Source: a phage | DNA: 64,000 nucleotides | Strand: one strand, 5' to 3' | Assembly: GCA_016658885.1 (NCBI GenBank) | Contig: GCA_016658885.1_4807.1 | In this document: positions 1 through 64,000 of the stretch, piece by piece | How the letters are laid out: every line of letters starts with the position of its first letter | Position numbering within the stretch: the stretch's first letter is position 1 | Position numbers and translations under genes: made by a program | The notes under the pieces: generated by a model | What the model was told of the DNA's origin: nothing | The model's input: the letters and a program-made list of their open reading frames with translations, nothing else | Databases searched by the model: none

Positions 1-168
1 ATCTTCCTCTTCGAGTTCCGTAAATTCGCTAAAATCGATAGGACTATGAAGCTCTTCGATAGTTGCATCTACGTTAAAGAGATAAACGTTTTTAAGTTTT
101 TCGCCAAATACGTTAGAGTTTTCGGAAGTTTCGACGCGAGCGGAACGGATAGCGGCTAAAGTAATCAT
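1..168 (-). CDS. hypothetical protein, 5' part only (gene runs off left edge)
   Basis: Open frame to position 1 on minus strand; ATG at 166-168 preceded by AGGAGA SD (ctaggagaatattATG); not in supplied ORF track because truncated. Confidence 0.45.
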   Translation of the reverse strand, partial: MITLAAIRSARVETSENSNVFGEKLKNVYLFNVDATIEELHSPIDFSEFTELEEED

Positions 169-220
169 AATATTCTCCTAGTTAGTCGGGAGGGTAGCGA
201 CCTATTCGCTACCTCATCCC

Positions 221-265
221 CTCTCGATATAAAACATTATAGTCTTAGTGTACGAAGAAGTAAAG
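221..265. repeat. 45-bp imperfect direct repeat, copy 1 (CTCTCGATATAAA...GTGTACGAAGAAGTAAAG)
   Basis: Matches 621-663 over about 38 of 45 positions; lies just upstream of the start of minus-strand gene 276..635. Confidence 0.5.
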
Positions 266-275
266 CACTTTTTCG

Positions 276-635
276 TTATTCTGCGATAAAATATTTATAA
301 GCTTTATCGCCTTCTACGTCGATATACTCGACGATAATTAACGCTTCGCCGCGAGGCGTAACCGTCTCGATAAGGGTAACGGCTTCGTCGTCGGTCTTCG
401 CGAAGCGGATGGCGCTACATTCGGCGTACTTCATATCATCGAAGGAAAGGCCGATGAAGGCGACCGCGCGGACCTTAATGGCGCTAGATTCTAGTTCCGC
501 GTTAACGGCGGCGATAAGAGAGCGAACGGTTAAGCGGTCTTCGTCGTAAGTAAGGATGGAAGAGATTAAAGTAGTCATAATAAAGCTCCCGATGCTAGTA
601 GAAGAAAGGGCCATCGCCCGTCTCGATATAAACAA
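276..635 (-). CDS. hypothetical protein
   Basis: 119-aa ORF; SD GGGAG then TTTATTATG start context shared with neighbouring genes. Confidence 0.5.
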   Translation of the reverse strand: MFISRRAMALSSTSIGSFIMTTLISSILTYDEDRLTVRSLIAAVNAELESSAIKVRAVAFIGLSFDDMKYAECSAIRFAKTDDEAVTLIETVTPRGEALIIVEYIDVEGDKAYKYFIAE

Positions 636-663
636 GTATACGCGAGTGTACGAAGAAGTAAAG
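621..663. repeat. 45-bp imperfect direct repeat, copy 2
   Basis: Second copy of the element at 221-265; followed by inverted copy of GTAAAGCACTTT at about 702-714. Confidence 0.5.
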
Positions 664-706
664 AAAAAAGATAAAATAATTTATCGCATTTTTATCGAAA
701 AAGTGC

Positions 707-734
707 TTTACTTTTTTCTACACTATATTATAAT
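707..734 (+). promoter_or_regulatory. candidate sigma70-like promoter (TTTACT-N16-TATAAT) for rightward genes 803..1824
   Basis: -10 TATAAT at 729-734, -35-like TTTACT at 707-712, about 70 bp upstream of RBS and ATG at 803. Confidence 0.35.
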
Positions 735-802
735 GTACTCATATCGGGACGGGATGAGTTAACGAATAGGTCGTTAACGCCTCTCCCAACTAGGAGTTTA
801 TT

Positions 803-1117
803 ATGGCTATCGTTACCCGCTTTACCCTCGAAAACGCAACCGCCGAAGTCCAGGGCGTTACGCTTACTTACGGCGAAATTCTCGCGAAATTCTCCGGCGT
901 TCGCTTAGGCGAAGAAATTAACGACGCGACGGTAATCGAGCAACTCGCTGCTTCTCGCTTAGAGCGCGACGAAAACGGATTCTTCGAAGTCGATGCGGAA
1001 TTAAATTTATGCGGTAAAACGGCGTTTATTAACGAGTTCGAACTCGCCGTTTTAGTTAATTACGATAGCAAAGCTTACGCCTTCGCCCTCGAATTAATCG
1101 AAGACGACGAAGAGTAA
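803..1117 (+). CDS. hypothetical protein
   Basis: 104-aa ORF; SD TAGGAG and start context TAGGAGTTTATTATGG identical to that of gene 1198; strong GAA/NNC codon bias, TCGA-rich. Confidence 0.6.
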   Translation: MAIVTRFTLENATAEVQGVTLTYGEILAKFSGVRLGEEINDATVIEQLAASRLERDENGFFEVDAELNLCGKTAFINEFELAVLVNYDSKAYAFALELIEDDEE

Positions 1118-1197
1118 GAGAGGATTTTTAGAGCGTCGTGCGCGGCGCTTTAATAAAATTCTTTCGCGCCTAGCGCCCTAACAAATAGGAGTTTATT

Positions 1198-1824
1198 ATG
1201 GTTAGCTTAAATCGCTTTTCTACTAGCGGCGACGTTATCGCAACTAAGACCGCCGACCTCGTTGCATTCTATAATGCAAATTCCGGCTCAAAACCGATTA
1301 AGAAGTTTGCGGACCGCCGGACCGCCGAGACTCGCGTAATCGCGTTAATCGAGTCCTTAAACGCGCTCGATGCGCCGTCCAACGAATCGCCCATCCCCGA
1401 CGCTAAGCCGCGCGAGGAAGTGTCCAGCGATGTAAAAACGCATAAGGCGCGTGCGGTCGTTAAAAAGGCTGAGCCTACCCAGGAAGAACTCGACGCGATG
1501 ACCGACGAAGAATATGAAGCCTTCGTTAAGAGCGGTTTAAACGATAGTGCAAATTGCGTAGTGCAAAATGGAACTCCTTCCCATCGCCGTTCGAATAGCG
1601 AAGGTATTGCAAAAAGCTGGGATAATAAGGAAGTGGCGCAAAAGCGTCTCACCCGTAACGGCGTTATGGTCGAGGGTGTAGGCGAGTTCAAATCGGTCCG
1701 CGTAGCGTTCGGCGCGCTGGGATTACCGGATAGCAAGCACATTCGCTTCCGCATGAAGCTTAAGGAAGCTGGGCGCTTGAACTTCGAGTTCGGCAACAAG
1801 TCCTACACCTTCCAGATTATCTAA
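1198..1824 (+). CDS. hypothetical protein
   Basis: 208-aa ORF; identical RBS/start context to 803; contains two 11-mer motif copies near 1544-1569. Confidence 0.6.
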   Translation: MVSLNRFSTSGDVIATKTADLVAFYNANSGSKPIKKFADRRTAETRVIALIESLNALDAPSNESPIPDAKPREEVSSDVKTHKARAVVKKAEPTQEELDAMTDEEYEAFVKSGLNDSANCVVQNGTPSHRRSNSEGIAKSWDNKEVAQKRLTRNGVMVEGVGEFKSVRVAFGALGLPDSKHIRFRMKLKEAGRLNFEFGNKSYTFQII

Positions 1825-1831
1825 TCGAATG

Positions 1832-1853
1832 GCGGCCCTTCGGGGTCGCTTTT
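1832..1853 (+). terminator. candidate rho-independent terminator (GC stem with UUCG tetraloop, then TTTT)
   Basis: gcggccc-ttcg-gggtcgc hairpin followed by tttt immediately after stop of gene 1198..1824. Confidence 0.45.
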
Positions 1854-1874
1854 CATAGTGCAAATTGGTGGCTT

Positions 1875-2138
1875 ATGAATACTCTCATTCTCATCGCTAC
1901 GTTGTCCATCGGAAGTGGTCGCACCTTATCCCTTTATGATCATAGTGCAAATTGCGCTTACCCAACGCGCGTTGCGGCAATAGTTAATAGTGCAAATCGA
2001 ATGCTATTCGAGACTTGTTGGCGGGTCGATAACGAGAAAGGTCGGGTAGTCTTAGGTTATAGTGCAAATCTGCTGGTGGAGTCGTTCGATTGGACGGTTG
2101 AAGGTCGTAAATTGTTACGGAAAGTGACTAAAAGATGA
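1875..2138 (+). CDS. doubtful ORF (87 aa) spanning three 11-mer copies
   Basis: ORF with GGTGG SD, but its length coincides with 11-mer copies lying in frame (HSAN, NSAN, YSAN); may be non-coding. Confidence 0.2.
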   Translation: MNTLILIATLSIGSGRTLSLYDHSANCAYPTRVAAIVNSANRMLFETCWRVDNEKGRVVLGYSANLLVESFDWTVEGRKLLRKVTKR

Positions 2139-2252
2139 CTTATAATAATACACTTTCTAACGCGTTTATGGTTGTAACCTTCCCCATCGTATTACCGATG
2201 GCCCTAGAAGTGGAGAAAATGTGTTCTAGGGCCGTTTTATAGTGCAAATTGG

Positions 2253-2741
2253 CTAGTGGCGGGAGAATTGCTCACCTTCTTTGGCCGCCTCTCCAAAATC
2301 CTTGTAGAAATCGTCCATAGAACGGCCCATTTTACTATTGCCGTTTTCATCAATCATCGTGATGCCGTAGATGATATTCAGTTCACGAATAGCATTAAGC
2401 TTGGCTGATGCCGCGACTTCTGGATCACGCACAAGCTTGACCAAATTGTGAATTGCACCTTTTACGCTCCATAAATCCTTGAGTGGCATTTCTTCCATAC
2501 GCTTTTTGAAGCGCATTTTGTAGTACGGATTGCGTTGTGCGCAAAGGATTCGCTGGCCAGTGTAGTTATCCGTTGCAACTTCCATTCCAAATACTAGTGC
2601 AAAAGCTGCGCGCATGTCATGGCCCTGAATAACAAGGTCAATGAACTCATCGAATAAAGCCTGATTGTGCTCTGCAAATCGCGGGTCTTCAAAGTCTTCA
2701 GGCATCGCTACATAATCTTGACTCATAGTGCAAAATCCCAT
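2253..2741 (-). CDS. hypothetical protein
   Basis: 162-aa ORF (alternative start at 2726, MSQDYV); no clear SD; overlaps motif copies at its 5' end. Confidence 0.45.
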   Translation of the reverse strand: MGFCTMSQDYVAMPEDFEDPRFAEHNQALFDEFIDLVIQGHDMRAAFALVFGMEVATDNYTGQRILCAQRNPYYKMRFKKRMEEMPLKDLWSVKGAIHNLVKLVRDPEVAASAKLNAIRELNIIYGITMIDENGNSKMGRSMDDFYKDFGEAAKEGEQFSRH

Positions 2742-2949
2742 AGTGCAAATTAATAGTGTGAATTATACAATGGATGGACATTATATTCAAGTGCAGATTG
2801 ATGTTCATTATGGCTATAAACGTACACAAATCATAGTGCTGAATGGATAACGGACCGTGGTGCGTGGTGTACTGTTTGATACGAATAAAAGAAATCCATC
2901 CCTTTCGCCGCTTGCTATGCAAATCAAAGACTTAGCCGCTGCTGGCTGG

Positions 2950-3320
2950 TTGAAGCGTATCATGACGTATCATCCGTATTGCCGCAAGTCTTTGTTTTTA
3001 CTTATATATTACGGATGATACGTTAAATATATAAATTAACATAAGTATGAGGATGTAGAAAAAAATTAATTTAAATTAATTCAAAATGGAGTTAATTAAT
3101 TTTTCAAATTATATATATAACGATGCCCAGTTTTATCCGTATCATCCGTAAGATTAATGTACAAGCCAGGCGCGGCAAGGGCTGTACACTGATACGGATA
3201 AAAAACCATGACGTATCATGACGTAAGGGTGTACCAATTTGGAAAGGATGAATCCAGGAACGGCGCGGCCTGTAGCCATGATACGCTTAATTTTTAACCG
3301 TATTTTAAGCGTATCAAATG
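2950..3320. promoter_or_regulatory. iteron-like hub A: tandem/inverted 9-bp repeats (ACGTATCAT / ATCCGTATC family) flanking an about 100-bp core of over 90 percent AT
   Basis: cgtatcatgacgtatcatccgta (2955-2978), tacggatgatacg (3010-3022), AT core 3025-3125 with AAATTAATTTAAA palindromes, atccgtatcatccgta (3133-3150), catgacgtatcatgacgta (3209-3227). Confidence 0.55.
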
Positions 3321-3557
3321 TGTTCAAACACCACGTTTCACGACACTAAAATTTCAATCCATAGATATAATCTAACAAACATCACGGACCAATAGACACG
3401 ACCTATGAAATATATTTCTAAATATTTCCGCACAATCAATAAATAAAACACAACCTCATAATCATTCCATCGCAAAACACGACCCAAACAACAAAAGGCC
3501 GCATAAAGCGACCAATTGCACACATTCCATTCTTCAAAACACACAAATCAATGTTCT

Positions 3558-4091
3558 TTATCCGCTGACCTTCCAGTCACCATTCCTTTTATCACGCTTC
3601 TTTAACTCCGTTTTAATGACATTATTATCCACAATAACTCCTAAACGGCGCAATTCACACATGACCTTGTGGCGATATTGTCGAAGCTTTTTGACGTCCA
3701 TTGTGCTCCTTGAATAAGATAATACCATAAAAATAATATCATCATTCATCTTGTAGCGCATACAAGTTTTATAATGCCTTTTGAAAATAGCATTAACGGC
3801 ATCTGTTTTCAGCAATTCATCCATTAATTCTTGATTCCCTTCACAGACGTTAATGACCCATTCATCCCTTGATTTTGCCGCTTTCAATCCCCTTAGAGTT
3901 AATAACTCATATAATGCCTTTCTGCACTTAGAGCAATCACCAATTGTCAAACTTGATTCCATTTCTTGAGCATCGGTCAACTCTGTATTGCCTTTGCTGA
4001 ATTTACCGCACAAGCTGATTTGCTCGCCGTCGTCAAAGTAGTGGGCAAGTTTTGAGTATCGCGGCTTGCCCCATCCTGCAACGTTACCCAT
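3558..4091 (-). CDS. hypothetical protein (Cys-rich)
   Basis: ATG at 4089-4091 with AAGGAGG SD; ATGA overlap with upstream gene; ORF track start at 4094 is GTG. Confidence 0.55.
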   Translation of the reverse strand: MGNVAGWGKPRYSKLAHYFDDGEQISLCGKFSKGNTELTDAQEMESSLTIGDCSKCRKALYELLTLRGLKAAKSRDEWVINVCEGNQELMDELLKTDAVNAIFKRHYKTCMRYKMNDDIIFMVLSYSRSTMDVKKLRQYRHKVMCELRRLGVIVDNNVIKTELKKRDKRNGDWKVSG

Positions 4092-4516
4092 CACCCCTCC
4101 TTAACGACCCGATAAGCAACAATCTTTGCACCAGTCGGGCTTGTGACTTTATCCCATGTCAAACTATCCGAAGGAACGGCCTCTTTTGATTTATAACCGT
4201 TGAGTAATTCAAACTCAACCATCTTCCCAGGCACCGGATTCTCTCCACCACGCCACACGGTCCACGCTTCATCCTGCTTTTCGCAAGCATCAACATCCAC
4301 GCCTATAGTGGAAACGACGTCATGTAACTGCTTAACGAGCGCCGACGCATCACGGACCTGTGAGCGTAATGCAACCAACTCGCGTTGCGCTTCGCTATAT
4401 TTCTCTTCCAGCGCGGCGTAGTCCTCATATTCAACGTAGCCGCCTTCATTATCCTTTACAACTTCGCAAGTGCAAGCGTGCTGCGTGCAATAATCAACAT
4501 CGTAACGTTGTATCAT
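4091..4516 (-). CDS. hypothetical protein with C-terminal NPVPGK...AYRVV domain shared with 5665..6171
   Basis: 141-aa ORF, GGAGA SD; C-terminal about 55 aa align with C-terminus of 5665..6171. Confidence 0.55.
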   Translation of the reverse strand: MIQRYDVDYCTQHACTCEVVKDNEGGYVEYEDYAALEEKYSEAQRELVALRSQVRDASALVKQLHDVVSTIGVDVDACEKQDEAWTVWRGGENPVPGKMVEFELLNGYKSKEAVPSDSLTWDKVTSPTGAKIVAYRVVKEG

Positions 4517-5007
4517 TCTAACTTCTCCAAAATTTCAATGGCAATCTGCGTTTGCTTCTCAAGCGCGAGACGCAACATGTCAATTTGCAAGTCACGATGG
4601 GCCAGTTCAGCGGCGATGTCTGACTTGCTGTAAAGTCCTTCATGAGTCATGGCATAGATGTGGCGCGTATAATAGCCGCCCTCGTCGAGTTGCTCGATGT
4701 CACGTTGCCCGACTGCATATTGGTTATCGGTCGATGGCGCTTGGTCCTGAATTTTGATTGCTGCCACTTCCTTTAATGAATCGCGTGATGCGGGTCTGTT
4801 CTTTTCAAGCATCTTCACTTGGTCGATGCGCTCGCACCAAACTGAACCACAGGCTTCATACAACCACTGGCCGCGCCGCTCTTCCCATACAGGTTTTCCC
4901 TCATACAACCAAATGCTGCCATTGGAATCGCGCGCAACGAATCGCGCACGAGCGTCTATTTCGTATTCTTTACCTTCAAAATTGATGCGCTGCGTTTTGT
5001 TAGTCAT
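4513..5007 (-). CDS. hypothetical protein
   Basis: 164-aa ORF, overlapping stop/start with neighbours. Confidence 0.5.
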   Translation of the reverse strand: MTNKTQRINFEGKEYEIDARARFVARDSNGSIWLYEGKPVWEERRGQWLYEACGSVWCERIDQVKMLEKNRPASRDSLKEVAAIKIQDQAPSTDNQYAVGQRDIEQLDEGGYYTRHIYAMTHEGLYSKSDIAAELAHRDLQIDMLRLALEKQTQIAIEILEKLE

Positions 5008-5327
5008 TCAAATTTCTCCGTTTCTTTAATACACTGTAATACTTCTTCGATGCCAACTTCAACTTGCACATCGCTTTGACGCATCTCATCAATGAAATCA
5101 TCTTCACAACGTATCGGGTTATGCATCGTTAATATTTCAAACACCTCAACGTGACTGACCAGCGGCAAAAGGTGCTTCCTTACTAATTTGATTAAAACGT
5201 CGTGCGAGTCCTTGTCTTTTATTTCTGATTCAATATTATTTTCTTCACAGAAAAGTGACACTGTGTCACCATCCATGAATCCGAACTTAGATGCAAGCGA
5301 TTGCGCGTGCAAGTGAAGAGTTTTCAT
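5004..5327 (-). CDS. hypothetical protein
   Basis: 107-aa ORF, overlapping stop/start with neighbours. Confidence 0.5.
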   Translation of the reverse strand: MKTLHLHAQSLASKFGFMDGDTVSLFCEENNIESEIKDKDSHDVLIKLVRKHLLPLVSHVEVFEILTMHNPIRCEDDFIDEMRQSDVQVEVGIEEVLQCIKETEKFE

Positions 5328-5665
5328 TTAACCTTCTCCAATTGGAATCTTGTTTCTGGAAAGCCTGCGACAAACATATCACGGCCCTCGACATCACGCT
5401 TCACGAACCAACGCATTCCGCTGACTACCGTGAAGACAATTTGCCTTCCGTCAATAATAAGTCCTTTTGCCTCATAAAGCAAATAGGTCTGACCGACCTT
5501 GAAGCTTGACAGTTCTTTGCTTGCGCTGGTGCACTTGAGCCGCCACTGGGTGAGATTGGATTCGCTCGCCTCGATGTCAACAATCTTACCGCGCAGCGGC
5601 GATGTGCGCTGAAGCTCTTTCATTTGCTCGTCGAACGTTAGCTCACGGCCTTCTTGCTCTTCCAT
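5324..5665 (-). CDS. hypothetical protein
   Basis: 113-aa ORF, overlapping stop/start with neighbours. Confidence 0.5.
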   Translation of the reverse strand: MEEQEGRELTFDEQMKELQRTSPLRGKIVDIEASESNLTQWRLKCTSASKELSSFKVGQTYLLYEAKGLIIDGRQIVFTVVSGMRWFVKRDVEGRDMFVAGFPETRFQLEKVK

Positions 5666-6171
5666 TATTCCTCCACGACGCGATAAGCGATGATGTCGTC
5701 CCCAAAAGGTCTACCAACAATCTCCCATGTCATACTATCCGAAAGTGCAGGCTTTCTTGATTCATAACCGTCTCGAAGCTTATACATAACCTTCTTGCCT
5801 GGTACTGGATTCGAGTCGCTGCCGTCCCATTCAATCCAACCGTCAACCGTCTTCTTCTCCTTCAAGTGCTCATGCTTCTCACCGATGTGGGCGACAGGTT
5901 GACGGCTTCCGTAATAGAATGCCAGGGCGACATCATAGCTTGGGTGAGTATTCGAAAGACAGATGTCATCACACCAAAGCTCCATGGTGCGCGACTTAAG
6001 GGTCATGATATTGATATACCACTCGATGGTGTAGTGGTCGTTAAGGTTGCCGACGATATAGAAGTTGCGACAAAACACCTTATCGCTATCTGACTTCTCG
6101 CGGCGATAGCTTTTGATTGCGCCAGCCTTTACAGCCATTTCCAGTACTGCTTCGAGTTGTTCTATTTTCAT
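5665..6171 (-). CDS. hypothetical protein with C-terminal NPVPGK...AYRVV domain (paralogous domain to 4091..4516)
   Basis: 168-aa ORF; C-terminal segment WIEWDGSDSNPVPGKKVMYKLRDGYESRKPALSDSMTWEIVGRPFGDDIIAYRVVEE matches 4091..4516. Confidence 0.55.
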   Translation of the reverse strand: MKIEQLEAVLEMAVKAGAIKSYRREKSDSDKVFCRNFYIVGNLNDHYTIEWYINIMTLKSRTMELWCDDICLSNTHPSYDVALAFYYGSRQPVAHIGEKHEHLKEKKTVDGWIEWDGSDSNPVPGKKVMYKLRDGYESRKPALSDSMTWEIVGRPFGDDIIAYRVVEE

Positions 6172-6404
6172 TTCTTTGCTCCGAGTTCAATTTGATAGCC
6201 GATTGACAATTCATTTTCGCCGATGGTGAATGCATCGACTGGCTGCGACATCACCGCTTTTAAATAGACCTTCTTGCGTCGCTTCGCCTTGTACAAGCAA
6301 CGGTCGCCGCTGCGGTTGTAAATATTAAGCCAGGTGCGCTTACTAATCTTATACGGCACATGCGGCTTGATGAATAATAAACGGGCCTTAAGATTTGATG
6401 TCAT
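6168..6404 (-). CDS. hypothetical protein (basic)
   Basis: 78-aa ORF with GGAGGT SD. Confidence 0.45.
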   Translation of the reverse strand: MTSNLKARLLFIKPHVPYKISKRTWLNIYNRSGDRCLYKAKRRKKVYLKAVMSQPVDAFTIGENELSIGYQIELGAKK

Positions 6405-6681
6405 AATATTTACCTCCAGCCATATTCTCTTTAATTTCTTTTAATGCCGCGCGACCTGCTTTTGTCATCACCACGGATGAATAGCGCGTCGGGTCTTTCT
6501 CCCCTGGCACCGCCCAATCAACAAGGCCCAACCGGAATAAGACAGGGATTGACGGCGCATTGATGTCGTGGAACAGTGATGGCCGCTTTTCATAAGCCTT
6601 CTTGCGGTCGCCGCGCAGCATGTATGGCGTTCCATCTTCCATTCGGTACAATGTTTGAATTTGCGCTAGGCTTAGTCTCAT
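6388..6681 (-). CDS. hypothetical protein
   Basis: ATG at 6679-6681 with GGAGA SD; track start at 6696 is TTG. Confidence 0.5.
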   Translation of the reverse strand: MRLSLAQIQTLYRMEDGTPYMLRGDRKKAYEKRPSLFHDINAPSIPVLFRLGLVDWAVPGEKDPTRYSSVVMTKAGRAALKEIKENMAGGKYYDIKS

Positions 6682-6863
6682 TGTTGTCTTCTCCAAACTG
6701 CGTGTAATGTTTTCTGGTCGAACTTGGACAGCGTTTCACGCTCCGATGCTTTCAGGAAGCGTGTGCCAAAGAACAACATTCCTTGCGGCGTTTTAACGAG
6801 CGACACGCCTTTGTTACGGTAAAAGCTTACCAAGGCTGATGCGTTGTGGACTTCGGTACTCAT
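6678..6863 (-). CDS. hypothetical protein
   Basis: 61-aa ORF, ATGA overlaps at both ends. Confidence 0.4.
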   Translation of the reverse strand: MSTEVHNASALVSFYRNKGVSLVKTPQGMLFFGTRFLKASERETLSKFDQKTLHAVWRRQQ

Positions 6864-7165
6864 AACTTCCCTCCAAATGTTGCAACACGGATGCCGCGAC
6901 GCTCGAACGTTAACATCGGGTTAAGGCCGTCAGCGCAAGTGATAAACAAATCATCAACGATAAGCTCATATCCGCCAACGTAAAGGATGAACGGGTCATC
7001 GCTATTCTTTAAAAGCATGATGGCTGCAATTCCATTTTTGTTATTGTTAAATCCGTGCACCGTCACTTCACCGACGTTCCTTTCTGTGAACGTTTTAATG
7101 GCACCACAGTTCACGGCTTCTTGCAAAGCGTTCAAAACCTTTTTCTTCATCGCTTCGGTACTCAT
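6860..7165 (-). CDS. hypothetical protein
   Basis: ATG at 7163-7165 with AAGGAGA SD. Confidence 0.5.
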   Translation of the reverse strand: MSTEAMKKKVLNALQEAVNCGAIKTFTERNVGEVTVHGFNNNKNGIAAIMLLKNSDDPFILYVGGYELIVDDLFITCADGLNPMLTFERRGIRVATFGGKL

Positions 7166-7167
7166 AA

Positions 7168-7464
7168 TCAAATCTCCTTAAAAACAAATCCGCTGATAAT
7201 AGATTGATAGTGTGTCACGCCGCGTATTTCTACGACCTTGCAACGATGCGCCTGGCCCTTGTATTCTATCCACCATACTTCCATATCAGGAAGGTTGTTT
7301 GGTTGCGTAATCCATCCGTGAAACAATTCGTATGTCTCACCGACCTTAAACGGCTTGAGCACGCCGTAAGAATCATTTCTCAATACGCAGACGACATCTT
7401 GGCTGTCTTTGTATACAGCATCATGAAACAGCCCGCTTCTGCCAAACCTTTCGTCGTAACTCAT
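7168..7464 (-). CDS. hypothetical protein
   Basis: ATG at 7462-7464 (MSYDERF) with AAAGGAGAA SD; in-frame upstream extension to 7524 starts inside the repeated promoter module. Confidence 0.5.
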   Translation of the reverse strand: MSYDERFGRSGLFHDAVYKDSQDVVCVLRNDSYGVLKPFKVGETYELFHGWITQPNNLPDMEVWWIEYKGQAHRCKVVEIRGVTHYQSIISGFVFKEI

Positions 7465-7492
7465 AATCAATTCTCCTTTGCTTGATGAACTA

Positions 7493-7540
7493 AGTATAAT
7501 ACAGGCAAATAAAAAGGCAAGCATTTAGCTCACCTTTTTG
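7493..7540 (-). promoter_or_regulatory. repeated promoter module copy 1 (TTGCCT-N16-TATACT with conserved upstream CAAAAAGGTGAGCTAAATGC)
   Basis: About 60 bp near-identical to 8996-9047; sigma70-like hexamers on minus strand upstream of gene 7168..7464. Confidence 0.45.
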
Positions 7541-7542
7541 AA

Positions 7543-7788
7543 TTAAATATTCTTCGCCTCTTCGTGGAGGCCGACCGACCTTAGTTTACGCCGCAAGTAA
7601 GCTTTCTTCTCGCTTTCCCGTCCGGCTGGAGTAACGCGCCAGCGTAATGTGTTCTCCAGATTCTTGCGTCGGTTGTGCTCGTCGAGTAGCTCTACCAGTG
7701 CCTTTGCATCGTCGAGTGTTAACACCACGGGCCGCGACCCATTAACGGCTTGTCGAAGCTTCCGCGCGGCAACGGCCAGCTTAGTCAT
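7543..7788 (-). CDS. hypothetical protein (basic, possible DNA-binding)
   Basis: ATG at 7786-7788 with AAGGG SD; track start at 7803 is GTG. Confidence 0.45.
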   Translation of the reverse strand: MTKLAVAARKLRQAVNGSRPVVLTLDDAKALVELLDEHNRRKNLENTLRWRVTPAGRESEKKAYLRRKLRSVGLHEEAKNI

Positions 7789-7799
7789 CGGACCCTTGT

Positions 7800-8183
7800 T
7801 CACGGCAACTCCTTATTCATCGGCGTTATGGACAGCACCTTCACTTCAGTGATGTCACGGTTGTATTCGCGCTTGATTTGTAGAATCTGGGATTGGATGC
7901 GCGCGATAAAGTGCCACGTGATGCCTTCCTTAACGTTAATCCAATCCGCAAGTTGAATTGAGTCGATTTCACTTCTCAATGTCATCGGTCTGTAAGCAGC
8001 ACTTGGTGCACCATAAGCAGGCTGTGTATCGTAAGCTGAATACTTGAATGACACCAAGAACATTCTTTCTTCAAGCTGACTCTCGCTATTAGGATTCTTA
8101 TCACAATTAGCCATATGCTGCACGAACTCTTCATGCGGAAGATGCATCACATCGTGGCAATACGGACAACGTTTCATTCTCAT
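7800..8183 (-). CDS. hypothetical protein with N-terminal Cys/His cluster (CPYCH...H...C)
   Basis: 127-aa ORF; MKRCPYCHDVMHLPHEEFVQHMANC suggests zinc-binding. Confidence 0.45.
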   Translation of the reverse strand: MRMKRCPYCHDVMHLPHEEFVQHMANCDKNPNSESQLEERMFLVSFKYSAYDTQPAYGAPSAAYRPMTLRSEIDSIQLADWINVKEGITWHFIARIQSQILQIKREYNRDITEVKVLSITPMNKELP

Positions 8184-8398
8184 TTTGCATACTCCATAGC
8201 ATATTGCTGCAGCTTAAATGCAGCCTTTTGTAATTGTTTACGACGCTCATTCAATTCTTTCCATTCTTCTTCAGGGCAATTTAGAGAGTAGGCCTTGTTT
8301 GCAATCTTGATTAGTGATAAATGCGTTTGTTGAAAGCGCGACACCATGCGCAGCTCGTTACGCTTGTTGAATGACAACTTACCCAGCGCGGCATTCAT
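8180..8398 (-). CDS. hypothetical protein
   Basis: ATG at 8396-8398 with GAGGTG SD; track start at 8416 is GTG. Confidence 0.45.
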   Translation of the reverse strand: MNAALGKLSFNKRNELRMVSRFQQTHLSLIKIANKAYSLNCPEEEWKELNERRKQLQKAAFKLQQYAMEYAK

Positions 8399-8712
8399 AA
8401 TTGCACCTCGACACACGATTCACTAGCCTCGAAGCTCCAGCCTTCCAGACCGACTTCGCCGCTGCAGCGCACCTTTGCGCAACCAGTCATCAGCCATTGG
8501 TGATACTTTTCGAAGTATGTCGGCTTTTCTGAGTAACAATGGACAAGGCCATCATTGTCAATGGCAACGTAACGCGTCCAAGGTGCAACGGGTACAACTA
8601 CGTCGGGGTGCGCCTCTGGCCAAGGCTTGATGTGTACAGCTGTGTTTAATTCTACGTTTAACACGCTTCCTAACCGCTCGTCTTGTTCCTGGTCGATGCC
8701 TAAGTAAATCAT
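8395..8712 (-). CDS. hypothetical protein
   Basis: ATG at 8710-8712 with AAGGAG SD; ATGA overlap. Confidence 0.45.
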   Translation of the reverse strand: MIYLGIDQEQDERLGSVLNVELNTAVHIKPWPEAHPDVVVPVAPWTRYVAIDNDGLVHCYSEKPTYFEKYHQWLMTGCAKVRCSGEVGLEGWSFEASESCVEVQL

Positions 8713-8714
8713 AA

Positions 8715-8963
8715 TCACAACTCCTTGAAAATAGCCAATGCGCCTGAATCTGGCTGGCAGTGACGCTTCAAAATGTAGAAAAGACCGCTTGGAGCTTTCC
8801 AAACGTCATAAGTGACGTGGTTCTTACTTCCTTTTGATCCAAATTCAATCCAAAAAGTATCTTTGTATGGATAATCAGATTGACAGATGACATATTTACT
8901 TCCTTCTACAGCCTCATTCAATCCTGCACTGATCAAGCACTCTGCATTTACATAATGTTCCAT
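8715..8963 (-). CDS. hypothetical protein
   Basis: ATG at 8961-8963 (MEHYVNAEC) with GTGAGG SD and TTATTATGG context; downstream of repeated promoter module copy 2. Confidence 0.45.
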   Translation of the reverse strand: MEHYVNAECLISAGLNEAVEGSKYVICQSDYPYKDTFWIEFGSKGSKNHVTYDVWKAPSGLFYILKRHCQPDSGALAIFKEL

Positions 8964-8995
8964 AATAACCTCACTTGTTCGCCTTGATGAAAAGA

Positions 8996-9047
8996 GTATA
9001 AGTATTGATAAAAGAAAAGGCAAGCATTTAGCTCACCTTTTTGATAT
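8996..9047 (-). promoter_or_regulatory. repeated promoter module copy 2 (TTGCCT-N17-TATACT)
   Basis: Near-identical to 7493-7540; here followed by an 18-codon mini-ORF (MLAFSF...) then gene 8715..8963. Confidence 0.45.
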
Positions 9048-9380
9048 TCATTTTACATAGTGGAGTAGGTCAATCTCTATCTCGTGCCTTGTCCTTGTTA
9101 TCTTTGTATCACCCGTCCGGTGAGAGAATTGATAGAAGAAAGAGTCTTTGTGAGCACCTCGTTCAAACATCACACTGGCAATTCTGCAACCGCATATTGC
9201 ATCAAGCTTCGCTCCGTTAGACAAAAGGTTGAATGTCAATACAGTGTTATCCATCTTTGCGTTTTGCTTGATGCACTTCTTTAAGAAGTAATAAGAATCA
9301 GCAAAGGCATTGGCCTTCTTCCATACTTCTTTTATCAATCCACGCTCATGCGCGGCGAGTATCTGATCACGGGTCACCAC
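9048..9380 (-). CDS. hypothetical protein
   Basis: 110-aa ORF, GTG start with AGAGGTG SD. Confidence 0.45.
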   Translation of the reverse strand: MVTRDQILAAHERGLIKEVWKKANAFADSYYFLKKCIKQNAKMDNTVLTFNLLSNGAKLDAICGCRIASVMFERGAHKDSFFYQFSHRTGDTKITRTRHEIEIDLLHYVK

Positions 9381-9613
9381 TGCACCTCTGTTATTCCGGT
9401 TATACGAACGATTACGGTGTCATCCAAATTGAACTGCTGCCGCGCGACGCGCTTGATGTCGTCCTTAAGGTCCGCAATCAACTCCCTTGTTAACACTGTA
9501 CGCTCTGAAACGTCATATTGAACGTCAAAGGTATACTCGCCATAAAATACCGCGCCATTGGGAAGTTGTACGACATAGAATGCCATGTACATCGCATTGA
9601 TATAATCTTCCAT
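9374..9613 (-). CDS. hypothetical protein
   Basis: ATG at 9611-9613 with GGAGA SD; overlaps stop of upstream gene. Confidence 0.45.
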   Translation of the reverse strand: MEDYINAMYMAFYVVQLPNGAVFYGEYTFDVQYDVSERTVLTRELIADLKDDIKRVARQQFNLDDTVIVRITGITEVQW

Positions 9614-9891
9614 CACACATTCTCCGACTCTTGGTGATATTTCACAAGCCATTTTTGATATCGAAATAAGCAATCGCAAGCCTTTTTATTGCTTTTAAAT
9701 CTTTCTAAGAAAAGAGTGTCAACTCCCATTATTAATGCATCGTCAAAGCTCGAACGACCTACCAGCCACAAGCTATAAGTCTGAATGTCCAAACCGTAAT
9801 TTCTATCAACATTCAAACGTACTTTTAACGGCCTTTCACCTTGCTCTTTTTCAAATTTCGCCAATCTTTCGTTGAAGGTATCTTTATTCAT
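9613..9891 (-). CDS. hypothetical protein
   Basis: 92-aa ORF, GGAGA SD. Confidence 0.5.
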   Translation of the reverse strand: MNKDTFNERLAKFEKEQGERPLKVRLNVDRNYGLDIQTYSLWLVGRSSFDDALIMGVDTLFLERFKSNKKACDCLFRYQKWLVKYHQESENV

Positions 9892-10239
9892 TTACACATT
9901 CTCCACGGGTCGACGAATGAGTTTGCGTAATCCTTCGGGCCAGACCTTCTTAATGACGGCCTTTGCTGGGCTGGATGAAAGCTTCTTCAGCTTCAATAGG
10001 ACACATCCTTCATCATCGTTCGGTTGCACCTGGATAACGACTCGCGCTTGTCGGTCGATGACCATGACATCCCCAACGCGAATGTCTTTCACCAACACGC
10101 CCATCTCCTTCGTGCCGGATACGCCAATCACGTGGTCGCAGCGGACTCGCGGCGGTAGCAATGTTCCGCCTTCAGCCATCTCACGCACACGCTTCTTGAT
10201 CTCTGCGCCATACAGCGTTTCATCTTTAACATGAGCCAT
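9892..10239 (-). CDS. hypothetical protein
   Basis: ATG at 10237-10239 (MAHVKDE) with AGAGG SD. Confidence 0.5.
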   Translation of the reverse strand: MAHVKDETLYGAEIKKRVREMAEGGTLLPPRVRCDHVIGVSGTKEMGVLVKDIRVGDVMVIDRQARVVIQVQPNDDEGCVLLKLKKLSSSPAKAVIKKVWPEGLRKLIRRPVENV

Positions 10240-10241
10240 GG

Positions 10242-10397
10242 TCAACCTCTGATTTGTGACACAAAACGTTTATAATGTTCTTTGGCTAAGACGCGTGCAC
10301 GCTCTTTTGTATGGCCGCTGGCTTCAAGTACGCGGCGAAGCTGCTTGATTGCGTCTGCTTTACTGATCTTGTTATCTTTGAACTGAAATTTATTCAT
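10242..10397 (-). CDS. small hypothetical protein (51 aa), not in ORF track
   Basis: Open frame MNKFQFKDNK...SQIRG; ATGA overlap with upstream gene 10394..10615; weak SD. Confidence 0.3.
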   Translation of the reverse strand: MNKFQFKDNKISKADAIKQLRRVLEASGHTKERARVLAKEHYKRFVSQIRG

Positions 10398-10615
10398 GCT
10401 TCGCAAGCTGCCTTAATTTGACGTGGAGTAACGATGACCACTTCACCAACCAGTGACTTGTCATCTTCTTTTACCGTATCGATTCGAACGCGATAGTGAT
10501 TGCGACCACGCGAATCAGTAAGGTATTGATCCAGCTCAAGGATGGTGCCTGCGCGCATATTCTGTCCTGACATCCAACGGATGCGGTCCCCAGCCTTAAG
10601 AGTTTTCTTTCTCAT
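10394..10615 (-). CDS. hypothetical protein
   Basis: ATG at 10613-10615 (MRKKTLKAG); longer track ORF would overlap neighbour by about 160 nt. Confidence 0.4.
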   Translation of the reverse strand: MRKKTLKAGDRIRWMSGQNMRAGTILELDQYLTDSRGRNHYRVRIDTVKEDDKSLVGEVVIVTPRQIKAACEA

Positions 10616-10622
10616 CTTCAAC

Positions 10623-10901
10623 TCACTTATAGTATTTAAACATTGCCGCGCAAAAGTCTTGCATGGCATTCTTAATCTGCTTCTTGAACAACGGGTCATG
10701 CATCGTTTCAATATTCGTCTTAATCCGAACGTGACCGATAACATCAAACGCAGTCGCTGGCATCGGCTCATAGATTTCATGATCGTTCAAGATTATATCT
10801 AGCTTTGACTCAGAAATCACGGGATAATTCTTGCCAGCAGTAAATTGGTCATCAATAGATGATGTGCACTTGACAAAGAATACTTTGTATGTAGTAATCA
10901 T
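10623..10901 (-). CDS. hypothetical protein
   Basis: 92-aa ORF with AAGGA SD. Confidence 0.5.
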   Translation of the reverse strand: MITTYKVFFVKCTSSIDDQFTAGKNYPVISESKLDIILNDHEIYEPMPATAFDVIGHVRIKTNIETMHDPLFKKQIKNAMQDFCAAMFKYYK

Positions 10902-11107
10902 AGAGAATCCTTCGGGCCGCAGTAGCGCCCGTCCAGGTAGCGGTCATATTGGATTAAAGCAAATGTTTTTAGCGAAAGGTTACGGCGCTTAAACAGATGA
11001 CCAGTTGCTGGATTCTGCTCGTGCGCCGTTGGATAAAGGCGTGACAGGTAGTGGATGAGGACTTGTAAAGCCCTACGTTGATTTGTTATTCTCCCCTGTG
11101 TATTCAT
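10898..11107 (-). CDS. hypothetical protein
   Basis: 69-aa ORF; overlaps 11073..11297 by 35 nt; weak SD. Confidence 0.35.
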   Translation of the reverse strand: MNTQGRITNQRRALQVLIHYLSRLYPTAHEQNPATGHLFKRRNLSLKTFALIQYDRYLDGRYCGPKDSL

Positions 11108-11297
11108 GGCTGAATCTACCCTCTGTCAATATCCGGTCATGGATGACTATACCAGTGCAGCGCAAGCGGTTGGCATTGCTTCGCGCCTTTGCTGCTTGAT
11201 GAGGATTGAACAAGCCAAACAAACTAGCCTTAAAAGCAAACTGGTAATATTTGATTAAGGTACTAAGTGCTAACTCAATCCTGTCTAAATTAATCAT
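11073..11297 (-). CDS. hypothetical protein
   Basis: 74-aa ORF with strong GAGGTGA SD. Confidence 0.45.
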   Translation of the reverse strand: MINLDRIELALSTLIKYYQFAFKASLFGLFNPHQAAKARSNANRLRCTGIVIHDRILTEGRFSHEYTGENNKST

Positions 11298-11336
11298 AAT
11301 ATCACCTCGTCAGAAAAGCAAATATTTTGATGATAA

Positions 11337-11984
11337 TTATCCTGTGGCCTGCATATTGCGTACATACTTCTGCTCTAATGAATAGATGAAGTCGGCGACC
11401 GTAAATCCCTTTGTGTGCCATTCATACATGGTGAAGCCTGTATTCAGGAAATAGCCGCGCACCTTGTCCATCGCTTCAGCTTCCTCCATGGAAGCCATCA
11501 GCGCGGCGACGTTGTCATAAGAAGGCACAAATCCCTTCTTGCGTAGCGCATTGCGCAAATCTTTAGTTCTGAATCCAATCTTGCAAGGGTCATCGCGCCC
11601 AGTGGATGATGCAACCTTCGGTAGCGCAAGGAACTCTTTAAGGAACATCGCAATGTTCAAGTCGCCTGCGTCATCAAGCTTCTGGATTCGGTTGCGACCG
11701 CGCCCCTTGAATTCACTTGCACGAGGGTGAGCGCCAAAACAGTGCGCCCCTTCCAGTTTAGGGTCGATGATCATTACATCTTTACCAATGCGCAGCTCTA
11801 CGTAGTAAAGATAAGACTCATCGACAAGCTTTGTGCGCTTGCAAGTGATTGAGTCCTTATCATAACCAAAGCCGCGCAACACGGTTGAAATCATCCGGTT
11901 CATTTCTTCGCCGTGAACATCACTTTCTTTGTTCAGTTCACCAAGATGTTGAAAGAATTTAGCGATGTTGATTGCTTTATTCAT
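11337..11984 (-). CDS. hypothetical protein
   Basis: 215-aa ORF; ATGA overlap with helicase gene stop. Confidence 0.55.
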   Translation of the reverse strand: MNKAINIAKFFQHLGELNKESDVHGEEMNRMISTVLRGFGYDKDSITCKRTKLVDESYLYYVELRIGKDVMIIDPKLEGAHCFGAHPRASEFKGRGRNRIQKLDDAGDLNIAMFLKEFLALPKVASSTGRDDPCKIGFRTKDLRNALRKKGFVPSYDNVAALMASMEEAEAMDKVRGYFLNTGFTMYEWHTKGFTVADFIYSLEQKYVRNMQATG

Positions 11985-13654
11985 CAGAATTCATCCTTAT
12001 CTCTTCCCAAAGAACGTTTACGCTCAATAACCTTCTTCAAGAATTCAATATCTTCAGGGTCAGACTCATCGCGGATAAGATACGCTAAGATGGTCATCAA
12101 GTCAGAAATGTATTCCCCTGCTTCATTCTTAATCAGCGGCGTAAAGTAACCGCGCTGGTTGCGATAGGTCGCAGGCTCAAAGCCAAGCTTTGACATGTGC
12201 GGCGCAAGGGTACGAGAGAAAGGCGACTTGCCGCACTTCGCTCTGAATCCCATAGCGATAGCACCACTGGTGATGTGCCAGCGTCCACTGTGATGTCGGT
12301 CATAAGGCGCGGTGATGACGACTTCAACAAGGTCGTTGTCAACCATCTCATCACGGATAACGCCGCGTGCACGTTCCATTTCGTTCTTGCTGAACTCAGT
12401 AAGCATGCGAGATGTTTCACCAACAAAAGCGTTATAGCCTGCTTCGCCGTGCTTCTCCATCCACGCAGCGCACTCAGCCATAAGCTGCCAAACATCTTCT
12501 TTCAAAGTGGAAAGGTCAGCTTGGAAGTCTTTAGACCAGTTCGGTTGCCCGTCCTTGTCAGCAAGTTGGCCAACAAAGATAGGGTAAACACGACGGTTGC
12601 CCGTATCGTCACGCTGCATGCCTGCGTATTCGTTGCCGTCCATGATCGCAATCCACTGGCGTGGTTTAACCTGCGTGTCTTCAAATTTGAAGTCCAGGTC
12701 ATCTTCCGTCTTAGTCAGGAATGCTTTCATGTTTTCGATGTCGGCCTTTTTAAAGCCTGTCATCTCGCCAACGTTCGCGATAATTGAGCGACCCGTAATA
12801 GCTCGCAAGAACGGGTTGAAGTTTTGCGCGGCCAAGTTCAACGGAATCGGTGTTGCGTGGCGGTCATTCATAATAGCTTCGCAAAGCAGCTTACTAAAAT
12901 AACTCTTCCCTGCGTTCTGGCCGCCGATTAGCGCAATGGAGATTGGCGCTTGACAGCCAGGGTTGGTCAGGCGGTTATAGAGCGATAGCCAAAAATACAC
13001 ACCGATTTGTCGGTTTAACTCTGTATCGAACGGTCGGAATAGCTCGATAAGGTATTTCTCAATGCGCGCAGCACCGTCCCATTCAGGCAGCTTCTTGTAG
13101 AAGAAGTCCATCAGGTCGTCGCGCTGATAACGCATGGCCCATTCCTTATAGGATTGAGCGACCTGCCGTGAGTTTGGGTTGGACAGGCCTGCTGCGTCGA
13201 CAGCGGCAACTATCTCTGTGACTTCCAACGTCCGGTCGGTGAATGTTTCGCCGCGATGGTCGACTAAGCGCCCACGAAAAGTATCTTTGTGAGGGAATGG
13301 AACAACGCCGCTTCCCTTATCAAACAACGCGTCGAAAACCGCATAACGGTTCATGTCACTCGTACGGTCCGCCTGAAGAACAAAATCATCTTTCGTCGGT
13401 TTATAATGAGGGAACTTGATTACCTGAAGTGAGGCGAGCAAACGTGCTCTTTCAACCAAGTCTTCTTCACCGTAGCATTCCATGCGCTCTGAATCTTTTT
13501 CAACGGCTTTATGTTGAAGGCTGATTTTAGCTCTGGTGCCTTGCTGCTCTGCTGCCTGCATTTCTTCCGAAACGCCTGCATCTTGAATTTCGTCAAAGAT
13601 TGCACCAAATTCATCACCTGTATCCTCTGGAAGATTGTCATTATTAATTGACAT
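11984..13654 (-). CDS. P-loop NTPase, putative primase-associated DNA helicase (VirE/D5-like)
   Basis: 556-aa ORF, AGGAGG SD; Walker A IALIGGQNAGKSYF; adjacent to primase gene; family assignment from motif only. Confidence 0.5.
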   Translation of the reverse strand: MSINNDNLPEDTGDEFGAIFDEIQDAGVSEEMQAAEQQGTRAKISLQHKAVEKDSERMECYGEEDLVERARLLASLQVIKFPHYKPTKDDFVLQADRTSDMNRYAVFDALFDKGSGVVPFPHKDTFRGRLVDHRGETFTDRTLEVTEIVAAVDAAGLSNPNSRQVAQSYKEWAMRYQRDDLMDFFYKKLPEWDGAARIEKYLIELFRPFDTELNRQIGVYFWLSLYNRLTNPGCQAPISIALIGGQNAGKSYFSKLLCEAIMNDRHATPIPLNLAAQNFNPFLRAITGRSIIANVGEMTGFKKADIENMKAFLTKTEDDLDFKFEDTQVKPRQWIAIMDGNEYAGMQRDDTGNRRVYPIFVGQLADKDGQPNWSKDFQADLSTLKEDVWQLMAECAAWMEKHGEAGYNAFVGETSRMLTEFSKNEMERARGVIRDEMVDNDLVEVVITAPYDRHHSGRWHITSGAIAMGFRAKCGKSPFSRTLAPHMSKLGFEPATYRNQRGYFTPLIKNEAGEYISDLMTILAYLIRDESDPEDIEFLKKVIERKRSLGRDKDEF

Positions 13655-13790
13655 TTAATCCTCCTGATACGGCTTTGTTATATTGTTGCATGGATATATC
13701 CTTTCAGGGTGCGGTAAATAAACGCCAGAAATCTGGCGTTGTATATTAATATAGTAAAACTCAATTTAAAGCAATATAACTGGTGAACTA

Positions 13791-14081
13791 TCAGCAAGGA
13801 AATTGGTCAGCGTATGCCTTTCTCAATTTGTTTACTGATTGAACAGCATGAAGGTATTGGCAATCGGTGAAGATGCGGCGCAAATGATCCATAGAAGACA
13901 GGTCATCGTTAGTAACCACCAGAATCTCTTCCGAAGGACAGCCAGCTTCTTTGACAATCTCATTGAGATTTGCGCCACTAATTTCTTCAACACGTTTCAC
14001 CTCATCGATACCGTAAACATCAACGGCAACTTCGATGTCGTCATCGCTGATATTTTCACCATAAAGAATTACAATATTCAT
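13791..14081 (-). CDS. hypothetical protein (acidic)
   Basis: 96-aa ORF; ATG overlapping TGA of the small upstream ORF. Confidence 0.45.
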   Translation of the reverse strand: MNIVILYGENISDDDIEVAVDVYGIDEVKRVEEISGANLNEIVKEAGCPSEEILVVTNDDLSSMDHLRRIFTDCQYLHAVQSVNKLRKAYADQFPC

Positions 14082-14182
14082 TTACTCACCCCTGCCAAAT
14101 AATATGCCATATCCAATACATATAATAGACCCAGGATGATAACAAGGGAAATGATTAATGTGTATTTCTTTACGGCTTTCAT
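14078..14182 (-). CDS. small predicted membrane protein (34 aa), not in ORF track
   Basis: MKAVKKYTLIISLVIILGLLYVLDMAYYLAGVSK, one hydrophobic helix; ATGA overlap with downstream gene. Confidence 0.35.
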   Translation of the reverse strand: MKAVKKYTLIISLVIILGLLYVLDMAYYLAGVSK

Positions 14183-14200
14183 AAGTATCTATACCTAAAT

Positions 14201-14464
14201 TTACTGTTGAGGATCACCAATGGAGTCTGTCGCATCCCATTCAACGCGTGCTTTGCGTTCTGCTGGTGGGCAACCTTCGCCAGCGTAAAGCTCCACAACA
14301 CCTTCATGAGAGCAGCACCGGCACTCTACAAGGTCGCCATCTTCCCAGGCACCTTCCTCCGCGTTGCGATGCTGCCGCACCTTGATCACATCGCTCGCAC
14401 AGTTAGGACAAGTCGAGAGATTGCTGGTAACGTTCCAAATGAACTCGTTACGGAAGGCGCCCAT
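14201..14464 (-). CDS. hypothetical Cys-rich protein (possible zinc ribbon)
   Basis: ATG at 14462-14464 with AGAGGTG SD; CPNC...CRCCSHEG...C cluster. Confidence 0.45.
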   Translation of the reverse strand: MGAFRNEFIWNVTSNLSTCPNCASDVIKVRQHRNAEEGAWEDGDLVECRCCSHEGVVELYAGEGCPPAERKARVEWDATDSIGDPQQ

Positions 14465-14465
14465 G

Positions 14466-14756
14466 CTACACCTCTTGATCTCTTTGCTGCTGAATCGCGG
14501 CTGAAGCTTCGTCAAAATTGACTGGCTCAACGGTGAACGTTGCACTGACCGTAAGATTTTTAATAGTCAGCAGCGTGTTGAATCGCTCGGCCTGAAGATT
14601 CATAGCCACGTGCGTGGATACGTTAAGGATTGCACCAACAACTTCCTCAACTGCGTAACCTGCAAACAAGGGAAGAATCTGGTTGACAAGCTTAAGCTCG
14701 TTTTCAACGCGAAGATTTTGCGCTTCTTCAACAGTCATCATTTTTGGTTCGTTCAT
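14466..14756 (-). CDS. hypothetical protein
   Basis: 96-aa ORF. Confidence 0.45.
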   Translation of the reverse strand: MNEPKMMTVEEAQNLRVENELKLVNQILPLFAGYAVEEVVGAILNVSTHVAMNLQAERFNTLLTIKNLTVSATFTVEPVNFDEASAAIQQQRDQEV

Positions 14757-14963
14757 CTTTATTCCTTAACAAATTCAGAGTAGTATTGGGCCGCAGCCGC
14801 TTGATGGTGAGCCATGACGCCTTGAAGGGTCGGAAGCTCTACTGGTTTAGGTTCTAAAAACTTTAACAGACCTTCAACCTCGATGTTCAATTCTTCGCTT
14901 TGCATAAATCACCTCTGCTTCAGTTCATAAAATGATTATAGTTGCTATAAAAATAAAAGCAAA

Positions 14964-16046
14964 CTATTTTATGCCACCTGCACGACGATTTATCATGTCA
15001 AGTTGATTCTCAATATAAGGCATTACGATTGCTTCAACAAAAGCGGTCCAACCTTTCTTGCCTTCCCCTTTCCGGTGACAGTCGTGGGCGCAACCGAACA
15101 CAAACTCATGTTCTGCACCAGGAATAGGGCCGCGAAAGTAAGCGCCATACGGGTCGCCGTTGGTGTGCTCTTCACCCCAAGGACATATTATGCGACACTT
15201 GCCTGACATGTTCTCGATGACGTCGCCATCAGACCCTTCACCCATCTTGTTGCGCGCAAGAATTTGCTGGGCTATTTTATACCAAACAGCATCATACTTG
15301 TATTCATCGACGTCAATTTGAATCTCACGCTTTTGCGGCATTACAACGTGAAAGCCAAATGCCTGGCAGATGTCTTCGATGGTGTAGCGCAAGGAGTAGT
15401 CTGCATGGACAAGTCGGCAGCGGAACGGGTCGCCGTTCTCATCGACATATTTATAGGGGCCGTCGTGAGTCACACGCTTATTGTTGATGCATCCAGGAAC
15501 ACGGCCCACGCGCGTTACGTCTTTAATCGTGTTGTCGCCGCCCTTCTTGAGTACCATGTTAACGAAAGACCCAAGGAACGCTTTGAACTGAATAAGATGG
15601 TCAATCGGTTCTTTAAAGAAGTACCAAAGCTGGTGGTTGTTCGGTGAAGTCTCGACGATGACAGTCGGCTTCAGTCGCTCAAAAAAGAATTCCAAATCTA
15701 AATCGCCTTTGGACCCTTTACCGTGACCGATGTCGTCGACCATCATCGCCATGCCGTGACCAAAGGCCGACTCTGTACGCCAGTATCGCATCTCACCCGT
15801 CTTTGGGTTGGGAGACTTACGCATTGAACTGATGCAAGCATAGCCGTTTTGGTGCTGCATGAGCGGCTTGCCCAACTTCCAAGGCTTAGGCCAGAAGCTG
15901 CTGTTAATCTTCTTGCCGCGCTCGTCAGTCTGCACCGTTGCTTCAGGAGCAAACACCGTCATGACGCGCTCATCTTCTGGGATGCCTCTCTGGAGTTCTG
16001 TTAAAAACTCTTCAATTATTTTTGCTTCTTCTCTTAAACTAGCCAT
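14964..16046 (-). CDS. putative DNA primase (archaeo-eukaryotic primase / PrimPol-like) with C-terminal Cys/His cluster
   Basis: 360 aa, AGGAAA SD; acidic MMVDDIG and SPNNHQLWY segments resemble AEP motifs I and II; CPWGEEH...FGCAHDCH zinc-site-like; first gene of leftward early operon. Confidence 0.45.
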   Translation of the reverse strand: MASLREEAKIIEEFLTELQRGIPEDERVMTVFAPEATVQTDERGKKINSSFWPKPWKLGKPLMQHQNGYACISSMRKSPNPKTGEMRYWRTESAFGHGMAMMVDDIGHGKGSKGDLDLEFFFERLKPTVIVETSPNNHQLWYFFKEPIDHLIQFKAFLGSFVNMVLKKGGDNTIKDVTRVGRVPGCINNKRVTHDGPYKYVDENGDPFRCRLVHADYSLRYTIEDICQAFGFHVVMPQKREIQIDVDEYKYDAVWYKIAQQILARNKMGEGSDGDVIENMSGKCRIICPWGEEHTNGDPYGAYFRGPIPGAEHEFVFGCAHDCHRKGEGKKGWTAFVEAIVMPYIENQLDMINRRAGGIK

Positions 16047-16206
16047 CTTTCTTTCCTTTGGTGATCAATACCTGCAGTATAATATTGAGTGATACAAAGT
16101 CAACAATATTTACCATTTAGTTCACAATTTCGATTTACTTTGCTTTATACTATATCTGCAATTATACTATCAGAAAATATTTCCGCACTAACAAAGGTCG
16201 CCTGAA
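16047..16206. promoter_or_regulatory. AT-rich divergent promoter region between leftward early operon and rightward replication operon
   Basis: Strand switch; several TATAAT/TATACT-like hexamers (ctgcagTATAATatt, ctttATACTat). Confidence 0.4.
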
Positions 16207-16533
16207 ATGAACGAAAAAGAGACGAAGCAACGCGAACGTGCAACGCACGTCGGAATCGTTGAGTCCTTCCTTAATACAAGATTGAATTCAAGCCTAACAA
16301 TCATGCGATTCCTGGGTCAACCAGACAGAATCAAATTTATTTTTGCCGCAAATCCGGTATCACTGTACATCCCTGTTGAATCCATGGCGTACTTAGTGCG
16401 CGACGAGAAAGGATGGAAGATACCAAACACAACTGTTTTCTTCAGCCATGTTGATGGTGAGATGTTTGAACGAAAAGAAGATTGCCATTTTATTCCAGTA
16501 TATCTGGACCTTGAAAGCGTAGTGGAGTTATAA
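16207..16533 (+). CDS. hypothetical protein
   Basis: 108-aa ORF ending where helicase gene starts. Confidence 0.45.
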   Translation: MNEKETKQRERATHVGIVESFLNTRLNSSLTIMRFLGQPDRIKFIFAANPVSLYIPVESMAYLVRDEKGWKIPNTTVFFSHVDGEMFERKEDCHFIPVYLDLESVVEL

Positions 16534-17717
16534 TGAACATTACAGAATTTAATGATGAGCCAGTGATTCAGTTTAACGCGCAACAAATCGACGCCATCGA
16601 GAAAGCCGTTGCATGGTACAAGCGATTGCAGGACGGTAAAACGACGAAGCGCGTGTTTTTCATCGCTGGCTATGCAGGAACAGGTAAAACCTCTATTGCG
16701 CGTGAGATTGTGCGCCGTTGTGTCGGTGAGTACGGTGCCATTTATATTGCGCCGACCGGAAAGGCAGCCAGCCGATTGAAGCAGAAAGGGTGCCGTGGCG
16801 CTAAGACCCTTCACCAGTTCATCTATAACGTGCGCGGCGTTAACGATGACAATGAACCAATATTCGCAAGAAAGTCAACTCTTGATGAAAGGCCGCATCT
16901 TGTCGTCCTTGATGAAGCTTCAATGGTCGGTGAGTGGGACACAGAACGCCTTCTTGATCACCGCATCCCTGTTCTGGCATTAGGCGACATTGGACAAGTC
17001 CCTCCGGTAAAAGCCGCAGCCTACTTTACTGAAGATGCCGTCGACGTACTGTTGACCGAAATCATGCGGCAGGGGAAAGAGTCCAACATAATCCGCGCTT
17101 CCTTCTTCGTGCGACAGGGCAACCGACTTCCTCCGCGTGAATACGATGACGTGAAGGTGTTGGCTGAATCGCCGCGCGTTACCGCTCTGAAGAAATTTAT
17201 GGGCGAAGATGATCAAATTATTTGCTCTTATAATAGCACCAAAGATAAATGGAATTCATTATTGCGGCAAGTGAGCGGACGTATAACGCCAATGCCAGGA
17301 ATCGGCGAGAAAGTTATTTGCACATTCAACCAACACGGGCCAGGATTCTGTAATGGCGAGCAAGGGATTGTTATTAGCTATGAGCCAGTGCCGGACTTTG
17401 AAAGGGATGAAGATGAGTCCAATGAAATAATGTATGTCAATTTGCGCTCGCTTACCGATGGCAAAGATATAAAGGTGAAGATAAATCCTCTTTCCTTTTC
17501 TACTGATCAGGAAGTGCGCAAAGAGGCCCAACGCTCTGTTGGCGGCATGGACTATGGCTATGTCATAACGGTGCACAAATCGCAAGGCAGCGAGTGGGAC
17601 AATGTGTGCGTGCTGGAAGAAATCTTGCGCGGCGTTCCGTATGCCAAGATGATGTACACCGCTATTACCCGCGCTAAGAAGAATCTGACCGTGTACCGTG
17701 ATTTGAAAGCGCGTTAA
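16533..17717 (+). CDS. Dda/RecD-like superfamily 1 DNA helicase
   Basis: 394 aa; Walker A GYAGTGKTS, second motif APTGKAA, C-terminal TVHKSQGSEWD (UvrD_C_2-like). Confidence 0.7.
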   Translation: MNITEFNDEPVIQFNAQQIDAIEKAVAWYKRLQDGKTTKRVFFIAGYAGTGKTSIAREIVRRCVGEYGAIYIAPTGKAASRLKQKGCRGAKTLHQFIYNVRGVNDDNEPIFARKSTLDERPHLVVLDEASMVGEWDTERLLDHRIPVLALGDIGQVPPVKAAAYFTEDAVDVLLTEIMRQGKESNIIRASFFVRQGNRLPPREYDDVKVLAESPRVTALKKFMGEDDQIICSYNSTKDKWNSLLRQVSGRITPMPGIGEKVICTFNQHGPGFCNGEQGIVISYEPVPDFERDEDESNEIMYVNLRSLTDGKDIKVKINPLSFSTDQEVRKEAQRSVGGMDYGYVITVHKSQGSEWDNVCVLEEILRGVPYAKMMYTAITRAKKNLTVYRDLKAR

Positions 17718-17772
17718 TGTTGACGTAAATTTACGAAAAATAAAACTGAAAATCAGTTTAATTAAAGTGGCA

Positions 17773-17807
17773 TCGCCGCCAGAGTTTTTAGTTGCTACTG
17801 GCGGCGA
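17773..17807 (+). other. GC-rich hairpin (10-bp stem, 15-nt loop) between helicase gene and the Lys/Ala/Glu-rich gene
   Basis: tcgccgccag...ctggcggcga; no downstream T-run. Confidence 0.4.
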
Positions 17808-17876
17808 CTGAAGGCATAATTAAGTTATCCCAAACGGGGAATATAAAATAAACTAATTTATTTAAGGACTGTGAAC

Positions 17877-18716
17877 ATGGCCGAAGCAATCAAAGTATTA
17901 TCTAAAGAAGAAAAACAAGCAGCTGCAGCAGAACGTCGTCGCGTGGCTGAAGAAAAACGTCTGGCTAAAAAGAAAGAAGCCGAAGAAAAACGCCAGAAGC
18001 GTGAGCAGGAAAAACAAGCCAAGCGTGAAGAAGCTGCGCTGAAACGCAAGCAGGCTGCTGATGAGAAGGCTCAGAAGCGTGCTGAAGAAGCAGCTAAGAA
18101 AGCTAAAGAGCGTGCAGAAAAGGCTGCTGCTAAGAAAGCAGAGCGTGAAGCTGCTAAAGCAGCGAAAGAAATCGAAAAGGCAAAGGCTAAAGAAGAAGCC
18201 AAGCGCCTGAAAGCTGAACAAGCTGCTGCTAAGAAAGCAGAGCGTGATCAAGCACGTGCTGCAGCGAAGGCCGAAAAAGAGAAGGCCAAAGAAGAAGCTA
18301 AAGCGAAACGCAAGGCAGAGCGTGAAGCTGCTAAGATTGCGGCTAAAGAAGCTGCAGAACAGCAGAAAGAACAGCGTAAGAAAGAAGCTGAAGAACGTCG
18401 CAAAGCCATCGCAGAACGTAAGGCTGCTAAAAAGGCAAACGGTCAGCGTCGTGCAAAAGCAACCCACTTCATCTACACTGGCAATGGCCTGAGCCAGCCG
18501 CAAGAGCATTCCACCCGTGGACGCGTTCTGGCTGCGATCAAAGAAGGCGAAGTTGGCGTGGCGCAGTCTATCGATGAGCTGGGCGAAAAAGTTAAAGATC
18601 AACTGTTTGGCGCTTCCGTTCGCTCCTACCTGAGCAAGCTGGAAGAGATGGGCCACATCGAGTTTGTCGATGTTGAATCCAACGAAGATGCCGAAGACAG
18701 TGATCAAGCGGAATAA
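17877..18716 (+). CDS. Lys/Ala/Glu/Arg-rich low-complexity protein (predicted long single alpha-helix) with C-terminal globular domain
   Basis: About 190 residues composed almost only of K, A, E, R, Q; ATG at 17877 with AAGGA SD; codon choice (GCT/GCA, CGT, GAA, AAA) typical of highly expressed enterobacterial genes; own terminator. Confidence 0.6.
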   Translation: MAEAIKVLSKEEKQAAAAERRRVAEEKRLAKKKEAEEKRQKREQEKQAKREEAALKRKQAADEKAQKRAEEAAKKAKERAEKAAAKKAEREAAKAAKEIEKAKAKEEAKRLKAEQAAAKKAERDQARAAAKAEKEKAKEEAKAKRKAEREAAKIAAKEAAEQQKEQRKKEAEERRKAIAERKAAKKANGQRRAKATHFIYTGNGLSQPQEHSTRGRVLAAIKEGEVGVAQSIDELGEKVKDQLFGASVRSYLSKLEEMGHIEFVDVESNEDAEDSDQAE

Positions 18717-18743
18717 CCTTAGGACGGTTATACAGCGGTAATT

Positions 18744-18770
18744 GACCCACACTTGTTGTGGGTCTTTTTT
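18744..18770 (+). terminator. rho-independent terminator
   Basis: gacccaca-cttgt-tgtgggtc followed by tttttt. Confidence 0.7.
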
Positions 18771-18848
18771 CATCTGTACTAAATAAAATGACTTGTTGCT
18801 GTAAAATAATTTAGCTATTATACTTCTCATATCACCCACAAAGGACAA

Positions 18849-19844
18849 ATGAACATGAAACAACCTGTAATGATTATCGGCGGCGGATTGGCAGGACTTA
18901 TCACAGCGTGTCACTTCCCGAACTCTATTGTGTACGAAGCAGGGGAGCGAGCGCAACAGCACAAGGCGCTGCTACGCTTTCGCGGCGAAGAAGTAAGCCG
19001 TATTACCGGAATCCCTTTTAAGGCCGTGACAGTTGACAAGGCTGTGTATTTTCGCGGCAACTACTACCACGACCATTGCCCAATCAACCTTGCCAATATG
19101 TATTCCATGAAGGTCACCAATCAATTTGGCAGCCGTTCAATCATGAAGCTTAAGACTGCAACGCGTTATATTGCGCCTGACGACTTTTATGATCAGCTTG
19201 TCGACAAACTGGGTGACCGCATATTCTTTAATACTCCGGTCGATACTCTTTGCGGCTATAGCGAGACGCCAATCATCAACACGTCGCCGCTGCCAGTCAT
19301 GATGAAGCTGGCTGGTATTGATCAGAATCTTGACTTTTCATTCGATAAAGCAAACATTCGCGTTTACCGCTTTAAGATTAAACGTAAGTGTGAACTTTAT
19401 CAAACCATTTACTTTCCTGACTACTCCGTCAGAACTTACCGCGCTTCAATCACTGGCGACACATTGATCATTGAAACAATTCCTTTGGTTAGCGTAAGTG
19501 AAGCCGCAGTTGAAGCCGCTGGCGGCATTACTCGTTACCGTGACATTAAGTTGCGTGCAGAAGTTGACGAAGTGTTGACGGCCTTTGGTCTATCATGGAG
19601 TGACATCGCTCTCGAAGAAGTTGAGAAGGTCGACCAGAAGTATGGCAAGATTGTCGACATTCCGAAAGACTTGCGACACGCTCTACTCCTACAACTTACC
19701 ATGGATTTGAACGTGTTTAGTGTCGGTCGCTTTGCTACCTGGCGAAACATTTTGCTTGATGACGTTGCTCATGACCTTGTTGAAGTTGAAAAACTCATCA
19801 AAGCAAATAACTATCAAAAATTTGCTTATATTGCTAATAAATAA
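18849..19844 (+). CDS. putative FAD/NAD(P)-binding oxidoreductase
   Basis: 331 aa; N-terminal Rossmann dinucleotide motif VMIIGGGLAGL; start may be second ATG at 18855. Confidence 0.45.
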   Translation: MNMKQPVMIIGGGLAGLITACHFPNSIVYEAGERAQQHKALLRFRGEEVSRITGIPFKAVTVDKAVYFRGNYYHDHCPINLANMYSMKVTNQFGSRSIMKLKTATRYIAPDDFYDQLVDKLGDRIFFNTPVDTLCGYSETPIINTSPLPVMMKLAGIDQNLDFSFDKANIRVYRFKIKRKCELYQTIYFPDYSVRTYRASITGDTLIIETIPLVSVSEAAVEAAGGITRYRDIKLRAEVDEVLTAFGLSWSDIALEEVEKVDQKYGKIVDIPKDLRHALLLQLTMDLNVFSVGRFATWRNILLDDVAHDLVEVEKLIKANNYQKFAYIANK

Positions 19845-19889
19845 TTTGCTTTCTGCTTCAATGGGCGTATACTTTAATCATTGAAGCAG
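19845..19889 (+). promoter_or_regulatory. candidate promoter (TTTGCT-N16-TATACT) embedded in an 11-bp-arm palindrome
   Basis: ctgcttcaatg (19853-19863) / cattgaagcag (19879-19889) flank the -10 hexamer; upstream of gene 19911. Confidence 0.4.
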
Positions 19890-19910
19890 AACTCATAAGA
19901 GGAAACGAAA

Positions 19911-20357
19911 ATGAAACGCATCACTGGAATCGCTCTTGCCGCAACTGCTATTCTCGGCACCATGTATATGGAAGCGACTGAAGCCGCTGTCCGTACTTCC
20001 GATTCAATCGCCGTGTATGATTGCGAAGCGATGGACGGTAAAACCGCAGCAACCACTGGCGCAACTATCACGGCTTACATCGGCGTGAACGAGCAAGAAG
20101 GTCTGAATATTCAGATTCAAGGATTCACAGGGAAAGGTGCCAACCGTACTCCGTGGATGCAGCGTTTCACTTTCGTTCAGCCTCGTTCAACTGGCGGCTT
20201 TATCAACTTGATTGGTGAAAACCGTTCTGGTGCAGAAATCTTTACATCAATGAGTTCTAATAATGAACCAAAGAAAAGTTTTCAGTTGCTTTATAACGCA
20301 CAATTCGTTTATCATTGCACCTTCTCTGGTGATCAGCAACTAGTGAATTACCGTTAA
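19911..20357 (+). CDS. predicted secreted protein
   Basis: 148 aa; AAGAGGAAA SD; N-terminal signal-peptide-like MKRITGIALAATAILGTMYMEA. Confidence 0.5.
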   Translation: MKRITGIALAATAILGTMYMEATEAAVRTSDSIAVYDCEAMDGKTAATTGATITAYIGVNEQEGLNIQIQGFTGKGANRTPWMQRFTFVQPRSTGGFINLIGENRSGAEIFTSMSSNNEPKKSFQLLYNAQFVYHCTFSGDQQLVNYR

Positions 20358-20370
20358 TAGGATAATTAAA

Positions 20371-21174
20371 ATGAAAGTTGAATTAATTCGATACACCCAA
20401 GATGCACTTGACCTTTTGCTGGAAACAAAGAACACGCGCATGACTGGTAAGCCCGTCTCTGAGATGACAGAATCAGAGAAGCAAGAGCACTGGCGCTATA
20501 TGCTTGACACCATCAAGTCACCTTTTGACTTTGTGGACTATATCTTTGATATCACTGATGTATCAAAGAACATGACCCATCAGATGGTACGCACACGCAC
20601 AGGCGCATATCAAGAACGCACCAGCCGCGCGCAGGAGTCATCTGCTTTTGATGCGATTCGTCCGAAAGCGTTTGAGTATGACGACCCTGACAGGGTTATC
20701 GGCGAGCGAATCGACGAGCAGCGTTTGAAGTTGGCTAACACATGGGACGACGCCATGGCGACCATTGACGCCCTATACCAAGAACTTCGCGCGGCTGGCG
20801 CAGAGATTCAAGATGCACGTGCCGTTTTGCCTTCTAATATGCAAACTCATATCATGGCAAAGTTCAACTTGCGCACGCTGCAACAGATGGCGTCAAACCG
20901 CTTGTGCACGCGCACACAAGGCGAGTATCAAGAAGTATTTCGCGCAATGGTTGCGGAAGTCCTCAAGGTGCACCCGTGGGCTAATCCTTTACTACAGCCG
21001 CAATGCATCGGTATGGGTAAATGCGCGTTTCCTCGTCACGGCAAAGCCCATTGCCCTTGGTATCGTGATTGGATGGATACTACGGCACAGCAAGAAGAGT
21101 TGCGCATCCAGTTTTGGAATGCGATGCCAATCACCAACAATCCAGTTGCTAAAGATGGAGTATCAAAAGGATGA
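20371..21174 (+). CDS. ThyX-family (flavin-dependent thymidylate synthase-like) protein with variant motif
   Basis: 267 aa; C-terminal DARAVLPSN...NLRTL...NRLCTRTQGEYQEVF resembles ThyX; expected RHR(x7)S signature reads RTRTGAYQERTS. Confidence 0.5.
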   Translation: MKVELIRYTQDALDLLLETKNTRMTGKPVSEMTESEKQEHWRYMLDTIKSPFDFVDYIFDITDVSKNMTHQMVRTRTGAYQERTSRAQESSAFDAIRPKAFEYDDPDRVIGERIDEQRLKLANTWDDAMATIDALYQELRAAGAEIQDARAVLPSNMQTHIMAKFNLRTLQQMASNRLCTRTQGEYQEVFRAMVAEVLKVHPWANPLLQPQCIGMGKCAFPRHGKAHCPWYRDWMDTTAQQEELRIQFWNAMPITNNPVAKDGVSKG

Positions 21175-22043
21175 GCATTAAAAACAGCGAAATCTTAAAC
21201 GTATTCGACCTTGACGGAACGCTGTTTGATGATCGTTGGCGCTTAGACCGCATTAAGGTGGCAGGTCCGTTGTCAGACTATGATGATTATCACAGCGGTA
21301 TTGGTTATGATCAGTTCTATCCTCACATTGCATCAGCAGTAGAGTCGGCATCTCTTCGCGGTGAGGCGGTTGAATATTGGACTGCAAGGCCAGAAAAATA
21401 CAGACAAGTGACTTTTGAACGTCTGGACAATGTTTTTCCTTTTGATGAATTTACAATCAAGATGAGAGACTATGGCGACAAACGTACATCAACTATTATG
21501 AAATCTGCATGGCTATCGCACGCTTTGCGGCACGGCGATTATCGAATCATCAATGTATTCGACGACCGACAAGACGTACTCGCGCGGATGCAAGATGAAG
21601 CATTGTATTATAATTCCGTTGCTCAAAATAAAATCGCTTTTACATTTAATCTTTGCAAGGCAGGTGAAGTGGTGCAACAATTAGCAATTGATCCAAGCGC
21701 AACAGGGCAAGAAGAGACTAAGGCTGTGGAAGTTGAACAATCTCCGGCAACTGCCGCCGATATTCTTGATGCAATGGCAGCAACCTTCCGTGAGCGCAAC
21801 GCTGTCTATGGCGATAACGCTGTGATGGTAGGTCAGGTTATGCAAGTGCTTTTCCCTAATGGCGTGACGTTGAAAACGCCGGAAGACTACCACATGTGGC
21901 ATCTGTTCGAGCTTAAGATTGTCAAGCTTACACGCTTCGCAATCAGCGGCCTGAAGCACGAAGACTCTATACACGATGATGGTGTTTACAGCGCCATGTG
22001 TGAACGTCTTGTTAACACCCATAATATTAATTTCAATAAATAG
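21171..22043 (+). CDS. HAD-superfamily phosphatase-like N-domain fused to unknown C-terminal domain
   Basis: 290 aa; motif I VFDLDGTLFDD, later FDDRQD; ATGA overlap with upstream gene. Confidence 0.45.
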   Translation: MSIKNSEILNVFDLDGTLFDDRWRLDRIKVAGPLSDYDDYHSGIGYDQFYPHIASAVESASLRGEAVEYWTARPEKYRQVTFERLDNVFPFDEFTIKMRDYGDKRTSTIMKSAWLSHALRHGDYRIINVFDDRQDVLARMQDEALYYNSVAQNKIAFTFNLCKAGEVVQQLAIDPSATGQEETKAVEVEQSPATAADILDAMAATFRERNAVYGDNAVMVGQVMQVLFPNGVTLKTPEDYHMWHLFELKIVKLTRFAISGLKHEDSIHDDGVYSAMCERLVNTHNINFNK

Positions 22044-22087
22044 TTTACTTGTGCGTTTCGATGAGTTATATTTATCTCATCGAAACG
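22044..22087 (+). promoter_or_regulatory. candidate promoter (TTTACT-N17-TATATT) embedded in a perfect 12-bp-arm palindrome
   Basis: cgtttcgatgag (22054-22065) / ctcatcgaaacg (22076-22087); related element at 29343-29385. Confidence 0.45.
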
Positions 22088-22108
22088 AAGTCCAAAAAGG
22101 ATAAATAA

Positions 22109-22792
22109 ATGAAAAAAGTAATTGTTGTAACTGGCTGCAATTCCGGTCTTGGTAAATCCATTTTTGACACCCTTGGCGCTTACGGTCATGAAGTTGTCGG
22201 TATTGATTTGGAGAACGGCTATGACATCCGTAACGCGAAACAGATGAAAGAGCTTCTCTCTCAATACGACGTAGAAGGCTTGATCAACTGCGCTGGCGTC
22301 AACTCCAACAACTGGTTCGAAGATGTTAACTACGAAGAGTTCAATCGCGTTATGCACACCAACGCCTTCTCTTTCGTCAACACGACTCAGGCCGCGCTGA
22401 AAAGTCTTATTGACAACAAAGGTTTTGTGATCAACATCGTTTCCAACGCTGCGCATATTCCTATGACGTCCAGCTTGTGTTATAATGCTTCCAAGGCTGC
22501 TGCGCTCATGATTAGCAAGCAGATGGCTCACGAGCTTACGCCTAAATACGGGATCACGGTATTCTCTATTAGTCCTAACAAGCTACGTGGTACTGGCATG
22601 TCCAAACAGATTGAAGATGCTGTTTGCGCGACTCGCGGCTGGACTCCTGAATACGCTGCTGAATACCAGAAAAAGGCACTGATGAATGGATTGGAGACTG
22701 AGCCGCAAGTAATTGCTGACTTCATTCGCCATATCTTAATTACGGGCGCATGGCGCTTTATGTCTGGTACTGATATTCCATTCGGTAAATAA
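22109..22792 (+). CDS. short-chain dehydrogenase/reductase (SDR) family oxidoreductase
   Basis: 227 aa; TGCNSGLG (TGxxxGxG) and YNASK (YxxxK) motifs. Confidence 0.65.
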   Translation: MKKVIVVTGCNSGLGKSIFDTLGAYGHEVVGIDLENGYDIRNAKQMKELLSQYDVEGLINCAGVNSNNWFEDVNYEEFNRVMHTNAFSFVNTTQAALKSLIDNKGFVINIVSNAAHIPMTSSLCYNASKAAALMISKQMAHELTPKYGITVFSISPNKLRGTGMSKQIEDAVCATRGWTPEYAAEYQKKALMNGLETEPQVIADFIRHILITGAWRFMSGTDIPFGK

Positions 22793-22888
22793 ATCACGAA
22801 AATTTGAGGTTGTCACACCCGCTCCTGAAAAGAAACAGGACGAAGACGACACAGTAATTAATCAATAATATTTAATTAAGGAAACAAA

Positions 22889-23440
22889 ATGCCACATTTT
22901 AAAATTGAACAAATCGCCCTGTCAATTCCAGGTGCTCAGCGCGCACAGAATTTCCTGGCTAAAATCGGCCTGACAGAATGGTTCCATGATCACGTTGTTG
23001 CTACTGGTCGCGTATTTGAAGCTGATGTCTTTAAGGGTCAGCGCGGCGATTGCACCAACGAAGCTGACTTGCGCTTCAACTATCAGGCTGGCAACGGCAC
23101 CGATGGCGGCGCTGGTAAGCCTCTTGAGCTTGAAATTCTTGACTATACAAAAGGTTGCAACTGGATTCACGAAAACATCGAATACATCGATGCGCACGAC
23201 AATCAGGTTAGCCATCTTGGTATGCACGTGACTGCCGCTGAACTTGCTGAATGGCGCAAGTTCTTTAAAGAAGAAGGCATTCAGGTTGCGCAGGAAGTTG
23301 TGACCGACTCTCACACCAACCCAAACATTGCTGGTCAGCGTCGTTACAACTATGTAATCTTTGATACTCGTGAAATCATCGGTGTCGACCTTAAATTCAT
23401 CGTACGGTTGAATCAAGACGGTACTCCGTACACTGTATAA
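22889..23440 (+). CDS. hypothetical protein, possible VOC (glyoxalase-like) fold
   Basis: 183 aa; two-half pattern (KIEQIALSIPG..., HLGMHVTAAE..., YVIFDTREIIGVDLKFI) loosely resembling VOC modules. Confidence 0.3.
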   Translation: MPHFKIEQIALSIPGAQRAQNFLAKIGLTEWFHDHVVATGRVFEADVFKGQRGDCTNEADLRFNYQAGNGTDGGAGKPLELEILDYTKGCNWIHENIEYIDAHDNQVSHLGMHVTAAELAEWRKFFKEEGIQVAQEVVTDSHTNPNIAGQRRYNYVIFDTREIIGVDLKFIVRLNQDGTPYTV

Positions 23441-23456
23441 CGAATCGTGAATCTGT

Positions 23457-23481
23457 GGCCGTCCTAATGGGCGGCCTTTTT
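23457..23481 (+). terminator. rho-independent terminator
   Basis: ggccgtcc-taat-gggcggcc followed by ttttt, just before RBS of exonuclease gene. Confidence 0.55.
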
Positions 23482-23494
23482 GTAGGAGGCCAAT

Positions 23495-24037
23495 GTGTTA
23501 TTTCTCCCTTATGACTTCGAAACAACCGGATTAACCGTGCACCCGAAAGCGCCGCTTGGGATGCAGCCGCGCCCTATTGAATTTGCAGGTCTGTTGACAG
23601 ACGGCAAAGAGATTCTTGAAACTTTTGAGTTCATAATTAATCCTGAAATTGTGATTGAAGAAATCATCACAAAGATTACCGGATTAACAAATGAAGACCT
23701 TGAGTGCAATCCACCATTCATCAATTTCGTTCCGCAGCTAAAAGAAATATTCAAGAAGACGGATGCAACTATCGCGCACAACCATGCATTTGATAAAAAC
23801 ATTCTTGATTATGCACTACAGCGCGAAGGACTTACACTTGATGATGTTAATTTCCCAGAAATAAACATCTGTACAGTTGAGCAAACCTTGCCTATTTTTG
23901 GTCGAAGAGTTAAGCTTCAAGAGCTGTATGAATTATATTTCGGAAAATATGAACAGAAGCACCGTGCATTAGACGACGTAATATTACTGCACAAAGTCTG
24001 CCAACAAATTGGCGTATATGACATCTGGAGTAAATAA
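23495..24037 (+). CDS. DnaQ-like (DEDDh) 3'-5' exonuclease, likely proofreading subunit
   Basis: 180 aa, GTG start after TAGGAGG SD; Exo I DFETTGL, Exo II HNHAFD, Exo III HRALDD. Confidence 0.7.
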   Translation: MLFLPYDFETTGLTVHPKAPLGMQPRPIEFAGLLTDGKEILETFEFIINPEIVIEEIITKITGLTNEDLECNPPFINFVPQLKEIFKKTDATIAHNHAFDKNILDYALQREGLTLDDVNFPEINICTVEQTLPIFGRRVKLQELYELYFGKYEQKHRALDDVILLHKVCQQIGVYDIWSK

Positions 24038-24498
24038 TGCTTGACATAGACTATTTGCACGAGCATTTCGATTATTTTGATGGCCAGCTTATAGTCAAAA
24101 AGAAGCCCTATAAATATAGAACTCAGGTTGGTGAACCAATAGGCTATCTTCATGGAGATAGATTGAGATGTAATCTTCACGGAAGGAAATGGTTTGTTCA
24201 CCAGTTGATATTCTTCTATCATCATGGCTATTTGCCAGCTTATGGAATCGACCATTGGGATAGGAATCCACTAAATAACAGAATCGAAAACTTAAGACCT
24301 TGTGACGCATCATCAAATGCTCAGAATATCGAAAGGTCTGATGAAGTAGGAATAATCTTGACAATCAGCGGCACTTGGGAAGCGTCCATATCAATTAAAG
24401 GCAAAAAGAAGTACCTTGGAACTTTCAAGGAAAAGCACGAAGCCATTGAAGCGAGAATACGTGCAGAAAAAGACCACTACACCCACTACTGGAGGTAA
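24037..24498 (+). mobile_element. free-standing HNH endonuclease with AP2-like DNA-binding domain (homing endonuclease type)
   Basis: 153 aa; HHGYLPAYGIDHWDRNPLNNRIENLRPCDASSNAQN; inserted between exonuclease and polymerase genes. Confidence 0.65.
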
Positions 24499-24499
24499 C

Positions 24500-27400
24500 A
24501 TGTCATTTCCACAACTAAGAGTTAGAAGCGGATATTCATTTAAAGAAGTTTACGGAAGGATGCCTGAAATTTGCTCGCGTCTAATTCAACTTAATTGTCA
24601 CGCGGCAGCGATAGTTGATAACAATACTTGGTGTCACGTTCGCTGGGAAAAGGAATGCCAGAAAAATGATATTAAGCCTATGTTTGGAATGGAGATTCCA
24701 ATCATCGACCCTGATGCGGACCCGAAAAAGGGATTCAAACCGAAGGCTTGGATATTGGCCCTTGACCTGAAATCCTTTTACAATGCGACCACGCTTGCAA
24801 CACAGCGCGGCGGATTGACCCGTGCAGAGTTCGGGGCGCTCGATGGCGTCGTTAAATTCTGTGGCGGGGCCGTGGAGTTGCTGCGGCCAGAGGACTACGA
24901 TTATATAGACGTCAACCCATCATCGTTCCTTTTGGCCAAGCGCCAGGTATTGGCTCACCGCAGCAACGGAAGGCCGCTGGTTTTAACCGGATACAATCAC
25001 ATGCCTTCACCTGAGCACGTTGACTTTGCTTATGCGTGGGAAGTTCGCGACACGGTTAAGCCGCACTGCATCGTTGACGCGGAAGACTTGCGCAAACAGC
25101 TTAAAGGAATCTTAACCGAAGATGAGTTGAATCAAGCAACTGCCAATGCGGTTGACATTGCAAATGGAATCGTTGGGCTTGACCTGAAGCTGCGCAAGGC
25201 GCCGATTATCCACCTTGCTGGTGACATGGTAAAACTTGCTCGTGAGGGTATGGAGTACCGCCTTAAGGCAGGTCACATCAAAGAATGGACTCAGGAATAT
25301 GAGGACCGATTCAACGAAGAGATTCATCAGATTCAGCTAAAAGATTTCGACTCATACTTTCTTGTTGTAGCGGACCTTGTACGATTTGCAAAAACAAAAA
25401 TGCTCGTCGGACCTGCTCGCGGCTCATCGGCTGGTTCACTGGTTTGTTATTGCCTCGGCATCACGGAAGTTGACCCAATCCCGTATAAGCTGCTATTTGC
25501 CCGATTCATCGACGTAAGCCGCGCCGACCTCCCTGATATTGATATTGACTTTGAGGACACCAAACGCTATATGGTGTTTGATTACCTTAAAGAAAAATAC
25601 GGCGAAATGAACGTTGCAAAGCTTGGCAACATCAACACGCTTAAGGCCAACTCAGTAATGGCTCAGGTTGGTAAGAAGTTCAACATTGGATATCACGAAA
25701 CGGCCAACATTAAAAACGCATTGCTTGAATACTCATCTGGTGACGCCCGTTATGGTCACGGTCTGGAGGATACCTTTGCAACAACGACCACGGGCCAAGA
25801 GTTTGTGGCTAAATATCCCGATGCCGCGCGTTGCATGGGTGACCTTGAGATTCACCCGTCCCACACAGGTGTTCACGCAGCGGGAATTATTGTGTGTAAT
25901 GACCCAATCTCTGATTACTGTACGGTAACAGCGGAAGGGATTGCACAAATTGATAAGCCTGACAGCGAATACCTTAACCTTTTGAAGCTTGATGCGCTGG
26001 GCCTTCGTACCCTCGGCATCATTTCTGATACTGGCGTGATAGATGCTGAAACGCTGTACGGCATAAAGCTTGATGATCAAAGCGTCCTTGACATCCTTAA
26101 CGAAAACAAGATGTCAGGCATCTTCCAGTTTGAAGGCGATGCTGTACGCTCAGTGACCAACTTTGTGCACGTTGATAACTTTAACAAAATCGATAACCTG
26201 ACAGCACTTGGTCGACCTGGCCCGTTGTCATCCGGTATGGCCCAGAAATACATTGAACGCGCGGCAGGGCGTGCGCCGATTGAATACGACGTGCCGCAGC
26301 TTGAGCCGTACTTAAAAGAGACTTACGGCGTGTTTCTTTACCAAGAGCAAATCATGGCCGTGGTTAAAGAGATTGGTTCATTCGACTGGGCGAAAACATC
26401 CGCTGTACGCAAAGCGATGTCAGGCCGTAAGGGTGAAGAATACTTTAACAAGCTTGGCGAGGACTTTGTTGCAGGCGCAATCAATAACGGCGTACCGGAA
26501 GCGGACGCAAGAAAACTTTGGCAAGCGATGGCAACGTTCGGGTCATGGGGCTTTAACAAGTCACACTCCGTGTCATACGCGGTCGTGACCTACTGGACCT
26601 TGTGGCTTAAGCGACACTACCCGTTGGAATTTGCCGCAGCCTGCTTACGCGCTGCTAAGGACGAAGACCAGACGATTGCGATACTACGTGAACTTGCGAA
26701 GGAAGGCGTGGATTATGTGCCAATCGACCCTGATCACTCTTCAATGAACTGGACCATCGCGAACGGAAAGCTAATCGGCGGCATCATGAACGCGAAAGGA
26801 TACGGAATGGTGAAGGCAATGAAGTATATCGAAGCGCGTGAAGCCGGAACCTTAACGCAAAAGCAAAAGGACGCATTGGCCAATGCTGAAGTCAAATACG
26901 GCGACCTTACAGAGATGCACACAAAGTTCGGCTGGGCGTATAATGACCCGTATCTGATTGGCGTGACTTCCGGCGCTTCAATACGCCAGATGAAGGAAGT
27001 CGGTGATGACGAGCGTGCAATAGTAATCGGCAAGTTGACAAAGAAAGTGCTTGCAGACGAGAACGAAGCGACACGCATCCGTAAACGACTTGAGCGCGGC
27101 ATCTATACAAAGCACGGCAAGCTTAAAAAAGGTCTTCAAGCTGATGGCCGCTACGCCGAGTTTGACCAGTACGGGAACAAGCTTGAGACTCAGTTCATCG
27201 ACCTTATGTGCAAAGACGACTCGACAGACTCGCCAATGCGCTTCAGGATTCGTCCAGAAAAGTTCCAGAAGTACGGGAAATACATTGCTGAAAACGTCGG
27301 TAACGGCGCATTCTTCCTGATGAAAGGTCGTAAGCTTGAAGGCATTGACATGTTCATCGTCGACGTTATCAAACAGGTGTATCCAGATGGCAACAAATAA
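24500..27400 (+). CDS. DNA polymerase III alpha-like (DnaE family) replicative polymerase
   Basis: 966 aa from ATG at 24500 (GGAGG SD); PHP-like N-terminus; ARGSSAGSLVCYCLGITEVDPIPYKLLFARFID matches conserved DnaE segment. Confidence 0.7.
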   Translation: MSFPQLRVRSGYSFKEVYGRMPEICSRLIQLNCHAAAIVDNNTWCHVRWEKECQKNDIKPMFGMEIPIIDPDADPKKGFKPKAWILALDLKSFYNATTLATQRGGLTRAEFGALDGVVKFCGGAVELLRPEDYDYIDVNPSSFLLAKRQVLAHRSNGRPLVLTGYNHMPSPEHVDFAYAWEVRDTVKPHCIVDAEDLRKQLKGILTEDELNQATANAVDIANGIVGLDLKLRKAPIIHLAGDMVKLAREGMEYRLKAGHIKEWTQEYEDRFNEEIHQIQLKDFDSYFLVVADLVRFAKTKMLVGPARGSSAGSLVCYCLGITEVDPIPYKLLFARFIDVSRADLPDIDIDFEDTKRYMVFDYLKEKYGEMNVAKLGNINTLKANSVMAQVGKKFNIGYHETANIKNALLEYSSGDARYGHGLEDTFATTTTGQEFVAKYPDAARCMGDLEIHPSHTGVHAAGIIVCNDPISDYCTVTAEGIAQIDKPDSEYLNLLKLDALGLRTLGIISDTGVIDAETLYGIKLDDQSVLDILNENKMSGIFQFEGDAVRSVTNFVHVDNFNKIDNLTALGRPGPLSSGMAQKYIERAAGRAPIEYDVPQLEPYLKETYGVFLYQEQIMAVVKEIGSFDWAKTSAVRKAMSGRKGEEYFNKLGEDFVAGAINNGVPEADARKLWQAMATFGSWGFNKSHSVSYAVVTYWTLWLKRHYPLEFAAACLRAAKDEDQTIAILRELAKEGVDYVPIDPDHSSMNWTIANGKLIGGIMNAKGYGMVKAMKYIEAREAGTLTQKQKDALANAEVKYGDLTEMHTKFGWAYNDPYLIGVTSGASIRQMKEVGDDERAIVIGKLTKKVLADENEATRIRKRLERGIYTKHGKLKKGLQADGRYAEFDQYGNKLETQFIDLMCKDDSTDSPMRFRIRPEKFQKYGKYIAENVGNGAFFLMKGRKLEGIDMFIVDVIKQVYPDGNK

Positions 27401-27809
27401 CCGTGAGCAGAAATACATATTCGTGCCTTTGAAGAAGCATTCAGAATCGGTATTGAAGCTTCAACGAATCGAGTCGATGACTGGTGATGGCGTGCCGGAC
27501 GTAATCGGCACCAACCGGAAAGGGCGCGGCTTTTGGCTTGAAATGAAGTTCTTTGAATCGTGGCCTGCAAGGGCCACCACTGCACCTTTCAGAAATGCAT
27601 TTGAGAAAGGCCAATGTAGCTTCCTTTCGTCTTGGAATGATTGGCGATACCCATCATTCGTTTTACTCAAAGTTGATGCTGAGAAGATGTTTTATTTAGT
27701 CCACCCTTCTATTGAATTAAAGCGTTATAATACTGCAGACGTTCAACGTGAGATAATCGTGAAGGGAACTATTCATCACATCATCAAGTATTTAGAGGAA
27801 TTGTCATGA
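27387..27809 (+). CDS. VRR-NUC-like PD-(D/E)xK nuclease
   Basis: 140 aa; GDGVPDVIG...GFWLEMKF; start overlaps polymerase 3' end. Confidence 0.5.
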   Translation: MATNNREQKYIFVPLKKHSESVLKLQRIESMTGDGVPDVIGTNRKGRGFWLEMKFFESWPARATTAPFRNAFEKGQCSFLSSWNDWRYPSFVLLKVDAEKMFYLVHPSIELKRYNTADVQREIIVKGTIHHIIKYLEELS

Positions 27810-29329
27810 AAACACAAGGAATGCGCCACCAATTATTGGCGCTTGATAAAGCAGGCCGCAGAAAATACTTTGCTTATTTTATGGAACAGGGTCTTGGCAA
27901 AACATGGACCGCTTTGGCAGAGTTTGAAAAGCATTTTACCGCTGGCGCATTTGATGCCATGGTTGTCATCGCTCCTAACGGTGTCCACTCGAACTGGATT
28001 CGTCGTGAAGCACCAGAACACCTTTCCATTAAATGGATTGGTCACTACTGGCGCGGCAATGACAAGATGAAGACTAAAAAGGGTAAAGCGCTTTGGGAGA
28101 AGATGTTTGCTGATCACTATCCTGAAGGTGAAGTGCCTGCGCGCATTTTCTCATTTAACATTGATACGGTGAATACGCCAGTCGGTTATCAACACATTGA
28201 GTCTGTCTTGAAGAAGTACCGCTGTTTGATGATCATTGACGAATCGACGCGTATCAAAAATAACACAGCCAAACGCTCCATAAAGGTTGTAGAATTGGGA
28301 CGGCTGGCAAAGGCCCGTCGAATCCTTTCTGGCACTCCGCTGCCGCGCTCGCCTGCTGATATTTACATGCAGTATCATTTCCTTGAAGCTGGCTTGCTCG
28401 GCACCAAATCATTCCGTGCATTCAACTCTGAATTTACAGTGCTTCTTGAAGCGCACGACCCAGAGATGCAGGCCATTCTCAAGAAAATTGGCGGCAATGG
28501 TCATGGTATTCCGCAAGTGCCGCGCAAGGACCAGTTTGGCCGACCGATGTACAAAAACCTTGACAAACTTATCCGGTTGATGGAACCGCACTATTTCCGC
28601 GCCACAAAAGCGGAATACTTGCCGGACCTTCCAGAGAAGGTGTACAAGTTTATCGACTTCGAGTTGTCGCCTAAGCAGCGCGATGTCTACGATGAACTCA
28701 AGAATGAGTACAACTATCTTATGGAGTACAAAGGCGAAGAAGAAAACGTTAAGTTTGAGATGATCGCATCTCGCACTAAGATGAAGCAGGTGACATCAGG
28801 CTTTGTTAAGGTGTATGATGAGATGGTCTACATGGAAGACAACCCACGATTCACGGCCTTTAAGGACTATGTGGAAGGGGTGCTGGAAGACGACCCAGAG
28901 CGCAAATTCATTGTTTGGGCCATCTTTAAGGAAGAGATGAACCAGATTAAGGACTGGCTTGAGTCTGAAGGCGTGGTCACTGGTGTATACAACGGTGAAA
29001 CATCAAAAGAGCAGCGCGAGTTCTTGATTGATGACTTCCAAAAGAACACAGTTGAGAACGGTGGAACGCAAGTCTTAGTTTGTCACGCTGCAGCGGCAGG
29101 CATCGGAATCACGCTTACCGCCGCCGACTTGGCAATCTATTATTCTTGCAACTATGACAACGAGTTGCGCAAGCAATCCGAAGACCGAAATCACCGCATC
29201 GGCACCAAATCAAGCGTGTTGTATGTTGATTTTATTGGTGTTGATACCATCGACGAAGAAATTCAGCGTTCACTAAGTATGAAGTCTATGCTTGCTGATC
29301 ACATCCTCGATGGCAAAAAGATGAATTAA
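27806..29329 (+). CDS. SNF2-family (superfamily 2) helicase
   Basis: 507 aa; GLGKT, DESTRIKN, C-terminal QSEDRNHRIG. Confidence 0.65.
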   Translation: MKTQGMRHQLLALDKAGRRKYFAYFMEQGLGKTWTALAEFEKHFTAGAFDAMVVIAPNGVHSNWIRREAPEHLSIKWIGHYWRGNDKMKTKKGKALWEKMFADHYPEGEVPARIFSFNIDTVNTPVGYQHIESVLKKYRCLMIIDESTRIKNNTAKRSIKVVELGRLAKARRILSGTPLPRSPADIYMQYHFLEAGLLGTKSFRAFNSEFTVLLEAHDPEMQAILKKIGGNGHGIPQVPRKDQFGRPMYKNLDKLIRLMEPHYFRATKAEYLPDLPEKVYKFIDFELSPKQRDVYDELKNEYNYLMEYKGEEENVKFEMIASRTKMKQVTSGFVKVYDEMVYMEDNPRFTAFKDYVEGVLEDDPERKFIVWAIFKEEMNQIKDWLESEGVVTGVYNGETSKEQREFLIDDFQKNTVENGGTQVLVCHAAAAGIGITLTAADLAIYYSCNYDNELRKQSEDRNHRIGTKSSVLYVDFIGVDTIDEEIQRSLSMKSMLADHILDGKKMN

Positions 29330-29342
29330 TATCAAAAATAAT

Positions 29343-29385
29343 TTGACTTGTCACGGAAGATGAGTCATAATTACTTCATCGAAAC
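29343..29385 (+). promoter_or_regulatory. candidate promoter (TTGACT-N17-CATAAT) with conserved downstream TCATCGAAACGAA box
   Basis: Shares TTGACTTGT...gatgagt...tcatcgaaacgaa with the 22044 element. Confidence 0.4.
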
Positions 29386-29403
29386 GAAATAGAGTAATAC
29401 AAA

Positions 29404-29667
29404 ATGGTACGCATCCTTGAACGTTACAAAAATGAAGCTACTGGCGCAATCGCGTTCAAACGTCTTTTGGTCAAAGAAATTGACGGTCTGTTCCGCGTTG
29501 TAAAAGAGTTTGATTATGGCAACGTTGCTGGGGTGAATACCGTCATTATGCCTGGCATCAAGGCATATAAAACCTTAAAAGGCGCTGAGAAGGCTTTGGC
29601 GGCTTGGAAACCTGAACGTTATCAAATGACCCGTGTTGAAGGTCTAATGCAAGAAGGTAAAATATGA
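29404..29667 (+). CDS. hypothetical protein
   Basis: 87-aa ORF. Confidence 0.45.
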   Translation: MVRILERYKNEATGAIAFKRLLVKEIDGLFRVVKEFDYGNVAGVNTVIMPGIKAYKTLKGAEKALAAWKPERYQMTRVEGLMQEGKI

Positions 29668-30221
29668 GTAATATTAATTGGGAAGATGATTTGCCGCAGG
29701 TCGCTCCTGAGAGCATTCAAGAGCGCCTTGCGCGCTTAGTGTCTGAACTGGCAGAACGCCAAGAAGCTTTGACAAAGCTTGAAGATGAAGCTGATGTGCA
29801 AAAGCAGCGCATCAGTGAAATCAAAACTGTTCTGCTTCCTGGCGTTATGGATGAGCTTGGCGTGTCTGAAATCAAGCTTGAGGACAAGACCAACATCAAA
29901 GTCGAGTCAAAAGTTAATGCTTCAATTAAGAAAGAAAATGAATTGAAGGTATTCGATTGGCTTGTCAACAACGGTTACGGCGGCTTGATCAAGTCCAGCG
30001 TCACAGCTGAGTTTGGTCGCGAAGAAATCGAGCAAGCGCAAGAGATTGTTGCCGCGCTGCGTGAAGACGGTGTTGAAGCCACGTTGAAACAAGGCGTTCA
30101 TTCTGCTACACTGAAGTCATTTGTAAAAGAACAGCTGGAAGCGGGTAATCCAGTTAGTGAATATATTAGCGTTTTTGAGTATAAAGAAGCTAAAATAACC
30201 TTGCCTAAAAGCAAAAAGTAA
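29664..30221 (+). CDS. hypothetical protein with N-terminal coiled coil
   Basis: 185 aa; ATGA overlap with upstream gene. Confidence 0.45.
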   Translation: MSNINWEDDLPQVAPESIQERLARLVSELAERQEALTKLEDEADVQKQRISEIKTVLLPGVMDELGVSEIKLEDKTNIKVESKVNASIKKENELKVFDWLVNNGYGGLIKSSVTAEFGREEIEQAQEIVAALREDGVEATLKQGVHSATLKSFVKEQLEAGNPVSEYISVFEYKEAKITLPKSKK

Positions 30222-30280
30222 TTTAACCTTTATCTTGAAATCAGGTTGCCACGAAACTTGATACTATAGGAAAACATCAA

Positions 30281-31141
30281 ATGTCTAAGAAAGAAACTAC
30301 CGAAGTTGCAGTGAAAAACACCCAGATGTCCGCTATGGCTGATTTTGTCGATATGACCGATTTTGGCGCTGGTTTTGAAGGTGCCGATGCCGACGCTTAT
30401 GCCATTCCTTTTATCGTCGTACTGCAAAAGATGTCTCCGATGGTCGACGAAGATGATCCAAAACACGTGCCTGGCGCAAAAGCTGGTATGTTGTACAACA
30501 CCGTTACTGGTGAATTGTATGACGGCAAGAAAGGTGTGCAGATCATCCCTTGCGCATTCAAACGCACCTTCATTCTTTGGGGCGGTCGCGAGTCCGACGA
30601 TAAAGGCTTTAAAGGTGAATTCACCAAAGAGCACGTTGATGCAGAAGTCGCGGCAGGCCGCGCTGTTGAGATCAACGGTAAGGTATTCGTGCCGGACGAA
30701 AACGGCAAGGTGCACGAGAAGAAATCTCCTTACTACGCAGATACACGTAACCACTTCGTGATTCTGTTGAACGAAGAAACTGGTGAATTTGGTAGTGCAA
30801 TGCTGTCTCTGACTTCTTCCATGATCAAGCCGTCTCGCATGCTGATGACCGCTCTGCAGCAGAAGAAAGTTCAGACTCCGCAGGGTCTGAAAACTCCGCC
30901 GACCTTTATGAACATCGTTCGCATGGGTACTGCGTCTCAGTCCAAAGACGGCAACACCTGGTCCGTCCTGAAGTTTGAGCTGGAAGGTCTGGTGCAGGAC
31001 AAAGGTCTGTATGAAGTCGCCAAGGCATTCCACAACGACGTAGTTGGCGGTAACGTTAACATTGACCGCAGCAAGCAGGAAGAAGCAAGCGGTGCCGCTG
31101 GTCCTGTCAATGAAACTCCGACCGACGCAGAAGAGTTTTAA
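30281..31141 (+). CDS. hypothetical protein (possibly DNA-binding/recombination-associated by context only)
   Basis: 286 aa; no motif recognised. Confidence 0.45.
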   Translation: MSKKETTEVAVKNTQMSAMADFVDMTDFGAGFEGADADAYAIPFIVVLQKMSPMVDEDDPKHVPGAKAGMLYNTVTGELYDGKKGVQIIPCAFKRTFILWGGRESDDKGFKGEFTKEHVDAEVAAGRAVEINGKVFVPDENGKVHEKKSPYYADTRNHFVILLNEETGEFGSAMLSLTSSMIKPSRMLMTALQQKKVQTPQGLKTPPTFMNIVRMGTASQSKDGNTWSVLKFELEGLVQDKGLYEVAKAFHNDVVGGNVNIDRSKQEEASGAAGPVNETPTDAEEF

Positions 31142-31158
31142 TCGACAATCAAATCAAC

Positions 31159-31188
31159 AAGGCTGCCGTTTGGCGGCCTTTTATTTAT
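31159..31188 (+). terminator. rho-independent terminator
   Basis: aaggctgcc-gttt-ggcggcctt then ttatttat after gene 30281..31141. Confidence 0.5.
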
Positions 31189-31198
31189 CTGGTGCATC

Positions 31199-31714
31199 AT
31201 GATAGAAAGAATTGTACCGCTACTGAAGATTCTGGCCCTTGTTGGCGCGTTCGCCGCTGGATCATACGTTGAAGACCTTCAGCAAACCAACGCATCACTG
31301 GTCAAGGATAATCAATATCTGACAACGCTTAATGAGCGTAAGGACAAGATAAATGCACTCGAAGAGCAAATTGCATCTTTACAGGTTGAATCGGCATCGG
31401 CATATGAGAAGGGTCGCCAGGAAGCGCAACTGGTTGCTGATGACACTATTGCTCGTTACAAGTCTGGGAATATCAAGCTGCGCGAGCAACTCAGCTGCTC
31501 CCGTGAATTACTCAGGAGTATGCCCGACTCTGCGACCACTGGACGCCTCTCTATCCCAGAAGGAAACTGTGGACTATCAGAAGAGGATGTCAGATTTCTT
31601 GTTCAGTTCGCCGCAGAAACAAATCGATTAAAAGAGAAAGTTAATAGCTTGATTGATACTTATAATCAGGCTAAAATAAAAATCGATCAATTCAATGCAT
31701 CAAAGGAAAAATAA
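31199..31714 (+). CDS. putative i-spanin (Rz-like)
   Basis: 171 aa; N-terminal signal-anchor LLKILALVGAFAAG, coiled-coil body, C-terminal Cys residues; contains embedded lipoprotein ORF in +1 frame. Confidence 0.5.
   Translation: MIERIVPLLKILALVGAFAAGSYVEDLQQTNASLVKDNQYLTTLNERKDKINALEEQIASLQVESASAYEKGRQEAQLVADDTIARYKSGNIKLREQLSCSRELLRSMPDSATTGRLSIPEGNCGLSEEDVRFLVQFAAETNRLKEKVNSLIDTYNQAKIKIDQFNASKEK
31404..31631 (+). CDS. putative o-spanin (Rz1-like lipoprotein) embedded in +1 frame of the i-spanin gene
   Basis: 75 aa; MRRVARKRNWLLMTLLLVTSLGISSC with lipobox-like ISSC, short Pro-containing mature part; start could be 31440. Confidence 0.45.
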   Translation: MRRVARKRNWLLMTLLLVTSLGISSCASNSAAPVNYSGVCPTLRPLDASLSQKETVDYQKRMSDFLFSSPQKQID

Positions 31715-32338
31715 ATGAACCAGATTTATGCAAACATTCGCCAGTGGGCTTCTGACCGTAACATCATCCAAGGTTGCGACCTTAAGGACCAATACCCGAA
31801 GCTTATCAGCGAGTTTGGGGAGTTAACCGATCACGTTGATCAACTCCATGACCTTGTGTTCTTCGACCCTGAAATTGGATATACAGAGCAGGCCATCTGT
31901 GACTTGCAAGCTGCAATCAAGGACGACATTGGCGATTGTCTTGTTGTGTTGACCATCCTGGCGGCGCAAAACGGTACTGAAATCGAAAACATTAATGGCG
32001 GCGGTTGTGCTGATAAAGGCGCTCACCCTCATTCATTCATCCTTCGCCTGGCAAAGACTCTCGGACGGCTTGGTGATGCTATTGCTAAGAATCAGACCAT
32101 GGATATTGACGTCACCATCATGGCCGCAGTCGATTACCTTTCCGGCGTAGCTCATGATTATGGCCTTCGCTTATCCGACTGTGCGCAAGCGGCCTACGAA
32201 GACATCAAGGACCGCAAAGGTGTCATGTACAACGGAACGTTCATCAAATCTACTGATCCAGCTTATGAGCACTCCTGCAAAATGGTAAAGAAGCTGGAAC
32301 TTGAAGACCGTGTGATCAGAGAAGTTACAGGACAATAA
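31715..32338 (+). CDS. putative MazG-like nucleoside triphosphate pyrophosphohydrolase
   Basis: 207 aa; EFGELTDHV and DDIGDCLVVLTILA resemble MazG EExxE/D motifs; tentative. Confidence 0.4.
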   Translation: MNQIYANIRQWASDRNIIQGCDLKDQYPKLISEFGELTDHVDQLHDLVFFDPEIGYTEQAICDLQAAIKDDIGDCLVVLTILAAQNGTEIENINGGGCADKGAHPHSFILRLAKTLGRLGDAIAKNQTMDIDVTIMAAVDYLSGVAHDYGLRLSDCAQAAYEDIKDRKGVMYNGTFIKSTDPAYEHSCKMVKKLELEDRVIREVTGQ

Positions 32339-32340
32339 TT

Positions 32341-33303
32341 ATGACAGCATTAAAACCAATGAAGGGTTGCCAACGTAAGCAGATTATCGAGCGCGGCGAG
32401 GACGTGCCGCTGCCTTGCGGACTGTCATTCAAGGTTGATGGCATACGTGCAATGGCGTATGACAACTTGCCAATGGGCACTTCCGGCATGCCGTTGCGCA
32501 ACGTTCAAATCAAAAAAGAGTTCCTCTTTTTGGGTGAACTAATTCACGGACTTGATGGAGAGCTAATCGACGGCAATCCAAATGATAAGAACGTCATGCA
32601 ACAGGCCTATACTGCATGCATGAATACTGATGCAATCACTAACTTTACATGGTGGGTGTTTGATGACTTCAGCGACCCTGATTTGCCTTTTGAAAAGCGT
32701 TATGCAAACTATCGCGCTAGAGTTGCTGAAGTCAATCAGCACCTCATCAACCATGGTCGACGCCCATTCCTTCGCGCTCTCGAATATCGAAACATCGAAA
32801 ATATGGAACAGTACGCGGCGATGCAAATCGAAGCAGACCAACTTGGCTATGAAGGCTTGTATGGCAAGTCTTGGACGGGCAAATACAAGCATGGCCGCGC
32901 GACGCCAAAGTCACGTGATGTGTGGAAGGACAAGCCGTGGACCGATGAAGAAGGACTGATCATAGACTTCGTTGAGATGATGGAGAACAACAACGAAGCA
33001 TTCATTGATGAGTTGGGTCGCACTAAGCGTTCGAAAGAGGCTGAAGGCTTAGTTGCAAAAGGATACCTTGGATCATTTGTGGTTGTCAATCCAAAATATG
33101 TTGATGAGAAAGGTGAAATGATTCCTTTCCGCGTCTCCGCTGGTTCAATGCCTATGGCAGAGAGAAAAATGCTTTGGGAGAATCGCGAGAATTATCGCAA
33201 CAAGTATCTGACATATAAATTCTTCAACTTTGGCATCGTTGACGTGCCGCGCTCTGCCTTGTATAAATGCTTCCGTGATATTACCGATATGGAGTATTTT
33301 TAA
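32341..33303 (+). CDS. ATP-dependent DNA ligase
   Basis: 320 aa; adenylation motif I SFKVDGIR (KxDG), downstream FTWWVFDDF and EGLYGKS segments. Confidence 0.6.
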   Translation: MTALKPMKGCQRKQIIERGEDVPLPCGLSFKVDGIRAMAYDNLPMGTSGMPLRNVQIKKEFLFLGELIHGLDGELIDGNPNDKNVMQQAYTACMNTDAITNFTWWVFDDFSDPDLPFEKRYANYRARVAEVNQHLINHGRRPFLRALEYRNIENMEQYAAMQIEADQLGYEGLYGKSWTGKYKHGRATPKSRDVWKDKPWTDEEGLIIDFVEMMENNNEAFIDELGRTKRSKEAEGLVAKGYLGSFVVVNPKYVDEKGEMIPFRVSAGSMPMAERKMLWENRENYRNKYLTYKFFNFGIVDVPRSALYKCFRDITDMEYF

Positions 33304-33479
33304 CACACTGGATAAATAATTGGTGCGTATAATCTATCGCGCCGTTTTCTAGAATTTAATATACAGTGTATACATAAAGCCGGAAATTTCCGGCTTTTCT
33401 TTTATTTACCTTTCGCCTTATTTACTTTCAAAACCTTCGGCCTATACTATTAATATTCGTAATCAAAAGGTGAATTATA

Positions 33480-34022
33480 ATGAAATCGAAAACTTTAAAG
33501 ATTGTTTTGATCACCATCATGGCTATGCTGACAGTCTTGTTCTTCACCAAAAGTGCAGCGGCTGAAAGTATGTTTACGCCGCCAAATAGTAATGCCAAAG
33601 TGTTAACGAGATATTTTAACAACGGCCAATCGTTCGAATTTTGCTGGAATAAATATGATGTGATAAAGGAAAGGTTTGACAAGGAAAAGATGTGTGTAAT
33701 GAATGATCGCGGTCGCCAAGTCGTGTCGTTTGTGTTCGGAATGTCAATGGTAAAAGTTGATGCCCCTGAAATCGTTGTCAGGTATAATACATTGGACAGC
33801 GGCCTTGTCGACAAGACATACCCTGTTGCAGTAGACAGCAGGACAGGCGGCGCACTAATACTCACTCCAGAAGATAAATCAGATGTCGTTAACATGCTCA
33901 TCAACAGCAAAGACGTAATCGTGTTTTATCACATTGAAGGCGTATCAGACTACCAAATGGCCTACTATCCACTGCCCTTGAGAGATGCTTCAGGTAATGT
34001 TAAGACACAGGAAGTGCGTTGA
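33480..34022 (+). CDS. predicted secreted/periplasmic protein
   Basis: 180 aa; AAAAGGTGA SD; signal-peptide-like MKSKTLKIVLITIMAMLTVLFFTKSAAA. Confidence 0.5.
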   Translation: MKSKTLKIVLITIMAMLTVLFFTKSAAAESMFTPPNSNAKVLTRYFNNGQSFEFCWNKYDVIKERFDKEKMCVMNDRGRQVVSFVFGMSMVKVDAPEIVVRYNTLDSGLVDKTYPVAVDSRTGGALILTPEDKSDVVNMLINSKDVIVFYHIEGVSDYQMAYYPLPLRDASGNVKTQEVR

Positions 34023-34036
34023 CATGGGTGGTAGTT

Positions 34037-34249
34037 ATGCAGAAAGATTTGGAAGAAAACAAAAGGCTGAAAAAGGCTTTGACGTCTCAAATCTTATCCC
34101 TGTTAGTAAAGCTTATTGGGGAGTCAATTAGCAACAAGGTGGCACGGGCCGCGATTGTGGGTGCAATTGGTATGGCGGGGTATTATTTCGACTTACCAGA
34201 CATTGATACAAGTTCCGCTCCGCCCGTCCAAGTTGAAGCCGTAAAATAA
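34037..34249 (+). CDS. small membrane protein (holin candidate by position)
   Basis: 70 aa from ATG at 34037 (GGTGG SD); hydrophobic helix VARAAIVGAIGMAGYYF; convergent with endolysin gene. Confidence 0.35.
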   Translation: MQKDLEENKRLKKALTSQILSLLVKLIGESISNKVARAAIVGAIGMAGYYFDLPDIDTSSAPPVQVEAVK

Positions 34250-34251
34250 AC

Positions 34252-34275
34252 AAAGGCCCATATGGGCCTTTTTCT
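34252..34275. terminator. bidirectional rho-independent terminator between convergent operons
   Basis: ggccc-atat-gggcc flanked by A-run upstream and T-run downstream. Confidence 0.6.
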
Positions 34276-34919
34276 TACATAACTGCTAGTGCATCTTTGT
34301 AACGCTTTCTTCGCAACTCACCGTGGTTTGCTGCGTTCGGCGCGGCCCCGTTAATGCGCTTAACGGTTGAATCAAAATTTCCTGCATCCGCAAGAGGAAT
34401 ACAGCCGCTATTCTTAAAGAACCATGCCGCGCTGTCAGCAATGTATTTTGGTTCAGTCAGAATATCAGGATTGTTCAATGCATCATAACCTGATTGACGC
34501 GTATATTCCGCATAGTTCGCCTTACCAGTCAGCTGAATGGCACCACGGCCACGGTACTTCCAACCGTCGCCAGATGCTACTGAACCGTTGCCCATGCGGT
34601 TTGCATATGTATTATTGGCGATTTCCACAGGTTTACGGGCAATCGACAGTGCCAATGAGTTCGGGGCACTTCCAGAGCGACCGTTGACGCTGTAACGACT
34701 AGGCCATGTATTGGCAAGACCTTGAGCGGAATAATTCAGATTTTCCACAAAGGTCTTCAGACTGCCTGTTTCCACTCCTACGTTTGCAAGCAGCGCCGCG
34801 ACGGCATTCTTGCTTTTGATTCCGTAGTGCTCACAAGCCTTCTTGAAGGGGTCGACCCATTTTTCAGCAACATCCATGCTGCATCCGGTCCCTTTAGATA
34901 TTACGTTTGCATTAATCAT
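34275..34919 (-). CDS. endolysin, glycoside hydrolase family 19 (chitinase-like)
   Basis: 214 aa; WKYRGRGAIQLTGKANY matches the GH19 catalytic region; last gene of late operon. Confidence 0.65.
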   Translation of the reverse strand: MINANVISKGTGCSMDVAEKWVDPFKKACEHYGIKSKNAVAALLANVGVETGSLKTFVENLNYSAQGLANTWPSRYSVNGRSGSAPNSLALSIARKPVEIANNTYANRMGNGSVASGDGWKYRGRGAIQLTGKANYAEYTRQSGYDALNNPDILTEPKYIADSAAWFFKNSGCIPLADAGNFDSTVKRINGAAPNAANHGELRRKRYKDALAVM

Positions 34920-34927
34920 AAATCACC

Positions 34928-36711
34928 TTATGCGCTTCTGTACCAGCCGTTCAAGACGACATATCGCGGCAGAGTTGAAACAGCCGTCGGCACGGACTGT
35001 CCTGCATCGCCAGTGTTACCGACCACATCGTGAGTGTGAGCGGGAAGTGTATAGCTGTGGCTGTGATTGCCGGAAAATTGAATATTCAAGCCATGGGTGT
35101 GTGAACCAGAAGATTGAATATTGTGGACATGGTTGCCGTTAGTTGAAGTGTTGAATTTGTAGTTATCATAATCCGTCTTTCTGCTTCCAATGTTGTTGTT
35201 TGTTCCATCATAAACTCCGTATCGAGCTTGGTCGGCAAACGCCTCGCCCCATCCGCTGTCGTGATGGTGGTTACCAGCTGCATCCATACCGTGAGAGTGA
35301 GCACCGTTTTGGCTTGTATCACCTATGTGGTTATGGTTGCCTGCGTCTCCAGTGGTATTTGACCATGGACCACTTTGTCGCGTGGTAATGTTCACGCTGT
35401 GATTGTGGAGTGGAAGCATTGCAGCGGTAAGGGTAACAGAGTCTGCACCGCCAGTATCAAGACCGTTTCGCGCCGTGCCAGACGTGCGAATCACCATGTT
35501 ATCAGGCAACCTTGTCCATACCTGACCGTAAGCGCCCAGTTTAGTATTTGGGTTAGTCCCGTTGGTAAGGAATCGAGTCTCACCAACTTCGAATACGTCG
35601 CCCATGGTAATCAACTTCGCGGCAAGCGCGTCAAGTTGCCTTTTGGTAACAAACTGCTGCGGCTCCGTAGCATCAACGCCGATTTGCGCCGCGCCGAATG
35701 CCTGAAGAAGACGCCAAACAGTGCCGTCATAGATGATGGTGAATGGCAACAGGCCTACGATAGCGCCAGCTGGCAACTCGCCGCCGTCGAATCCAAGGAC
35801 GGCAACTTTGTTTACACCAATGGTCACGGTGACAGGTCCGGTAGTCGTTACATCATTGACGATTGTCAGGCGACTACCTGCTGACGGAGGCCATGAATAA
35901 CCTGCTGGGACGGTAAGGATTATGTCTTGCGCTCCTTTGCCTGATGCAAGATTCGGCGTTCCAATTTGCACGTCTTGAACAGTGGCATTTTGAATCCAAG
36001 CACTCCAAGCACCAGAAGTATAAGAGCGAGTAAACAAATAGCCATTCATTGATGTATATTGCTGCAAGGCAAAGGTCTGCGCATCGACCTGCCAAGCGCA
36101 GACCTGCAGCCGACCTGCAACCTTCGTTGCGCCAACCGCATTCGGGATGTTAGAGCACAGAGCGGCGACGGAATCGGATTGAATCACGATAGTTGTGGAA
36201 GTCGTGATATTATCGAAGTCCACAAAGCTTGAAATCAATCCGCGAACGAAGTACGGGTTTTGCGCATCGCCGCCAGCAGGCATCGGAATGTATTTTCGCG
36301 CTTCGCTGGGCAGTGTTAATTCCTGCCAAGATTCCGTTTCTCCGTTGGCTGGGACGGCGCTGGTGTTGCCGTCAACCACGCTCTGGAAAATGCGCCACTC
36401 AGGCGCTGAAGGAGTTCCAGAGTTGCTTACTACGATGGCGTTTTTTGGGTATCCATCCGGCTTCAAGTCAGACGAGAAATACTGTTGAGCGCCGTGGTCC
36501 TGGATGAACATCAGGTTGTCGGTGATCAGATTCAACAACCAGTTCATCGACTCACGTTCAACCGCTTTCGCGGCGACGTTTCCAGCTTCCAGAGCAAGTG
36601 CATAGTCAGGGGTGTAGCCGCGCTGGAAGTTCACATAACCGCTTGGGCTTGCATCCGGCACCACGGATACATCACCGCTTTGCGCGAAAGGTCTGTTAAT
36701 AAGTGTTGGCA
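34928..36711 (-). CDS. tail fibre protein with C-terminal His-rich HxH repeat domain
   Basis: 594 aa from ATG at 36709-36711 (GAGGAA SD); C-terminus has repeated HNH/HSH/HTH/HHH triplets. Confidence 0.6.
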
Positions 36712-36722
36712 TTGCCGTTCCT

Positions 36723-39461
36723 CTACACGATGTATTTAATTTTTGATAAAAGGGTCGACGCCCAATCACCAGTTAAGTCAGTTATGTTCATGCTTGAAAC
36801 ATAACCGCCAGCAGCACTTCTTGGAAAGTTTACTGTTGCTACAACGTCACCATTCGAAGCAATCAATTGAACTCCAGTGGCAAGTGATCCTGGGTTTTTG
36901 ATGTATATAGAAGTTGCAGTTTTCTTTGCAAAGTCTTCGCTTGTTGAAATCGCAAGCGCATTCATCGTATCTCCAGACACAAGCATCAAGCTTAAAATAT
37001 CAAGTTCAAGAGTCGTGCCAACTTCGGTCGGCAAGTCTTTTCCTGATATCAATCCGATGCTGATGCCGCCTGTTGATCCATCCCAGTTAGCTCCTGCCAC
37101 AATCTCAGCGGCAAGGTCAATCTCAATGCGCTGTAAATCACCAACACCGATGTTATAGAATTTAGGGATATAGCCGCCCATTCCATCCGGTACAGTTACA
37201 AAAAGCTTCTGCCCGTTAACCGTGTTGTTTTTGACTATCGCAATGAATGATAAAGGACCAGTAAGCGTTCCAGTATATTTTGTTGCGAGAACGGCGCGTG
37301 CATAACCGGACGTTGGCACAGTCCCTATTGTAGCGGAAAGCTTGAATGATGGGAACTGGTTGGGCGCTCCGCTTATTGGCGTTGCCGTCACTGTGTTTGC
37401 ACCATCCTTGACGATGTTACCAAATGAAGTTCCATCATTCGGCTGAGTATAGCGCCAATAGTTTGTGATGGCTGCACGCGGAATTTCACGACCAAAGTCA
37501 TCGCGAGAAGCTTTTGAGATTGAATAGTCGTTGACAAGAGCGCCATCTACGACTTGGTTCACACCTTTCAAAGATTCAAGCTGGCGTATGACGCCGTTGA
37601 AGTTGTTAAGCGGCCATTCGTTAATGCCGCCAACTCTGATGACGCCATCAGTGTTAATCCACGCAACGCCTTCCGTTTCAAATCCTACTCGCGTGTCCGT
37701 TATGTCGCTGACAGTCAAATCAATATCAGATAAGTCTGCGACTTCTTGGTAAAGCTGCCAACGTATTCCGGCATTTGCTGGCAAGAATCCTTCATTCCTG
37801 TCGCCAACTAGCGTCTTAAAGTTGTCTGACAGGTTGTTGGCGAAATAAGGTCCGATGACGTATTCCATGTAATAGTCGGCGGTCGGCGGCGGCGGTACTC
37901 CATCCAGCCTGCTAACGTTCCATGAGCGTCTGATTCCATCAGTCTCTGCAATCAATGTGGCGTTCCCTGGGTACGGGTAGCCGCCGATTGAGCCAGAGTA
38001 TGCAAGTGATGAGCCAGGTTGCATGAATGACTCTCCAACCACGCCGTTTCTTGTCGTCAGCGGCCCGTTCGCACAGGAGATGTTATTGAGCGTTCCCGCC
38101 GTTACAGACAGGATTGCTGTTCCGTCAGAAGGAGGGTTTTGCGTTCCATAAAAATAAGGCTCAGGCCCATTAGGGTTTTGAACAGGGTCGCAGACGCAAA
38201 TCGAGTATCCAAATAAAAGAGCATCAGACCCTTCAGGCAATTCACGAGTTTGAGTTGATCCAGCGGCAGTGGCCTTCAACTCTATTGAAAAGCTGGTACT
38301 TACTCCAGAAGCAGCGGTTGCCGTCTGCTCTACAATCCAGATTCGATACCAATCGCCGCCGATTGCTTTTATGCCACCACGGCTTGATTCCCTTCTTACT
38401 CCATCAAATTTTCCTGTAATGAAGTAGCTCAAAGACGGGTCCAAGTTGAACTGTCCAGTGACGGGATCAAACAGCTTTCCATTACTCGATGCATCACTAT
38501 TCTCTGTAACAGAAACAGAAGCGACGTTTTCAGAAAGCACCTTTATGTAGAAGCTATAGCAAACGTTGACGCCAGCCTGCGAAGGAAGCGAAATTGATTT
38601 GGCACTTGGATTATTGGCCAAAGAATACACAGGCTCACCGCTTGAAGCCGTCTTGACTACCCTTACTGCGTTCGCAAAATTCTCTATGGCCTCGCCTGGG
38701 TAATCACCACACAACTGTCCATAGTAATCAGGACCACCATACTGTCTAGTGTCGCCGCCGACAAGGCCTGTGCCGGAACCATTCCCCCATGAGTACCAAT
38801 CTGGGTGCGCCATACGTGACACGGTGCCTGACACTCCGCTGATGGTAAGTCCTGCGTTGTTGCCATGGCTTAAAAGTATCTGCTTATAATCGTGCTGAAT
38901 CTCAGTTGACCCTTGCCAGTCGTACAGAAGGAATGAGCCATTGGTTGATTCAGACGAAGACACCGCGCCTTGAGTATTGTCGGTCACATATGCGTAGCGT
39001 GATGAAGAATAATCCCAAGCCTCTCCACGGTTGAAAATCCACTTAAGCATGCGGTTGATGCTTTCGATGCGGCCATCACTTGTAAGCGTCAGATAACGAA
39101 GCTTAAGAAGTATGCGCGCTTCTTCGATATTCTTTACAACCTTCCCGCCAGCACCAAAGAAGTTGCCGCCGATGTTGTCAGCACCTTCAAAGTTGTCGCG
39201 CGTCGGTCCGAACGCCCAGTTGTGCTCATAATTGCTTAAGTCCACAAAGTCTCTTGGTATGCAAAGAATGTCGCACCAAATATAAATGCCCATTGCATCA
39301 CAAGTGTCAATGTTGAAAATGTTGTTGTACCAGTCAGTCCAAAACTGATCTTGGTATCTTTCATACCAGTCACTTTTCTTTTGCACCAAAGACGTGATGT
39401 TTGGCGCATTGTTCTGCATCCACTTAAGGTTTTGCAACAGGTTTGTGTCAAACTTTTGCAT
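36723..39461 (-). CDS. large baseplate-attached tail fibre / baseplate wedge protein
   Basis: 912 aa, GAGGAA SD; Gly/Ser/Thr-rich fibre-like body; position between baseplate J-like and distal fibre genes. Confidence 0.45.
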   Translation of the reverse strand: MQKFDTNLLQNLKWMQNNAPNITSLVQKKSDWYERYQDQFWTDWYNNIFNIDTCDAMGIYIWCDILCIPRDFVDLSNYEHNWAFGPTRDNFEGADNIGGNFFGAGGKVVKNIEEARILLKLRYLTLTSDGRIESINRMLKWIFNRGEAWDYSSSRYAYVTDNTQGAVSSSESTNGSFLLYDWQGSTEIQHDYKQILLSHGNNAGLTISGVSGTVSRMAHPDWYSWGNGSGTGLVGGDTRQYGGPDYYGQLCGDYPGEAIENFANAVRVVKTASSGEPVYSLANNPSAKSISLPSQAGVNVCYSFYIKVLSENVASVSVTENSDASSNGKLFDPVTGQFNLDPSLSYFITGKFDGVRRESSRGGIKAIGGDWYRIWIVEQTATAASGVSTSFSIELKATAAGSTQTRELPEGSDALLFGYSICVCDPVQNPNGPEPYFYGTQNPPSDGTAILSVTAGTLNNISCANGPLTTRNGVVGESFMQPGSSLAYSGSIGGYPYPGNATLIAETDGIRRSWNVSRLDGVPPPPTADYYMEYVIGPYFANNLSDNFKTLVGDRNEGFLPANAGIRWQLYQEVADLSDIDLTVSDITDTRVGFETEGVAWINTDGVIRVGGINEWPLNNFNGVIRQLESLKGVNQVVDGALVNDYSISKASRDDFGREIPRAAITNYWRYTQPNDGTSFGNIVKDGANTVTATPISGAPNQFPSFKLSATIGTVPTSGYARAVLATKYTGTLTGPLSFIAIVKNNTVNGQKLFVTVPDGMGGYIPKFYNIGVGDLQRIEIDLAAEIVAGANWDGSTGGISIGLISGKDLPTEVGTTLELDILSLMLVSGDTMNALAISTSEDFAKKTATSIYIKNPGSLATGVQLIASNGDVVATVNFPRSAAGGYVSSMNITDLTGDWASTLLSKIKYIV

Positions 39462-39467
39462 AGTTCC

Positions 39468-40739
39468 TCACACAAATTTAACGTTGATGAAGCCGCGCAT
39501 AGTATTAGCCTTATCCCAAGGATTGGCAATCCACTCGCTGCCGTAATCGGATGGATAATTTGGCGCTGCCTGTCCGCTTTTTACTGCTGCAATTTTGCAA
39601 TCTTTAATATACAAGCCTGGATACTCGCAAGACACTGCTGAAGCAATTTCAAAAGAAGATTGAGATTGACCTACTGTATATCCTTGCTCACCGTTAAAAT
39701 TTCCATTACCGTAATTCAACACAGCGGCAATAATAGATTCGGCATCGGCGGTTGCGGTGCCTCTTACAACAGTAATGTCGACATACAAGTCATATATGAC
39801 AGCAGTGTTGAACTTTACGAAATAAGACAGTTGCGATTCTTCGTCGACAACTTCTATTCCATCAGGCGAGTTGACTGGATCACCCTGGTTGGTGGCACCA
39901 AAGTCCCACGGCTGGCCACCCATCTTTGCCTTGAAAATAGTCTCAGCAAAAACTTGCTTATCGAACGTTCCGCTTGCGCACACCCAGACACCGTTAGGCG
40001 TTGAAAAGGTGATGCCGCGCACCGTTCCAGGCAATCCAGTGTCATTCTCCACGACCATCACCGATTCCACGCCGTCGACCGACATGGCGCGAGCGCGAAT
40101 AGCACCAAGCGATGCAACGCCCTGCTGGTAAAGGCGCTTAACGCGAGCGGCCTTTAACGCTCCGTCGCCCATGTATTGCGTACCTGGTACGGTCGTCGTT
40201 GCTGATGTTGAATACGTTCTTGACCATCCGATGACGTCATATCCTTGCACCACGGTGAACTCTTCATCAGGTGCAACAGTAAATGAGCCATACTCTTTTG
40301 ATGCAAGAGTCATGTTGCTTGTCTTGCCAGTCGAAGTGATTTGAACGTCTTCAAGAACATACCAGTATGTACCGTTTGAATCCGTTAGCAAACTTCCAGC
40401 AGGAATTTCCAACAGCGGCGTTCCTTCTGCGGTAATTCCTTTCAACATCGTGCTGATGTTTTTCGTTCGCTCAATACCAAGCAACGCCGCGATGGCATCA
40501 AGGTATACGCCATATGAATAATTAGGGTTGATGAGACTTCCCAGCTCGGCGTTGTTCTTCATGACTGAAGTTCTTGCCAAAGTCTCTGTCGCGATTAGGG
40601 TGCCTTGCGGTGTCGAGGCATCAACGTCAAGCCCGACCCCTAATGACTCAATCCATTCACTTTGAACATCAGCCAGCAAATCGGCTGTGTCGATGGTTAT
40701 TACACCAGTGCTTACTATGTAAGAATATTGTGCACTCAT
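39468..40739 (-). CDS. baseplate J-like protein
   Basis: 423 aa; size, composition and position after spike gene; family assignment by resemblance only. Confidence 0.45.
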   Translation of the reverse strand: MSAQYSYIVSTGVITIDTADLLADVQSEWIESLGVGLDVDASTPQGTLIATETLARTSVMKNNAELGSLINPNYSYGVYLDAIAALLGIERTKNISTMLKGITAEGTPLLEIPAGSLLTDSNGTYWYVLEDVQITSTGKTSNMTLASKEYGSFTVAPDEEFTVVQGYDVIGWSRTYSTSATTTVPGTQYMGDGALKAARVKRLYQQGVASLGAIRARAMSVDGVESVMVVENDTGLPGTVRGITFSTPNGVWVCASGTFDKQVFAETIFKAKMGGQPWDFGATNQGDPVNSPDGIEVVDEESQLSYFVKFNTAVIYDLYVDITVVRGTATADAESIIAAVLNYGNGNFNGEQGYTVGQSQSSFEIASAVSCEYPGLYIKDCKIAAVKSGQAAPNYPSDYGSEWIANPWDKANTMRGFINVKFV

Positions 40740-41464
40740 TCTATCATATCCCCAGTTCTGTTTCCAGGTCCGTTACCTATGTGACCGTGAGTGGATACAT
40801 TTGTGCCGCCGATTGTTGTGCCAGTCGGAAGCGTTGCCGTCGTTCCTTCTTTCCCTTCTATACCACCATTGAATGTCGCCTTTCCATTCACTATCAATTG
40901 TTGTTCGATAGTGGTAATTGGTGTTTTTACGTTTACCCCAGCTGATGCGGTTATGTTTATCGAGTCATCACTTAATGCGATTCGGACAGCGCCGCTGAGT
41001 GACTGGATTACCATTGAGTCTGCATCTTCTCCGCTTATAGTGTATTTTCGGAATACATCCGGTATGAACAGTCCATCAGCGAAAGTTTTCACGCGGCCAT
41101 TGGTAGGCGCGGTCGGCTTCAATTCTTCAAGGAATGTCGACAACTCGCGGTCGCCAGCGAATATCCAGCCCAAATCACCTTCTTTCAAAGGGAAGTTGAT
41201 TACGAAGCCGCCGCCGCCGATTGCCAATACAGGAATTGACACCAATGGTTGACGCTCCACTGGTTTATCATCAAGACTTACGAAATGAATAACAGGCTTT
41301 ATGACTGCTAAATTCTGTTTGCGGTCATAAGATATTACTTGTGCAGGAATCATGCCGTCAGTGGTATACTTTCCACGGTCCAGCATTCCCTGCAGCGCGG
41401 CAAACATACTTGATTTGTCAGTTTGGTTGGGGCTTGTAAGTTGGGTTAACTTTTCTGCCATCAT
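40736..41464 (-). CDS. baseplate spike/hub protein (gpV-like)
   Basis: About 243 aa from ATG at 41464 (AAGGAG SD); Gly-rich C-terminus THGHIGNGPGN. Confidence 0.4.
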   Translation of the reverse strand: MMAEKLTQLTSPNQTDKSSMFAALQGMLDRGKYTTDGMIPAQVISYDRKQNLAVIKPVIHFVSLDDKPVERQPLVSIPVLAIGGGGFVINFPLKEGDLGWIFAGDRELSTFLEELKPTAPTNGRVKTFADGLFIPDVFRKYTISGEDADSMVIQSLSGAVRIALSDDSINITASAGVNVKTPITTIEQQLIVNGKATFNGGIEGKEGTTATLPTGTTIGGTNVSTHGHIGNGPGNRTGDMIE

Positions 41465-41521
41465 AGACTCCTTATATCTGATCAACAAATTATAATCTAT
41501 AAGGAGTCTATAAGCAATATT

Positions 41522-42043
41522 TTAGCGATTTGACTTTGATTCTTTAATGGCAGCTTCGTTTGAGTAGGCTTCATTAAGTGATTTTGCTATTAGTCCATCA
41601 AACATAGCGAATGCATCACGCAATGAATAATATTCTTCCAACTCCTTTAAAGAGGCAAGGCCGTTATTTATTAGACTTGCAACCATTGGCTCAAGATAAT
41701 TAGGCTCTACTGTCGGTGCATCCGCCAAGAATCTATTTGGAATCTTGGTGCCTTTCCAATCGCTAAGGAATCCAAAGTTGTGCTTTTTAACGGCTTCCAT
41801 TAATACTTTCAACACAAGATTAGGCGGCAAGTGATTAGGTATGCTTTTCACTTCCTCACTAATTACTTTTTCAGAATTAAGCCTTACTTTGGACCCGTCA
41901 TATTTGATGACATAACATTCACTCAATAATTCAAGTGGAGTTAATATGCTTATGTCGTCCACCATTTCGAATGCATCTATTGCGCTGAATTGATGAATTT
42001 CATAAGTAACGCCAAACAAGTCAATTACTTTATTCTTTCTCAT
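41522..42043 (-). CDS. hypothetical baseplate-region protein
   Basis: 173-aa ORF. Confidence 0.45.
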   Translation of the reverse strand: MRKNKVIDLFGVTYEIHQFSAIDAFEMVDDISILTPLELLSECYVIKYDGSKVRLNSEKVISEEVKSIPNHLPPNLVLKVLMEAVKKHNFGFLSDWKGTKIPNRFLADAPTVEPNYLEPMVASLINNGLASLKELEEYYSLRDAFAMFDGLIAKSLNEAYSNEAAIKESKSNR

Positions 42044-42045
42044 AT

Positions 42046-42918
42046 TTATGCCGATGGTGCAACGCCGCCCGTCACCGTAAATATATCATCACGACTTGCT
42101 AAATCATATTCAAGTTGCATGATGACAAATGTGGTGTCGTTCAAGCTTGGGTTTAAGACTGATTTGAATTTAACACCTTGTGCAAGCTTCAAATCTGCGT
42201 TATACATACAAGTGAAGTCTGCACCCCACTCGTTCCACATCGGTATTCCGACAAATTCCTCAATGACCGTAATCTGGTCTGGATTTAGAATTTTGTCTTT
42301 ATCCTTGACAATTAACGTATCGTCATCAATGTATGCCGCGATGGAGTTGCGTTGATAGTTCTGGATCTCAAGCAGCAGCGCAGCAGCAACATATGTCGTT
42401 CTTCCTGGATTCACAAGTCGCTGATTGTTAATCGACGTATCACAAATAACAGTATCGATGTCCATTTGTTTTGCAGACCATTCCACAAACTCTTTGAAAG
42501 TCGGGTTGGATGGCGCAGCTTGAGTGATGAACTTAGTTCTGTTTATTTGGTTGGTGTAGCAAGTGATTCTGATGACAATATTCGGCGGCGGCGCTGTTAT
42601 CTCAACTGTCGTCACCTGTCCCTTGTATACCAAGTTGCTGCTGATGACATTCCCTTCTCTGTATCCAGCTTCAATAGTCACGTTGACGTAGTTCGCCGCC
42701 AGCTGGCCTTGATCACGCAGACGTTTGTTGAATGCCGTGAAGTTGGAAAGCAGGTACTCTCTCAAGTACCCTGTTAATCCTGCGACTTCAATCGTGGCCT
42801 TATTCTGAACGGAAAGTGCTGCCTTTTTGATTCGGCATCTAAGCATCAATCCTTCGTCAAGCACTTGGCTTGTGCCATCCGGCATGGATAAGGTGACTTT
42901 AAGGATTCTCTTTTTCAA
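42046..42918 (-). CDS. putative baseplate hub / late-control-D-like protein
   Basis: 290 aa, TTG start with GTGGTGA SD; position directly after tape measure. Confidence 0.35.
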   Translation of the reverse strand: MKKRILKVTLSMPDGTSQVLDEGLMLRCRIKKAALSVQNKATIEVAGLTGYLREYLLSNFTAFNKRLRDQGQLAANYVNVTIEAGYREGNVISSNLVYKGQVTTVEITAPPPNIVIRITCYTNQINRTKFITQAAPSNPTFKEFVEWSAKQMDIDTVICDTSINNQRLVNPGRTTYVAAALLLEIQNYQRNSIAAYIDDDTLIVKDKDKILNPDQITVIEEFVGIPMWNEWGADFTCMYNADLKLAQGVKFKSVLNPSLNDTTFVIMQLEYDLASRDDIFTVTGGVAPSA

Positions 42919-42922
42919 ATGA

Positions 42923-45103
42923 TCACCACTTCAAAGGTGTAGCAGTAAGGTTGTTTATGTCGTTGATATCATCTTGTTCAAGCACGCGCTTAGTCTCAAT
43001 AGCCGTGCTTCGTGGGTCTTGAGCGCCGTTGACGTTGATGACAACGTTTTTCTGACCCATAGTAATATCACGCCCACCAGGTCGACTATTCGCGGAGAGG
43101 TCGCCGCCGTATTTCTGGAACGCCTCAAGCTGGAATGCGGCAAGACGAGCATTCTTCATCGCTTCGGCCTGAATGTTCGGCCTTACACCTGGAGTTGAAG
43201 CCAGCTGCATATTTTTAATATAATCCCTTTGCGTTCCAAGCTTAAGGTAAGTTTGAGCAAAGTCAATATCACCTTTGTTGACTTGTCCCTGCATCAACTG
43301 CTCAACTGGTACGTTCAGGTATCCTGCAATGGCTTCTTGCAACTGCCTGTATTGCACCGTTTGGCGCGATTGACCTTGTACTGGTGCATAACGGCCCTTT
43401 GGTGCTTCCGCTCCGCTACCGCTAAGTACTGGAGTAACTGGTGCACCTTGCGGCGCTGCCGTGGCATACTCACCATTGGATTGTCGGTCGAGAGCGGCCA
43501 TGACCTTTCCAGGATAAGCGCGTGTATTCTTGCCCCAGCCGCTGCGGTCGTAGCCACCGTGATACATCGTCAGCGCAAGATTCCAATCGCCGTTGGCAGC
43601 GTTTAAATACTCTTTCAACAGTTGAGCGCCGCCCATAATGTTTTGTCTAGGGTCGTTGCCGTCTGTGATACCAAGACCCTTGAAGTTGGAAGGCATGATT
43701 TGCATCAGTCCGGTCGCACCTGCTCCGCTTACGGCATTGGGGTTGAATCCAGATTCGACTTCTGTTACGGCCTTCATCATCGCAACAGGGATTCCATAAC
43801 GCTTGGATGCTTCCTCATAGATTGAGTCGTAAGCGGTCGGATTGCCTGATCCCAAGTTGTTGCCTACGGTCGCGCCAGTACTTAGTGCTGGTGTTCCAGG
43901 CATGGCAGATTGACCTGCGCTTCGTCCTATTTCACCAGCCCATGCAGCCCATGCTTGTCGCTCATCAATGACGCCAGCAAATGTTGAAACGGCGCTTGAA
44001 AACAGGTTTATATCGCGAGTGAAAAGTGCTTGCGCAGAACGTTGTTCAGCTGCGTTTTGCTCCTGGTTCCTCTGGCGTTTCACATCGCCTTCGGCCATCT
44101 GCGTGATCCATCTATCAACGGCACGCTCGTGACGCTCGTTAACAGCTGCCTGTTTATCAAACGGGTGTTTCAAGTCAGCAATGAAATTGTCGACAAATTC
44201 GCTCCATCCGTCAGACATTCTTTGGAACATCATCTGGAATCCTTCGACTGTATCGGCGGTTTTGCTGACAAGCGTCGAGAATGCAGGCATAACGTTTTCA
44301 CCGATGACCAATTCAATACGTCGCCAATCTTCTTGAATTTGCCCCATACTATTTCGTATAGTCTCAAGAGCAGCTTGTTGACGCTGCAGCTTTGCCGTTT
44401 CCTCATCGCTTATGCGTGTGCTTTCTTTCACAGACTGGTTGCGCTCGCGAAGGGCGCGGACTTCATCGGCGGTAAAACCTGCCAGAGCACCAATGGCACG
44501 AGCTGTTTGCTCATTAACACTTCTCAGCTTTGTTCCAATTTCATCAAGCAGCTGATTCGTGTCTTTGATGCCGCCGTTACTGTTGAAAGGACTTGTCCCC
44601 ATCTTGTTCAACAACAAGTTGTCCTTGTTCATCACATCGGGGTTGGTGTATGCATTGAATGCCAGATTAGAAGCTTTGCTGATTAAGTCTCGCGACCCCT
44701 GTGCGCCAAGGATGCCACCTGAACTTTCATTCAACTGTCGTTGTAGTTGTTCGACACCCATTGGAGAGAGTCCGGCTTCAAAACCAAGCTTTCTTTGCGC
44801 TTCGTATTCTTTTCGAACATCAACGATGGATTTGACGACGACTGCCAATCCTGCGACAACAGGGACGAGCGCGGCAAAACGATATGTCAGCCGCGCAAGT
44901 ATTCCGTCAATTGACCCTAGCTCACCAGTAAGCGGCTTTAGCTCGCCAAAAACATCTTTGAATGCTCCAGAGAAATCTTTGCCAGCGGATGTTGCCTTTT
45001 TGTTTGTCTGATCAACCTTATCTTGCAATTGCTCAAGACGATTGATGGACTCTTTCAAGTCCACCGTATATTGAAGCACAAATTTTTCTAATGAGTCAGA
45101 CAC
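42923..45103 (-). CDS. tail tape measure protein with lytic transglycosylase (SLT) domain
   Basis: 726 aa, GTG start with AAGGGG SD; coiled-coil N-region, hydrophobic segment, SLT signature EVESGFNPNAVSGAGATGLMQIMPS. Confidence 0.65.
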   Translation of the reverse strand: MSDSLEKFVLQYTVDLKESINRLEQLQDKVDQTNKKATSAGKDFSGAFKDVFGELKPLTGELGSIDGILARLTYRFAALVPVVAGLAVVVKSIVDVRKEYEAQRKLGFEAGLSPMGVEQLQRQLNESSGGILGAQGSRDLISKASNLAFNAYTNPDVMNKDNLLLNKMGTSPFNSNGGIKDTNQLLDEIGTKLRSVNEQTARAIGALAGFTADEVRALRERNQSVKESTRISDEETAKLQRQQAALETIRNSMGQIQEDWRRIELVIGENVMPAFSTLVSKTADTVEGFQMMFQRMSDGWSEFVDNFIADLKHPFDKQAAVNERHERAVDRWITQMAEGDVKRQRNQEQNAAEQRSAQALFTRDINLFSSAVSTFAGVIDERQAWAAWAGEIGRSAGQSAMPGTPALSTGATVGNNLGSGNPTAYDSIYEEASKRYGIPVAMMKAVTEVESGFNPNAVSGAGATGLMQIMPSNFKGLGITDGNDPRQNIMGGAQLLKEYLNAANGDWNLALTMYHGGYDRSGWGKNTRAYPGKVMAALDRQSNGEYATAAPQGAPVTPVLSGSGAEAPKGRYAPVQGQSRQTVQYRQLQEAIAGYLNVPVEQLMQGQVNKGDIDFAQTYLKLGTQRDYIKNMQLASTPGVRPNIQAEAMKNARLAAFQLEAFQKYGGDLSANSRPGGRDITMGQKNVVINVNGAQDPRSTAIETKRVLEQDDINDINNLTATPLKW

Positions 45104-45106
45104 AGT

Positions 45107-45523
45107 TTACCCCTTGTTTGGAGTCTCGCCGCTGAGGAATGGCGCGATTAATCGCATCGATTCGCCGATGAATGCTGCAGCCATTTCGCCGCCAGCTTGT
45201 TCCCAGTAGCCTTCACGCTCGGCGTGAGTATCTGGGTTTATACCGTTCTCCATGAGGACTGCTTCGAAGACTTCTTTAAGGTTTTCCCAGTCACCAAGAT
45301 GGTTGTCAATTAGTGCACCAGTACTTAATGGGATTTCTTGGCCCACATCAAGCTCGACTTTTGCGAAGCTCAACACTTCCATCGTATACTCTGAACGAAA
45401 AGCAGGGTCTTTCGACATTGCAAATTCGACAAAGCGACGCTGAATATTCCAGCCTTCCATCGCAGTCATTTTGCTGATTTTAATTTCTACTGTACGACCA
45501 GTTTGTTTGTTGGTGATCTTCAT
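45107..45523 (-). CDS. putative tail assembly chaperone
   Basis: 138 aa; immediately upstream of tape measure gene. Confidence 0.35.
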   Translation of the reverse strand: MKITNKQTGRTVEIKISKMTAMEGWNIQRRFVEFAMSKDPAFRSEYTMEVLSFAKVELDVGQEIPLSTGALIDNHLGDWENLKEVFEAVLMENGINPDTHAEREGYWEQAGGEMAAAFIGESMRLIAPFLSGETPNKG

Positions 45524-45524
45524 T

Positions 45525-46085
45525 TTATATTCCTACTGTTGATTTTATTTTATTATATAACGAACTCACAGTTGTAGTCAAACTGACTGGTTCTTTAATA
45601 GCAACACCATTTGATGATTCGTCTGCAGATTGTTTAGGGTCGAAGCTTCCTTGAATGCTAAATGACGTTTGCTCGAAGGTTATTACTATTGAAACTCCAT
45701 TCAAGTTTTCTTCTGACTGGGTTATTTCAACGTCGGACATCGACATTTTACTGGCAATGATGCTTCGTGAAGTTATTGAAAATGTGACTTCGTCATCATC
45801 AAATGAATTTATGATATTTTCAATTGTAGACTGGTCATTGCAAATTACGTTTAACGCCATATGGGCTGGCATTACAACCTTTGCCGCCTGTAGATTGCTT
45901 ACTGAGGATGTGCTTGATACTTCCACCACCTGCATTGCCGTTCCAGCAAGTGGAAATTGAGTGGTTTCTGCTGGTGATGTTATTTCTGCAGATACTGGAG
46001 AAAGCTTTGTCCATACAGGAATCCCTGTTGACTCATTCGTTATGGTCAAAGATTGACCAGAGAGCAGAATCGAAACAAAGTCCAT
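45525..46085 (-). CDS. hypothetical tail protein
   Basis: 186-aa ORF. Confidence 0.4.
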   Translation of the reverse strand: MDFVSILLSGQSLTITNESTGIPVWTKLSPVSAEITSPAETTQFPLAGTAMQVVEVSSTSSVSNLQAAKVVMPAHMALNVICNDQSTIENIINSFDDDEVTFSITSRSIIASKMSMSDVEITQSEENLNGVSIVITFEQTSFSIQGSFDPKQSADESSNGVAIKEPVSLTTTVSSLYNKIKSTVGI

Positions 46086-46618
46086 CAGAACATCCCCTTG
46101 ATGCCATTCATCACCTTTGTTGCAACGCCAGTGACGCTGGCAGTGGTTTCTTTTATATAAGCTATGCCGCGCTCGATGACAGTTGAGTCGGCTGCTTGCG
46201 CTGTTTGAATAGACACATCCTGCTGTGTTAATATTTCGTGGAATACCAGTTGTATGGGTTGTGAAGTTATATTGTCAGCATCTTGGCTGAAATTGTTATT
46301 TTGCAGCACCATACGTTCAAATATTAGCCCACGAGAATTTATTGTGTATATCGTGGACCTGTTTTGCAACATCTTTGCGATTGCGTCGGACGCGCTTTTT
46401 GTCTGTGCTATTACAGTCACAGTCAATATTCTAGGCATTTTGACTCTGCCATCGACGATATAGCTTCCGTCTTCCCTTTGGTTTTTGAATATCTTTGCTT
46501 GGAGTCTTATTTTAACGTTAACAATCGCCCAACCAAGCGTTGACACTTCCCCAAGGTTGAAGCTTCTTATTGTGAAGCTTCTGTTGGAAAGACTATATGA
46601 CAATAAATCGATAGCCAT
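46085..46618 (-). CDS. hypothetical tail protein
   Basis: 177-aa ORF. Confidence 0.4.
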   Translation of the reverse strand: MAIDLLSYSLSNRSFTIRSFNLGEVSTLGWAIVNVKIRLQAKIFKNQREDGSYIVDGRVKMPRILTVTVIAQTKSASDAIAKMLQNRSTIYTINSRGLIFERMVLQNNNFSQDADNITSQPIQLVFHEILTQQDVSIQTAQAADSTVIERGIAYIKETTASVTGVATKVMNGIKGMF

Positions 46619-47115
46619 TAAATTGACCCCAATATGCTCTGCACCACGCCTTTTGCAATTTGCGATGTGCTCTGTGCGCCGCCGTAGCTGGCAAACACGA
46701 ATGTGTATCTGTTTGTCTTACGACGACCGGACTGCTCAATGGAGTCGCCAAGCGGACCGCTGATGATGGTCCCGTTCGAAAACGCCACTCTGCCGCCATC
46801 AGGATATGTAATAAGCATTGATGTGACATCCTGGATAGGAAGCCACTTGAATCCGCCTTTACGAGCGGAAAGCAAAAGCTTTAGGTTTATGTCGTCTTCA
46901 GTGTTTGGGATCACTGCAATGGATACGCGAACGACGGCGGCCTTGTCATAAATACAAATGCCGCCGTCATAAGTAAGTTGATAGCCTACTGATTCAACTT
47001 CCTCAATAATTAGCGAATCCTGGTCATCAGACAAAGAACTGATATTCAGCCCAACAGGGAAAGATTGGAGAGCGACAATTCTAATGCTTGTGCCAAATCC
47101 ACTAATATTGACCAT
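46618..47115 (-). CDS. tail tube-like protein, paralog B
   Basis: 165 aa; N-terminus MVNISGFGTSIRIVA nearly identical to MINVSGFGASIRLVA of 48066..48533. Confidence 0.45.
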   Translation of the reverse strand: MVNISGFGTSIRIVALQSFPVGLNISSLSDDQDSLIIEEVESVGYQLTYDGGICIYDKAAVVRVSIAVIPNTEDDINLKLLLSARKGGFKWLPIQDVTSMLITYPDGGRVAFSNGTIISGPLGDSIEQSGRRKTNRYTFVFASYGGAQSTSQIAKGVVQSILGSI

Positions 47116-47117
47116 GT

Positions 47118-47384
47118 TTACTCCGCAGATGCAGATTTAACTGCCGCAAGAATTTCATCCTTATAAGAAAGACCTTTGATGTCAATCTCATGTTCCTTTG
47201 CATAAGCCTTCAATTCAGAGACGCTCATTGAATCAAAATCAACTTTCGACTCTACTGGCTTCTCTTCTACCTGTTCTTTCTTTTCCGCAACAGGCTTTGA
47301 AGTCTTGTTAAATAATTCCGATGCGTCTTCAAATTTTTCGCCAAATTTCATGACGCCATTAGCAAAATGAATTACTTGTGCCAT
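47118..47384 (-). CDS. hypothetical protein with C-terminal SAP/Rho_N-like helix motif
   Basis: 88 aa; SELKAYAKEHEIDIKGLSYKDEILAAVK. Confidence 0.4.
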   Translation of the reverse strand: MAQVIHFANGVMKFGEKFEDASELFNKTSKPVAEKKEQVEEKPVESKVDFDSMSVSELKAYAKEHEIDIKGLSYKDEILAAVKSASAE

Positions 47385-47740
47385 TATTGATTACTCACCT
47401 TTATACGTTCGCCATAAATAGTCACCACTTCAGCGGTAAATCCAAGAATACCGTTTTGGATGGTGACAGTCAATGAGTCGATTCCGGCAACGTCTGCTTT
47501 CTTCAGAATAGCATCTGCAATCGACTTTCTCGCACCGTCTTCATCAACGGGCGATTTGAAAACAGTGCCTAAATAATCGACTCCGTTTTCAACATCGTAC
47601 AAGTCTTCACCAAGTCGCATTTGATGCGCCGCCTTGATAACTTGTACCATGGCCTTTTCTCCTGACAGAATATTCAAATTTCTTCCATCAGGCAGAAACA
47701 GGTCATTGTTATCATTAACTTCAATCGTTAGAGTTGTCAA
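47384..47740 (-). CDS. hypothetical structural protein
   Basis: 118-aa ORF; apparent TTG start with GGAG SD. Confidence 0.35.
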   Translation of the reverse strand: MTTLTIEVNDNNDLFLPDGRNLNILSGEKAMVQVIKAAHQMRLGEDLYDVENGVDYLGTVFKSPVDEDGARKSIADAILKKADVAGIDSLTVTIQNGILGFTAEVVTIYGERIKVSNQ

Positions 47741-48066
47741 ATTGCAAACTCCGCTTCAGCAGTTTTCTGGAATTCAGCCAACTCAGATTCTGACATGTAA
47801 TATAAATTACAGCCGCCAGAGTTAAAATGCTCATAATCGGGTACGCTGTCAAAAATAAAGTTGCCGTACCCAATCATGAGATATTTATAAGGCACCATTG
47901 GTATACCACCAAAACAACGTACCCCCTGAATCAACAATTCGCCATTGCGGTAAACATCTGCGCACATGTGCTCAATTGCGGCGAATATGTGCAGCTGCCA
48001 ATAAGCACCGTCAACGTTAAAGCTGATATTCTGGTTAGGTACGCTGTCAAGTGGTATTTGATACAT
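47737..48066 (-). CDS. hypothetical structural protein
   Basis: 109-aa ORF. Confidence 0.4.
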   Translation of the reverse strand: MYQIPLDSVPNQNISFNVDGAYWQLHIFAAIEHMCADVYRNGELLIQGVRCFGGIPMVPYKYLMIGYGNFIFDSVPDYEHFNSGGCNLYYMSESELAEFQKTAEAEFAI

Positions 48067-48533
48067 TATAAAATCTCTTGGTTGCTCACGCCAGTTTTGA
48101 CTACGTTCTCAAACTTAAAGCGATATTGACGTGTTTTTACACGACCCTGAGACTGGATGCCAGGAATCACTGAACCAGTCGTCAAAGTTCCCTTGTTCAG
48201 TGTGATGACCATGCCAGAAGGGTAGGTCAGAATAAGGGTGATCACGTCTTTCGCAGAGTTCTTGCGCTTGCCTACACGGTTAGCCGCTGCCAGAACATCT
48301 AAGTTTACATCGCTTTCAGAAGTAGGGATGATGTTGACGCCTACTTCAAGAGGGTTGGCACGGTTCCAGACTACCAAGTCACCGTTCAATCCCATTGCCG
48401 CTTCAGAGATTTGAAGATCAGGCGCGTCAATCGGATCAGCATCATCTGCGAAATCAGAAAGAGTTACACCATTTGGAAAAGTGTTTGATGCCACTAAACG
48501 AATCGAAGCGCCAAAACCGGAAACGTTAATCAT
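48066..48533 (-). CDS. tail tube-like protein, paralog A
   Basis: 155 aa; directly downstream of sheath-like gene; paralogous to 46618..47115. Confidence 0.45.
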   Translation of the reverse strand: MINVSGFGASIRLVASNTFPNGVTLSDFADDADPIDAPDLQISEAAMGLNGDLVVWNRANPLEVGVNIIPTSESDVNLDVLAAANRVGKRKNSAKDVITLILTYPSGMVITLNKGTLTTGSVIPGIQSQGRVKTRQYRFKFENVVKTGVSNQEIL

Positions 48534-48580
48534 TACAGATTCCTCTCAGAGAGATGGCCGCCAGTTACGGCGGCAATTAT

Positions 48581-50119
48581 TTAGATAAGGACGTCACGAC
48601 CTTCAACGCGACGCACAGCATCATCTTTAGAGTAGATTAGCGTGTATGTTGCATAGTATTCGGTGCGCCCATCGGAAGTGGTTTCAGTATCAAAATCTAC
48701 AGTCAGCCAGTAACCGATAGTTTCAACCTGCCGCCAAGCAGTGTTGTCACCGGAAGTTTGCGTGATGTATTGTTTCTGAATCTCAGTCAGCGCCTTGCCA
48801 ACAGAGATGGTGCCGTTAACCTTCGCATTGTCAACAGCAACTTGAATCATGGCTTGTACAGTAGCTTTACCTTCTTCGTTTGCAGGCACGCGACCAAGAT
48901 TCAAGAACATGCTGAACAGCTGAGAAGTGATAGCAGATTTAAGCCACATCTCGTTGGCATAAGTATTCATGTCAACTGCTGCGGTAGACCCGCCCATCAG
49001 AACGCCACGCTGGAAGAATGCGAGCGTTTGACCAGCTTGCTGAGTAGCGCCGATATAGTTTGCACGGTTTTGATCAGCAGTATCTGCGCGTGAATCAGTC
49101 GATACAGTCACATTTCGCGTTTCAAACTGATAATACATGTAGTTTTGAGTTGCGTTTACAGTATTATAGTTTGTCGCCGCGAGAATTTCAGCAGGTGCCT
49201 GGTCGATGTAATCATTCGCGAGGTTGGTTGCACGGATCATCATGCCAACGCCTGAGTAACCTTTCAGCGCGGTATAGTATGAGCCGATGTTGGCGAATGC
49301 AGTCGAGAACAGATACATGTACATATTGTTCTGCGAGTGAGTCCAAGCTGCAACAGCTGTGATTTCTTCCAGCGTTCGGTCTGCTCCAGCGAAAAGGAAT
49401 GAGCCAAAGTTGTTGGAAATCTCTACAGATGCCGCGATGGCTTCTACCGGACTTGCTACACCCTGACCAGCGACCGTAACGGTGCCAGTAGTCGTCCAAC
49501 CAAGCGCCTGAGATGGGTCTGTCGGTTGACCTGTTACGTTAATCGAAAGGTTTCCAGCACCAGCGGTGGACGGTGCGGCTTCTAAAGTGAACTGCTGGGT
49601 GTTGGCGTTCCAATACACTTCTGCATCAGCAAGTGCAGGCACAGACGTGCCACCTTCTGCTGCAAACTTGGTATTAATTGCCGTTTCCAAAAGTTCCGCT
49701 ACGTTGGCAAGGCTTGTTGCCGCTGAAAGGTTGATGGCGTCAGTCAGGTAGTCTGTGCCGTCATAAGTGATGCTTAGGATAGCGCCAGTGAATGCCTGAA
49801 AAGTAGCAAGCGTTTTAGGCTCAGTATCGCCGATAACCATTGCAGGAATCGCCGTGGATACAACGCGAGAAAAGCTGATTGAATCAGGCGAGTTGATTTG
49901 CTTGCTGATGAATCCAAAATACAGTGCTGCGCGCTTGTATTCTTCGGAAGAAAAACCGAAATATGATCCAACGGCATCAGCAGTTGAAAATTCTGCTACA
50001 ATGCCTGGCGGCAGAACTGTATTGGAAGTCATGATGCGAAGCGACAGTTTGCGAACTGCAACAGCCGCGCCTGCTCCGACCCCTGATACAATTTTAATAT
50101 AACGAGATTGACTGATCAC
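48581..50119 (-). CDS. putative tail sheath protein
   Basis: 512 aa, GTG start with AAGAGGA SD; size and position before tube-like gene. Confidence 0.4.
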   Translation of the reverse strand: MISQSRYIKIVSGVGAGAAVAVRKLSLRIMTSNTVLPPGIVAEFSTADAVGSYFGFSSEEYKRAALYFGFISKQINSPDSISFSRVVSTAIPAMVIGDTEPKTLATFQAFTGAILSITYDGTDYLTDAINLSAATSLANVAELLETAINTKFAAEGGTSVPALADAEVYWNANTQQFTLEAAPSTAGAGNLSINVTGQPTDPSQALGWTTTGTVTVAGQGVASPVEAIAASVEISNNFGSFLFAGADRTLEEITAVAAWTHSQNNMYMYLFSTAFANIGSYYTALKGYSGVGMMIRATNLANDYIDQAPAEILAATNYNTVNATQNYMYYQFETRNVTVSTDSRADTADQNRANYIGATQQAGQTLAFFQRGVLMGGSTAAVDMNTYANEMWLKSAITSQLFSMFLNLGRVPANEEGKATVQAMIQVAVDNAKVNGTISVGKALTEIQKQYITQTSGDNTAWRQVETIGYWLTVDFDTETTSDGRTEYYATYTLIYSKDDAVRRVEGRDVLI

Positions 50120-50131
50120 GTCGGTGTCCTC

Positions 50132-50617
50132 TTATTTAATGACTTGGCTGCTGACAGATTGCCACATAAGGCTGGTGTGAATCAAAGGCTTGTCGAATCC
50201 CTTCACACGTACAGTATATCTGGCGTTTGGCTGCCACGGTCCGTTTTTAATTGATTCGACAATCTTTGCTTCCATCGCAAGCCCAATTTGACCCAATGCC
50301 TGTCTAGCGTCTATTTTACCGGAAAAAATTTTTTTAGCAATTTTATTCTCTATTTCACTGCGCTCACTAACGAATAATTCATAGGCGTATCTCATGAATG
50401 GTCTGGGTGGCACTTCTACCCTGACTGGTCCTTGTCCAAAGTTCAAAACGGCTATGTGACCAAATTCATTAAGCCGCGCAACTTCTGACACCAGAATACC
50501 TTCTCCACCAGTTTCTGAAGGGTATCTGGTAGAGTCAAACCATCCTGCCTCAACAGTAAGACCCTTCATTGATTGAAGCGCCTTTATCTGTTTTTCTATC
50601 ATTTTTGATTTTGTCAT
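50132..50617 (-). CDS. hypothetical head-tail joining/completion protein
   Basis: About 161 aa from ATG at 50617. Confidence 0.35.
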   Translation of the reverse strand: MTKSKMIEKQIKALQSMKGLTVEAGWFDSTRYPSETGGEGILVSEVARLNEFGHIAVLNFGQGPVRVEVPPRPFMRYAYELFVSERSEIENKIAKKIFSGKIDARQALGQIGLAMEAKIVESIKNGPWQPNARYTVRVKGFDKPLIHTSLMWQSVSSQVIK

Positions 50618-50618
50618 A

Positions 50619-51194
50619 TCACACCGGAATATCGCCCAAATCGTTATTAACAGCTCTTGCAACAGCAGGCGTGTCAATTGAAATTGCGTTTCTGTGAAGG
50701 ATTACCAAATCAAAAGAAGGGAATGATTCAAACTGCGACATGTCGTCATAGAACTTTTCATTGTTGTTCATGTCGACTCTATATACTGAAGCCTGATGCT
50801 TTTTAAACCAATCCCTTAAATTAGCCTTGTGGGTTATGAATCTTGCCAAATAAGTCAAAACGTCATTAGCCGTAGGCTTTTCTGGATTGCCAGGGACTTC
50901 TGGGAATAAGCCACTAATTTGAAAACGTGTTGCGTATATCTGATCTTCAATATCTTTAAATTTGCCATTAACGAATTGAGATTCATCATTGACAAATTCA
51001 TTCTTTCTCATCGACCAACCGAATGGAACTGAGAATAAAAGGTTAAACCAAATTTGGTCACCAGTCGGAATACCCTGTTGAGTCGGTTGATACTTTTTCT
51101 GGACCGGAACAGCAGAAAGGTCTGCACGACTATACGCCGCCAGACCTTCTTCAATTCGCGTTGCCAGCATGTCAATCAGGTCGACATCTGTCAT
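50619..51194 (-). CDS. hypothetical structural protein
   Basis: About 191 aa from ATG at 51194. Confidence 0.4.
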   Translation of the reverse strand: MTDVDLIDMLATRIEEGLAAYSRADLSAVPVQKKYQPTQQGIPTGDQIWFNLLFSVPFGWSMRKNEFVNDESQFVNGKFKDIEDQIYATRFQISGLFPEVPGNPEKPTANDVLTYLARFITHKANLRDWFKKHQASVYRVDMNNNEKFYDDMSQFESFPSFDLVILHRNAISIDTPAVARAVNNDLGDIPV

Positions 51195-51201
51195 ATACAC
51201 C

Positions 51202-51588
51202 TCAAGTAGACACTGGAAAGCTTTGTTTTATTTCCACGGCAAGGCAAGTCGTCCAACCATCTTGTTCAAACCATGTCGTTTCATCTTCCATTTTATACGT
51301 TTTCCCACCAAACACAAAATAGTCGCCGGAAGCGTCGCGGTCAAGGTCAACGATGTCTTTGTCCACCCAGATTTTGACATAGTTCTTTTGAAGCTCTAAT
51401 CCAAGCTCGACGTATTGGTTTCGAAGTACAGCCTGCACCGAAGCAAGTAGAGTGATTGGTTTTTCATAAGTGGTAACATAGTTGCGCATCTTATCAAGGG
51501 CGCGCCCCTTGTACATGTAATATTGAATCGGTTGGCGACCGATGACCTTTGTCGCAACTCGATATAAGTTTACGCCAGGAATCCTCAC
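51202..51588 (-). CDS. hypothetical structural protein
   Basis: 128 aa, GTG start with GGTGGGG SD. Confidence 0.4.
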   Translation of the reverse strand: MRIPGVNLYRVATKVIGRQPIQYYMYKGRALDKMRNYVTTYEKPITLLASVQAVLRNQYVELGLELQKNYVKIWVDKDIVDLDRDASGDYFVFGGKTYKMEDETTWFEQDGWTTCLAVEIKQSFPVST

Positions 51589-52040
51589 CAGAATACCCCA
51601 CCAATTTTACGAAATCCTTCGCGCTCTGGAAGACCGCCAAACGACAAGCCGCCGACAGCCAGTGCTTGCAGAAGCGCCCAAAGCGCCATGCCATAAGGAG
51701 TGCTTGAAAGCCAGTATTCCCAGCCATCACTCGCAGGCGGCGCGACTTTATTCACTGTGATGTCACCAATTGTTGCGCCAGTCACGAAGCCGCCTTGTTC
51801 AACTCCGTCACCAGAAGACACGGACACCTGTTGGTCTGTGGCTATGCATAAAAGATGAGCCGTCATATATTCCAATGCCAGCTCCAATTTACTGCCATTT
51901 AAAACACGACAAGGACTGTCTTGTGATTCAATAAATTCACATGCCATGTCATAGAATACTTGAAGCGTTGTGTCAGGGAATTTTACCTGATCAGCAAACT
52001 GTGGAAATTTTATTCTGAACTTTTCGTAATCTAATGACAT
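51585..52040 (-). CDS. putative head-tail connector/adaptor protein
   Basis: About 151 aa from ATG at 52040 (AGGTGA SD); C-terminal GWEYWLSSTPYG-type motif. Confidence 0.35.
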   Translation of the reverse strand: MSLDYEKFRIKFPQFADQVKFPDTTLQVFYDMACEFIESQDSPCRVLNGSKLELALEYMTAHLLCIATDQQVSVSSGDGVEQGGFVTGATIGDITVNKVAPPASDGWEYWLSSTPYGMALWALLQALAVGGLSFGGLPEREGFRKIGGVFW

Positions 52041-52054
52041 GGCATTCACCTTAT

Positions 52055-52519
52055 TTAAACGCGGAACAAATCATCTTCTTGTTCGCCGCTCAATTTAACC
52101 TTGATGCGCTTGTCAGCCGTCTCACGCGTCATAGGTGCGAACGGGTCATCTGACATGCCGCGCACTTCTTTAGCGACAGCTTTATGATTGCCAACGATGT
52201 CGTGGTTAACCACTTTAACCAGACCTTTTTCAAGGTGCTGCTTGAATACGTGATGATCTTTTAAATGTTCAAAATCAGCATCGCTTACAACGGTGACGAT
52301 TCCTTCAGGAGTCCACAAAGGTGCACCATCAGCGCCTTTTGCCATTTCACCAAAGCCGGAAGTTGCCGAAGTAAGACCAGCACCGCCCTTGATCAGAATC
52401 TGTTTGCGAATATTTGGAAGAGCGCCTGAACCAGCTTTTGCATTCGGGTTTTCTTTCACTTCCGTATAGAAAGTGTAGTTGACTGACATAGACATAGTTG
52501 AAACGATGTATTTTGGCAT
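52055..52519 (-). CDS. hypothetical structural protein
   Basis: 154-aa ORF downstream of major capsid gene. Confidence 0.4.
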   Translation of the reverse strand: MPKYIVSTMSMSVNYTFYTEVKENPNAKAGSGALPNIRKQILIKGGAGLTSATSGFGEMAKGADGAPLWTPEGIVTVVSDADFEHLKDHHVFKQHLEKGLVKVVNHDIVGNHKAVAKEVRGMSDDPFAPMTRETADKRIKVKLSGEQEDDLFRV

Positions 52520-52581
52520 TTTGTAGTCCTATTTATATAAGCCTCAGATAAGCCCCTACAGCCCTTGAGGTCTATTGATAT

Positions 52582-52607
52582 GGGGCGAAGCCTTTCGACC
52601 ACGCCCC
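52582..52607 (-). other. GC stem-loop immediately downstream of major capsid gene
   Basis: ggggcg-(14 nt)-cgcccc; no clean T-run on the transcribed strand. Confidence 0.35.
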
Positions 52608-52634
52608 ATGTGTTTTACTGTGTAATCACAGCAA

Positions 52635-53774
52635 TTAAATACCAGTCATACGGACGACTGCGAACGGACGCTTGAGCAGAACGCCTGCTGTTGCGTTTGC
52701 GTAGTCTTCAACGTAGCTCTTAGCACGCTTTTCAACGCCCAGAGTCATGAACTTGGTTTGAACCAGCTGACTGAATACGGAACCATCATCGCTTGAACCA
52801 TCGATTGAGGAATCGATGTGATCAGCGTACAGGTATGCCACGTTCAAGAAAGTCGGGTCGCTGCCAAGTGCGCCGTTGAGTTCCGGTGCAGACTTGATCT
52901 TCATCTTCGGATAAGTCTGGGTGATCCAGTCACGTACAGAAATACCGAAGTCAGTGGTGTTTGACAGCCAATCGATAGAGTTGGTCGGCAGCGCCAGAGT
53001 CATGTCAACCTTCTCTGGATCAATCTGGTCCTGAGAGTTCACACGAATTTGACGAACCATCAAACGGATGTCTGCAGTCACCTGTTGGAAGGTCGCAGTA
53101 GCCCAGCCGGAAGTGGTGTTGGAAGTCATCGCCGCTGGCAGGTTTGGATCATTCAGGAAGCCGAACGTGCGGTTGTTCCCGTTGTACCAACCATAGAAGC
53201 CGATTGCGTTACGCATGATTTCCAGAGATACAGCAGCCTGCTGGCGCTTGGTTTCTGCGGAGTTCAGACGCATCGCAGACGCGCGGCCTTCTTCCAGCAT
53301 ACCAACTGCCATACCCATTTCGCCACGAACGATAGAGCGACGTTCAAAGTTTACGTTCCAGCTTGCAAGAGGAATAGCGGTGAAATCACCATATTCAACT
53401 GCGGTGCCAGCTGGTTCAACGATGCCCTGAACGATTTCTGCATCTTCCCACTGGCCAACGGTATCAATACCAACCAGCTCGTCGATTTTACGAGCGGCGG
53501 TCATGATTTTGACGAAGCCAGGCAACCACTGCTGCAGGAACTGCAACGGGGTCGGGATTGACGGAGTGGTCTGCGGCGCAGTAAACGCGGCATCACCTAC
53601 GCGGAAAGCGCCTGCACGGTTTAAGTGCTCAATCTGATCACGCACAATCGCGGAATCAAACACAATACCGATACGAGCAAGCTGGGAAACAGCCGCGTCG
53701 GTTACGGATTGCATATCAAAAGGACGCACCTTGCTCGCTGGGAGGCGAGAGTGTGTTTGGCTAATGCGAGTCAT
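52635..53774 (-). CDS. putative major capsid protein
   Basis: 379 aa, AGGTGA SD; position after scaffold gene and small structural gene; family assignment by size and position. Confidence 0.5.
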
Positions 53775-53788
53775 TATTCACCTGCCTA

Positions 53789-54406
53789 TTAACGAGTCAA
53801 TTGTGCAATGGTATAAGTGGAAGACTGGACGCTTGGGCCGGAAAGGGCAATAGCAGTCGGGTCAATCACGATACCGCCTGGAATGGCAACCATGCCAGCT
53901 GGCAGTGAGCCAGTATAGGCGATAATTGCACCAATAGGCAAGTTGTTCGGGTTGTCCGTGCTGGAGATGCCTTTAGGTACATAAGCGAGCAAATCGCCGT
54001 AGTTCAACGTCTGCGGGCTGGTGCTTGGGTTGAATACTTCAACTACGAGGCCCGTGCACATATCGTAGAACTCGCCTTCGCTATATTGAGGCAGGACCAT
54101 GCTGGCACCCAAAGGACCAGTAGAGTTGCCATACAGCGCGTAACGCTTGCTATTGCCGAGGATGCCGTAGTAGTTGGTGCCGCCAAGCTCAACTTCAAAG
54201 TCCTGCGCGCCCAAAGTTTTGGTTTGACCAGTACCCATTAAGGATACGTCAGCCTTAAAACCGAACACACGGCTGATGGCGTTTACGTTTGCGCCTTCGT
54301 TGGCGTTGGCAATTCGGCCTGGCTTCCCACGCTGTGGGCCGTCGCGAACGATGTCGCCAGGAAAGCCAGTTGTATATTGACGGCCTACACTAGTTTGGAA
54401 AGTCAT
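53789..54406 (-). CDS. putative capsid-associated structural protein
   Basis: About 205 aa from ATG at 54406 (AAAGGGGA SD); Gly/Thr/Ser-rich. Confidence 0.4.
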   Translation of the reverse strand: MTFQTSVGRQYTTGFPGDIVRDGPQRGKPGRIANANEGANVNAISRVFGFKADVSLMGTGQTKTLGAQDFEVELGGTNYYGILGNSKRYALYGNSTGPLGASMVLPQYSEGEFYDMCTGLVVEVFNPSTSPQTLNYGDLLAYVPKGISSTDNPNNLPIGAIIAYTGSLPAGMVAIPGGIVIDPTAIALSGPSVQSSTYTIAQLTR

Positions 54407-54408
54407 GT

Positions 54409-55821
54409 TTATTCCCCTTTCAACCAAGCTTCAAATGCTTCGTCAGTTGCTGCAGAATCCGCAGCGGCCTTTTGTTTTGCGACTACACGCTGTTTTTGAC
54501 CGTGTTCAACGCCGCGTAGATAATTATCCACCACGTCAAACTCAGCACCATCAACGCACTTCAAGCCTAACTTTTTAGCGCCATATTTCGCTACGGACTT
54601 GGAGTCCATAGTTGCATGATCAAAGGCACCAACAACTTTAGACAGGCGCTGGTAGAGGCTATTCTTACGAGCAGAATCAGCGTAGAAAGCAGCAACTGCT
54701 GAATCAGATGCCATTGAGTGTTCCCCTTTTGCTGGACCTGGCGACGCTTTCGCCGCTTTTGTCGGTTTGTCATCTTTTTCGACCGAAGCCCCCTTTACGT
54801 TGCTGTTTTGCAGGCCGCTAACCACATCTTCAGCTTTGTCGCAAGGTGATACATCTTCAGCCTTGACTTCAACTTCTTCGTCTTTGACTTCGGCTTCAAC
54901 TTCTTCTTCATCACCTACCGCGCCACCTTTCAGTTTTGCAATAAGTGCTTCGATTTGGCTGATCAGTTGCGGAAGCTCGCCGCCAGCGTGAGATTCAGTT
55001 TCAACTTCAAACTTCTCTTCACCTTCTGGAGTCTCTTCAGCTTCTGCTTTGACTTCTGGATCAACCATCACTTCTTCACGTTCTTCGGTTGAATCCTTCT
55101 CTTCTGCTTTCACTTCAACTTCGTCCTGATGAGCAGCTTCGGTGCTCTCTTCATTCAGAAATTGTTCGAGCGCAGGGATCAGTGATTTCAGCTGTTCAAC
55201 AGCATTATCACGCGCTTTACCTTTTAACGGTTTTGGCATGTCTAAATCCTCGTTGGATGGTGTTACAGTCGTCAAACAAAGATGGTCAAAGCAACGACCA
55301 TCCAGCACCCGTGCACCTGGTACTCGACCAACGTCCACGAGAGCAATGTGGTTGCCGCGAAGAGTTGTTTGTACCACTTCATACGGCTGCCCGTCAAACT
55401 CTCCAGACTGTATGATGAATTCACAGTCATAGCCCAAAGACAAGTCAACCTTTCCAGAATCGATGGCCTTCTTCAGACGACGGCTAAAAACTTTAAGGTC
55501 GCCGCGCATCCATGGCTTGTCATAATAAACATTGCCAGTTAGAACGCCATCAACGCCATACTCTTCGGGTGCTGTGTTATCCTCATCACCTTCGAATCCA
55601 GAAAGCATTTCGTGATTGTCGATGAAAGGGATATTTTTGAATGAATCTATCGCTTCGGGGTCTTTCACCGCTGACTCTGGGCGATAAACTTTTACGATGC
55701 GATTCGGATCACCATCAAGTCCAACCTGACCTGCAGAATAATCAAAAATGCCAAATGACGAAATGGGACAACCCACAATCGTCAAGAATCCATTTTTGTC
55801 AATTTCGCGTGCCGTTTGCAT
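54409..55821 (-). CDS. putative scaffolding protein (possible prohead protease-scaffold fusion)
   Basis: About 470 aa; globular N-domain then highly acidic Glu/Lys-rich coiled-coil C-region; first gene of late capsid operon. Confidence 0.45.
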   Translation of the reverse strand: MQTAREIDKNGFLTIVGCPISSFGIFDYSAGQVGLDGDPNRIVKVYRPESAVKDPEAIDSFKNIPFIDNHEMLSGFEGDEDNTAPEEYGVDGVLTGNVYYDKPWMRGDLKVFSRRLKKAIDSGKVDLSLGYDCEFIIQSGEFDGQPYEVVQTTLRGNHIALVDVGRVPGARVLDGRCFDHLCLTTVTPSNEDLDMPKPLKGKARDNAVEQLKSLIPALEQFLNEESTEAAHQDEVEVKAEEKDSTEEREEVMVDPEVKAEAEETPEGEEKFEVETESHAGGELPQLISQIEALIAKLKGGAVGDEEEVEAEVKDEEVEVKAEDVSPCDKAEDVVSGLQNSNVKGASVEKDDKPTKAAKASPGPAKGEHSMASDSAVAAFYADSARKNSLYQRLSKVVGAFDHATMDSKSVAKYGAKKLGLKCVDGAEFDVVDNYLRGVEHGQKQRVVAKQKAAADSAATDEAFEAWLKGE

Positions 55822-55929
55822 TCGCATCCACCCTCAAATAAGTATTGTGTATTATATCTAATGAAAAAAACTTAGGCAAACAATAATTATGGTTTGAATA
55901 TGTATAACAACCGATATAGCCGCGCCTTA

Positions 55930-56215
55930 ATTAGTGTGATACGGATGATACGGATAAAATGAGGCGTATTTTTATCCGTATCGGTGTATAAGCCGCGCTA
56001 TCACTGGTGTGCTACGGATGATACGGATGATACGGATACTTTTCATATATAAGAGTTTATAAAAAAAATAAAATTAAATTAGATATATAATTTTAAATTA
56101 ATTTATTTGAATTCCTATAAAGTATCGCGGCAACGCGTATCATCCGTATCATCCGTAAGATTCTTTTGAAAACAACTACTTACTTGATACGGATGATACG
56201 TCATTATACGCGTGA
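55930..56215. promoter_or_regulatory. iteron-like hub B: tandem/inverted 9-bp ACGGATGAT repeats flanking an about 85-bp AT-rich core
   Basis: gatacggatgatacggat (55937-55954), tacggatgatacggatgatacggatac (56013-56040), AT core 56041-56125, cgtatcatccgtatcatccgta (56136-56157), gatacggatgatacg (56187-56201). Confidence 0.55.
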
Positions 56216-56244
56216 AATCCTGCGGCAATCCATTGCCAGGCGAT

Positions 56245-56382
56245 TCAGTGAATATTAAATAGCACTCCTGCAACTAAAACGCCAATCAGCATTGAGTCAT
56301 AAACAGCCCATTTCCAAGAAAGCAAAGAGTTGCAATTAATATTTCGCACTTTAACATAACGTGACTGAATAATCTTTTGCAT
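56245..56382 (-). CDS. small predicted membrane protein (about 45 aa), not in ORF track
   Basis: AAAGAGGAAG SD then ATG at 56380-56382; C-terminal hydrophobic MLIGVLVAGVLF. Confidence 0.35.
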   Translation of the reverse strand: MQKIIQSRYVKVRNINCNSLLSWKWAVYDSMLIGVLVAGVLFNIH

Positions 56383-56454
56383 AACTTCCTCTTTAGTTCA
56401 TATCAAATTAATAATTGCACAGTTTAAATTGCGCTTATTTACAACTATCTTAAT

Positions 56455-57306
56455 TCAGATAATTGGTATTTTCCTGCACTTGCAGTGTATTGCCCATCCA
56501 GGAGGACCGATGTCACCCTTTTTGAACTTCAATTCGCCGCCAACTTCCCATAGGCGCTTGTCATCAAGTTTGAATCTCATTCCGTCGACGTGTTCATGAG
56601 AGATTCGCGGCTCCTTTCCTGCTCCTGAGTGCGCCCACTCAAATTCTTCGACTCCATTCTGGCGCATCCTTTCATCGCTTAGAACGCAATACAATTTGCT
56701 TGTCTGGTCTTTAGCGATTAAGTCGACTCTCTTTGCAGAGAAGTGCTTTACGTTTCGCAACGCCGCCTGAATGCCTGACGTGCCTTGCTGGGCTGGGTCA
56801 GGCGAAGTCAGCGAAAGCATGACTGCTTCGTACACTCTGTTGTGAATATCCTCGCCGACCTTAGTAACTAGAGTCGTGTTAAACGTCTCGCTTGTTCTAA
56901 GAGTGTTCTCAACGAATTTGTTATATGTGGCCTTTGGCGCTTCTATGCCTGCGGACTTAAGGCTTGCGAATGTAGCAGAAGTGGCACCCTTTTCGACCGA
57001 TTTGATAAAATCAGCGGCAATCTTCGACCCAACACGTGCAAATGCCTTTGCCCATTTCAGTTGCAGCCGTTTCATAAGGGTCTGGAATGTCGAATCAGCA
57101 GAGTCTTGCGCAAAGAACTTCTGCACCTGCTTCTTTTCAAGCCACTCTGAAATTCCTGCCTGATAGTCATCAATCATCGCATAGCAAAGACCTTTCATCT
57201 CACGACGGTAGGCCATCGCAATAGCGTTTGATGGGATTATCGGACTGCCGCGCCCGATTCTATCGGGTGAGCGGCGTTCACGTTTTTTCGAAGCTTTAAA
57301 AGCCAT
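56455..57306 (-). CDS. putative head morphogenesis protein (minor capsid, Mu F / SPP1 gp7-like)
   Basis: About 283 aa from ATG at 57306; directly downstream of portal. Confidence 0.4.
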   Translation of the reverse strand: MAFKASKKRERRSPDRIGRGSPIIPSNAIAMAYRREMKGLCYAMIDDYQAGISEWLEKKQVQKFFAQDSADSTFQTLMKRLQLKWAKAFARVGSKIAADFIKSVEKGATSATFASLKSAGIEAPKATYNKFVENTLRTSETFNTTLVTKVGEDIHNRVYEAVMLSLTSPDPAQQGTSGIQAALRNVKHFSAKRVDLIAKDQTSKLYCVLSDERMRQNGVEEFEWAHSGAGKEPRISHEHVDGMRFKLDDKRLWEVGGELKFKKGDIGPPGWAIHCKCRKIPII

Positions 57307-57307
57307 A

Positions 57308-59683
57308 TCAACCTTGCTTCGGTGAATTAGTAGGATTATTGAGCGCTCCGTATGCTTGAGAGCAATCACCCTTCAACCACTCCTTGAATGAGTCTACATC
57401 TAATTCGTGGATTGAATCGAATCCATTCCAACCGTTACCAAATGACGCCTGATAAGCTTCTTTAGCTTCTTCTGCTGAATCGAATCCAAGCATGCATTTG
57501 TGTTCATCAAATTCGCCAGAATAATTATCATTTTGGTTAACGATGAATACTTTAGGCGACTTCATATTTGGTCCAACAAAGCAGTCGACTTCATCACCAT
57601 CAGCACCCTTGGTGCCTTTGATGAATCCGTAGTGGTGCGCCATTTTGACTGCCCATTCACCATCAAGACTGTTACCCCTGCGAATGCTGTTGCGAGGATT
57701 CTCGATGCCAAGAATCATCCCGTGCAACTTCATCTTAGGCAGCGACGCTGCATCCATCTTCCCTACGTTGTGTCGCAAGTTGACGACATTTCCTTTTACG
57801 CTTGGAATCGTGGACGGTTGCACCGACCTTGCATCTTTTTGAGGGTCAAAATCCACATCCTGACCTTCTTTAAGGTAATAGTCAGCAATACCCTCCAGAC
57901 CTTCTTTCAGTTGCGTTAGGACATCAACGTGATGGCTTGATTCGTCATCGGTATCATCCATGTTAATCTCAACTGGTGCCCTGTCAGGGTTTTCTGCCAA
58001 CTCACCACGCGCGGCACCTTCCGGCATTATACCAGTCTCGCTATAGAACTGGCCGCTCATCTTGACAACATCAGCCTTGGCCTGTTCAATATCGGCCTTA
58101 CCTTGCAGAACTTCACCAGCAGACTTGCCAAGCAATGCCATATTCTCTGGAGACATCCCTGGGGTTTCTTCTGCTGCTTCTTCCGGCAAACGGTTGTAGC
58201 CGCTGTTTTTGTCGTCCTTGATGCGGTCGCGCTCTTCATCAGGGGAGATTACGCCAGCATCGATGAGAGTCTTACCAGTATTCGCTCGTTTGTCGTTAAT
58301 CTCTGCAAGCTGAGTAGCAGTAAGTGAACCAACTGGCTCCCATGCCACTTTAACGTCGACTTCCACGCCTTCAGATTTCAAAAGGATTTTATAGTGACGG
58401 TCCAGAATCTTCGTCAAATCGTGCTGCTGACAAGTTTCCAATTCTTCGTGATAGCTGACCATCTCGAACTCACCAGTGGCGTTAAAGCCTTTAGGTGACG
58501 TCCCTAACAGTTTTGTCGACGGCACTTTTGCGATTGCGGCCACCAGCTGGTACTGGTTCATGATGATGCTGTCGAAGTCTGACAAGTTGATGTCGAACTG
58601 GTCCATTTCTTCTTTCTGACCAAGCACTTTGACTGCATAGTTGTCGCGGTACTTGATCCACATCATCAGACGTTCTGCAAAAGACCGCTCATTGGCAATA
58701 GCCTTGTCAACGTCGGTCCGCAGCGTCGTTGTACGCTTGGACATCGCCAGCAATGGCGCTTCGTTAGCGGTACGTTCAGCGGCATAGATGCGTTCATAAA
58801 TCTGCTGAGTCAGAGGAATGCCGCCGTAAATATAAGTCGGCTTGAGAATATCAGCTGGCTCATCGTTGCGCAAGATTATGAGGTGGCTGCGATGATAACG
58901 TTGTCCGCTGATTACCCAATATTCTGGGTCATAGAAGTGCTGTGATGCAGGGTCTGCTGTGTTTTCAGACGTCAGAAACGGCATCATCCAATAAGGGTCA
59001 ACCTGAATGATTCCCTTATAAGACCCCTTTGTCACACCATCAATGTTAAAAGGCTTGCTGTAATATTCTGGGTCATCGCTACGCACATCAAATATGATGA
59101 CGCGGATACCAAAAATATTTTTGAATCGTTCGGCTTCAACTAAGTGCTCTTTGATATTAAATTCTTTATCAATTTGCTTTAGGCGTTCGCTTGCCTGTAC
59201 TGACAATTCTGACTCAGAACTGGATTTAACTTCCCAACCTTTACGGACCGCATCGCGGCCTACCATGGAACACGCCTTGTTCACCAGCCAATGCTGTGCG
59301 ATGATGGCACAAGCTTGATAGCCGATGAATGACTGTGACAAATACCAGTTTTGAAGTTGAATAGGTACTGTGTATGGGTTGACTTGCCCTTCTGAACTGA
59401 TGTTCTTTAAGGCATTATCCATAACCTTTTTGGATACTGTTGCGGAATCGACTGAACGACCTTTTATGATTGCAACACCATCGCCATTAATATCAGGCTC
59501 ATATAAAGGGAAGTCATCAACCGTTTTAAAGGTCGGTCGATTGCTTTCAGTCTTTTCCCAGCGTTGACCGCTGCCGCGCCTTGCAAGGCGTTCAAACGGT
59601 GCCAATGGGTCGCCTGGCGGCATCTCCGCTGGTTCGGCTTCTGGTTGCGTCTTCTCCCAGAGTTTTATGCCAAGAATTTTCAT
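57308..59683 (-). CDS. portal protein with C-terminal extension carrying an inorganic-pyrophosphatase-like signature
   Basis: 791 aa from ATG at 59681-59683 (AGGTGG SD); between terminase and morphogenesis genes; C-terminus HHYGFIKGTKGADGDEVDCFV matches PPase D-[SGDN]-D-[PE]-[LIVMF]-D-[LIVMGAC]. Confidence 0.55.
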   Translation of the reverse strand: MKILGIKLWEKTQPEAEPAEMPPGDPLAPFERLARRGSGQRWEKTESNRPTFKTVDDFPLYEPDINGDGVAIIKGRSVDSATVSKKVMDNALKNISSEGQVNPYTVPIQLQNWYLSQSFIGYQACAIIAQHWLVNKACSMVGRDAVRKGWEVKSSSESELSVQASERLKQIDKEFNIKEHLVEAERFKNIFGIRVIIFDVRSDDPEYYSKPFNIDGVTKGSYKGIIQVDPYWMMPFLTSENTADPASQHFYDPEYWVISGQRYHRSHLIILRNDEPADILKPTYIYGGIPLTQQIYERIYAAERTANEAPLLAMSKRTTTLRTDVDKAIANERSFAERLMMWIKYRDNYAVKVLGQKEEMDQFDINLSDFDSIIMNQYQLVAAIAKVPSTKLLGTSPKGFNATGEFEMVSYHEELETCQQHDLTKILDRHYKILLKSEGVEVDVKVAWEPVGSLTATQLAEINDKRANTGKTLIDAGVISPDEERDRIKDDKNSGYNRLPEEAAEETPGMSPENMALLGKSAGEVLQGKADIEQAKADVVKMSGQFYSETGIMPEGAARGELAENPDRAPVEINMDDTDDESSHHVDVLTQLKEGLEGIADYYLKEGQDVDFDPQKDARSVQPSTIPSVKGNVVNLRHNVGKMDAASLPKMKLHGMILGIENPRNSIRRGNSLDGEWAVKMAHHYGFIKGTKGADGDEVDCFVGPNMKSPKVFIVNQNDNYSGEFDEHKCMLGFDSAEEAKEAYQASFGNGWNGFDSIHELDVDSFKEWLKGDCSQAYGALNNPTNSPKQG

Positions 59684-59845
59684 TGTTAACGCCACCTGAC
59701 AGTGAAAGGGAATCAATCTATATTATAAATATTCATGTGTTTGTAAGCAAATGATATGTATGGTGATCATAAATAGTTCATAAAATATTTTGCTTTTGTA
59801 TCATTTTGAGTTATATTTTAGTTAACCAAACGAAAGGAGATTGAA

Positions 59846-60262
59846 ATGAGCACAACAATTGTATTTGTCGTCTTGCACAACGGCGAAGTCGTTAACGTAT
59901 GCGAATATGAAGAACTGGCAAAGGCCACTGCTGCGCGATATGAAGGTGCTACTATTGACCCGTGGATTTTAGATGCGCGCAACGTCTTGCAGGCGACTTT
60001 GGATGAGTGGCTATTGGGTCGCAAGGTCTATCCAGTAGACGACATCGACTCCATTCAAGGTGAAACAGTATACTTTGAAGATGAATGCGTTCGCGGCATC
60101 GGCAAATTTATGGGATTGTGCCCATCTTCATCCAAAAATAAATTTTATCGTATTCAAGTTGAAGAAAACGATATGTTTGACAAGGTCACGCGCTCGATTG
60201 TTCCTGGCGGCGGCACTCCAATCTTTATGGCAGAATCAGACATCAAGGGGATTATCAAATGA
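59846..60262 (+). CDS. hypothetical protein (opposite-strand gene inside packaging module)
   Basis: 138 aa; strong AAAGGAGA SD; preceded by AT-rich promoter-like region 59720-59840. Confidence 0.55.
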   Translation: MSTTIVFVVLHNGEVVNVCEYEELAKATAARYEGATIDPWILDARNVLQATLDEWLLGRKVYPVDDIDSIQGETVYFEDECVRGIGKFMGLCPSSSKNKFYRIQVEENDMFDKVTRSIVPGGGTPIFMAESDIKGIIK

Positions 60263-60498
60263 GAACTTTAACCGAACTCGATGTTTTGAAAGATGTTGCA
60301 GCCGCGCTGGGCGTTGAAGTCTCCGAAAAGTCGACACTAGGTGCGTTGCGTCGCGATTTACTCGAAGCCGTCGACCGCAACGATTTTGACCGTAAGTGTA
60401 TGCAAAAGAAGATTCGGCAGGCAGTAAGAGCGGGTAAGCGATTCCGTGCCAGGTCATTTGCTGCAAGAAAACTAGACCTTCAGCACGGAATGCTTTAA
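60259..60498 (+). CDS. hypothetical basic protein
   Basis: 79 aa; ATGA overlap with upstream gene; convergent with terminase 3' end. Confidence 0.45.
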   Translation: MRTLTELDVLKDVAAALGVEVSEKSTLGALRRDLLEAVDRNDFDRKCMQKKIRQAVRAGKRFRARSFAARKLDLQHGML

Positions 60499-60501
60499 TT
60501 G

Positions 60502-61929
60502 TTAAAGGTTAGAGAAGAAGCCGGATGCTGCAACAATTGGTTTCATCAACGCCATGATTGCTGCGTCCGCTTTGTTAGGCGATTTTACTCCACGCTTTGC
60601 CATATCCTTTTTGGATTCAACTTTGAACTTACCAAGCACAGACGTGTCTTTGCGCGGCGCTGACATCTCAAAAAGAAATGTCTCAATTTCTTCCGCAGAC
60701 CAAGCAGGAATCCCAAGTTCTGGAATGCCGTCTGTGTCGATGGAAATCAGCTCATCAGTCGGGTATACGGCCTGCCCTGTTGCATACTCATATGTCTTCC
60801 TGAATCGTTCGGCAATCTCAGTCCATTTTTGCGCTTTTATGTTTGCGAAATGGTCTTTATTGAGTATTTCAACGTGTGGTAACTCAAGGAAGACGTCATC
60901 AGGATCATCAACAGCACCTTGCGCGTTGAACGCATTAAATTCGATTCTTGGGAATGTTGGATTTTCATGGATTGCATACTCATTAAGCTCATCAAATTTT
61001 GAACCAGCAAATGCACCAACACCGATGGCGTCATAGGTAATTGATGCGCCGAATGTTAATGCATCTTTCCAAACTCCGCTTGCGGACTTAAGCAATTCAT
61101 CTTCCAGACCTTCCCATGTCTTGATGCCGCGCAATACGTTGCCCGTGACAAATGCTGTGGCGTTTAAGTCGTCGCCGTCGTCTGCCACGTCAAAGCCTAT
61201 ACGGTTAGACCCTGACAAACTCCATCCCAGCGTAGGGTGTTTGTGGAGGTTAAGCGCGGCCTTGACGAATGCACGGTTGATTACCGACTTGTCGCCGCCT
61301 GTCTTCGGTACTCCGCCATAAACGTGTTCTGCCTTTTTCGGGTCGCGCTCATACATGCCAGCGATAACGTCCAGCATTGTTTGCGACAAGAATGGATTGT
61401 CCTGCCAGTTAATCTTCTTAACGATGGCATTTTTAGGCGGTCGCATAACAAAGTTCTGGTAGACGAAATCAGCCTCTTCATCAGGGTTAAATATGATCCA
61501 TATTTCTGACCCTTCCTTACGAATTGTCGGCTCAATAATGTCCCACTGCTCTTCAGTCAGCGCGTGCGCTTCTTCAAGCCAAAGAACGTCAACACCTTCT
61601 GTTGATTTGATTTCGTCAACGTTGCGTGCGATACCGTAAAATAAGAATTCAGATTTTGTTCTTTTATGTTCAATAGAGTTCTTTAATAAATTGAACTCAT
61701 CTTTAAAATCAGAAATCTCTATTTTGTCTTTTAATAGCGTATATACTGATTCAGAAATCTTGTTCTGGAATTGTCGAACGCAAAGGAATTTTAATTTGAA
61801 GTTTGCCGCCAAATAAATAGCAAAACCAGCGGCATCGTGCGATTTGGAAGATGCACGACCGCCGTATATGACTTTGTATCGCGCTTTCGTCTTCCAGACT
61901 TCTCTTAAAGCAGGATTCAACTGGTACAT
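60502..61929 (-). CDS. terL: terminase large subunit (PBSX/Terminase_3-like)
   Basis: 475 aa; N-terminal ATPase motif YKVIYGGRASSKSHD; nuclease-domain-sized C-terminus. Confidence 0.7.
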   Translation of the reverse strand: MYQLNPALREVWKTKARYKVIYGGRASSKSHDAAGFAIYLAANFKLKFLCVRQFQNKISESVYTLLKDKIEISDFKDEFNLLKNSIEHKRTKSEFLFYGIARNVDEIKSTEGVDVLWLEEAHALTEEQWDIIEPTIRKEGSEIWIIFNPDEEADFVYQNFVMRPPKNAIVKKINWQDNPFLSQTMLDVIAGMYERDPKKAEHVYGGVPKTGGDKSVINRAFVKAALNLHKHPTLGWSLSGSNRIGFDVADDGDDLNATAFVTGNVLRGIKTWEGLEDELLKSASGVWKDALTFGASITYDAIGVGAFAGSKFDELNEYAIHENPTFPRIEFNAFNAQGAVDDPDDVFLELPHVEILNKDHFANIKAQKWTEIAERFRKTYEYATGQAVYPTDELISIDTDGIPELGIPAWSAEEIETFLFEMSAPRKDTSVLGKFKVESKKDMAKRGVKSPNKADAAIMALMKPIVAASGFFSNL

Positions 61930-62037
61930 GACTTTCCAATTATGTGTTAATATTTATTCATATTATAGTTTGCTTGAGACAGCTATATCAAGTAAAATTG
62001 TGATTCCAGCTTAGTAGTGGATAAAGGGTGATCTTTT

Positions 62038-62066
62038 TGGCCAGATTATTTCTGGCCATTTTTTAT
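62038..62066 (+). other. perfect 8-bp-arm hairpin followed by T-run in the divergent region between terminase operon and rightward small genes
   Basis: tggccaga-ttatt-tctggcca then tttttt, 12 bp before SD of gene 62079. Confidence 0.4.
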
Positions 62067-62078
62067 CAGGAGTAAACC

Positions 62079-62309
62079 ATGGCCCTAGTCAACATTCAAC
62101 TCACTCCCTCTTATACTTCCGTTCTTTCTGTTGTCGAAAACGTATCAGGCGCACTTATTCAAGTTCGCGGCGGTGCCGCTGAGATTTGTTTTGAGGAAAA
62201 GGCTGATGATAAGCTTATCGGCATTGCTGTTAACGGCACAGTCGAAATCCCGCCAGGCGTTGAAATTTTCGCAAAGGGAAGTGGCACATTAATCGTGTCT
62301 TCCCACTGA
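62079..62309 (+). CDS. hypothetical protein
   Basis: 76 aa; CAGGAG SD. Confidence 0.5.
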   Translation: MALVNIQLTPSYTSVLSVVENVSGALIQVRGGAAEICFEEKADDKLIGIAVNGTVEIPPGVEIFAKGSGTLIVSSH

Positions 62310-62397
62310 TGCGATGCCATGGACGGCATAATTCACAAAAAGTTTGCCTTTCTGAAATTCTGCATTATAATCATATTAACTCAAAACCGGAGGTAAT

Positions 62398-62613
62398 ATG
62401 AAACTCATCGACCGCGCCATCAAAGCCATTGATAATCACTCCACAGCGATTGCTTTCGTAATGGGATTTTGTTTCACTGCTGCGTTTGGCGACGTTCACA
62501 CATTCAAGTCTGTCATCTTGTGTTGGTCTATCTGGTCCCTCATTTCTCTGGTTTTGATTCTTCCGATGACTTGGCTTGTCCTTACTTGTCTGGAATCTCA
62601 AGGTGAAGACTGA
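62398..62613 (+). CDS. small predicted membrane protein
   Basis: 71 aa; GGAGG SD; two hydrophobic segments. Confidence 0.5.
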   Translation: MKLIDRAIKAIDNHSTAIAFVMGFCFTAAFGDVHTFKSVILCWSIWSLISLVLILPMTWLVLTCLESQGED

Positions 62614-62834
62614 TGAGACTATCAATCAAAGAGCGGCCAAAACGGCCCAAAAGGAGTGAGCCAAAGGCCAAATACACATGCGTTGGCGGACCGTTCGACG
62701 GTCAAGTGATGTGGCTTTCAAAATCTAATCCATCGACGGTTGAGTTCAGCCTTCGTGGAATGCGCGGCAGATACCTGCTAAATAGAGAAACAAGTGGCAG
62801 CACATTTGTGGAGTGGAAAGAAAATGGCAAATGA
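62613..62834 (+). CDS. hypothetical basic protein
   Basis: 73 aa; ATGA overlap. Confidence 0.45.
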   Translation: MRLSIKERPKRPKRSEPKAKYTCVGGPFDGQVMWLSKSNPSTVEFSLRGMRGRYLLNRETSGSTFVEWKENGK

Positions 62835-63057
62835 ATTAACCTTAACGGTGCCAAAAGAAGTGCTAGACAAGGCATATGCAGATTCTGTAAAAGAATTAGC
62901 CGGAGTGCTTGGAATTGAAAATGAATTCAACGTTCAGCTTCAATTCCTAAAAGATACTCTTCAAATCAAAGAGAATAGAGAGGCTGGCGGCGGTGCGCCT
63001 TTAGCTTTGGCAATAATCTATGCGGGATTAATTTTGAAGTCTGGAGATGAACTGTGA
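62824..63057 (+). CDS. hypothetical protein
   Basis: About 77 aa from ATG at 62824 (MANELTLTV). Confidence 0.4.
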   Translation: MANELTLTVPKEVLDKAYADSVKELAGVLGIENEFNVQLQFLKDTLQIKENREAGGGAPLALAIIYAGLILKSGDEL

Positions 63058-63253
63058 ATCGTTGGTGCAGTTGGAAGCTGAAACGACTCGCCTGGGCCAA
63101 TGCCGCCAATTCTGCTGGTGTCATCACCGCTGGCATTGGGTCGGTATGGGATGGCGAAGGCCGTTGGGACTCGCTGTGTGGCACGCGCCTATTCTTTCGC
63201 GTAAAATAATTATCACCCTTCCCGAAATGGGAAGGGAATTTAAAGAGGTTATC

Positions 63254-63595
63254 ATGAACAACACTTTATCACAACTGTTAATCTGGACTATCGCCGCTAT
63301 CATCGGCACCGTTATTATGATGTCGAGCGCAAAGGCTGAAACGGATATTTGCGGCAGACTTATTTCTGAGAATGGCGAGATTTATTATGGCAACTCAAAA
63401 GGTGATTACATATCACCTGAAGTTTGCGCTCAGAAGAAAGCAGAAATGCAAAAGCAGTATCACGAAGATCAATCCATATCTCAAGCCGCGCTGATTGAAT
63501 TAAGTATATCAGCCATCATCTTTTTAATCGTTTTTATGCTCATTATTAAACCAAATAATGGCAGCCATCGTCATATTCCTCTCAAAAGAAATTAA
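63254..63595 (+). CDS. predicted secreted/membrane protein
   Basis: 113 aa; AAAGAGG SD; N-terminal signal-like LLIWTIAAIIGTVIMMSSAKA and C-terminal hydrophobic segment. Confidence 0.5.
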   Translation: MNNTLSQLLIWTIAAIIGTVIMMSSAKAETDICGRLISENGEIYYGNSKGDYISPEVCAQKKAEMQKQYHEDQSISQAALIELSISAIIFLIVFMLIIKPNNGSHRHIPLKRN

Positions 63596-63633
63596 GGTTA
63601 TAATACGGTTGTCGACAAAACGAGGACCGTAAA

Positions 63634-64000
63634 ATGCCAAGGCTAATATTCAAAAACAACTTTGAGGTCGCGCTCGCTCGGCCAACGACGACTTCAGACA
63701 CCACAATCACAATTCGCTCAGGGTCGGGCTTTCCGACTTTGGGCGCAAACGAGCGTGTAGTGGCGACAATCGTCGACGCTGCAACAGGCCTCCAATTCGA
63801 AATCGTCACAGTAACAGCCGTGGTTGGAAACGTTCTGACCGTGCAGCGTGCACAGGAAGGGACTGCAGCACGCGCATGGGCGGCTGGAGACATGCTTTCC
63901 ATTAGAACTACTGCAGCATCCTTGACCAATACTGTGCGAAATTTTGGAGAGATTCCTTCAGGTATCAACCTTGATGCCTTGACTGGTTCATGGTTTGGTC
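63634..64000 (+). CDS. tail fibre/tailspike-like protein, N-terminal part (gene runs off right edge)
   Basis: GAGGA SD; N-terminus ...FEIVTVTAVVGNVLTVQRAQEGTAARAWAAGDM resembles the conserved anchor domain at the N-termini of many phage tail fibres and tailspikes. Confidence 0.45.
   Translation, partial: MPRLIFKNNFEVALARPTTTSDTTITIRSGSGFPTLGANERVVATIVDAATGLQFEIVTVTAVVGNVLTVQRAQEGTAARAWAAGDMLSIRTTAASLTNTVRNFGEIPSGINLDALTGSWFG

What the first reader, a model, noticed from the sequence alone, without database searches (positions are those of the whole stretch)
1544..2844. Dense same-orientation array of the 11-mer ATAGTGCAAAT
Seven exact copies (starting at 1544, 1855, 1942, 1987, 2059, 2239, 2740) and about five one-mismatch variants fall within 1.3 kb, all on the same strand and irregularly spaced. 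They lie both inside and between ORFs. An exact 11-mer is expected far less than once by chance in this length. No regular repeat-spacer structure exists, so it is not CRISPR. The pattern fits a protein-binding array, such as a partition centromere, an origin iteron set, or a packaging or regulatory site.
Basis: seen in the sequence. Interest (0 to 1): 0.7.

Follow-up and report, generated by a model that had tools for sequence, protein, structure and literature searches.

The report
Polar DNA motif array around small terminase
A short DNA word is repeated about a dozen times, always on the same strand, around the small-terminase (DNA-packaging) gene at one end of this E. coli phage genome and in eight related phage lineages; it is most likely the long-sought DNA target of that packaging protein, but this is not proven.

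Summary
There are 7 exact ATAGTGCAAAT copies against 0.06 expected. The 9-mer core TAGTGCAAA occurs 10 times, all on the + strand within 1545-2749, and nowhere else in the 64 kb.

The window is a Wifcevirus, an E. coli myovirus. The array lies inside the ~3.7-kb direct terminal repeat, 325-1540 bp from a physical genome end at window 3087. It surrounds a minus-strand gene (2253-2741) that encodes the small terminase TerS (E = 6e-34 to the solved Pseudomonas phage E217 TerS).

The same word (consensus RATYYGCACTAY on the TerS strand) forms co-oriented arrays around TerS in 8 lineages: 75 copies forward and 0 reverse in seven pooled, 12 and 0 in the eighth. Their TerS proteins are only 41-68% identical. 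In one shared gene the motif bases are 94% identical against 41% for the rest of the gene.

Array presence tracks replacement of an otherwise invariant TerS glutamate by Gln/Lys/Arg. Eighteen Glu-type loci lack the array.

Best reading (about 0.45): terminase recognition signals. Main rival: a Chi-like, end-polar signal, because true Chi arrays share the same place and strand in sister genera. Centromere, iteron origin and CRISPR readings are not supported. The motif appears undescribed.

The parts
1544..1554 (+). Motif copy, exact ATAGTGCAAAT, inside the 208-aa ORF (codes D-S-A-N)
   Evidence: Absent from phage Eco4M-7, where a block is replaced.
1558..1568 (+). Motif variant GTAGTGCAAAA (9-mer core intact)
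1855..1865 (+). Motif copy, exact, intergenic, immediately after a terminator hairpin and T-run; followed by TGGTGG
   Evidence: Invariant in 9 Wifcevirus genomes.
1942..1952 (+). Motif copy, exact, inside the 87-aa ORF (H-S-A-N)
   Evidence: Positionally conserved in Pantoea phage PA1.
1987..1997 (+). Motif copy, exact, inside the 87-aa ORF (N-S-A-N)
2059..2069 (+). Motif copy, exact, inside the 87-aa ORF (Y-S-A-N); 2 nt upstream of a Chi site. Three relatives have the variant ATAGTGCGAAT.
2239..2249 (+). Motif copy, exact, directly after the terminator hairpin 2200-2238; followed by the Chi-like GCTAGTGG at 2252
2594..2604 (+). Motif variant CTAGTGCAAAA, antisense inside the TerS gene
   Evidence: Invariant in 9 genomes.
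2725..2735 (+). Motif variant ATAGTGCAAAA, overlapping the annotated TerS start codon (CAT at 2724-2726)
2740..2750 (+). Motif copy, exact, overlapping the upstream alternative TerS start codon, in the TerS 5' leader
2753..2763 (+). Motif variant ATAGTGTGAAT, over the predicted TerS transcription start
2833..2843 (+). Degenerate copy ATAGTGCTGAA; this position is an exact ATAGTGCAAAT in phage Eco4M-7, indicating copy turnover
1271..1281 (+). Weak outlying copy ATAATGCAAAT (GCACTA core broken); membership doubtful
2253..2741 (-). Small terminase (TerS) gene; relatives annotate the start at 2726
   Evidence: phmmer E = 6e-34 to PDB 7UXE, the E217 TerS. The AF2 model's top fold hit is 7UXE. The Mansfield ortholog is annotated as TerS.
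2762..2790 (-). Sigma-70-like promoter for TerS (TTGAAT-17-TATAAT)
   Evidence: Consensus match only.
3087..3088 (.). Boundary of the direct terminal repeat, which is the TerS-proximal physical genome end. The DTR runs from before window position 1 to 3087.
   Evidence: WFC has an exact 3784-bp DTR whose position 1 maps to window 3087. A PhageTerm-predicted DTR in Mansfield has the same start.
2072..2079 (+). Chi site GCTGGTGG, oriented to act on RecBCD entering from the end at 3087
   Evidence: Orientation logic follows PMC12315714.
1875..2138 (+). 87-aa ORF with a signal-peptide-like N-terminus; real gene found only in array-bearing lineages; hosts three motif copies

Best explanation
The array is a set of strand-polar recognition sites for the phage's own packaging enzyme. 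The small terminase TerS is encoded in the middle of the array. The sites mark the TerS-proximal end of the direct terminal repeat in replicating concatemers. Terminase would then be recruited, or armed as it translocates, in a defined orientation, and would cut at the repeat boundary 325 bp beyond the last copy. Many redundant, irregularly spaced copies would make recognition near-certain even if each single site is read inefficiently.

Shown: the array, its polarity, its DNA-level conservation, its position relative to TerS and the genome end, and its co-occurrence with one TerS sequence type.

For: (1) The array surrounds the TerS gene in all 8 lineages that have it, from about -110 to +1200 relative to the TerS start. 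Known pac and cosB sites lie in or beside TerS genes (PMC9611059).

(2) It lies 325-1540 bp from a defined physical end inside the DTR.

(3) Polarity is strict: 75 forward and 0 reverse copies over 7 lineages, and 12 forward and 0 reverse in L172.

(4) Selection acts at the DNA level. In the shared 87-aa gene the motif bases are 31/33 identical between Wifcevirus and PA1, against 89/219 elsewhere, and extra copies occur in other reading frames. Within the genus, 3/88 motif columns vary against 309/1844 in the background (p = 3e-4).

(5) Co-variation with TerS. A residue that is Glu (once Asp) in all 37 homologs outside the clade is Gln/Lys, or Arg in phage Kyle (a locus sequence), followed by Arg in every array-bearing lineage. 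It sits at the end of a helix, just before a basic helix, in the N-terminal HTH-type domain. Eighteen Glu-type loci lack the array. These include equally distant outgroups (L173-L175) and the enteric phages MyoSmar and PCSE1.

(6) No match to any Rfam family, and no promoter-like context shared by the copies.
Against: All array-bearing lineages form one TerS clade, so the co-variation could reflect a single evolutionary event and any other clade-specific reader.

Myosmarvirus has the same DTR and TerS architecture but no such array and no evident substitute.

A different repeat, GCGGC[A/T], lies between the end and TerS across the whole TerS family. It is an equally good or better candidate for the core TerS site.

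A spread over more than 1.2 kb with irregular spacing is unlike characterised pac and cos sites.

The homologous E217 TerS showed no appreciable DNA binding in vitro.

No binding or genetic data exist for this motif.
Confidence: 0.45

Rival explanations
1. A Chi-like, end-polar signal. The motif would be read on one strand by a helicase-nuclease or exonuclease that enters at the TerS-proximal end, such as RecBCD (possibly phage-modified) or another end-processing enzyme. It would attenuate degradation and/or trigger recombination between the terminal repeats. Redundant copies would compensate for imperfect per-site recognition.
For: The distribution is the same kind as that of true Chi arrays, which occupy the same place and the same strand in sister lineages. 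Counts of correctly oriented Chi against inverse are Kyle 9/0, PA1 7/0, L169 6/0, L171 5/0, L172 6/0 and Myosmarvirus 4-5/0 exact octamers (up to 8 with one mismatch). One lineage carries Pseudomonas-type Chi at 6/0.

Abundance is partly complementary. Wifcevirus and L168 have the motif but only 0-1 Chi. Myosmarvirus has Chi but no motif.

Several copies abut Chi within 0-7 nt (window 2059/2072).

Terminally clustered, oriented Chi is an established phage strategy in P1 and LLS-type lambdoid phages (PMC12315714).
Against: No enzyme is known to recognise this sequence, and E. coli RecBCD recognises GCTGGTGG. Enteric relatives (MyoSmar, PCSE1) do without it, so a general host reader is not indicated. 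The relative order of motif and Chi is not fixed (5' of Chi in the window, 3' of Chi in PA1 and Kyle). Co-location with Chi is expected anyway for any end-proximal element.
Confidence: 0.2
2. Operator or silencing sites for a clade-specific phage DNA-binding protein that is not TerS. This protein would control or shut off the early genes and the TerS promoter in the terminal repeat, as SPO1 TF1 does in its terminal redundancy.
For: Three copies cover -3 to +35 of the predicted TerS promoter in the window, and L168 has five copies within 112 nt upstream of TerS. The repeat carries strong sigma-70-type early promoters.
Against: Kyle and PA1 have no copy at the TerS promoter. No copy overlaps the three conserved early promoters at 236-264, 635-662 and 707-734. 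Most copies are deep inside coding sequence. Strict co-orientation is unnecessary for operators. No candidate regulator was found among the DTR ORFs.
Confidence: 0.12
3. A replication origin. The copies would be initiator-binding sites next to the 20% G+C stretch at 3000-3130, which would serve as the unwinding element.
For: Repeated short sites lie within 240 bp of a strongly AT-rich segment. Primase genes lie just upstream of TerS in Pbunavirus relatives.
Against: Spacing is irregular, and copies spread over more than 1.2 kb and through three genes, unlike known iteron origins. No initiator gene is adjacent. The AT-rich stretch coincides exactly with the terminal cut site flanked by inverted repeats. 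Relatives with the same replication genes lack the array.
Confidence: 0.08

Closest known systems
Lambda cosB (R1-R3 gpNu1-binding sites beside the Nu1 gene) and cosQ (polar termination signal)
   Same: Short asymmetric sites lie just inside a genome end and next to the small-terminase gene. Orientation relative to the cut matters. They are read by terminase at initiation (cosB) or while translocating (cosQ).
   Different: Lambda has three 16-bp sites within about 120 bp plus an IHF site and makes cohesive ends. Here there are 10-13 copies of a 12-mer spread over 1.2-1.5 kb, mostly inside genes, in a phage with a 3.7-kb direct terminal repeat. Binding is untested.
pac sites of P22, Sf6, SPP1 and P1 (within or at the 5' end of the TerS gene; P1 pac has seven hexamer repeats)
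   Same: The location is in and around the TerS gene, and the elements are repeated short sequences (SPP1 boxes, P1 hexamers).
   Different: Those are headful packagers with compact sites (22-270 bp). Here the ends are precise and the array is far more extended and strictly co-oriented.
Chi (GCTGGTGG) clusters near phage ends (P1 terminal redundancy; LLS-type lambdoid phages)
   Same: The sites are strictly oriented relative to one DNA end, irregularly spaced, tolerated inside genes and redundant. True Chi arrays occupy the same region and strand in sister genera.
   Different: The sequence is different, no known reader exists, and the motif is restricted to one phage clade rather than matching a host-wide signal.
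Pseudomonas phage E217 TerS (PDB 7UXE)
   Same: The protein encoded inside the array is a clear homolog (E = 6e-34). Its gene is likewise far from TerL.
   Different: E217 is a Pbunavirus; a member of that genus (Banzai) shows headful, permuted packaging. E217 has the Glu-type TerS and no array, and its TerS did not bind DNA in vitro.

Membership tests
Terminase recognition site (pac/cosB-type) | Lies in or beside the small-terminase gene | tested here: met
   The array spans the TerS gene, which was identified by E = 6e-34 to 7UXE, in all 8 lineages.
Terminase recognition site (pac/cosB-type) | Lies close to the site where terminase cuts (the genome end) | tested here: met
   The nearest copy is 325 bp from the DTR boundary, which maps to window 3087. 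The ends come from the WFC record and from the PhageTerm prediction for Mansfield, not from this isolate.
Terminase recognition site (pac/cosB-type) | Specifically bound by TerS | not testable with these tools
   Only indirect evidence: a Glu to Gln/Lys/Arg switch in the TerS N-terminal domain tracks the array.
Terminase recognition site (pac/cosB-type) | Required in cis for packaging | not testable with these tools
   Needs genetics or a transduction assay.
Terminase recognition site (pac/cosB-type) | Sequence co-varies with the cognate TerS across relatives | tested here: inconclusive
   Presence or absence tracks the TerS type perfectly (8 array lineages against 18 Glu-type loci tested). 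However, the array lineages form a single clade and the core GCACTA never changes within it.
Chi recombination hotspot | Sequence 5'-GCTGGTGG-3' (enteric) recognised by RecBCD | tested here: not met
   The motif is RTAGTGCRRATY. Only one true Chi (2072) and one near-Chi (2252) are in the repeat.
Chi recombination hotspot | Orientation fixed relative to the DNA end from which the enzyme enters | tested here: met
   The motif is on the same strand as correctly oriented Chi in every lineage, with 0 reverse copies.
Iteron-type replication origin | Closely and regularly spaced direct repeats next to an initiator gene and an AT-rich unwinding element | tested here: not met
   Spacing is 13-355 bp with no phase. 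There is no Rep-like ORF. An AT-rich stretch exists, but it is the terminal cut region.
Partition centromere (parS/parC) | Repeat cluster adjacent to parA/parB-type genes | tested here: not met
   The seven ORFs tested in and just beyond the repeat gave no Pfam hit to Par proteins. The phage is virulent.
CRISPR array | Regular repeat-spacer periodicity | tested here: not met
   Spacing is irregular and repeats are 11-12 nt.

The most novel reading that the evidence does not exclude
The 12-mer is a phage-private, Chi-like 'self' signal. It would be read on the 3'-ending strand by an end-entering helicase-nuclease, for example host RecBCD retargeted by a phage factor or an as yet unknown enzyme. 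It would protect the first-exposed genome end and/or fire recombination between the terminal repeats. In function it would be interchangeable with the host Chi arrays that sister genera carry at the same spot.
Probability: 0.15. Interest if true: 0.85.

Novelty: new variant of a known kind. Interest (0 to 1): 0.62.

Why it matters
How small terminases pick out viral DNA is still unresolved. For this family a structure exists (E217 TerS), but no DNA target is known and no binding was detected.

A conserved, strictly oriented 12-mer array wrapped around the TerS gene, together with a single lineage-specific change in the TerS DNA-binding domain, gives a concrete oligonucleotide and a concrete point mutant to test. 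It also offers a candidate cis-signal for how long direct terminal repeats are cut, a process for which I know of no defined signals.

If the array instead turns out to be Chi-like, it would be a new class of end-protection or recombination signal.

Practically, knowing the packaging signal matters for engineering and rebooting these fast-replicating therapeutic-type phages.

Tried and rejected
- **Promoter reading.** Copies share no -35 or extended -10 context, and three clear sigma-70 early promoters lie elsewhere. The motif is absent from the other 60 kb, so it is not a phage-specific middle or late promoter.
- **RNA element.** No Rfam match. The copies are sense to some genes and antisense to TerS.
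- **Peptide repeat.** Four in-gene copies encode x-S-A-N. However, copies also occur in non-coding DNA, antisense in TerS, and in other reading frames in Kyle and PA1.
- **Mobile-element remnants.** Similarity does not extend beyond about 13-14 nt.
- **DnaA box, sigma-54 -12 element, NrdR half-site, CytR half-site, marbox.** These were compared from memory only. Each fails at invariant motif positions, and none was pursued.
- **The 208-aa ORF and the 87-aa ORF as candidate readers.** The 208-aa protein also occurs across Pbunavirus, Serratia, Xanthomonas and other relatives that lack the array. The 87-aa protein has a signal-peptide-like N-terminus.
- **Literature search for the motif string.** It found only unrelated primers.
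- **Lineage-specific substitute motif in Myosmarvirus.** None was convincing.
- **The E217 TerS paper (PMC10026623).** It could not be read.

Full report
**1. The observation**

ATAGTGCAAAT occurs exactly seven times, at the stated starts and all on the + strand. The chance expectation for the whole 64-kb window is 0.06.

Allowing mismatches adds 1271 and 2725 (one mismatch), 1558, 2594 and 2753 (two mismatches), and a weaker copy at 2833. The 9-mer core TAGTGCAAA occurs ten times, only within 1545-2749, and never on the opposite strand or elsewhere in the window.

Spacing ranges from 13 to 355 bp with no period. Similarity between copies does not extend beyond about 13-14 nt. The copies sit in several contexts:
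- inside the 208-aa ORF (1198-1824);
- three inside the 87-aa ORF (1875-2138);
- directly after two terminator hairpins (1855, 2239);
- antisense within ORF 2253-2741;
- as a triple (2725, 2740, 2753) over that ORF's start codons and leader.

**2. Where this is**

The window is a Wifcevirus, an E. coli/Shigella myovirus of about 68 kb. It is 91-96% identical to WFC, WFH, Mansfield and the BASEL phages Bas98-101.

The WFC record carries an exact 3784-bp direct terminal repeat (DTR). Its first base maps to window 3087, and window 1-3087 is 97% identical to WFC 3087-1. Korf et al. report a repeat of about 3.7 kb for WFC and WFH. For Mansfield, PhageTerm predicts a 3673-bp DTR opening at the same place.

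The whole array therefore lies inside the DTR, 325-1540 bp from one physical genome end. That end sits in a 20% G+C stretch between inverted repeats at 2996-3022 and 3138-3164.

**3. The gene in the middle**

ORF 2253-2741 on the minus strand has no Pfam hit. It does match the solved small terminase of Pseudomonas phage E217 (PDB 7UXE) at E = 6e-34 over nearly its full length. An AlphaFold model built from 7 sequences (pLDDT 73.6) has 7UXE as its only significant fold match, followed by the PaP3 and NV1 TerS structures. Mansfield's ortholog is annotated as TerS.

According to the TerS review, the E217 TerS gene is about 58 kb from TerL, and E217 TerS showed no appreciable DNA binding in vitro.

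**4. Conservation**

Within nine Wifcevirus genomes, the eight copies from 1855 to 2753 show 3 variable columns out of 88, against 309 of 1844 in the surrounding alignment (Fisher p = 3e-4). Copy turnover is visible. Eco4M-7 lacks 1544 and 1558 but has an exact copy at 2833.

The cross-genus evidence is much stronger. Pantoea phages Kyle and PA1 (Kylevirus; TerS 41-42% identical, flanking DNA not alignable) carry 14 and 13 co-oriented GCACTA-core copies in and just downstream of TerS, with none reversed. Kyle has a 3603-bp DTR with the same layout.

Five further lineages came from metagenome assemblies and have TerS 47-68% identical to the window's. Their forward/reverse copy counts are:

| Locus | Forward | Reverse |
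|---|---|---|
| L168 | 10 | 0 |
| L169 | 9 | 0 |
| L170 | 7 | 0 |
| L171 | 11 | 0 |
| L172 | 12 | 0 |

Pooling seven lineages gives 75 forward and 0 reverse copies. The consensus on the TerS-sense strand is R-A-T-Y-Y-G-C-A-C-T-A-Y, with GCACTA invariant.

In the homologous 87-94-aa gene, motif nucleotides are 31/33 identical between Wifcevirus and PA1, against 89/219 for the rest of the gene. Kyle and PA1 also have extra copies in other reading frames. The selection therefore acts on DNA, not on the S-A-N peptide.

**5. Who has it and who does not**

Eighteen other loci of the same TerS family lack the array. They are Pbunavirus E217 and Pa193; Myosmarvirus TropicalSun, MyoSmar (L044) and its relative L041; Salmonella PCSE1; Xanthomonas XcP1; Burkholderia BcepF1; seven metagenomic lineages; and the nearest outgroups L173-L175.

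A Pbunavirus (phage Banzai) shows headful, permuted packaging, and its authors expect this for the whole genus. MyoSmar, however, has a PhageTerm-predicted 3559-bp DTR with the same end-TerS layout and still no array. The array is therefore not simply a DTR attribute.

Presence of the array tracks one change in TerS. Among 44 database homologs, the residue aligned with Gln64 is Glu (once Asp) in all 37 outside the clade. It is Gln or Lys, followed by Arg65, in the seven inside the clade, and Arg-Arg in Kyle, a locus sequence outside the 44.

In the model, this pair closes helix 56-65. It comes just before the Asn-Pro turn and the basic helix YYKMRFKKRMEE, within the N-terminal domain that corresponds to the TerS HTH region (domain assignment follows the review).

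There is a caveat. The array-bearing lineages form one TerS clade, so this may be a single historical event.

**6. Best mechanism**

I favour terminase recognition, at about 0.45. The reasons are these:
- a candidate reader with an HTH-type domain is encoded in the array itself;
- the array lies beside the terminal cut, as cosB and pac sites do;
- strict polarity fits either oriented loading or a signal read by a translocating terminase, as with lambda cosQ;
- redundancy fits inefficient single-site reading.

Whether the array acts at initiation or termination depends on the packaging direction, which is unknown. The Chi orientation described below suggests the TerS-proximal end is the RecBCD-exposed end. 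By inference that would make it the end packaged last and injected first, so the array would immediately precede the termination cut. This step is inference only.

**7. What weakens that reading**

- Myosmarvirus manages the same architecture without the array.
- A different co-oriented repeat, GCGGC[A/T], occurs 2-5 times between the end and TerS in nearly the whole family (45 forward and 8 reverse over 20 loci). Its first copy is 100-130 nt from the end in all three DTR genera (window copies at 2934 and 2980). It is at least as good a candidate for the ancestral TerS site.
- The extent (more than 1.2 kb) and irregular spacing are unlike characterised pac and cos sites.

**8. The main rival**

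True Chi sites form co-oriented arrays in the same region and on the same strand in Kyle (9), PA1 (7), L169 (6), L171 (5), L172 (6) and Myosmarvirus (4-5 exact octamers, up to 8 allowing one mismatch). They always have the orientation that acts on RecBCD entering from the TerS-proximal end. One lineage has Pseudomonas-type Chi arranged the same way (orientation logic and Pseudomonas Chi from PMC12315714).

Wifcevirus and L168 have the 12-mer but only 1 and 0 Chi sites. In the window, Chi at 2072 follows copy 2059 by 2 nt, and the near-Chi GCTAGTGG at 2252 follows copy 2239 by 2 nt.

This partly complementary, interleaved pattern suggests the 12-mer could be a Chi-like polar signal. No reader is known, other enteric phages lack it, and the order of motif and Chi is not fixed. 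I give this reading about 0.2.

Operator (0.12) and origin (0.08) readings fit fewer facts. Details are in the rival entries.

**9. Known or new**

TerS and the DTR are already annotated for Mansfield. A full-text search for the motif strings found nothing relevant, and the genome papers read do not mention the array. I rate it as a new variant of a known kind: a packaging-type cis-signal with an unusual, Chi-like architecture. There is a minority chance that it is a genuinely new polar signal.

**10. Verdict**

Function is unproven. Interest is 0.62, mainly because the finding turns an open question (what this TerS family recognises) into a simple binding and recoding experiment.

Noticed in passing
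window 2072-2079 (+) and 2252-2259 (+); L011 255-1972; L018 3861-5433; L016, L041, L044, L169, L171, L172: Correctly oriented Chi (GCTGGTGG on the strand ending 3' at the TerS-proximal end) forms co-oriented arrays in the terminal repeats of Kylevirus, Myosmarvirus and several metagenomic relatives, with 0 in the inverse orientation. Wifcevirus keeps only one Chi plus one near-Chi. L038 shows the same pattern with Pseudomonas-type Chi (GCGCCAGC on the TerS strand, 6/0).
   Followed up: partly
window 2934-2940 and 2980-2986 (minus-strand sense); 100-530 nt upstream of TerS in L003, L011, L012, L014, L016, L033, L040-L042, L044, L046 and others: A family-wide co-oriented repeat, GCGGC[A/T](A), occurs in 2-5 copies between the genome end (or its equivalent) and the TerS start (45 forward and 8 reverse over 20 loci). 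The first copy is 100-130 nt from the physical end in Wifcevirus, Kyle and MyoSmar. It is a candidate ancestral TerS or pac element.
   Followed up: partly
window 2956-3225: The terminal-repeat boundary (3087/3088) lies in a 20% G+C spacer between 27-nt inverted repeats (2996-3022 and 3138-3164). These belong to a CGTATCATCCGTA / TACGGATGATACG repeat family (2966, 3010, 3138). CGTATCATGACGTA also appears at 2956 and 3212. This is a likely cleavage-site architecture.
   Followed up: partly
window 236-264 (-), 635-662 (-), 707-734 (+); 247-265 = 645-663: Three copies of one sigma-70-type early promoter module (TTTACT-16/17-TATAAT or TATACT) share a 19-nt identical block and form large inverted repeats (166-230/741-805 and 246-278/693-725). 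They drive divergent small genes in the terminal repeat.
   Followed up: no
window 787-823 and 1182-1218: A duplicated 37-nt ribosome-binding and start region (..TAGGAGTTTATTATGG..) precedes two consecutive early ORFs.
   Followed up: no
window 1875-2138 (+): This small ORF (87 aa) has a signal-peptide-like N-terminus and two conserved Cys. It is found directly downstream of TerS in most array-bearing lineages (not called in L169), and no homolog was seen in the relatives compared by tblastx. Three motif copies and, in relatives, two Chi sites are embedded in its coding sequence.
   Followed up: partly
L010 (Mansfield) 3843-3884, outside the window: A tandem 7-bp repeat, CGACCCA x6, lies about 170 bp beyond the far boundary of the terminal repeat. 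It is reminiscent of the short repeat series flanking the T7 terminal repeat (from memory).
   Followed up: no
L017 (BcepF1) +383 to +2030 from TerS; L012 (E217) -301 to -223: Other lineages show their own one-strand k-mer clusters near TerS: CGTTCATCG 7/0 in the Burkholderia phage, and CCCACCATC x5 at 13/26-nt spacing upstream of E217 TerS. Their meaning is unknown.
   Followed up: no
window 1-2250 versus 2250-3100: By eye, the early-gene part of the repeat is unusually rich in CG-containing codons (TCG, CGC, GCG) compared with the TerS gene and the rest of the genome. This was not quantified.
   Followed up: no

Follow-up and report, generated by a model that had tools for sequence, protein, structure and literature searches.

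Two repeat fields, here called hub A and hub B, lie 53 kb apart in the 64-kb window (the whole stretch of phage DNA analysed, 64,000 nucleotides), and the question raised by the first of them is which process such a structure serves. Phages of the genera Pbunavirus and Wifcevirus are under development for therapy and diagnostics and are now rebuilt synthetically. The initial annotation took the short repeats beside an easily melted tract for a replication origin with initiator-binding iterons, or alternatively for operator clusters at operon boundaries. Our best-supported statement, drawn from comparison of sequences and deposited records, is that hub A is probably a packaging/terminus site. 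The fuller explanation, whereby hub A would be the packaging site and hub B would be bound but left uncut, is given a probability of about one half; within it, we infer the identity of the protein that binds the repeats, the cutting by terminase and all functions of hub B.

The window shows 94-99% identity to the Wifcevirus E. coli myoviruses TH35, WFC, WFH, ECML-117, Mansfield and Bas98-101, whose genomes are about 68 kb long, and on this comparison it is itself a Wifcevirus, that is, an E. coli myovirus of the WFC/ECML-117 group. Its orientation is the reverse of that in the WFC and Bas100 records. According to the Bas100 and Mansfield annotations, the primase, the helicase and many small genes occupy the minus strand from 3 to 16 kb, the replication genes the plus strand from 16 to 34 kb and the structural genes the minus strand from about 34 to 62 kb. 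The window is without a head-fibre gene of about 920 bp found in the relatives retrieved, and a search of the whole window for Rfam families (at gathering score) and tRNAs returned none.

Repeat anatomy of the two hubs

Hubs A and B are two copies of one conserved DNA module. The 8-mer CGTATCAT is present in 12 exact copies in the window against 1.98 expected, and all 12 fall inside the two hubs. Nine exact copies of the 13-mer CGTATCATCCGTA were found in the window, all of them at 2966-3150 or 55940-56200; on allowing up to 2 mismatches, 10 matches were obtained against 0.74 expected, and none of 100 shuffles gave 10 or more. The repeats run in tandem with a period of 9 or 10 bp and take mirror orientation across each AT core, each hub being a near-palindrome. 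Each of the four hub arms is an inverted pair made of an outer and an inner array. The two hubs are also the top two AT-rich places of the window. Their cores are 86% AT in hub A (3023-3124) and 89% AT in hub B (56038-56126), the richest 80-nt stretches reach 86% and 91%, respectively, and each core holds one copy of AAATTAATTT, with no further copy in the window. When compared with one another, the hubs are paralogous across about 280 bp, mainly in inverted orientation (2955-3022 against 56211-56145 match at 78%). The 9-bp tandem and inverted repeats around an AT core, and the related second hub 53 kb away, are thus borne out by the counts. The core had been described as more than 90% AT, which holds for the best 80 nt of hub B and is a slight overstatement for hub A; and the repeat field of hub A, first placed at 2950-3320, is wider, at about 2875-3318.

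As a whole, hub A (2875-3318) is a near-palindromic field of CGTATC-type repeats round its AT core, the inverted pairs having dyad centres at about 3072-3120. The outer-left array (2955-2980, plus strand) has units at 2956, 2966 and 2975, in steps of 10 and 9 bp. The inner-left array (3010-3023, minus strand) forms with 2965-2978 a perfect 14-bp inverted repeat that is hairpin-capable (folding z -3.9). Past the AT-rich core (3023-3130) come the inner-right array (3131-3155, plus strand), which reads TTTTATCCGTATCATCCGTAAGATT, then a small nested hairpin GTACAAGCC...GGCTGTAC (3158-3188, plus strand) with GGCGCGGCAA in its loop, and then the right arm (3190-3226), in which an inverted unit with an A-run (3190-3208) is followed by the outer-right array CGTATCATGACGTA (3212-3225). 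The arms at 2996-3022 and 3138-3164, with 115 nt between them, show 81% complementarity. The nested-hairpin arrangement is shared by the hub arms of Pbunavirus, where it takes the form AGCCT-CGCGGCAGT-AGGCT.

Hub B (55918-56230), the paralogue of hub A, lies in the head-gene cluster, with the portal/MuF genes on one side and the prohead protease gene on the other, within a 417-bp gap that extends from a 45-aa gene (56245-56382, minus strand) to the protease gene (54409-55827, minus strand). Its outer-left array and inverted partner (55937-55982) make a 13-bp perfect stem with a 10-nt loop, and its inner-left array (56010-56037, minus strand) has three units. The AT-rich core (56038-56126) is without the cut-site motif GGAGTTAATT discussed below for hub A. 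On the other side lie the inner-right array (56134-56162, plus strand), reading CGCGTATCATCCGTATCATCCGTAAGATT, and the outer-right array (56185-56212, minus strand), which forms a perfect 16-bp inverted repeat with 56136-56151 (folding z -6.7). The inner arms, 56013-56034 and 56136-56157, form an inverted repeat that is perfect over 22 nt, with 101 nt between them. Folded as single strands, the four arms of the two hubs could form stems of 13-22 bp, with z-scores of -2.8 to -6.7. Intrinsic terminators in the hub arms were considered and rejected, as the arm hairpins have no T-runs.

No other heptamer of the window is as strongly over-represented as GCGCGGC, which has 66 copies against 13.6 expected from an order-2 model and 4.4 from base composition, present on both strands at about one per kb. 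Its core tops or nearly tops the over-representation in Serratia phage Spe5P4 and in Pbunavirus Ab27. Copies cluster in the hubs, one of them within the loop of the small conserved hairpin (in the hub A right arm and also in Pbunavirus hub arms). Genome-wide, neither a placement in hairpin loops nor a strand polarity round the hubs was found for it.

The chromosome end in hub A

Chromosome ends were taken from deposited records and from PhageTerm/coverage analyses (PMC6753283, PMC6563267), the records coming from independent groups. The WFC genome is deposited as a linear molecule of 72,472 bp that includes a terminal repeat, and position 1 of the record lies between the two inner arrays of hub A. 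The same first nucleotide, equivalent to window 3087|3088, opens all five of the records WFC, WFH, Ro157lw, SP13 and Mansfield, the start reading ...ttaattaactcc|attttRaa... in the first four. The terminal copies are identical within each of these four records, with lengths of 3784 bp (WFC), 3701 bp (WFH), 3533 bp (Ro157lw) and 3899 bp (SP13). The Mansfield record carries a PhageTerm-predicted repeat_region at 1..3673, and Korf 2019 described 'a terminal repeat of about 3.7 kb'. The right end, ...catgggtcttt|, is common to 4 of the 5 records, and comparison of the ends of Wifcevirus records revealed no decrease in repeat length with rising unique genome length. A right end shared by four of five records and a repeat length that does not compensate argue for ends that are specified by sequence and not measured by the headful, and on these grounds a headful origin of the terminal redundancy was rejected. 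It is also unlikely that the end is a sequencing artefact of AT-rich DNA, since hub B, which is AT-richer, has no reported end, and since independent groups arrived at the identical nucleotide. Among the Wifcevirus records listed, none starts at hub B.

In the window, the left end of the chromosome, where the direct terminal repeat begins, falls at 3078-3099 (point 3087|3088, ...ttcaaaat|ggagttaatt...), in the middle of the core and near the dyad centre of hub A. With the end at this point, window 1-3087 would be part of the direct terminal repeat, of which the window carries one copy only, and the right boundary would lie about 450-800 bp past the left edge of the window. The outer-left array is within the terminal repeat and the inner-right array is outside it. 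Around the cut, 15 nt are invariant in the seven aligned copies of hub A, and the motif aaaatggagttaatt is invariant in all hub A copies, while the rest of the core varies; GGAGTTAATTAA has a single copy in the window, at 3088. A CGTATC hub was looked for at the right boundary of the terminal repeat and found to be absent there. The deposited records therefore place a mature end inside hub A, as at a pac/cos-type site, and give the direct terminal repeat sequence-specific boundaries (a left end shared by all five records and a right end shared by four of them). We regard it as highly probable that hub A holds the chromosome end, or terminase cut, and from the position of the end we infer that the terminase would cut at 3087|3088. 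A family of TTGCACTA(T) sequences, conserved in WFC, was also noticed, with ten copies in one orientation, all within 1.5 kb of the left end.

The first gene inward from the genome end is that of the small terminase subunit, TerS (2253-2741, minus strand), whose start is about 350 nt from the chromosome end at 3087|3088. It is annotated as terminase small subunit in Mansfield, its PHROG match (phrog_4783) is uncharacterised, and its product matches the small terminase of Pseudomonas phage E217 (PDB 7UXE) at E=6.1e-34. The gene of the large subunit, TerL (60502-61929, minus strand; TIGR01547 E=1.2e-39; Bas100 annotation), lies on the 15.7-kb arc that runs from hub B to hub A, about 57 kb from TerS within the window. 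For E217, a review (PMC9611059) gives a distance of about 58 kb between the genes of TerS and TerL. Taken together with the TerS gene beside the chromosome end here, this distance suggests that TerS of the clade adjoins the end and not TerL. A TerS gene beside the end agrees with pac sites, which usually lie within the small terminase gene or adjoin it, and the same adjacency recurs in Pbunavirus, Myosmarvirus and PCSE1. With a fixed end in its core and TerS as its neighbour, hub A is best read as a packaging/terminus site, and it offers a concrete candidate for the pac site beside an 'orphan' small terminase gene. Individual GenBank records already give the end position and the annotation of TerS, and the hubs are related to known kinds of site, namely a pac site and/or an iteron origin. 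In the literature searched, we found no description of the repeat/AT-core architecture, of its coincidence with a chromosome end, of the paralogous hub in the head module or of conservation across genera with changed repeats, and the vB_Eco4M-7 papers leave hubs and ends unmentioned.

Packaging, transcription and replication as functions of the module

In the packaging explanation, a phage-specific DNA-binding protein would occupy the arrays on both arms, the first-choice binder being the decameric TerS encoded next door and the alternative a VapE-like helicase. Binding would bend or wrap the flexible AT core and so present the conserved AAAAT|GGAGTTAATT to TerL, which would cut there and start packaging. 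The 9-10-bp phasing would set successive sites on one helix face, an arrangement that suits wrapping round a ring-shaped TerS. At hub B the same binding scaffold would be occupied and, with no cut sequence, left uncut. The hub-repeat module is present twice in the window and the GGAGTTAATTAA cut-site motif once. The part of this proposal that has TerS bind the hub repeats is tentative, and we place it somewhat short of even odds. TerS of E217 is a decamer for which no appreciable DNA binding was seen in vitro (review PMC9611059).

Several known packaging systems resemble this arrangement in part. Repeats flanking a cleavage region are the layout of P1 pac and of SPP1 pacL-pacC-pacR. These sites are like hub A in having short repeats on both sides of the cleavage region, in lying in or beside the small terminase gene and in having a fixed chromosome end made there. 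The Wifcevirus hub differs from them in its 9-10-bp phased arrays, its nested inverted pairs and its core of about 100 bp with 86-89% AT, in the presence of a second, uncut paralogue 53 kb away, and in its product, which is a sequence-defined direct terminal repeat of 3.5-3.9 kb in place of a headful series. At the T7 concatemer junction (phiOL/phiOR) and in T5 and SPO1, as in Wifcevirus, sequence-specific ends bound a direct terminal repeat with early genes, and origin-like signals are found close to packaging signals near the ends. The repeat, however, is 160 bp in T7 and 10-13 kb in T5/SPO1, compared with 3.5-3.9 kb in Wifcevirus, which further differs in that it has no phage RNA polymerase and that the right boundary of its repeat is without a hub. 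In the gp16 'synapsis' of T4, the large terminase gene lies between two homologous small-terminase targets, the pac-like sequences of genes 16 and 19, and hubs A and B enclose TerS, TerL, portal and MuF between them on the 15.7-kb arc. The likeness to T4 is speculative, and the T4 sites are short homologies in coding sequence without a fixed cut, unlike hub A.

Since hub B has all the hub features and no end maps to it, packaging alone leaves the module unexplained. Hub B might serve as another site for the loading or pairing of terminase, as a control element for the head-gene promoter or as a replication origin. That an AT core of about 100 bp is kept in this uncut hub suggests a separate role for melting or bending, which would fit an origin better.

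Control of transcription would have a regulator on the arrays switch the promoters of TerS and of the protease/scaffold/capsid genes, or insulate the operons. Two overlapping sigma70-like promoters were identified upstream of TerS (2762-2807, minus strand; TGAACA-16-TATAAT and TTGAAT-17-TATAAT, by consensus match only), and another, TTGCCT-17-TATAAT (55851-55879, minus strand), stands directly upstream of the prohead protease gene. Each hub thus has near-consensus promoters 150-300 bp downstream of it on the same strand, a similar promoter is found in the same place before the protease gene in Pbunavirus and Myosmarvirus, and one class of promoters in Pbunavirus 14-1 seemingly needs a phage factor. 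Yet the arrays do not overlap the -35/-10 elements of these promoters, and a near-palindrome of about 280 bp with a 100-bp AT core far exceeds known operators. Different timing would be expected for TerS and for the head genes, the chromosome end at the dyad centre would be left unexplained, and Pfam and PHROG searches of the small genes round both hubs gave neither a regulator nor any other DNA-binding candidate. On a simple consensus scan no sigma70-like site was found in either AT core, and one weak 9/12 match (56018-56046) overlaps the inner-left array of hub B. With the promoters outside the arrays and none in the cores, the operator clusters proposed initially gain little, and we consider transcription control improbable as the function of the hubs.

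The arms may also be viewed as structural DNA, whose hairpins or cruciforms would, for example, prime terminal-repeat duplication, in the manner proposed for the processing of T7 concatemers, or act as recombination hot spots. Every arm has perfect inverted repeats of 13-22 bp, and other genera keep the inverted pairing despite the changed sequence. Signs of recombination are seen among close relatives as well. Hub A is conserved in 6 relatives, and hub B is 97-99% conserved in 5; half of the relatives have a mosaic breakpoint on the right side of hub A, and phages of the ECML-117 type have a hub A with a right arm like that of hub B, which reveals exchange between the two hub copies. Recombination at a double-strand end would nevertheless be an expected side effect of the packaging cut. 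The loops of 31-45 nt and the tandem 9-10-bp phasing fit protein arrays better, and hub B has no terminal repeat to duplicate. A purely structural function therefore appears very improbable.

More weight has to be given to replication. Here the hubs would be two origins, the repeats would be iterons for the VapE-like helicase, and the terminase cut in hub A would be a second function superimposed on the first. The helicase might load as two opposed rings and melt the AT core, with the hairpin-capable arms serving the RepB-type primase. Both enzymes are encoded by the phage: the candidate initiator, a VapE-like helicase, at 11984-13654 (minus strand; Pfam PF05272 E=3.7e-28, PDB 7PDS E=3.9e-11) and the RepB-type DNA primase at 14964-16046 (minus strand; Pfam PF16793 E=4.5e-36). 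The VapE-like family (PF05272 / 7PDS) includes the Rep initiator helicases of SaPI elements. Anatomy speaks for an origin in several respects. Multiple phased repeats adjoin an AT-rich stretch in both hubs, the hubs are the two AT-richest sites of the genome, all four arms are foldable into stem-loops of 13-22 bp when single-stranded, and an origin would account for the AT core kept in the uncut hub B. SaPI origins have two repeat sets round an AT-rich stretch, with repeats that are lineage-specific, and the mirror sets of short, lineage-changing repeats round about 80-100 bp of AT-rich DNA in the hubs are built in the same manner. Two distant hubs can serve replication, as do P4 ori/crr and SPP1 oriL/oriR, and the pair of distant hubs in Wifcevirus matches these. 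SaPI and P4 also encode a VapE/D5-type helicase, and P4 needs two distant repeat clusters; in SPP1 the two related initiator-binding sites are tens of kb apart, with one among the late genes.

The same comparisons also reveal differences. The helicase and primase genes are not adjacent to the hubs, which lie 9 kb and 42 kb from the helicase gene, whereas the origins of SaPI, of lambda and SPP1 oriL lie in or beside the initiator gene; SPP1 oriR and P4 crr are exceptions to this rule. In contrast to SaPI and P4, one hub is at the same time the chromosome end, and in contrast to SPP1, where the origins are separate from pac, hub A coincides with the packaging cut. GC skew in the window tracks gene orientation and is without an origin signal, and the paper on Pbunavirus Banzai puts the skew minima in the region of the replication genes. 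The sole mapped property of hub A, the chromosome end, is a packaging property. The origin proposed in the initial annotation is therefore matched in anatomy, which is that of iteron-type origins, and in the presence of a plausible initiator gene, but the function mapped to hub A is that of the left end of the packaged chromosome beside TerS. We consider two origins read by the helicase a possible function of the hubs, to be held with reserve.

Variable protein regions were examined for a distinction between TerS and the helicase as the binder. The C-terminal part of the helicase (about 110 aa) shows 10-43% identity between genera compared with 50-76% for its core, as would be expected of a specificity domain. 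No DNA-binding domain was identified in the VapE-like helicase; in contrast to SaPI and P4, the Wifcevirus domain is a candidate suggested by this variability, which is compatible with repeat specificity. In TerS, the cross-genus identity profile places the less conserved part at the N-terminus. The attempt fails, as both proteins have a variable region and the two fit the change of repeats equally well. Binding of the hub repeats by the VapE-like helicase, as an origin would have it, is possible but doubtful. A combination of the two functions may also be envisaged, in which the hubs would be joint origin-and-packaging modules across the Pbunavirus/Wifcevirus/Myosmarvirus clade: the self-loading helicase would read the repeats via its variable C-terminal domain and open both AT cores, the terminase would cut the opened or bent hub A, and the RepB-type primase, or some other factor of replication or packaging, would recognise (G/T)CGCGGC, a strongly over-represented word that is shared across the genera, as is the primase. 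In this complete form we think the combination unlikely.

Parallel hubs in other phages

For the initial annotation, absence of the repeats from related genomes would have counted against its proposal; hubs were found in all Wifcevirus relatives examined, with the layout recurring in three other lineages. In distant relatives a non-coding gap of 370-516 bp separates the MuF/small genes from the prohead protease gene. The gap of Serratia phage Spe5P4 (Myosmarvirus) holds an AT core with mirror copies of TACTTTTC units, and a matching half-hub lies about 300 bp upstream of the TerS homologue. The record of Pbunavirus Ab27 begins where the reads showed a 'single fixed termination', and joining its two ends restores a hub with AATTWCC/GGTAATTT units. 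The arms of this rebuilt hub are 79-83% identical to the gap upstream of the Ab27 protease gene, and TerS starts 600 nt inward. Salmonella phage PCSE1, whose TerS is 30% identical, has a hub pair with its own repeat (GCCGTTATAT / AATATCGGC) beside the TerS and protease genes. In the syntenic gap of Xanthomonas phage XcP1, an AT core with arrays was not obvious. A scan of IMG/VR for the exact motifs gave clustered copies in Wifcevirus genomes only, the remaining matches being single and due to chance.

The four lineages (Wifcevirus, Pbunavirus, Myosmarvirus and PCSE1) thus have one layout and four unrelated repeats, with the same repeat at both hubs of each phage. Change of the repeats under a kept layout implies a sequence-specific binding protein that would have co-evolved with them. 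These natural repeat sequences, at least four in one layout, form a ready-made specificity-swap set for finding the binder, and hub B, as the second conserved non-coding element, should be left intact in genome redesigns. For Pbunavirus, the genome ends are disputed in the literature, where defined ends, a single fixed end or circular permutation are given. A headful series initiated at pac may yield such a mix of reports, and a candidate pac site of the kind described here could bring the accounts of a single fixed end into agreement with the claims of circular permutation.

Terminase genes and a repeat family near the genome left end

The small terminase gene (TerS, 2253-2741, minus strand) and the large terminase gene (TerL, 60502-61929, minus strand) are separated by about 57 kb inside the window and by about 10 kb the other way, via the genome end; a like TerS-TerL separation is described for the Pseudomonas phage E217 in the literature (review PMC9611059). 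Two near-consensus sigma70-like promoters were found upstream of TerS at 2762-2807, and, should DNA entry start with the left end, TerS would be on the DNA that reaches the cell first. It may also be noted that 10 copies of a TTGCACTA(T) family, with aaTTTGCACTAT as the commonest form, are present in a single orientation (minus-strand sense) at 1545-2741, all inside the ~1.5 kb next to the genome left end. On dividing these by placement, 2 copies were found just ahead of the TerS start codon, 1 within TerS and 1 just past it, the remaining 6 being antisense to the genes next after TerS. A single further copy occurs elsewhere in the window, at 30793, and the family is kept in the Wifcevirus WFC (9 copies at 338-1535). 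These repeats could be an early-promoter element, or else a polar signal for packaging or injection.

Proposed recombination around hub A and sequence differences among relatives

A mosaic breakpoint is located at about 3155-3566, on the right side of hub A, the field of repeats around the left end. In about half of the Wifcevirus relatives, nucleotide similarity ends directly right of the inner-right array of this hub (query coverage to ~3154), and in others at ~3561. The ECML-117-type phages carry a hub-B-like arm in place of the right arm of hub A, and we read this replacement, together with the breakpoint, as a sign of recombination, either at the hubs or between them. At the other end of the terminal repeat, the right end catgggtcttt is common to 4 of the 5 records, with the WFC end lying 85 nt further on. 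Just inside this right boundary, the WFC locus (L003 3370-3700, beyond the window) has direct repeats of its own, namely atcgcgtaagtcgttgttttata, aatcattagcYttcgaat and tgtaacg, each present twice, and no CGTATC units. Near hub B, the window lacks a ~920-bp gene annotated as 'head fibre / tail fiber' (Bas100_0006), which in the relatives retrieved is placed between a 45-aa gene and a MuF-like gene. The gap at this site was seen in 25 of 25 cases among the matches listed (30 records matched), and 54 bp of the window (56401-56454) stand in for positions 4001-4920 of the Bas100 locus (L002).

The protease promoter and the GCGCGGC heptamer

In Wifcevirus, Myosmarvirus and Pbunavirus, a sigma70-like promoter is present immediately 5′ of the prohead protease gene, with a (G/T)CGCGGC word 20-40 nt 5′ of its -35 element (window 55851-55930; loci L103 2390-2470 and L105 2395-2465). 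The syntenic gap ahead of the protease gene is also present in Xanthomonas phage XcP1 (L104 2130-2501), where it contains just a GC-rich hairpin and a CTGATGTAA pair, and an AT core with arrays is not apparent; Carpasinavirus may lack the hub module or have it in an unrecognisable form. Over the whole window, GCGCGGC is the top heptamer by over-representation, with 66 copies (27 on the plus and 39 on the minus strand; 3170, 3263, 55919, 55992 and 62 others), or about 1 per kb, against 4.4 expected by base composition and 13.6 by an order-2 Markov model. These copies are both intragenic and intergenic. The same core word ranks first or second for over-representation in the distant relatives Spe5P4 (GCGCGGC, 58 copies against 22.5 expected) and Ab27 (TCGCGGC, 91 against 32.6), and in every genus copies of the (G/T)CGCGGC core are clustered in the arms of the hubs.

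Follow-up and report, generated by a model that had tools for sequence, protein, structure and literature searches.

The closest described counterparts of the element reported here are the promoter-early stem-loop (PeSL) cassettes of T4-like phages (Arbiol et al. 2010, PMC2839356; Comeau et al. 2014, PMC4122927), in one subclass of which the stem-loop can overlap the -35 hexamer, and in whose stems G-T pairs occur (PMC2839356). A second relevant class is that of the promoter-coupled terminators of bacteria, in which the -35 coincides with stem-loop DNA and the T-tract is placed upstream of the -10 (Fletcher, Forrest, ... Grainger 2026, bioRxiv 10.64898/2026.08.19.745784); the distance from termination to the next start has a mode of ~10 bp, and the coupled promoter improves termination (bioRxiv 10.64898/2026.08.19.745784). 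In Pbunavirus 14-1, a distant relative of the phage analysed in this study, 26 sigma70-like promoters have been mapped, together with many short transcription units (PMC10914365). For Wifcevirus itself we found no mapped transcript 5' or 3' ends in the papers searched.

The window, i.e. the whole 64-kb stretch of phage DNA analysed (GCA_016658885.1), represents Wifcevirus, a genus of Escherichia coli myoviruses of the Lindbergviridae. Its minus strand carries two copies of a 61/65-nt module, copy B at 7481-7541 and copy A at 8983-9047 (Table 1). They share an exact 28-nt core, AAAAAGGTGAGCTAAATGCTTGCCTTTT, at positions 7512-7539 and 9015-9042, and no such match occurred in any of 100 dinucleotide-preserving shuffles, even with three mismatches allowed (0 expected), which confirms the duplication proposed in a sequence-only reading of this DNA. 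The copies had also been called near-identical. This holds for the first 30 nt, the -10 hexamer and TTCATCAAG, to which the strong match is confined; it does not hold for the -35/-10 spacer (~50% identity, with a 1-nt indel) or for the 3 nt after the -10, which differ completely. Overall identity, counted from the alignment, is ~84%. The further copies for which the same reading suggested a search did not appear: a third was absent from the 64-kb window, even when 3-5 mismatches were allowed or only the promoter half served as the query, and the 29 related complete genomes likewise hold only two each.

Table 1. Positions of the repeated module and its neighbours in the window; hairpin, promoter and start assignments are predictions
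Feature	Position	Strand	Remarks
Stop codon TGA of the 110-aa gene upstream of copy A	9048..9050	-	ORF 9048..9380
Copy A terminator hairpin (predicted), 11 bp, two G-U pairs	9015..9041	-	terminator scan, fold, GenBank homologues
Copy A hairpin parts: 5' arm AAAAGGUGAGC; loop UAAAU 9030-9026; 3' arm GCUUGCCUUUU		-	
Copy A U-rich tract UUUUCUUUUAU past the G+C core of the stem; doubles as promoter spacer	9008..9018	-	
Copy A -35 TTGCCT, within hairpin 3' arm	9018..9023	-	invariant in 40/40 copies
Copy A -10 TATACT, 17-nt spacer	8995..9000	-	
Copy A invariant TTCATCAAG; predicted start A at 8988, 7 nt past the -10	8983..8991	-	
Copy A Shine-Dalgarno GTGAGG and ATG (8963-8961) of the 82-aa gene 8715-8963	8961..8973	-	
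Five-gene unit (82, 105, 72, 127, 81 aa) between the copies	7543..8963	-	no internal gap >11 nt
Stop codon TAA of the 81-aa gene upstream of copy B	7543..7545	-	
Copy B terminator hairpin (predicted), 12 bp	7511..7539	-	fold z = -4.8; GenBank homologues
Copy B hairpin parts: 5' arm AAAAAGGUGAGC; loop UAAAU 7527-7523; 3' arm GCUUGCCUUUUU		-	
Copy B U-rich tract UUUUUAUUU; doubles as promoter spacer	7507..7515	-	
Copy B -35 TTGCCT, within hairpin 3' arm	7515..7520	-	
Copy B -10 TATACT, 16-nt spacer	7493..7498	-	
Copy B invariant TTCATCAAG; predicted start A at 7486	7481..7489	-	
Copy B Shine-Dalgarno AAGGAG (7478-7473) and ATG (7464-7462) of the 98-aa gene 7168-7464	7462..7478	-	

The element is conserved in relatives, a point on which the sequence-only reading had been made to depend. 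Exactly two copies are present in all 29 Wifcevirus genomes of the phage collection, with 94-100% identity, whereas the flanking genes are 84-94% identical. Among 40 copies from 20 genomes, the -35 TTGCCT, the -10 TATACT, the spacer lengths and TTCATCAAG are invariant, the spacer being fixed by copy at 17 nt (A) or 16 nt (B), and substitutions are located in the loop, in the spacer and in the 3 nt following the -10. The stem pairs are also invariant, with the exception of one unpaired change in SP13, and compensatory changes are absent. Covariation therefore cannot prove an RNA structure, and a DNA-level palindrome is equally compatible with the invariance of the stem. The module is restricted to Wifcevirus in the phage collection and IMG/VR, and it was present neither in 5,426 complete E. 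coli genomes nor in 72,556 plasmids; one extra IMG/VR sequence matching the promoter pattern (L021) was rejected as a chance match in AT-rich DNA. A search of Rfam with positions 6500-10000 gave no match at E <= 1.

The 5' half of the module had been described as a conserved upstream box belonging to the promoter. It reads instead as an intrinsic terminator of moderate strength, because in both copies a hairpin followed by a U-run begins 2-6 nt past the stop codon of the upstream gene. The hairpin contains G+C pairs and precedes a U-rich tract on the transcribed strand, and it is placed downstream of a coding region, directly after the stop codons 9050-9048 and 7545-7543. The copy A hairpin was found by a simple terminator scan (9041-9015, 11 pairs), and the fold is more stable than that of shuffled sequences in both copy B (z = -4.8) and copy A (z = -3.9). 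Pairing is strand-specific: the hairpin has an energy of -13.9 kcal/mol in the sense of the genes vs -8.4 kcal/mol in antisense (stem core alone, -8.7 vs -3.2 kcal/mol), since two G-U pairs form only in the transcription sense and become C-A mismatches in antisense. The 7-bp stem core includes four G-C and two G-U pairs; with only four G-C pairs and -8.7 kcal/mol, termination may be weak.

Homologous hairpins carry the annotation "terminator" (-10.10 kcal/mol) in the records of vB_EcoM_WFH (MK373776) and vB_EcoM_WFC (MK373777). This annotation is independent and ARNold-based, ARNold being in the reference list of the WFH/WFC paper. Seventy unrelated phage sequences fit the scaffold AAAGGNNNGC-loop-GCNNNCCTTTT, nearly all of them, by inspection of the list, with a complementary NNN and a T-run, and to judge from these sequences a hairpin on this scaffold is a generic terminator shape. 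An RNase III site, which requires a stem longer than the 12 bp available here, was rejected as a reading of the module.

The 3' half is best read as a predicted sigma70-type promoter used twice. As the sequence-only reading stated, both copies contain the hexamers TTGCCT and TATACT with 16-17 nt spacing: TTGCCT-16 nt-TATACT spans 7520-7493 and TTGCCT-17 nt-TATACT spans 9023-8995. The spacing is within the 16-18 nt of sigma70 promoters, the hexamers are kept while the spacer drifts, and both sites are upstream of a gene start. The predicted start, the A of TTCATCAAG, placed at 8988 and 7486 from the usual -10 to +1 distance, is 22-25 nt ahead of a Shine-Dalgarno sequence and ATG; the copy B gene start at 7464-7462 is likewise annotated in WFH, WFC, Bas98, FEC19, SP13 and Mansfield. 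The hexamers score 9/12, and sites of this quality are found at the chance rate (32 in positions 1-20000 vs 32.0 expected). Their significance rests on the repeat, the position and the conservation.

The same design is seen elsewhere in the window. Eight of the 28 TATACT hexamers have TTG at the -35 position vs ~1.4 expected (an estimate from base composition), and six of these eight sites are located in intergenic gaps just ahead of genes, including the divergent pair 16081/16163. The arrangement TTGnnT-16/17-TATACT also fronts four other genes after intergenic gaps. On the plus strand of copy B there is a TATAAT with no -35 at a usable distance, i.e. no antisense promoter was found. The MotA box of T4, (a/t)(a/t)(a/t)TGCTT(t/c)A, is centred near -30, 11-13 nt from the -10; as a candidate for such a box, AAATGCTTG was rejected, its location 19-20 nt upstream of TATACT being the wrong geometry. 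Of the proposed reusable regulatory cassette, then, the promoter used twice is supported, with its invariant hexamers, while the upstream box as a promoter-specific element and the leader peptide are not.

Both modules are embedded in a ~13.8-kb minus-strand block of ~42 small genes, mostly overlapping by 1-4 nt, where they fill two of the ~seven gaps longer than 50 nt. Nine neighbouring genes were compared with Pfam and none matched a family above threshold, and the label "early genes", used in the sequence-only reading, is plausible in this context. Gene content at the modules differs between relatives. Copy A is preceded by an extra 192-nt gene in WFC, Bas100 and SP13, and the 82-aa gene downstream of it occurs only in the window, EC150 and CWP003. 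Upstream of copy B, a 1434-nt insertion in RCIP0319 ends exactly at the copy B A-tract, and downstream of this copy three different genes are found among the relatives. They were considered as tandem paralogues, a candidate that was rejected, with only ~25 nt shared around the start codon and no protein similarity.

We consider it likely that each copy constitutes a composite stop-and-restart signal for the host RNA polymerase within this small-gene block. RNA past the upstream stop codon would fold into an 11-12-bp hairpin with a U-run, which would end or attenuate transcripts coming from upstream promoters. In the DNA, the 3' arm of the same hairpin would supply the -35 TTGCCT, the U-run the spacer, and TATACT the -10. 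Transcription would then restart at the A of TTCATCAAG. The predicted distance between the termination point and this start is ~22-23 nt, if termination occurs ~8 nt past the core stem and the start is 7 nt past the -10; that transcripts end and begin here, where exactly their ends fall, and the early timing are all predictions of this model. Copies acting in this way would cut the block into separately promoted units, one comprising the five genes at 8963-7543 and the other the genes from 7464 downstream. The five-gene segment is thus predicted to be the transcription unit of the copy A promoter, ending at the copy B hairpin.

An alternative that we regard as unlikely is that the imperfect palindrome serves mainly as an operator, bound by a dimeric regulator of the phage or the host that would co-switch both units, the terminator role being secondary. 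At the DNA level the palindrome AAAAAGGTGAGC-N5-GCTTGCCTTTTT is symmetric at 10 of 12 positions and overlaps the -35, where repressor sites are typically located. Both arms are invariant in the 40 copies without compensatory change, a terminator palindrome that also serves as a LexA site has been described before, and identical sequences ahead of two units would allow their coordinated control. However, the palindrome departs from symmetry at precisely the two positions where the sense RNA has a G-U pair and the antisense a C-A mismatch, which points to selection on RNA. A U-run also follows the hairpin, the site is located past a stop codon as expected for a terminator, and the Pfam search of the nine neighbours identified no DNA-binding protein nearby.

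A broader conjecture, in our opinion also improbable, is that the copies represent a mobile regulatory cassette akin to the PeSLs, but in a phage that is not T4-like. Its identical 30-nt hairpin/-35 segment would act as a terminator, as a promoter element and as a place where homologous exchange occurs; such exchange could release the five genes as a 1.4-kb circle or trade them between wifceviruses infecting the same cell, and the palindrome might bind a phage regulator co-controlling both units.

There is, in our estimate, only a small chance that the cassette is kept mainly as a recombination linker for PeSL-type shuffling, its shared 30-65 nt enabling swaps, insertions or the excision of mini-circles. 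PeSLs act in this manner in T4-like phages, and each of the four module borders coincides with an indel or a replacement in at least one relative; however, ~10 of the ~22 other junctions in 4500-11500, which carry no module, are indel junctions too, and an enrichment at the module borders therefore cannot be shown. Moreover, the segment between the copies was lost in none of 29 genomes, none of 20 genomes has a chimeric spacer (A-type and B-type being fixed), and there are only two copies vs the dozens of PeSLs in T4-like phages.

It is similarly doubtful that the module is a terminator or 3'-end stabilising hairpin only, its hexamers being fortuitous or vestigial and the downstream genes being expressed by read-through. 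The chance-rate hexamer match would agree with this, and a core of a modest -8.7 kcal/mol would make read-through likely. Against it, TATACT, the spacer length and TTCATCAAG are invariant in the 40 copies while neighbouring bases vary, and the promoter design recurs ahead of four other genes.

The sequence-only reading had also pointed to an ATG embedded in the module, and it was right as to the sequence: in copy B the ATG at 7524-7522 shares the reading frame of the gene ATG at 7464 (ORF 7168..7524), and in copy A the ATG at 9027-9025 opens an 18-codon ORF. This ATG has an SD-like AAGG 8 nt upstream, in 17 of 19 genomes the copy B frame continues without a stop into the gene that follows, despite the three different genes, and four GenBank records place the gene start at the loop ATG. 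Yet the ATG and its SD are located inside the stem and loop, upstream of the predicted transcription start. The copy A ORF comprises 18, 22, 26, 36, 41 or 72 codons in different relatives, while that of copy B is frameshifted in WFH and WFC and has GTG for ATG in three phages; a leader peptide is thus unsupported, since the ORF is kept neither in length nor in frame. Approximately 11 of 12 mini-ORF substitutions, counted from peptides and sequences, are nonsynonymous, one codon being variously S, N, T, V or I among relatives, and a hydrophobic "peptide" is the expected translation of T-rich promoter/terminator DNA. A lipoprotein or signal peptide (MLAFLFAC...) was rejected as well, given the absence of a charged N-region, the mere seven residues before Cys, the nonsynonymous changes and the WFH/WFC frameshift. 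The view of the module as a promoter cassette whose box is an activator or UP-like site and whose ATG begins a leader peptide or N-terminal extension is accordingly very unlikely, its promoter half being well supported and an A5 tract at ~ -53 to -49 possibly adding an UP-like contact, but its box being a hairpin and U-run directly past a stop codon.

The interpretation of each copy as a stop-and-restart signal corrects several Wifcevirus records, in some of which genes are started at the hairpin-loop ATG and in others of which a 93-nt CDS is called across the cassette. It also provides a first map of predicted transcription units, drawn from sequence, for the small-gene block in an understudied and very fast-replicating genus. 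The module is a clear, if predicted, example from a phage in which the 3' arm of a terminator doubles as the -35 of the next promoter, a layout that is known from the PeSLs of T4-like phages and that recent work describes as widespread in bacteria. No new biological question is opened, and the practical value is modest; should its activities be confirmed, the module, at 65 nt, would offer a compact part for E. coli that insulates by stopping and restarting transcription.

In comparison with PeSLs, the module, whose promoter and terminator activities are predicted from its sequence, is likewise an intergenic composite of a stop codon in AT-rich DNA, a sigma70-like promoter, a stem-loop terminator or attenuator, and a Shine-Dalgarno sequence with ATG. 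It is repeated in a region of small genes without annotated function that vary by indels between close relatives, and indel junctions occur at its borders, as they also do at gene junctions without a module. Unlike PeSLs, it belongs to Wifcevirus (Lindbergviridae) and not to a T4-like lineage, its stem is not of the G/C-run type, and it has two homologous copies as opposed to dozens, whereas PeSLs are scattered in large numbers over the hyperplastic regions of T4-like genomes. No exchange between copies was seen either (deletion check in 29 genomes, spacer check in 20).

As in promoter-coupled terminators, the module is located between tandem genes, its stem-loop DNA supplies the predicted -35, the T-tract lies in the spacer and an A-tract lies upstream. 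The termination point of such terminators is <=35 bp from the next same-strand start, and the predicted distance here is 22-23 bp; the ~22 nt (both RNA ends being predicted) differ from the ~10-bp mode, and the module resides in a phage rather than in a bacterial chromosome. The "terminator" features of MK373776 and MK373777 mark the same hairpins at two homologous places, but the hairpin only; the overlapping promoter, the duplication and the composite nature are absent from these records. By analogy with PeSLs and promoter-coupled terminators, the architecture of the module is therefore already known in kind.

The window belongs to Wifcevirus, a group of ~68-kb E. coli/Shigella myoviruses (Lindbergviridae), and is closest to Shigella phage CWP003 (93%). 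Its minus-strand block from 16046 to ~2253 comprises ~42 small genes, most of which overlap a neighbour by 1-4 nt in a simple gene map that agrees with the WFC annotation. Only ~7 gaps in this block exceed 50 nt, and two of them (8964-9047 and 7465-7542) are filled by the copies of a duplicated module, A and B. Nine genes around the modules contain no Pfam families.

The repeat is real and strongly constrained. Both halves of the module were recovered by a repeat finder, and a 28-nt core, matching exactly between the copies, did not occur once in 100 shuffles with 3 mismatches permitted. Each copy carries TTGCCT and TATACT, spaced by 17 nt (A) or 16 nt (B). The first 30 nt, the -10 hexamer and TTCATCAAG are identical, while the spacer is only about half identical and the 3 nt 3' of the -10 differ. 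The "near-identical" segments of the sequence-only reading are exact in their core, with an overall identity of ~84% (own count).

Coordinates of the modules and associated features
Feature	Position	Strand	Sequence or carriers
Module copy A	9047-8983	minus	TCAAAAAGGTGAGCTAAATGCTTGCCTTTTCTTTTATCAATACTTATACTCTTTTCATCAAG
Module copy B	7541-7481	minus	TCAAAAAGGTGAGCTAAATGCTTGCCTTTTTATTTGCCTGTATTATACTTAGTTCATCAAG
Copy A upstream border: 192-nt gene inserted before copy A			WFC, Bas100, SP13
Copy A downstream border: 82-aa gene	8715-8963	minus	present only in the window, EC150, CWP003
Copy B upstream border: 1434-nt insertion ending exactly at the copy B A-tract			RCIP0319
Copy B downstream border: three different genes follow copy B			
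Translation-start repeat	7454-7478, 7155-7179, 6851-6865; weaker 8702-8726	minus	
Single-gene deletion	7459..7179		FEC19, Bas99, EC150, ECML-117
Single-gene deletion	7153..6867		Bas98, TH32, RCIP0319
Intergenic TTG...TATACT promoters (predicted)	-16081 and +16163 (divergent pair), +18819, +19868, two modules		
Gene starts at the loop ATG (record coordinates)	L006 2299-2661, L007 3022-3384, L008 3022-3378, L012 3022-3333		four public records
93-nt CDS through copy A (record coordinates)	L004 1452-1544, L013 1745-1837		two public records

The conserved segment 5' of the hexamers, previously taken for a promoter element (the "upstream box"), is instead a predicted terminator hairpin overlapping the -35, which the earlier reading had missed. 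It is an inverted repeat, AAAAAGGTGAGC / TAAAT / GCTTGCCTTTTT, which in the sense-strand RNA pairs into a stem (11 bp in copy A, 12 bp in copy B) that contains two G-U pairs and precedes a U-rich run. Both copies fold far more stably than shuffled sequences (z = -3.9 and -4.8), and copy A was detected by a terminator scan. The hairpin is stronger in the sense than in the antisense orientation (-13.9 vs -8.4 kcal/mol; -8.7 vs -3.2 kcal/mol for the 7-bp core), because the G-U pairs turn into C-A mismatches on the opposite strand. A distance of 2-6 nt separates the stem from the stop codon that ends the preceding gene (TGA 9050-9048 for A, TAA 7545-7543 for B). The hairpins themselves are already on public record: the GenBank entries of WFH and WFC annotate the same two as terminators (-10.10 kcal/mol), and the paper on these phages has the terminator-prediction tool ARNold in its reference list. 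In an IMG/VR scan, 70 unrelated phage sequences fitted the scaffold AAAGGNNNGCTANNTGCNNNCCTTTT, and nearly all of them (list inspected by eye) had complementary free positions and then a T-run; the hairpin shape is therefore that of a generic phage terminator.

Conservation in relatives, the lack of which was named earlier as part of a refutation, is extensive. When the 65-nt module was compared by blastn with 50,697 phage records, it matched 29, all Wifcevirus, at 94-100% identity, the surrounding 2.7 kb being 84-94% identical. The search for further copies yielded none: each record matched in exactly two places, and the window holds no third copy. We also aligned the region from 18 relatives and one IMG/VR contig (40 copies, 20 genomes), in which both hexamers, the spacer lengths (17 in A, 16 in B) and TTCATCAAG are invariant. 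Substitutions are confined to the loop (TAAAT, TAAGT, TATAT), the spacer and the 3 nt past the -10, except for a single, uncompensated stem substitution in SP13. Column by column, the module forms an island amid less conserved coding sequence. As each copy keeps its own spacer type (A or B) in 20/20 genomes, the duplication appears to be older than the Wifcevirus members sampled here, and nothing in these 20 genomes points to subsequent exchange between copies A and B.

The -35 hexamer lies within the 3' arm of the hairpin (GCTTGCCTTTT), the U-run forms the promoter spacer and TATACT is the -10. Transcription is predicted to start at the A of TTCATCAAG (8988 in A, 7486 in B), 7 nt past the -10, giving leaders of 25 nt (A) and 22 nt (B) with GTGAGG or AAGGAG ahead of the ATG at 8963 or 7464. 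If termination is assumed ~8 nt beyond the core stem, it would fall ~22-23 nt from the next start. The hexamers by themselves occur at the chance rate (32 sites observed, 32.0 expected). The idea of a reused promoter is borne out, as a prediction, by (i) the substitution pattern, (ii) the position immediately 5' of a Shine-Dalgarno sequence and ATG in one of the few gaps of the block, and (iii) a promoter family: TTG stands at the -35 position of 8 of the 28 TATACT hexamers in the window, against ~1.4 expected (own estimate from base composition), and six of these eight sites are intergenic, just 5' of genes. In the distantly related Pbunavirus 14-1, 26 sigma70-like promoters, with short transcription units, have been mapped experimentally (PMC10914365); the literature searched contained no transcript mapping for Wifcevirus.

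The leader peptide suggested earlier is unsupported. The embedded ATG (9027-9025 in A, 7524-7522 in B) occupies the loop and first stem base, 5' of the predicted start, and is GTG in copy B of three phages. Because unconstrained bases determine where the copy A ORF ends, its length varies: 18 codons in the window and, among relatives, 22, 26, 36, 41 or 72. In 17 of 19 genomes the copy B frame continues without a stop into the gene that follows, even though this is one of three different genes; in WFH and WFC it is shifted by a 1-nt deletion. About 11 of 12 substitutions are nonsynonymous (own count), a single codon reading S, N, T, V or I. The hydrophobic "peptide" is no more than T-rich signal DNA read as protein. 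In the records of Eco4M-7, AV128, kaset and Bas101 the gene 3' of copy B is started at the ATG of the hairpin loop, which lengthens it by 20 codons, and in those of Bas98 and Bas99 a 93-nt CDS is called across copy A; both are probably gene-caller or annotation artefacts.

Alignment breaks mapped in the 18 relatives place an indel or a replacement at each of the four module borders in at least one relative. About 10 other gene junctions within 4500-11500 are also indel junctions; the entire region is hyperplastic, and an enrichment of indels at the modules cannot be shown. The five-gene segment between the copies (8963-7543, minus strand) was lost in 0/29 genomes. Elsewhere in the region, a 92-aa gene (9613-9891, minus strand) is missing from 17 of the 18 relatives, CWP003 being its only carrier. 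A separate ~25-nt translation-start repeat, AAGGAGAnTTGATTATGAGTACCGA(AG), comprising a Shine-Dalgarno sequence, ATG and the first codons MST(E), fronts three consecutive non-paralogous ORFs (98, 101 and 61 aa). In relatives, these repeats flank deletions of single genes, and it looks as though short junction homology there drives gene loss and gain.

Other unit boundaries (13700-13790 and 14906-14963, minus strand; 18744-18830, plus strand) are laid out differently: one has a hairpin, AACGCCAGATTTCTGGCGTT, with a T-run 3' of a promoter-like TTGCTT...TATATT, one a plain TTGCTT-16-TATAAT promoter without a hairpin, and one a strong hairpin, GACCCACA...TGTGGGTC, with T6, followed ~45 nt on by TTGCTG-17-TATACT. 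Among the boundaries compared, only the two duplicated modules have a hairpin overlapping the -35. At the end of the small-gene block, ~630 nt (2923-3557, minus strand) hold no convincing gene, are partly AT-rich and contain repeated motifs including GATACGTCATGATACG and ACGGATGATACGGAT; the WFC counterpart is an unannotated gap of ~850 nt. An origin or iteron region is one possibility for this stretch, a position close to the terminal-repeat boundary another; the terminal repeats of WFC and WFH are reported as ~3.7 kb.

On paper, the module resembles two known systems. PeSL cassettes of T4-like phages combine a sigma70-like promoter and a stem-loop terminator in a single intergenic space, the stem-loop overlapping the -35 in some cases, and have been tied to ORFan indels and mini-circles (PMC2839356; PMC4122927). 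A perfect 10-bp inverted repeat at 19853-19889 (plus strand), CTGCTTCAAT...ATTGAAGCAG, whose 17-nt loop holds the -10 of a TTGCTT-16-TATACT promoter 5' of the gene at 19911, resembles the PeSL subclass with a stem-loop overlapping the -10. The module is not a strict PeSL, because it belongs to a different phage lineage, has two copies only and shows no sign of inter-copy exchange. In the promoter-coupled terminators reported from A. baumannii, E. coli and B. subtilis, the stem-loop DNA supplies the -35, the T-tract lies 5' of the -10, termination and start sites are ≤35 bp apart, the bound promoter complex enhances termination, and the palindrome can double as a transcription-factor site (bioRxiv 10.64898/2026.08.19.745784). 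By prediction only, the module has the structure that defines this class. The composite terminator/promoter architecture is of a known kind; the function of the module is a prediction.
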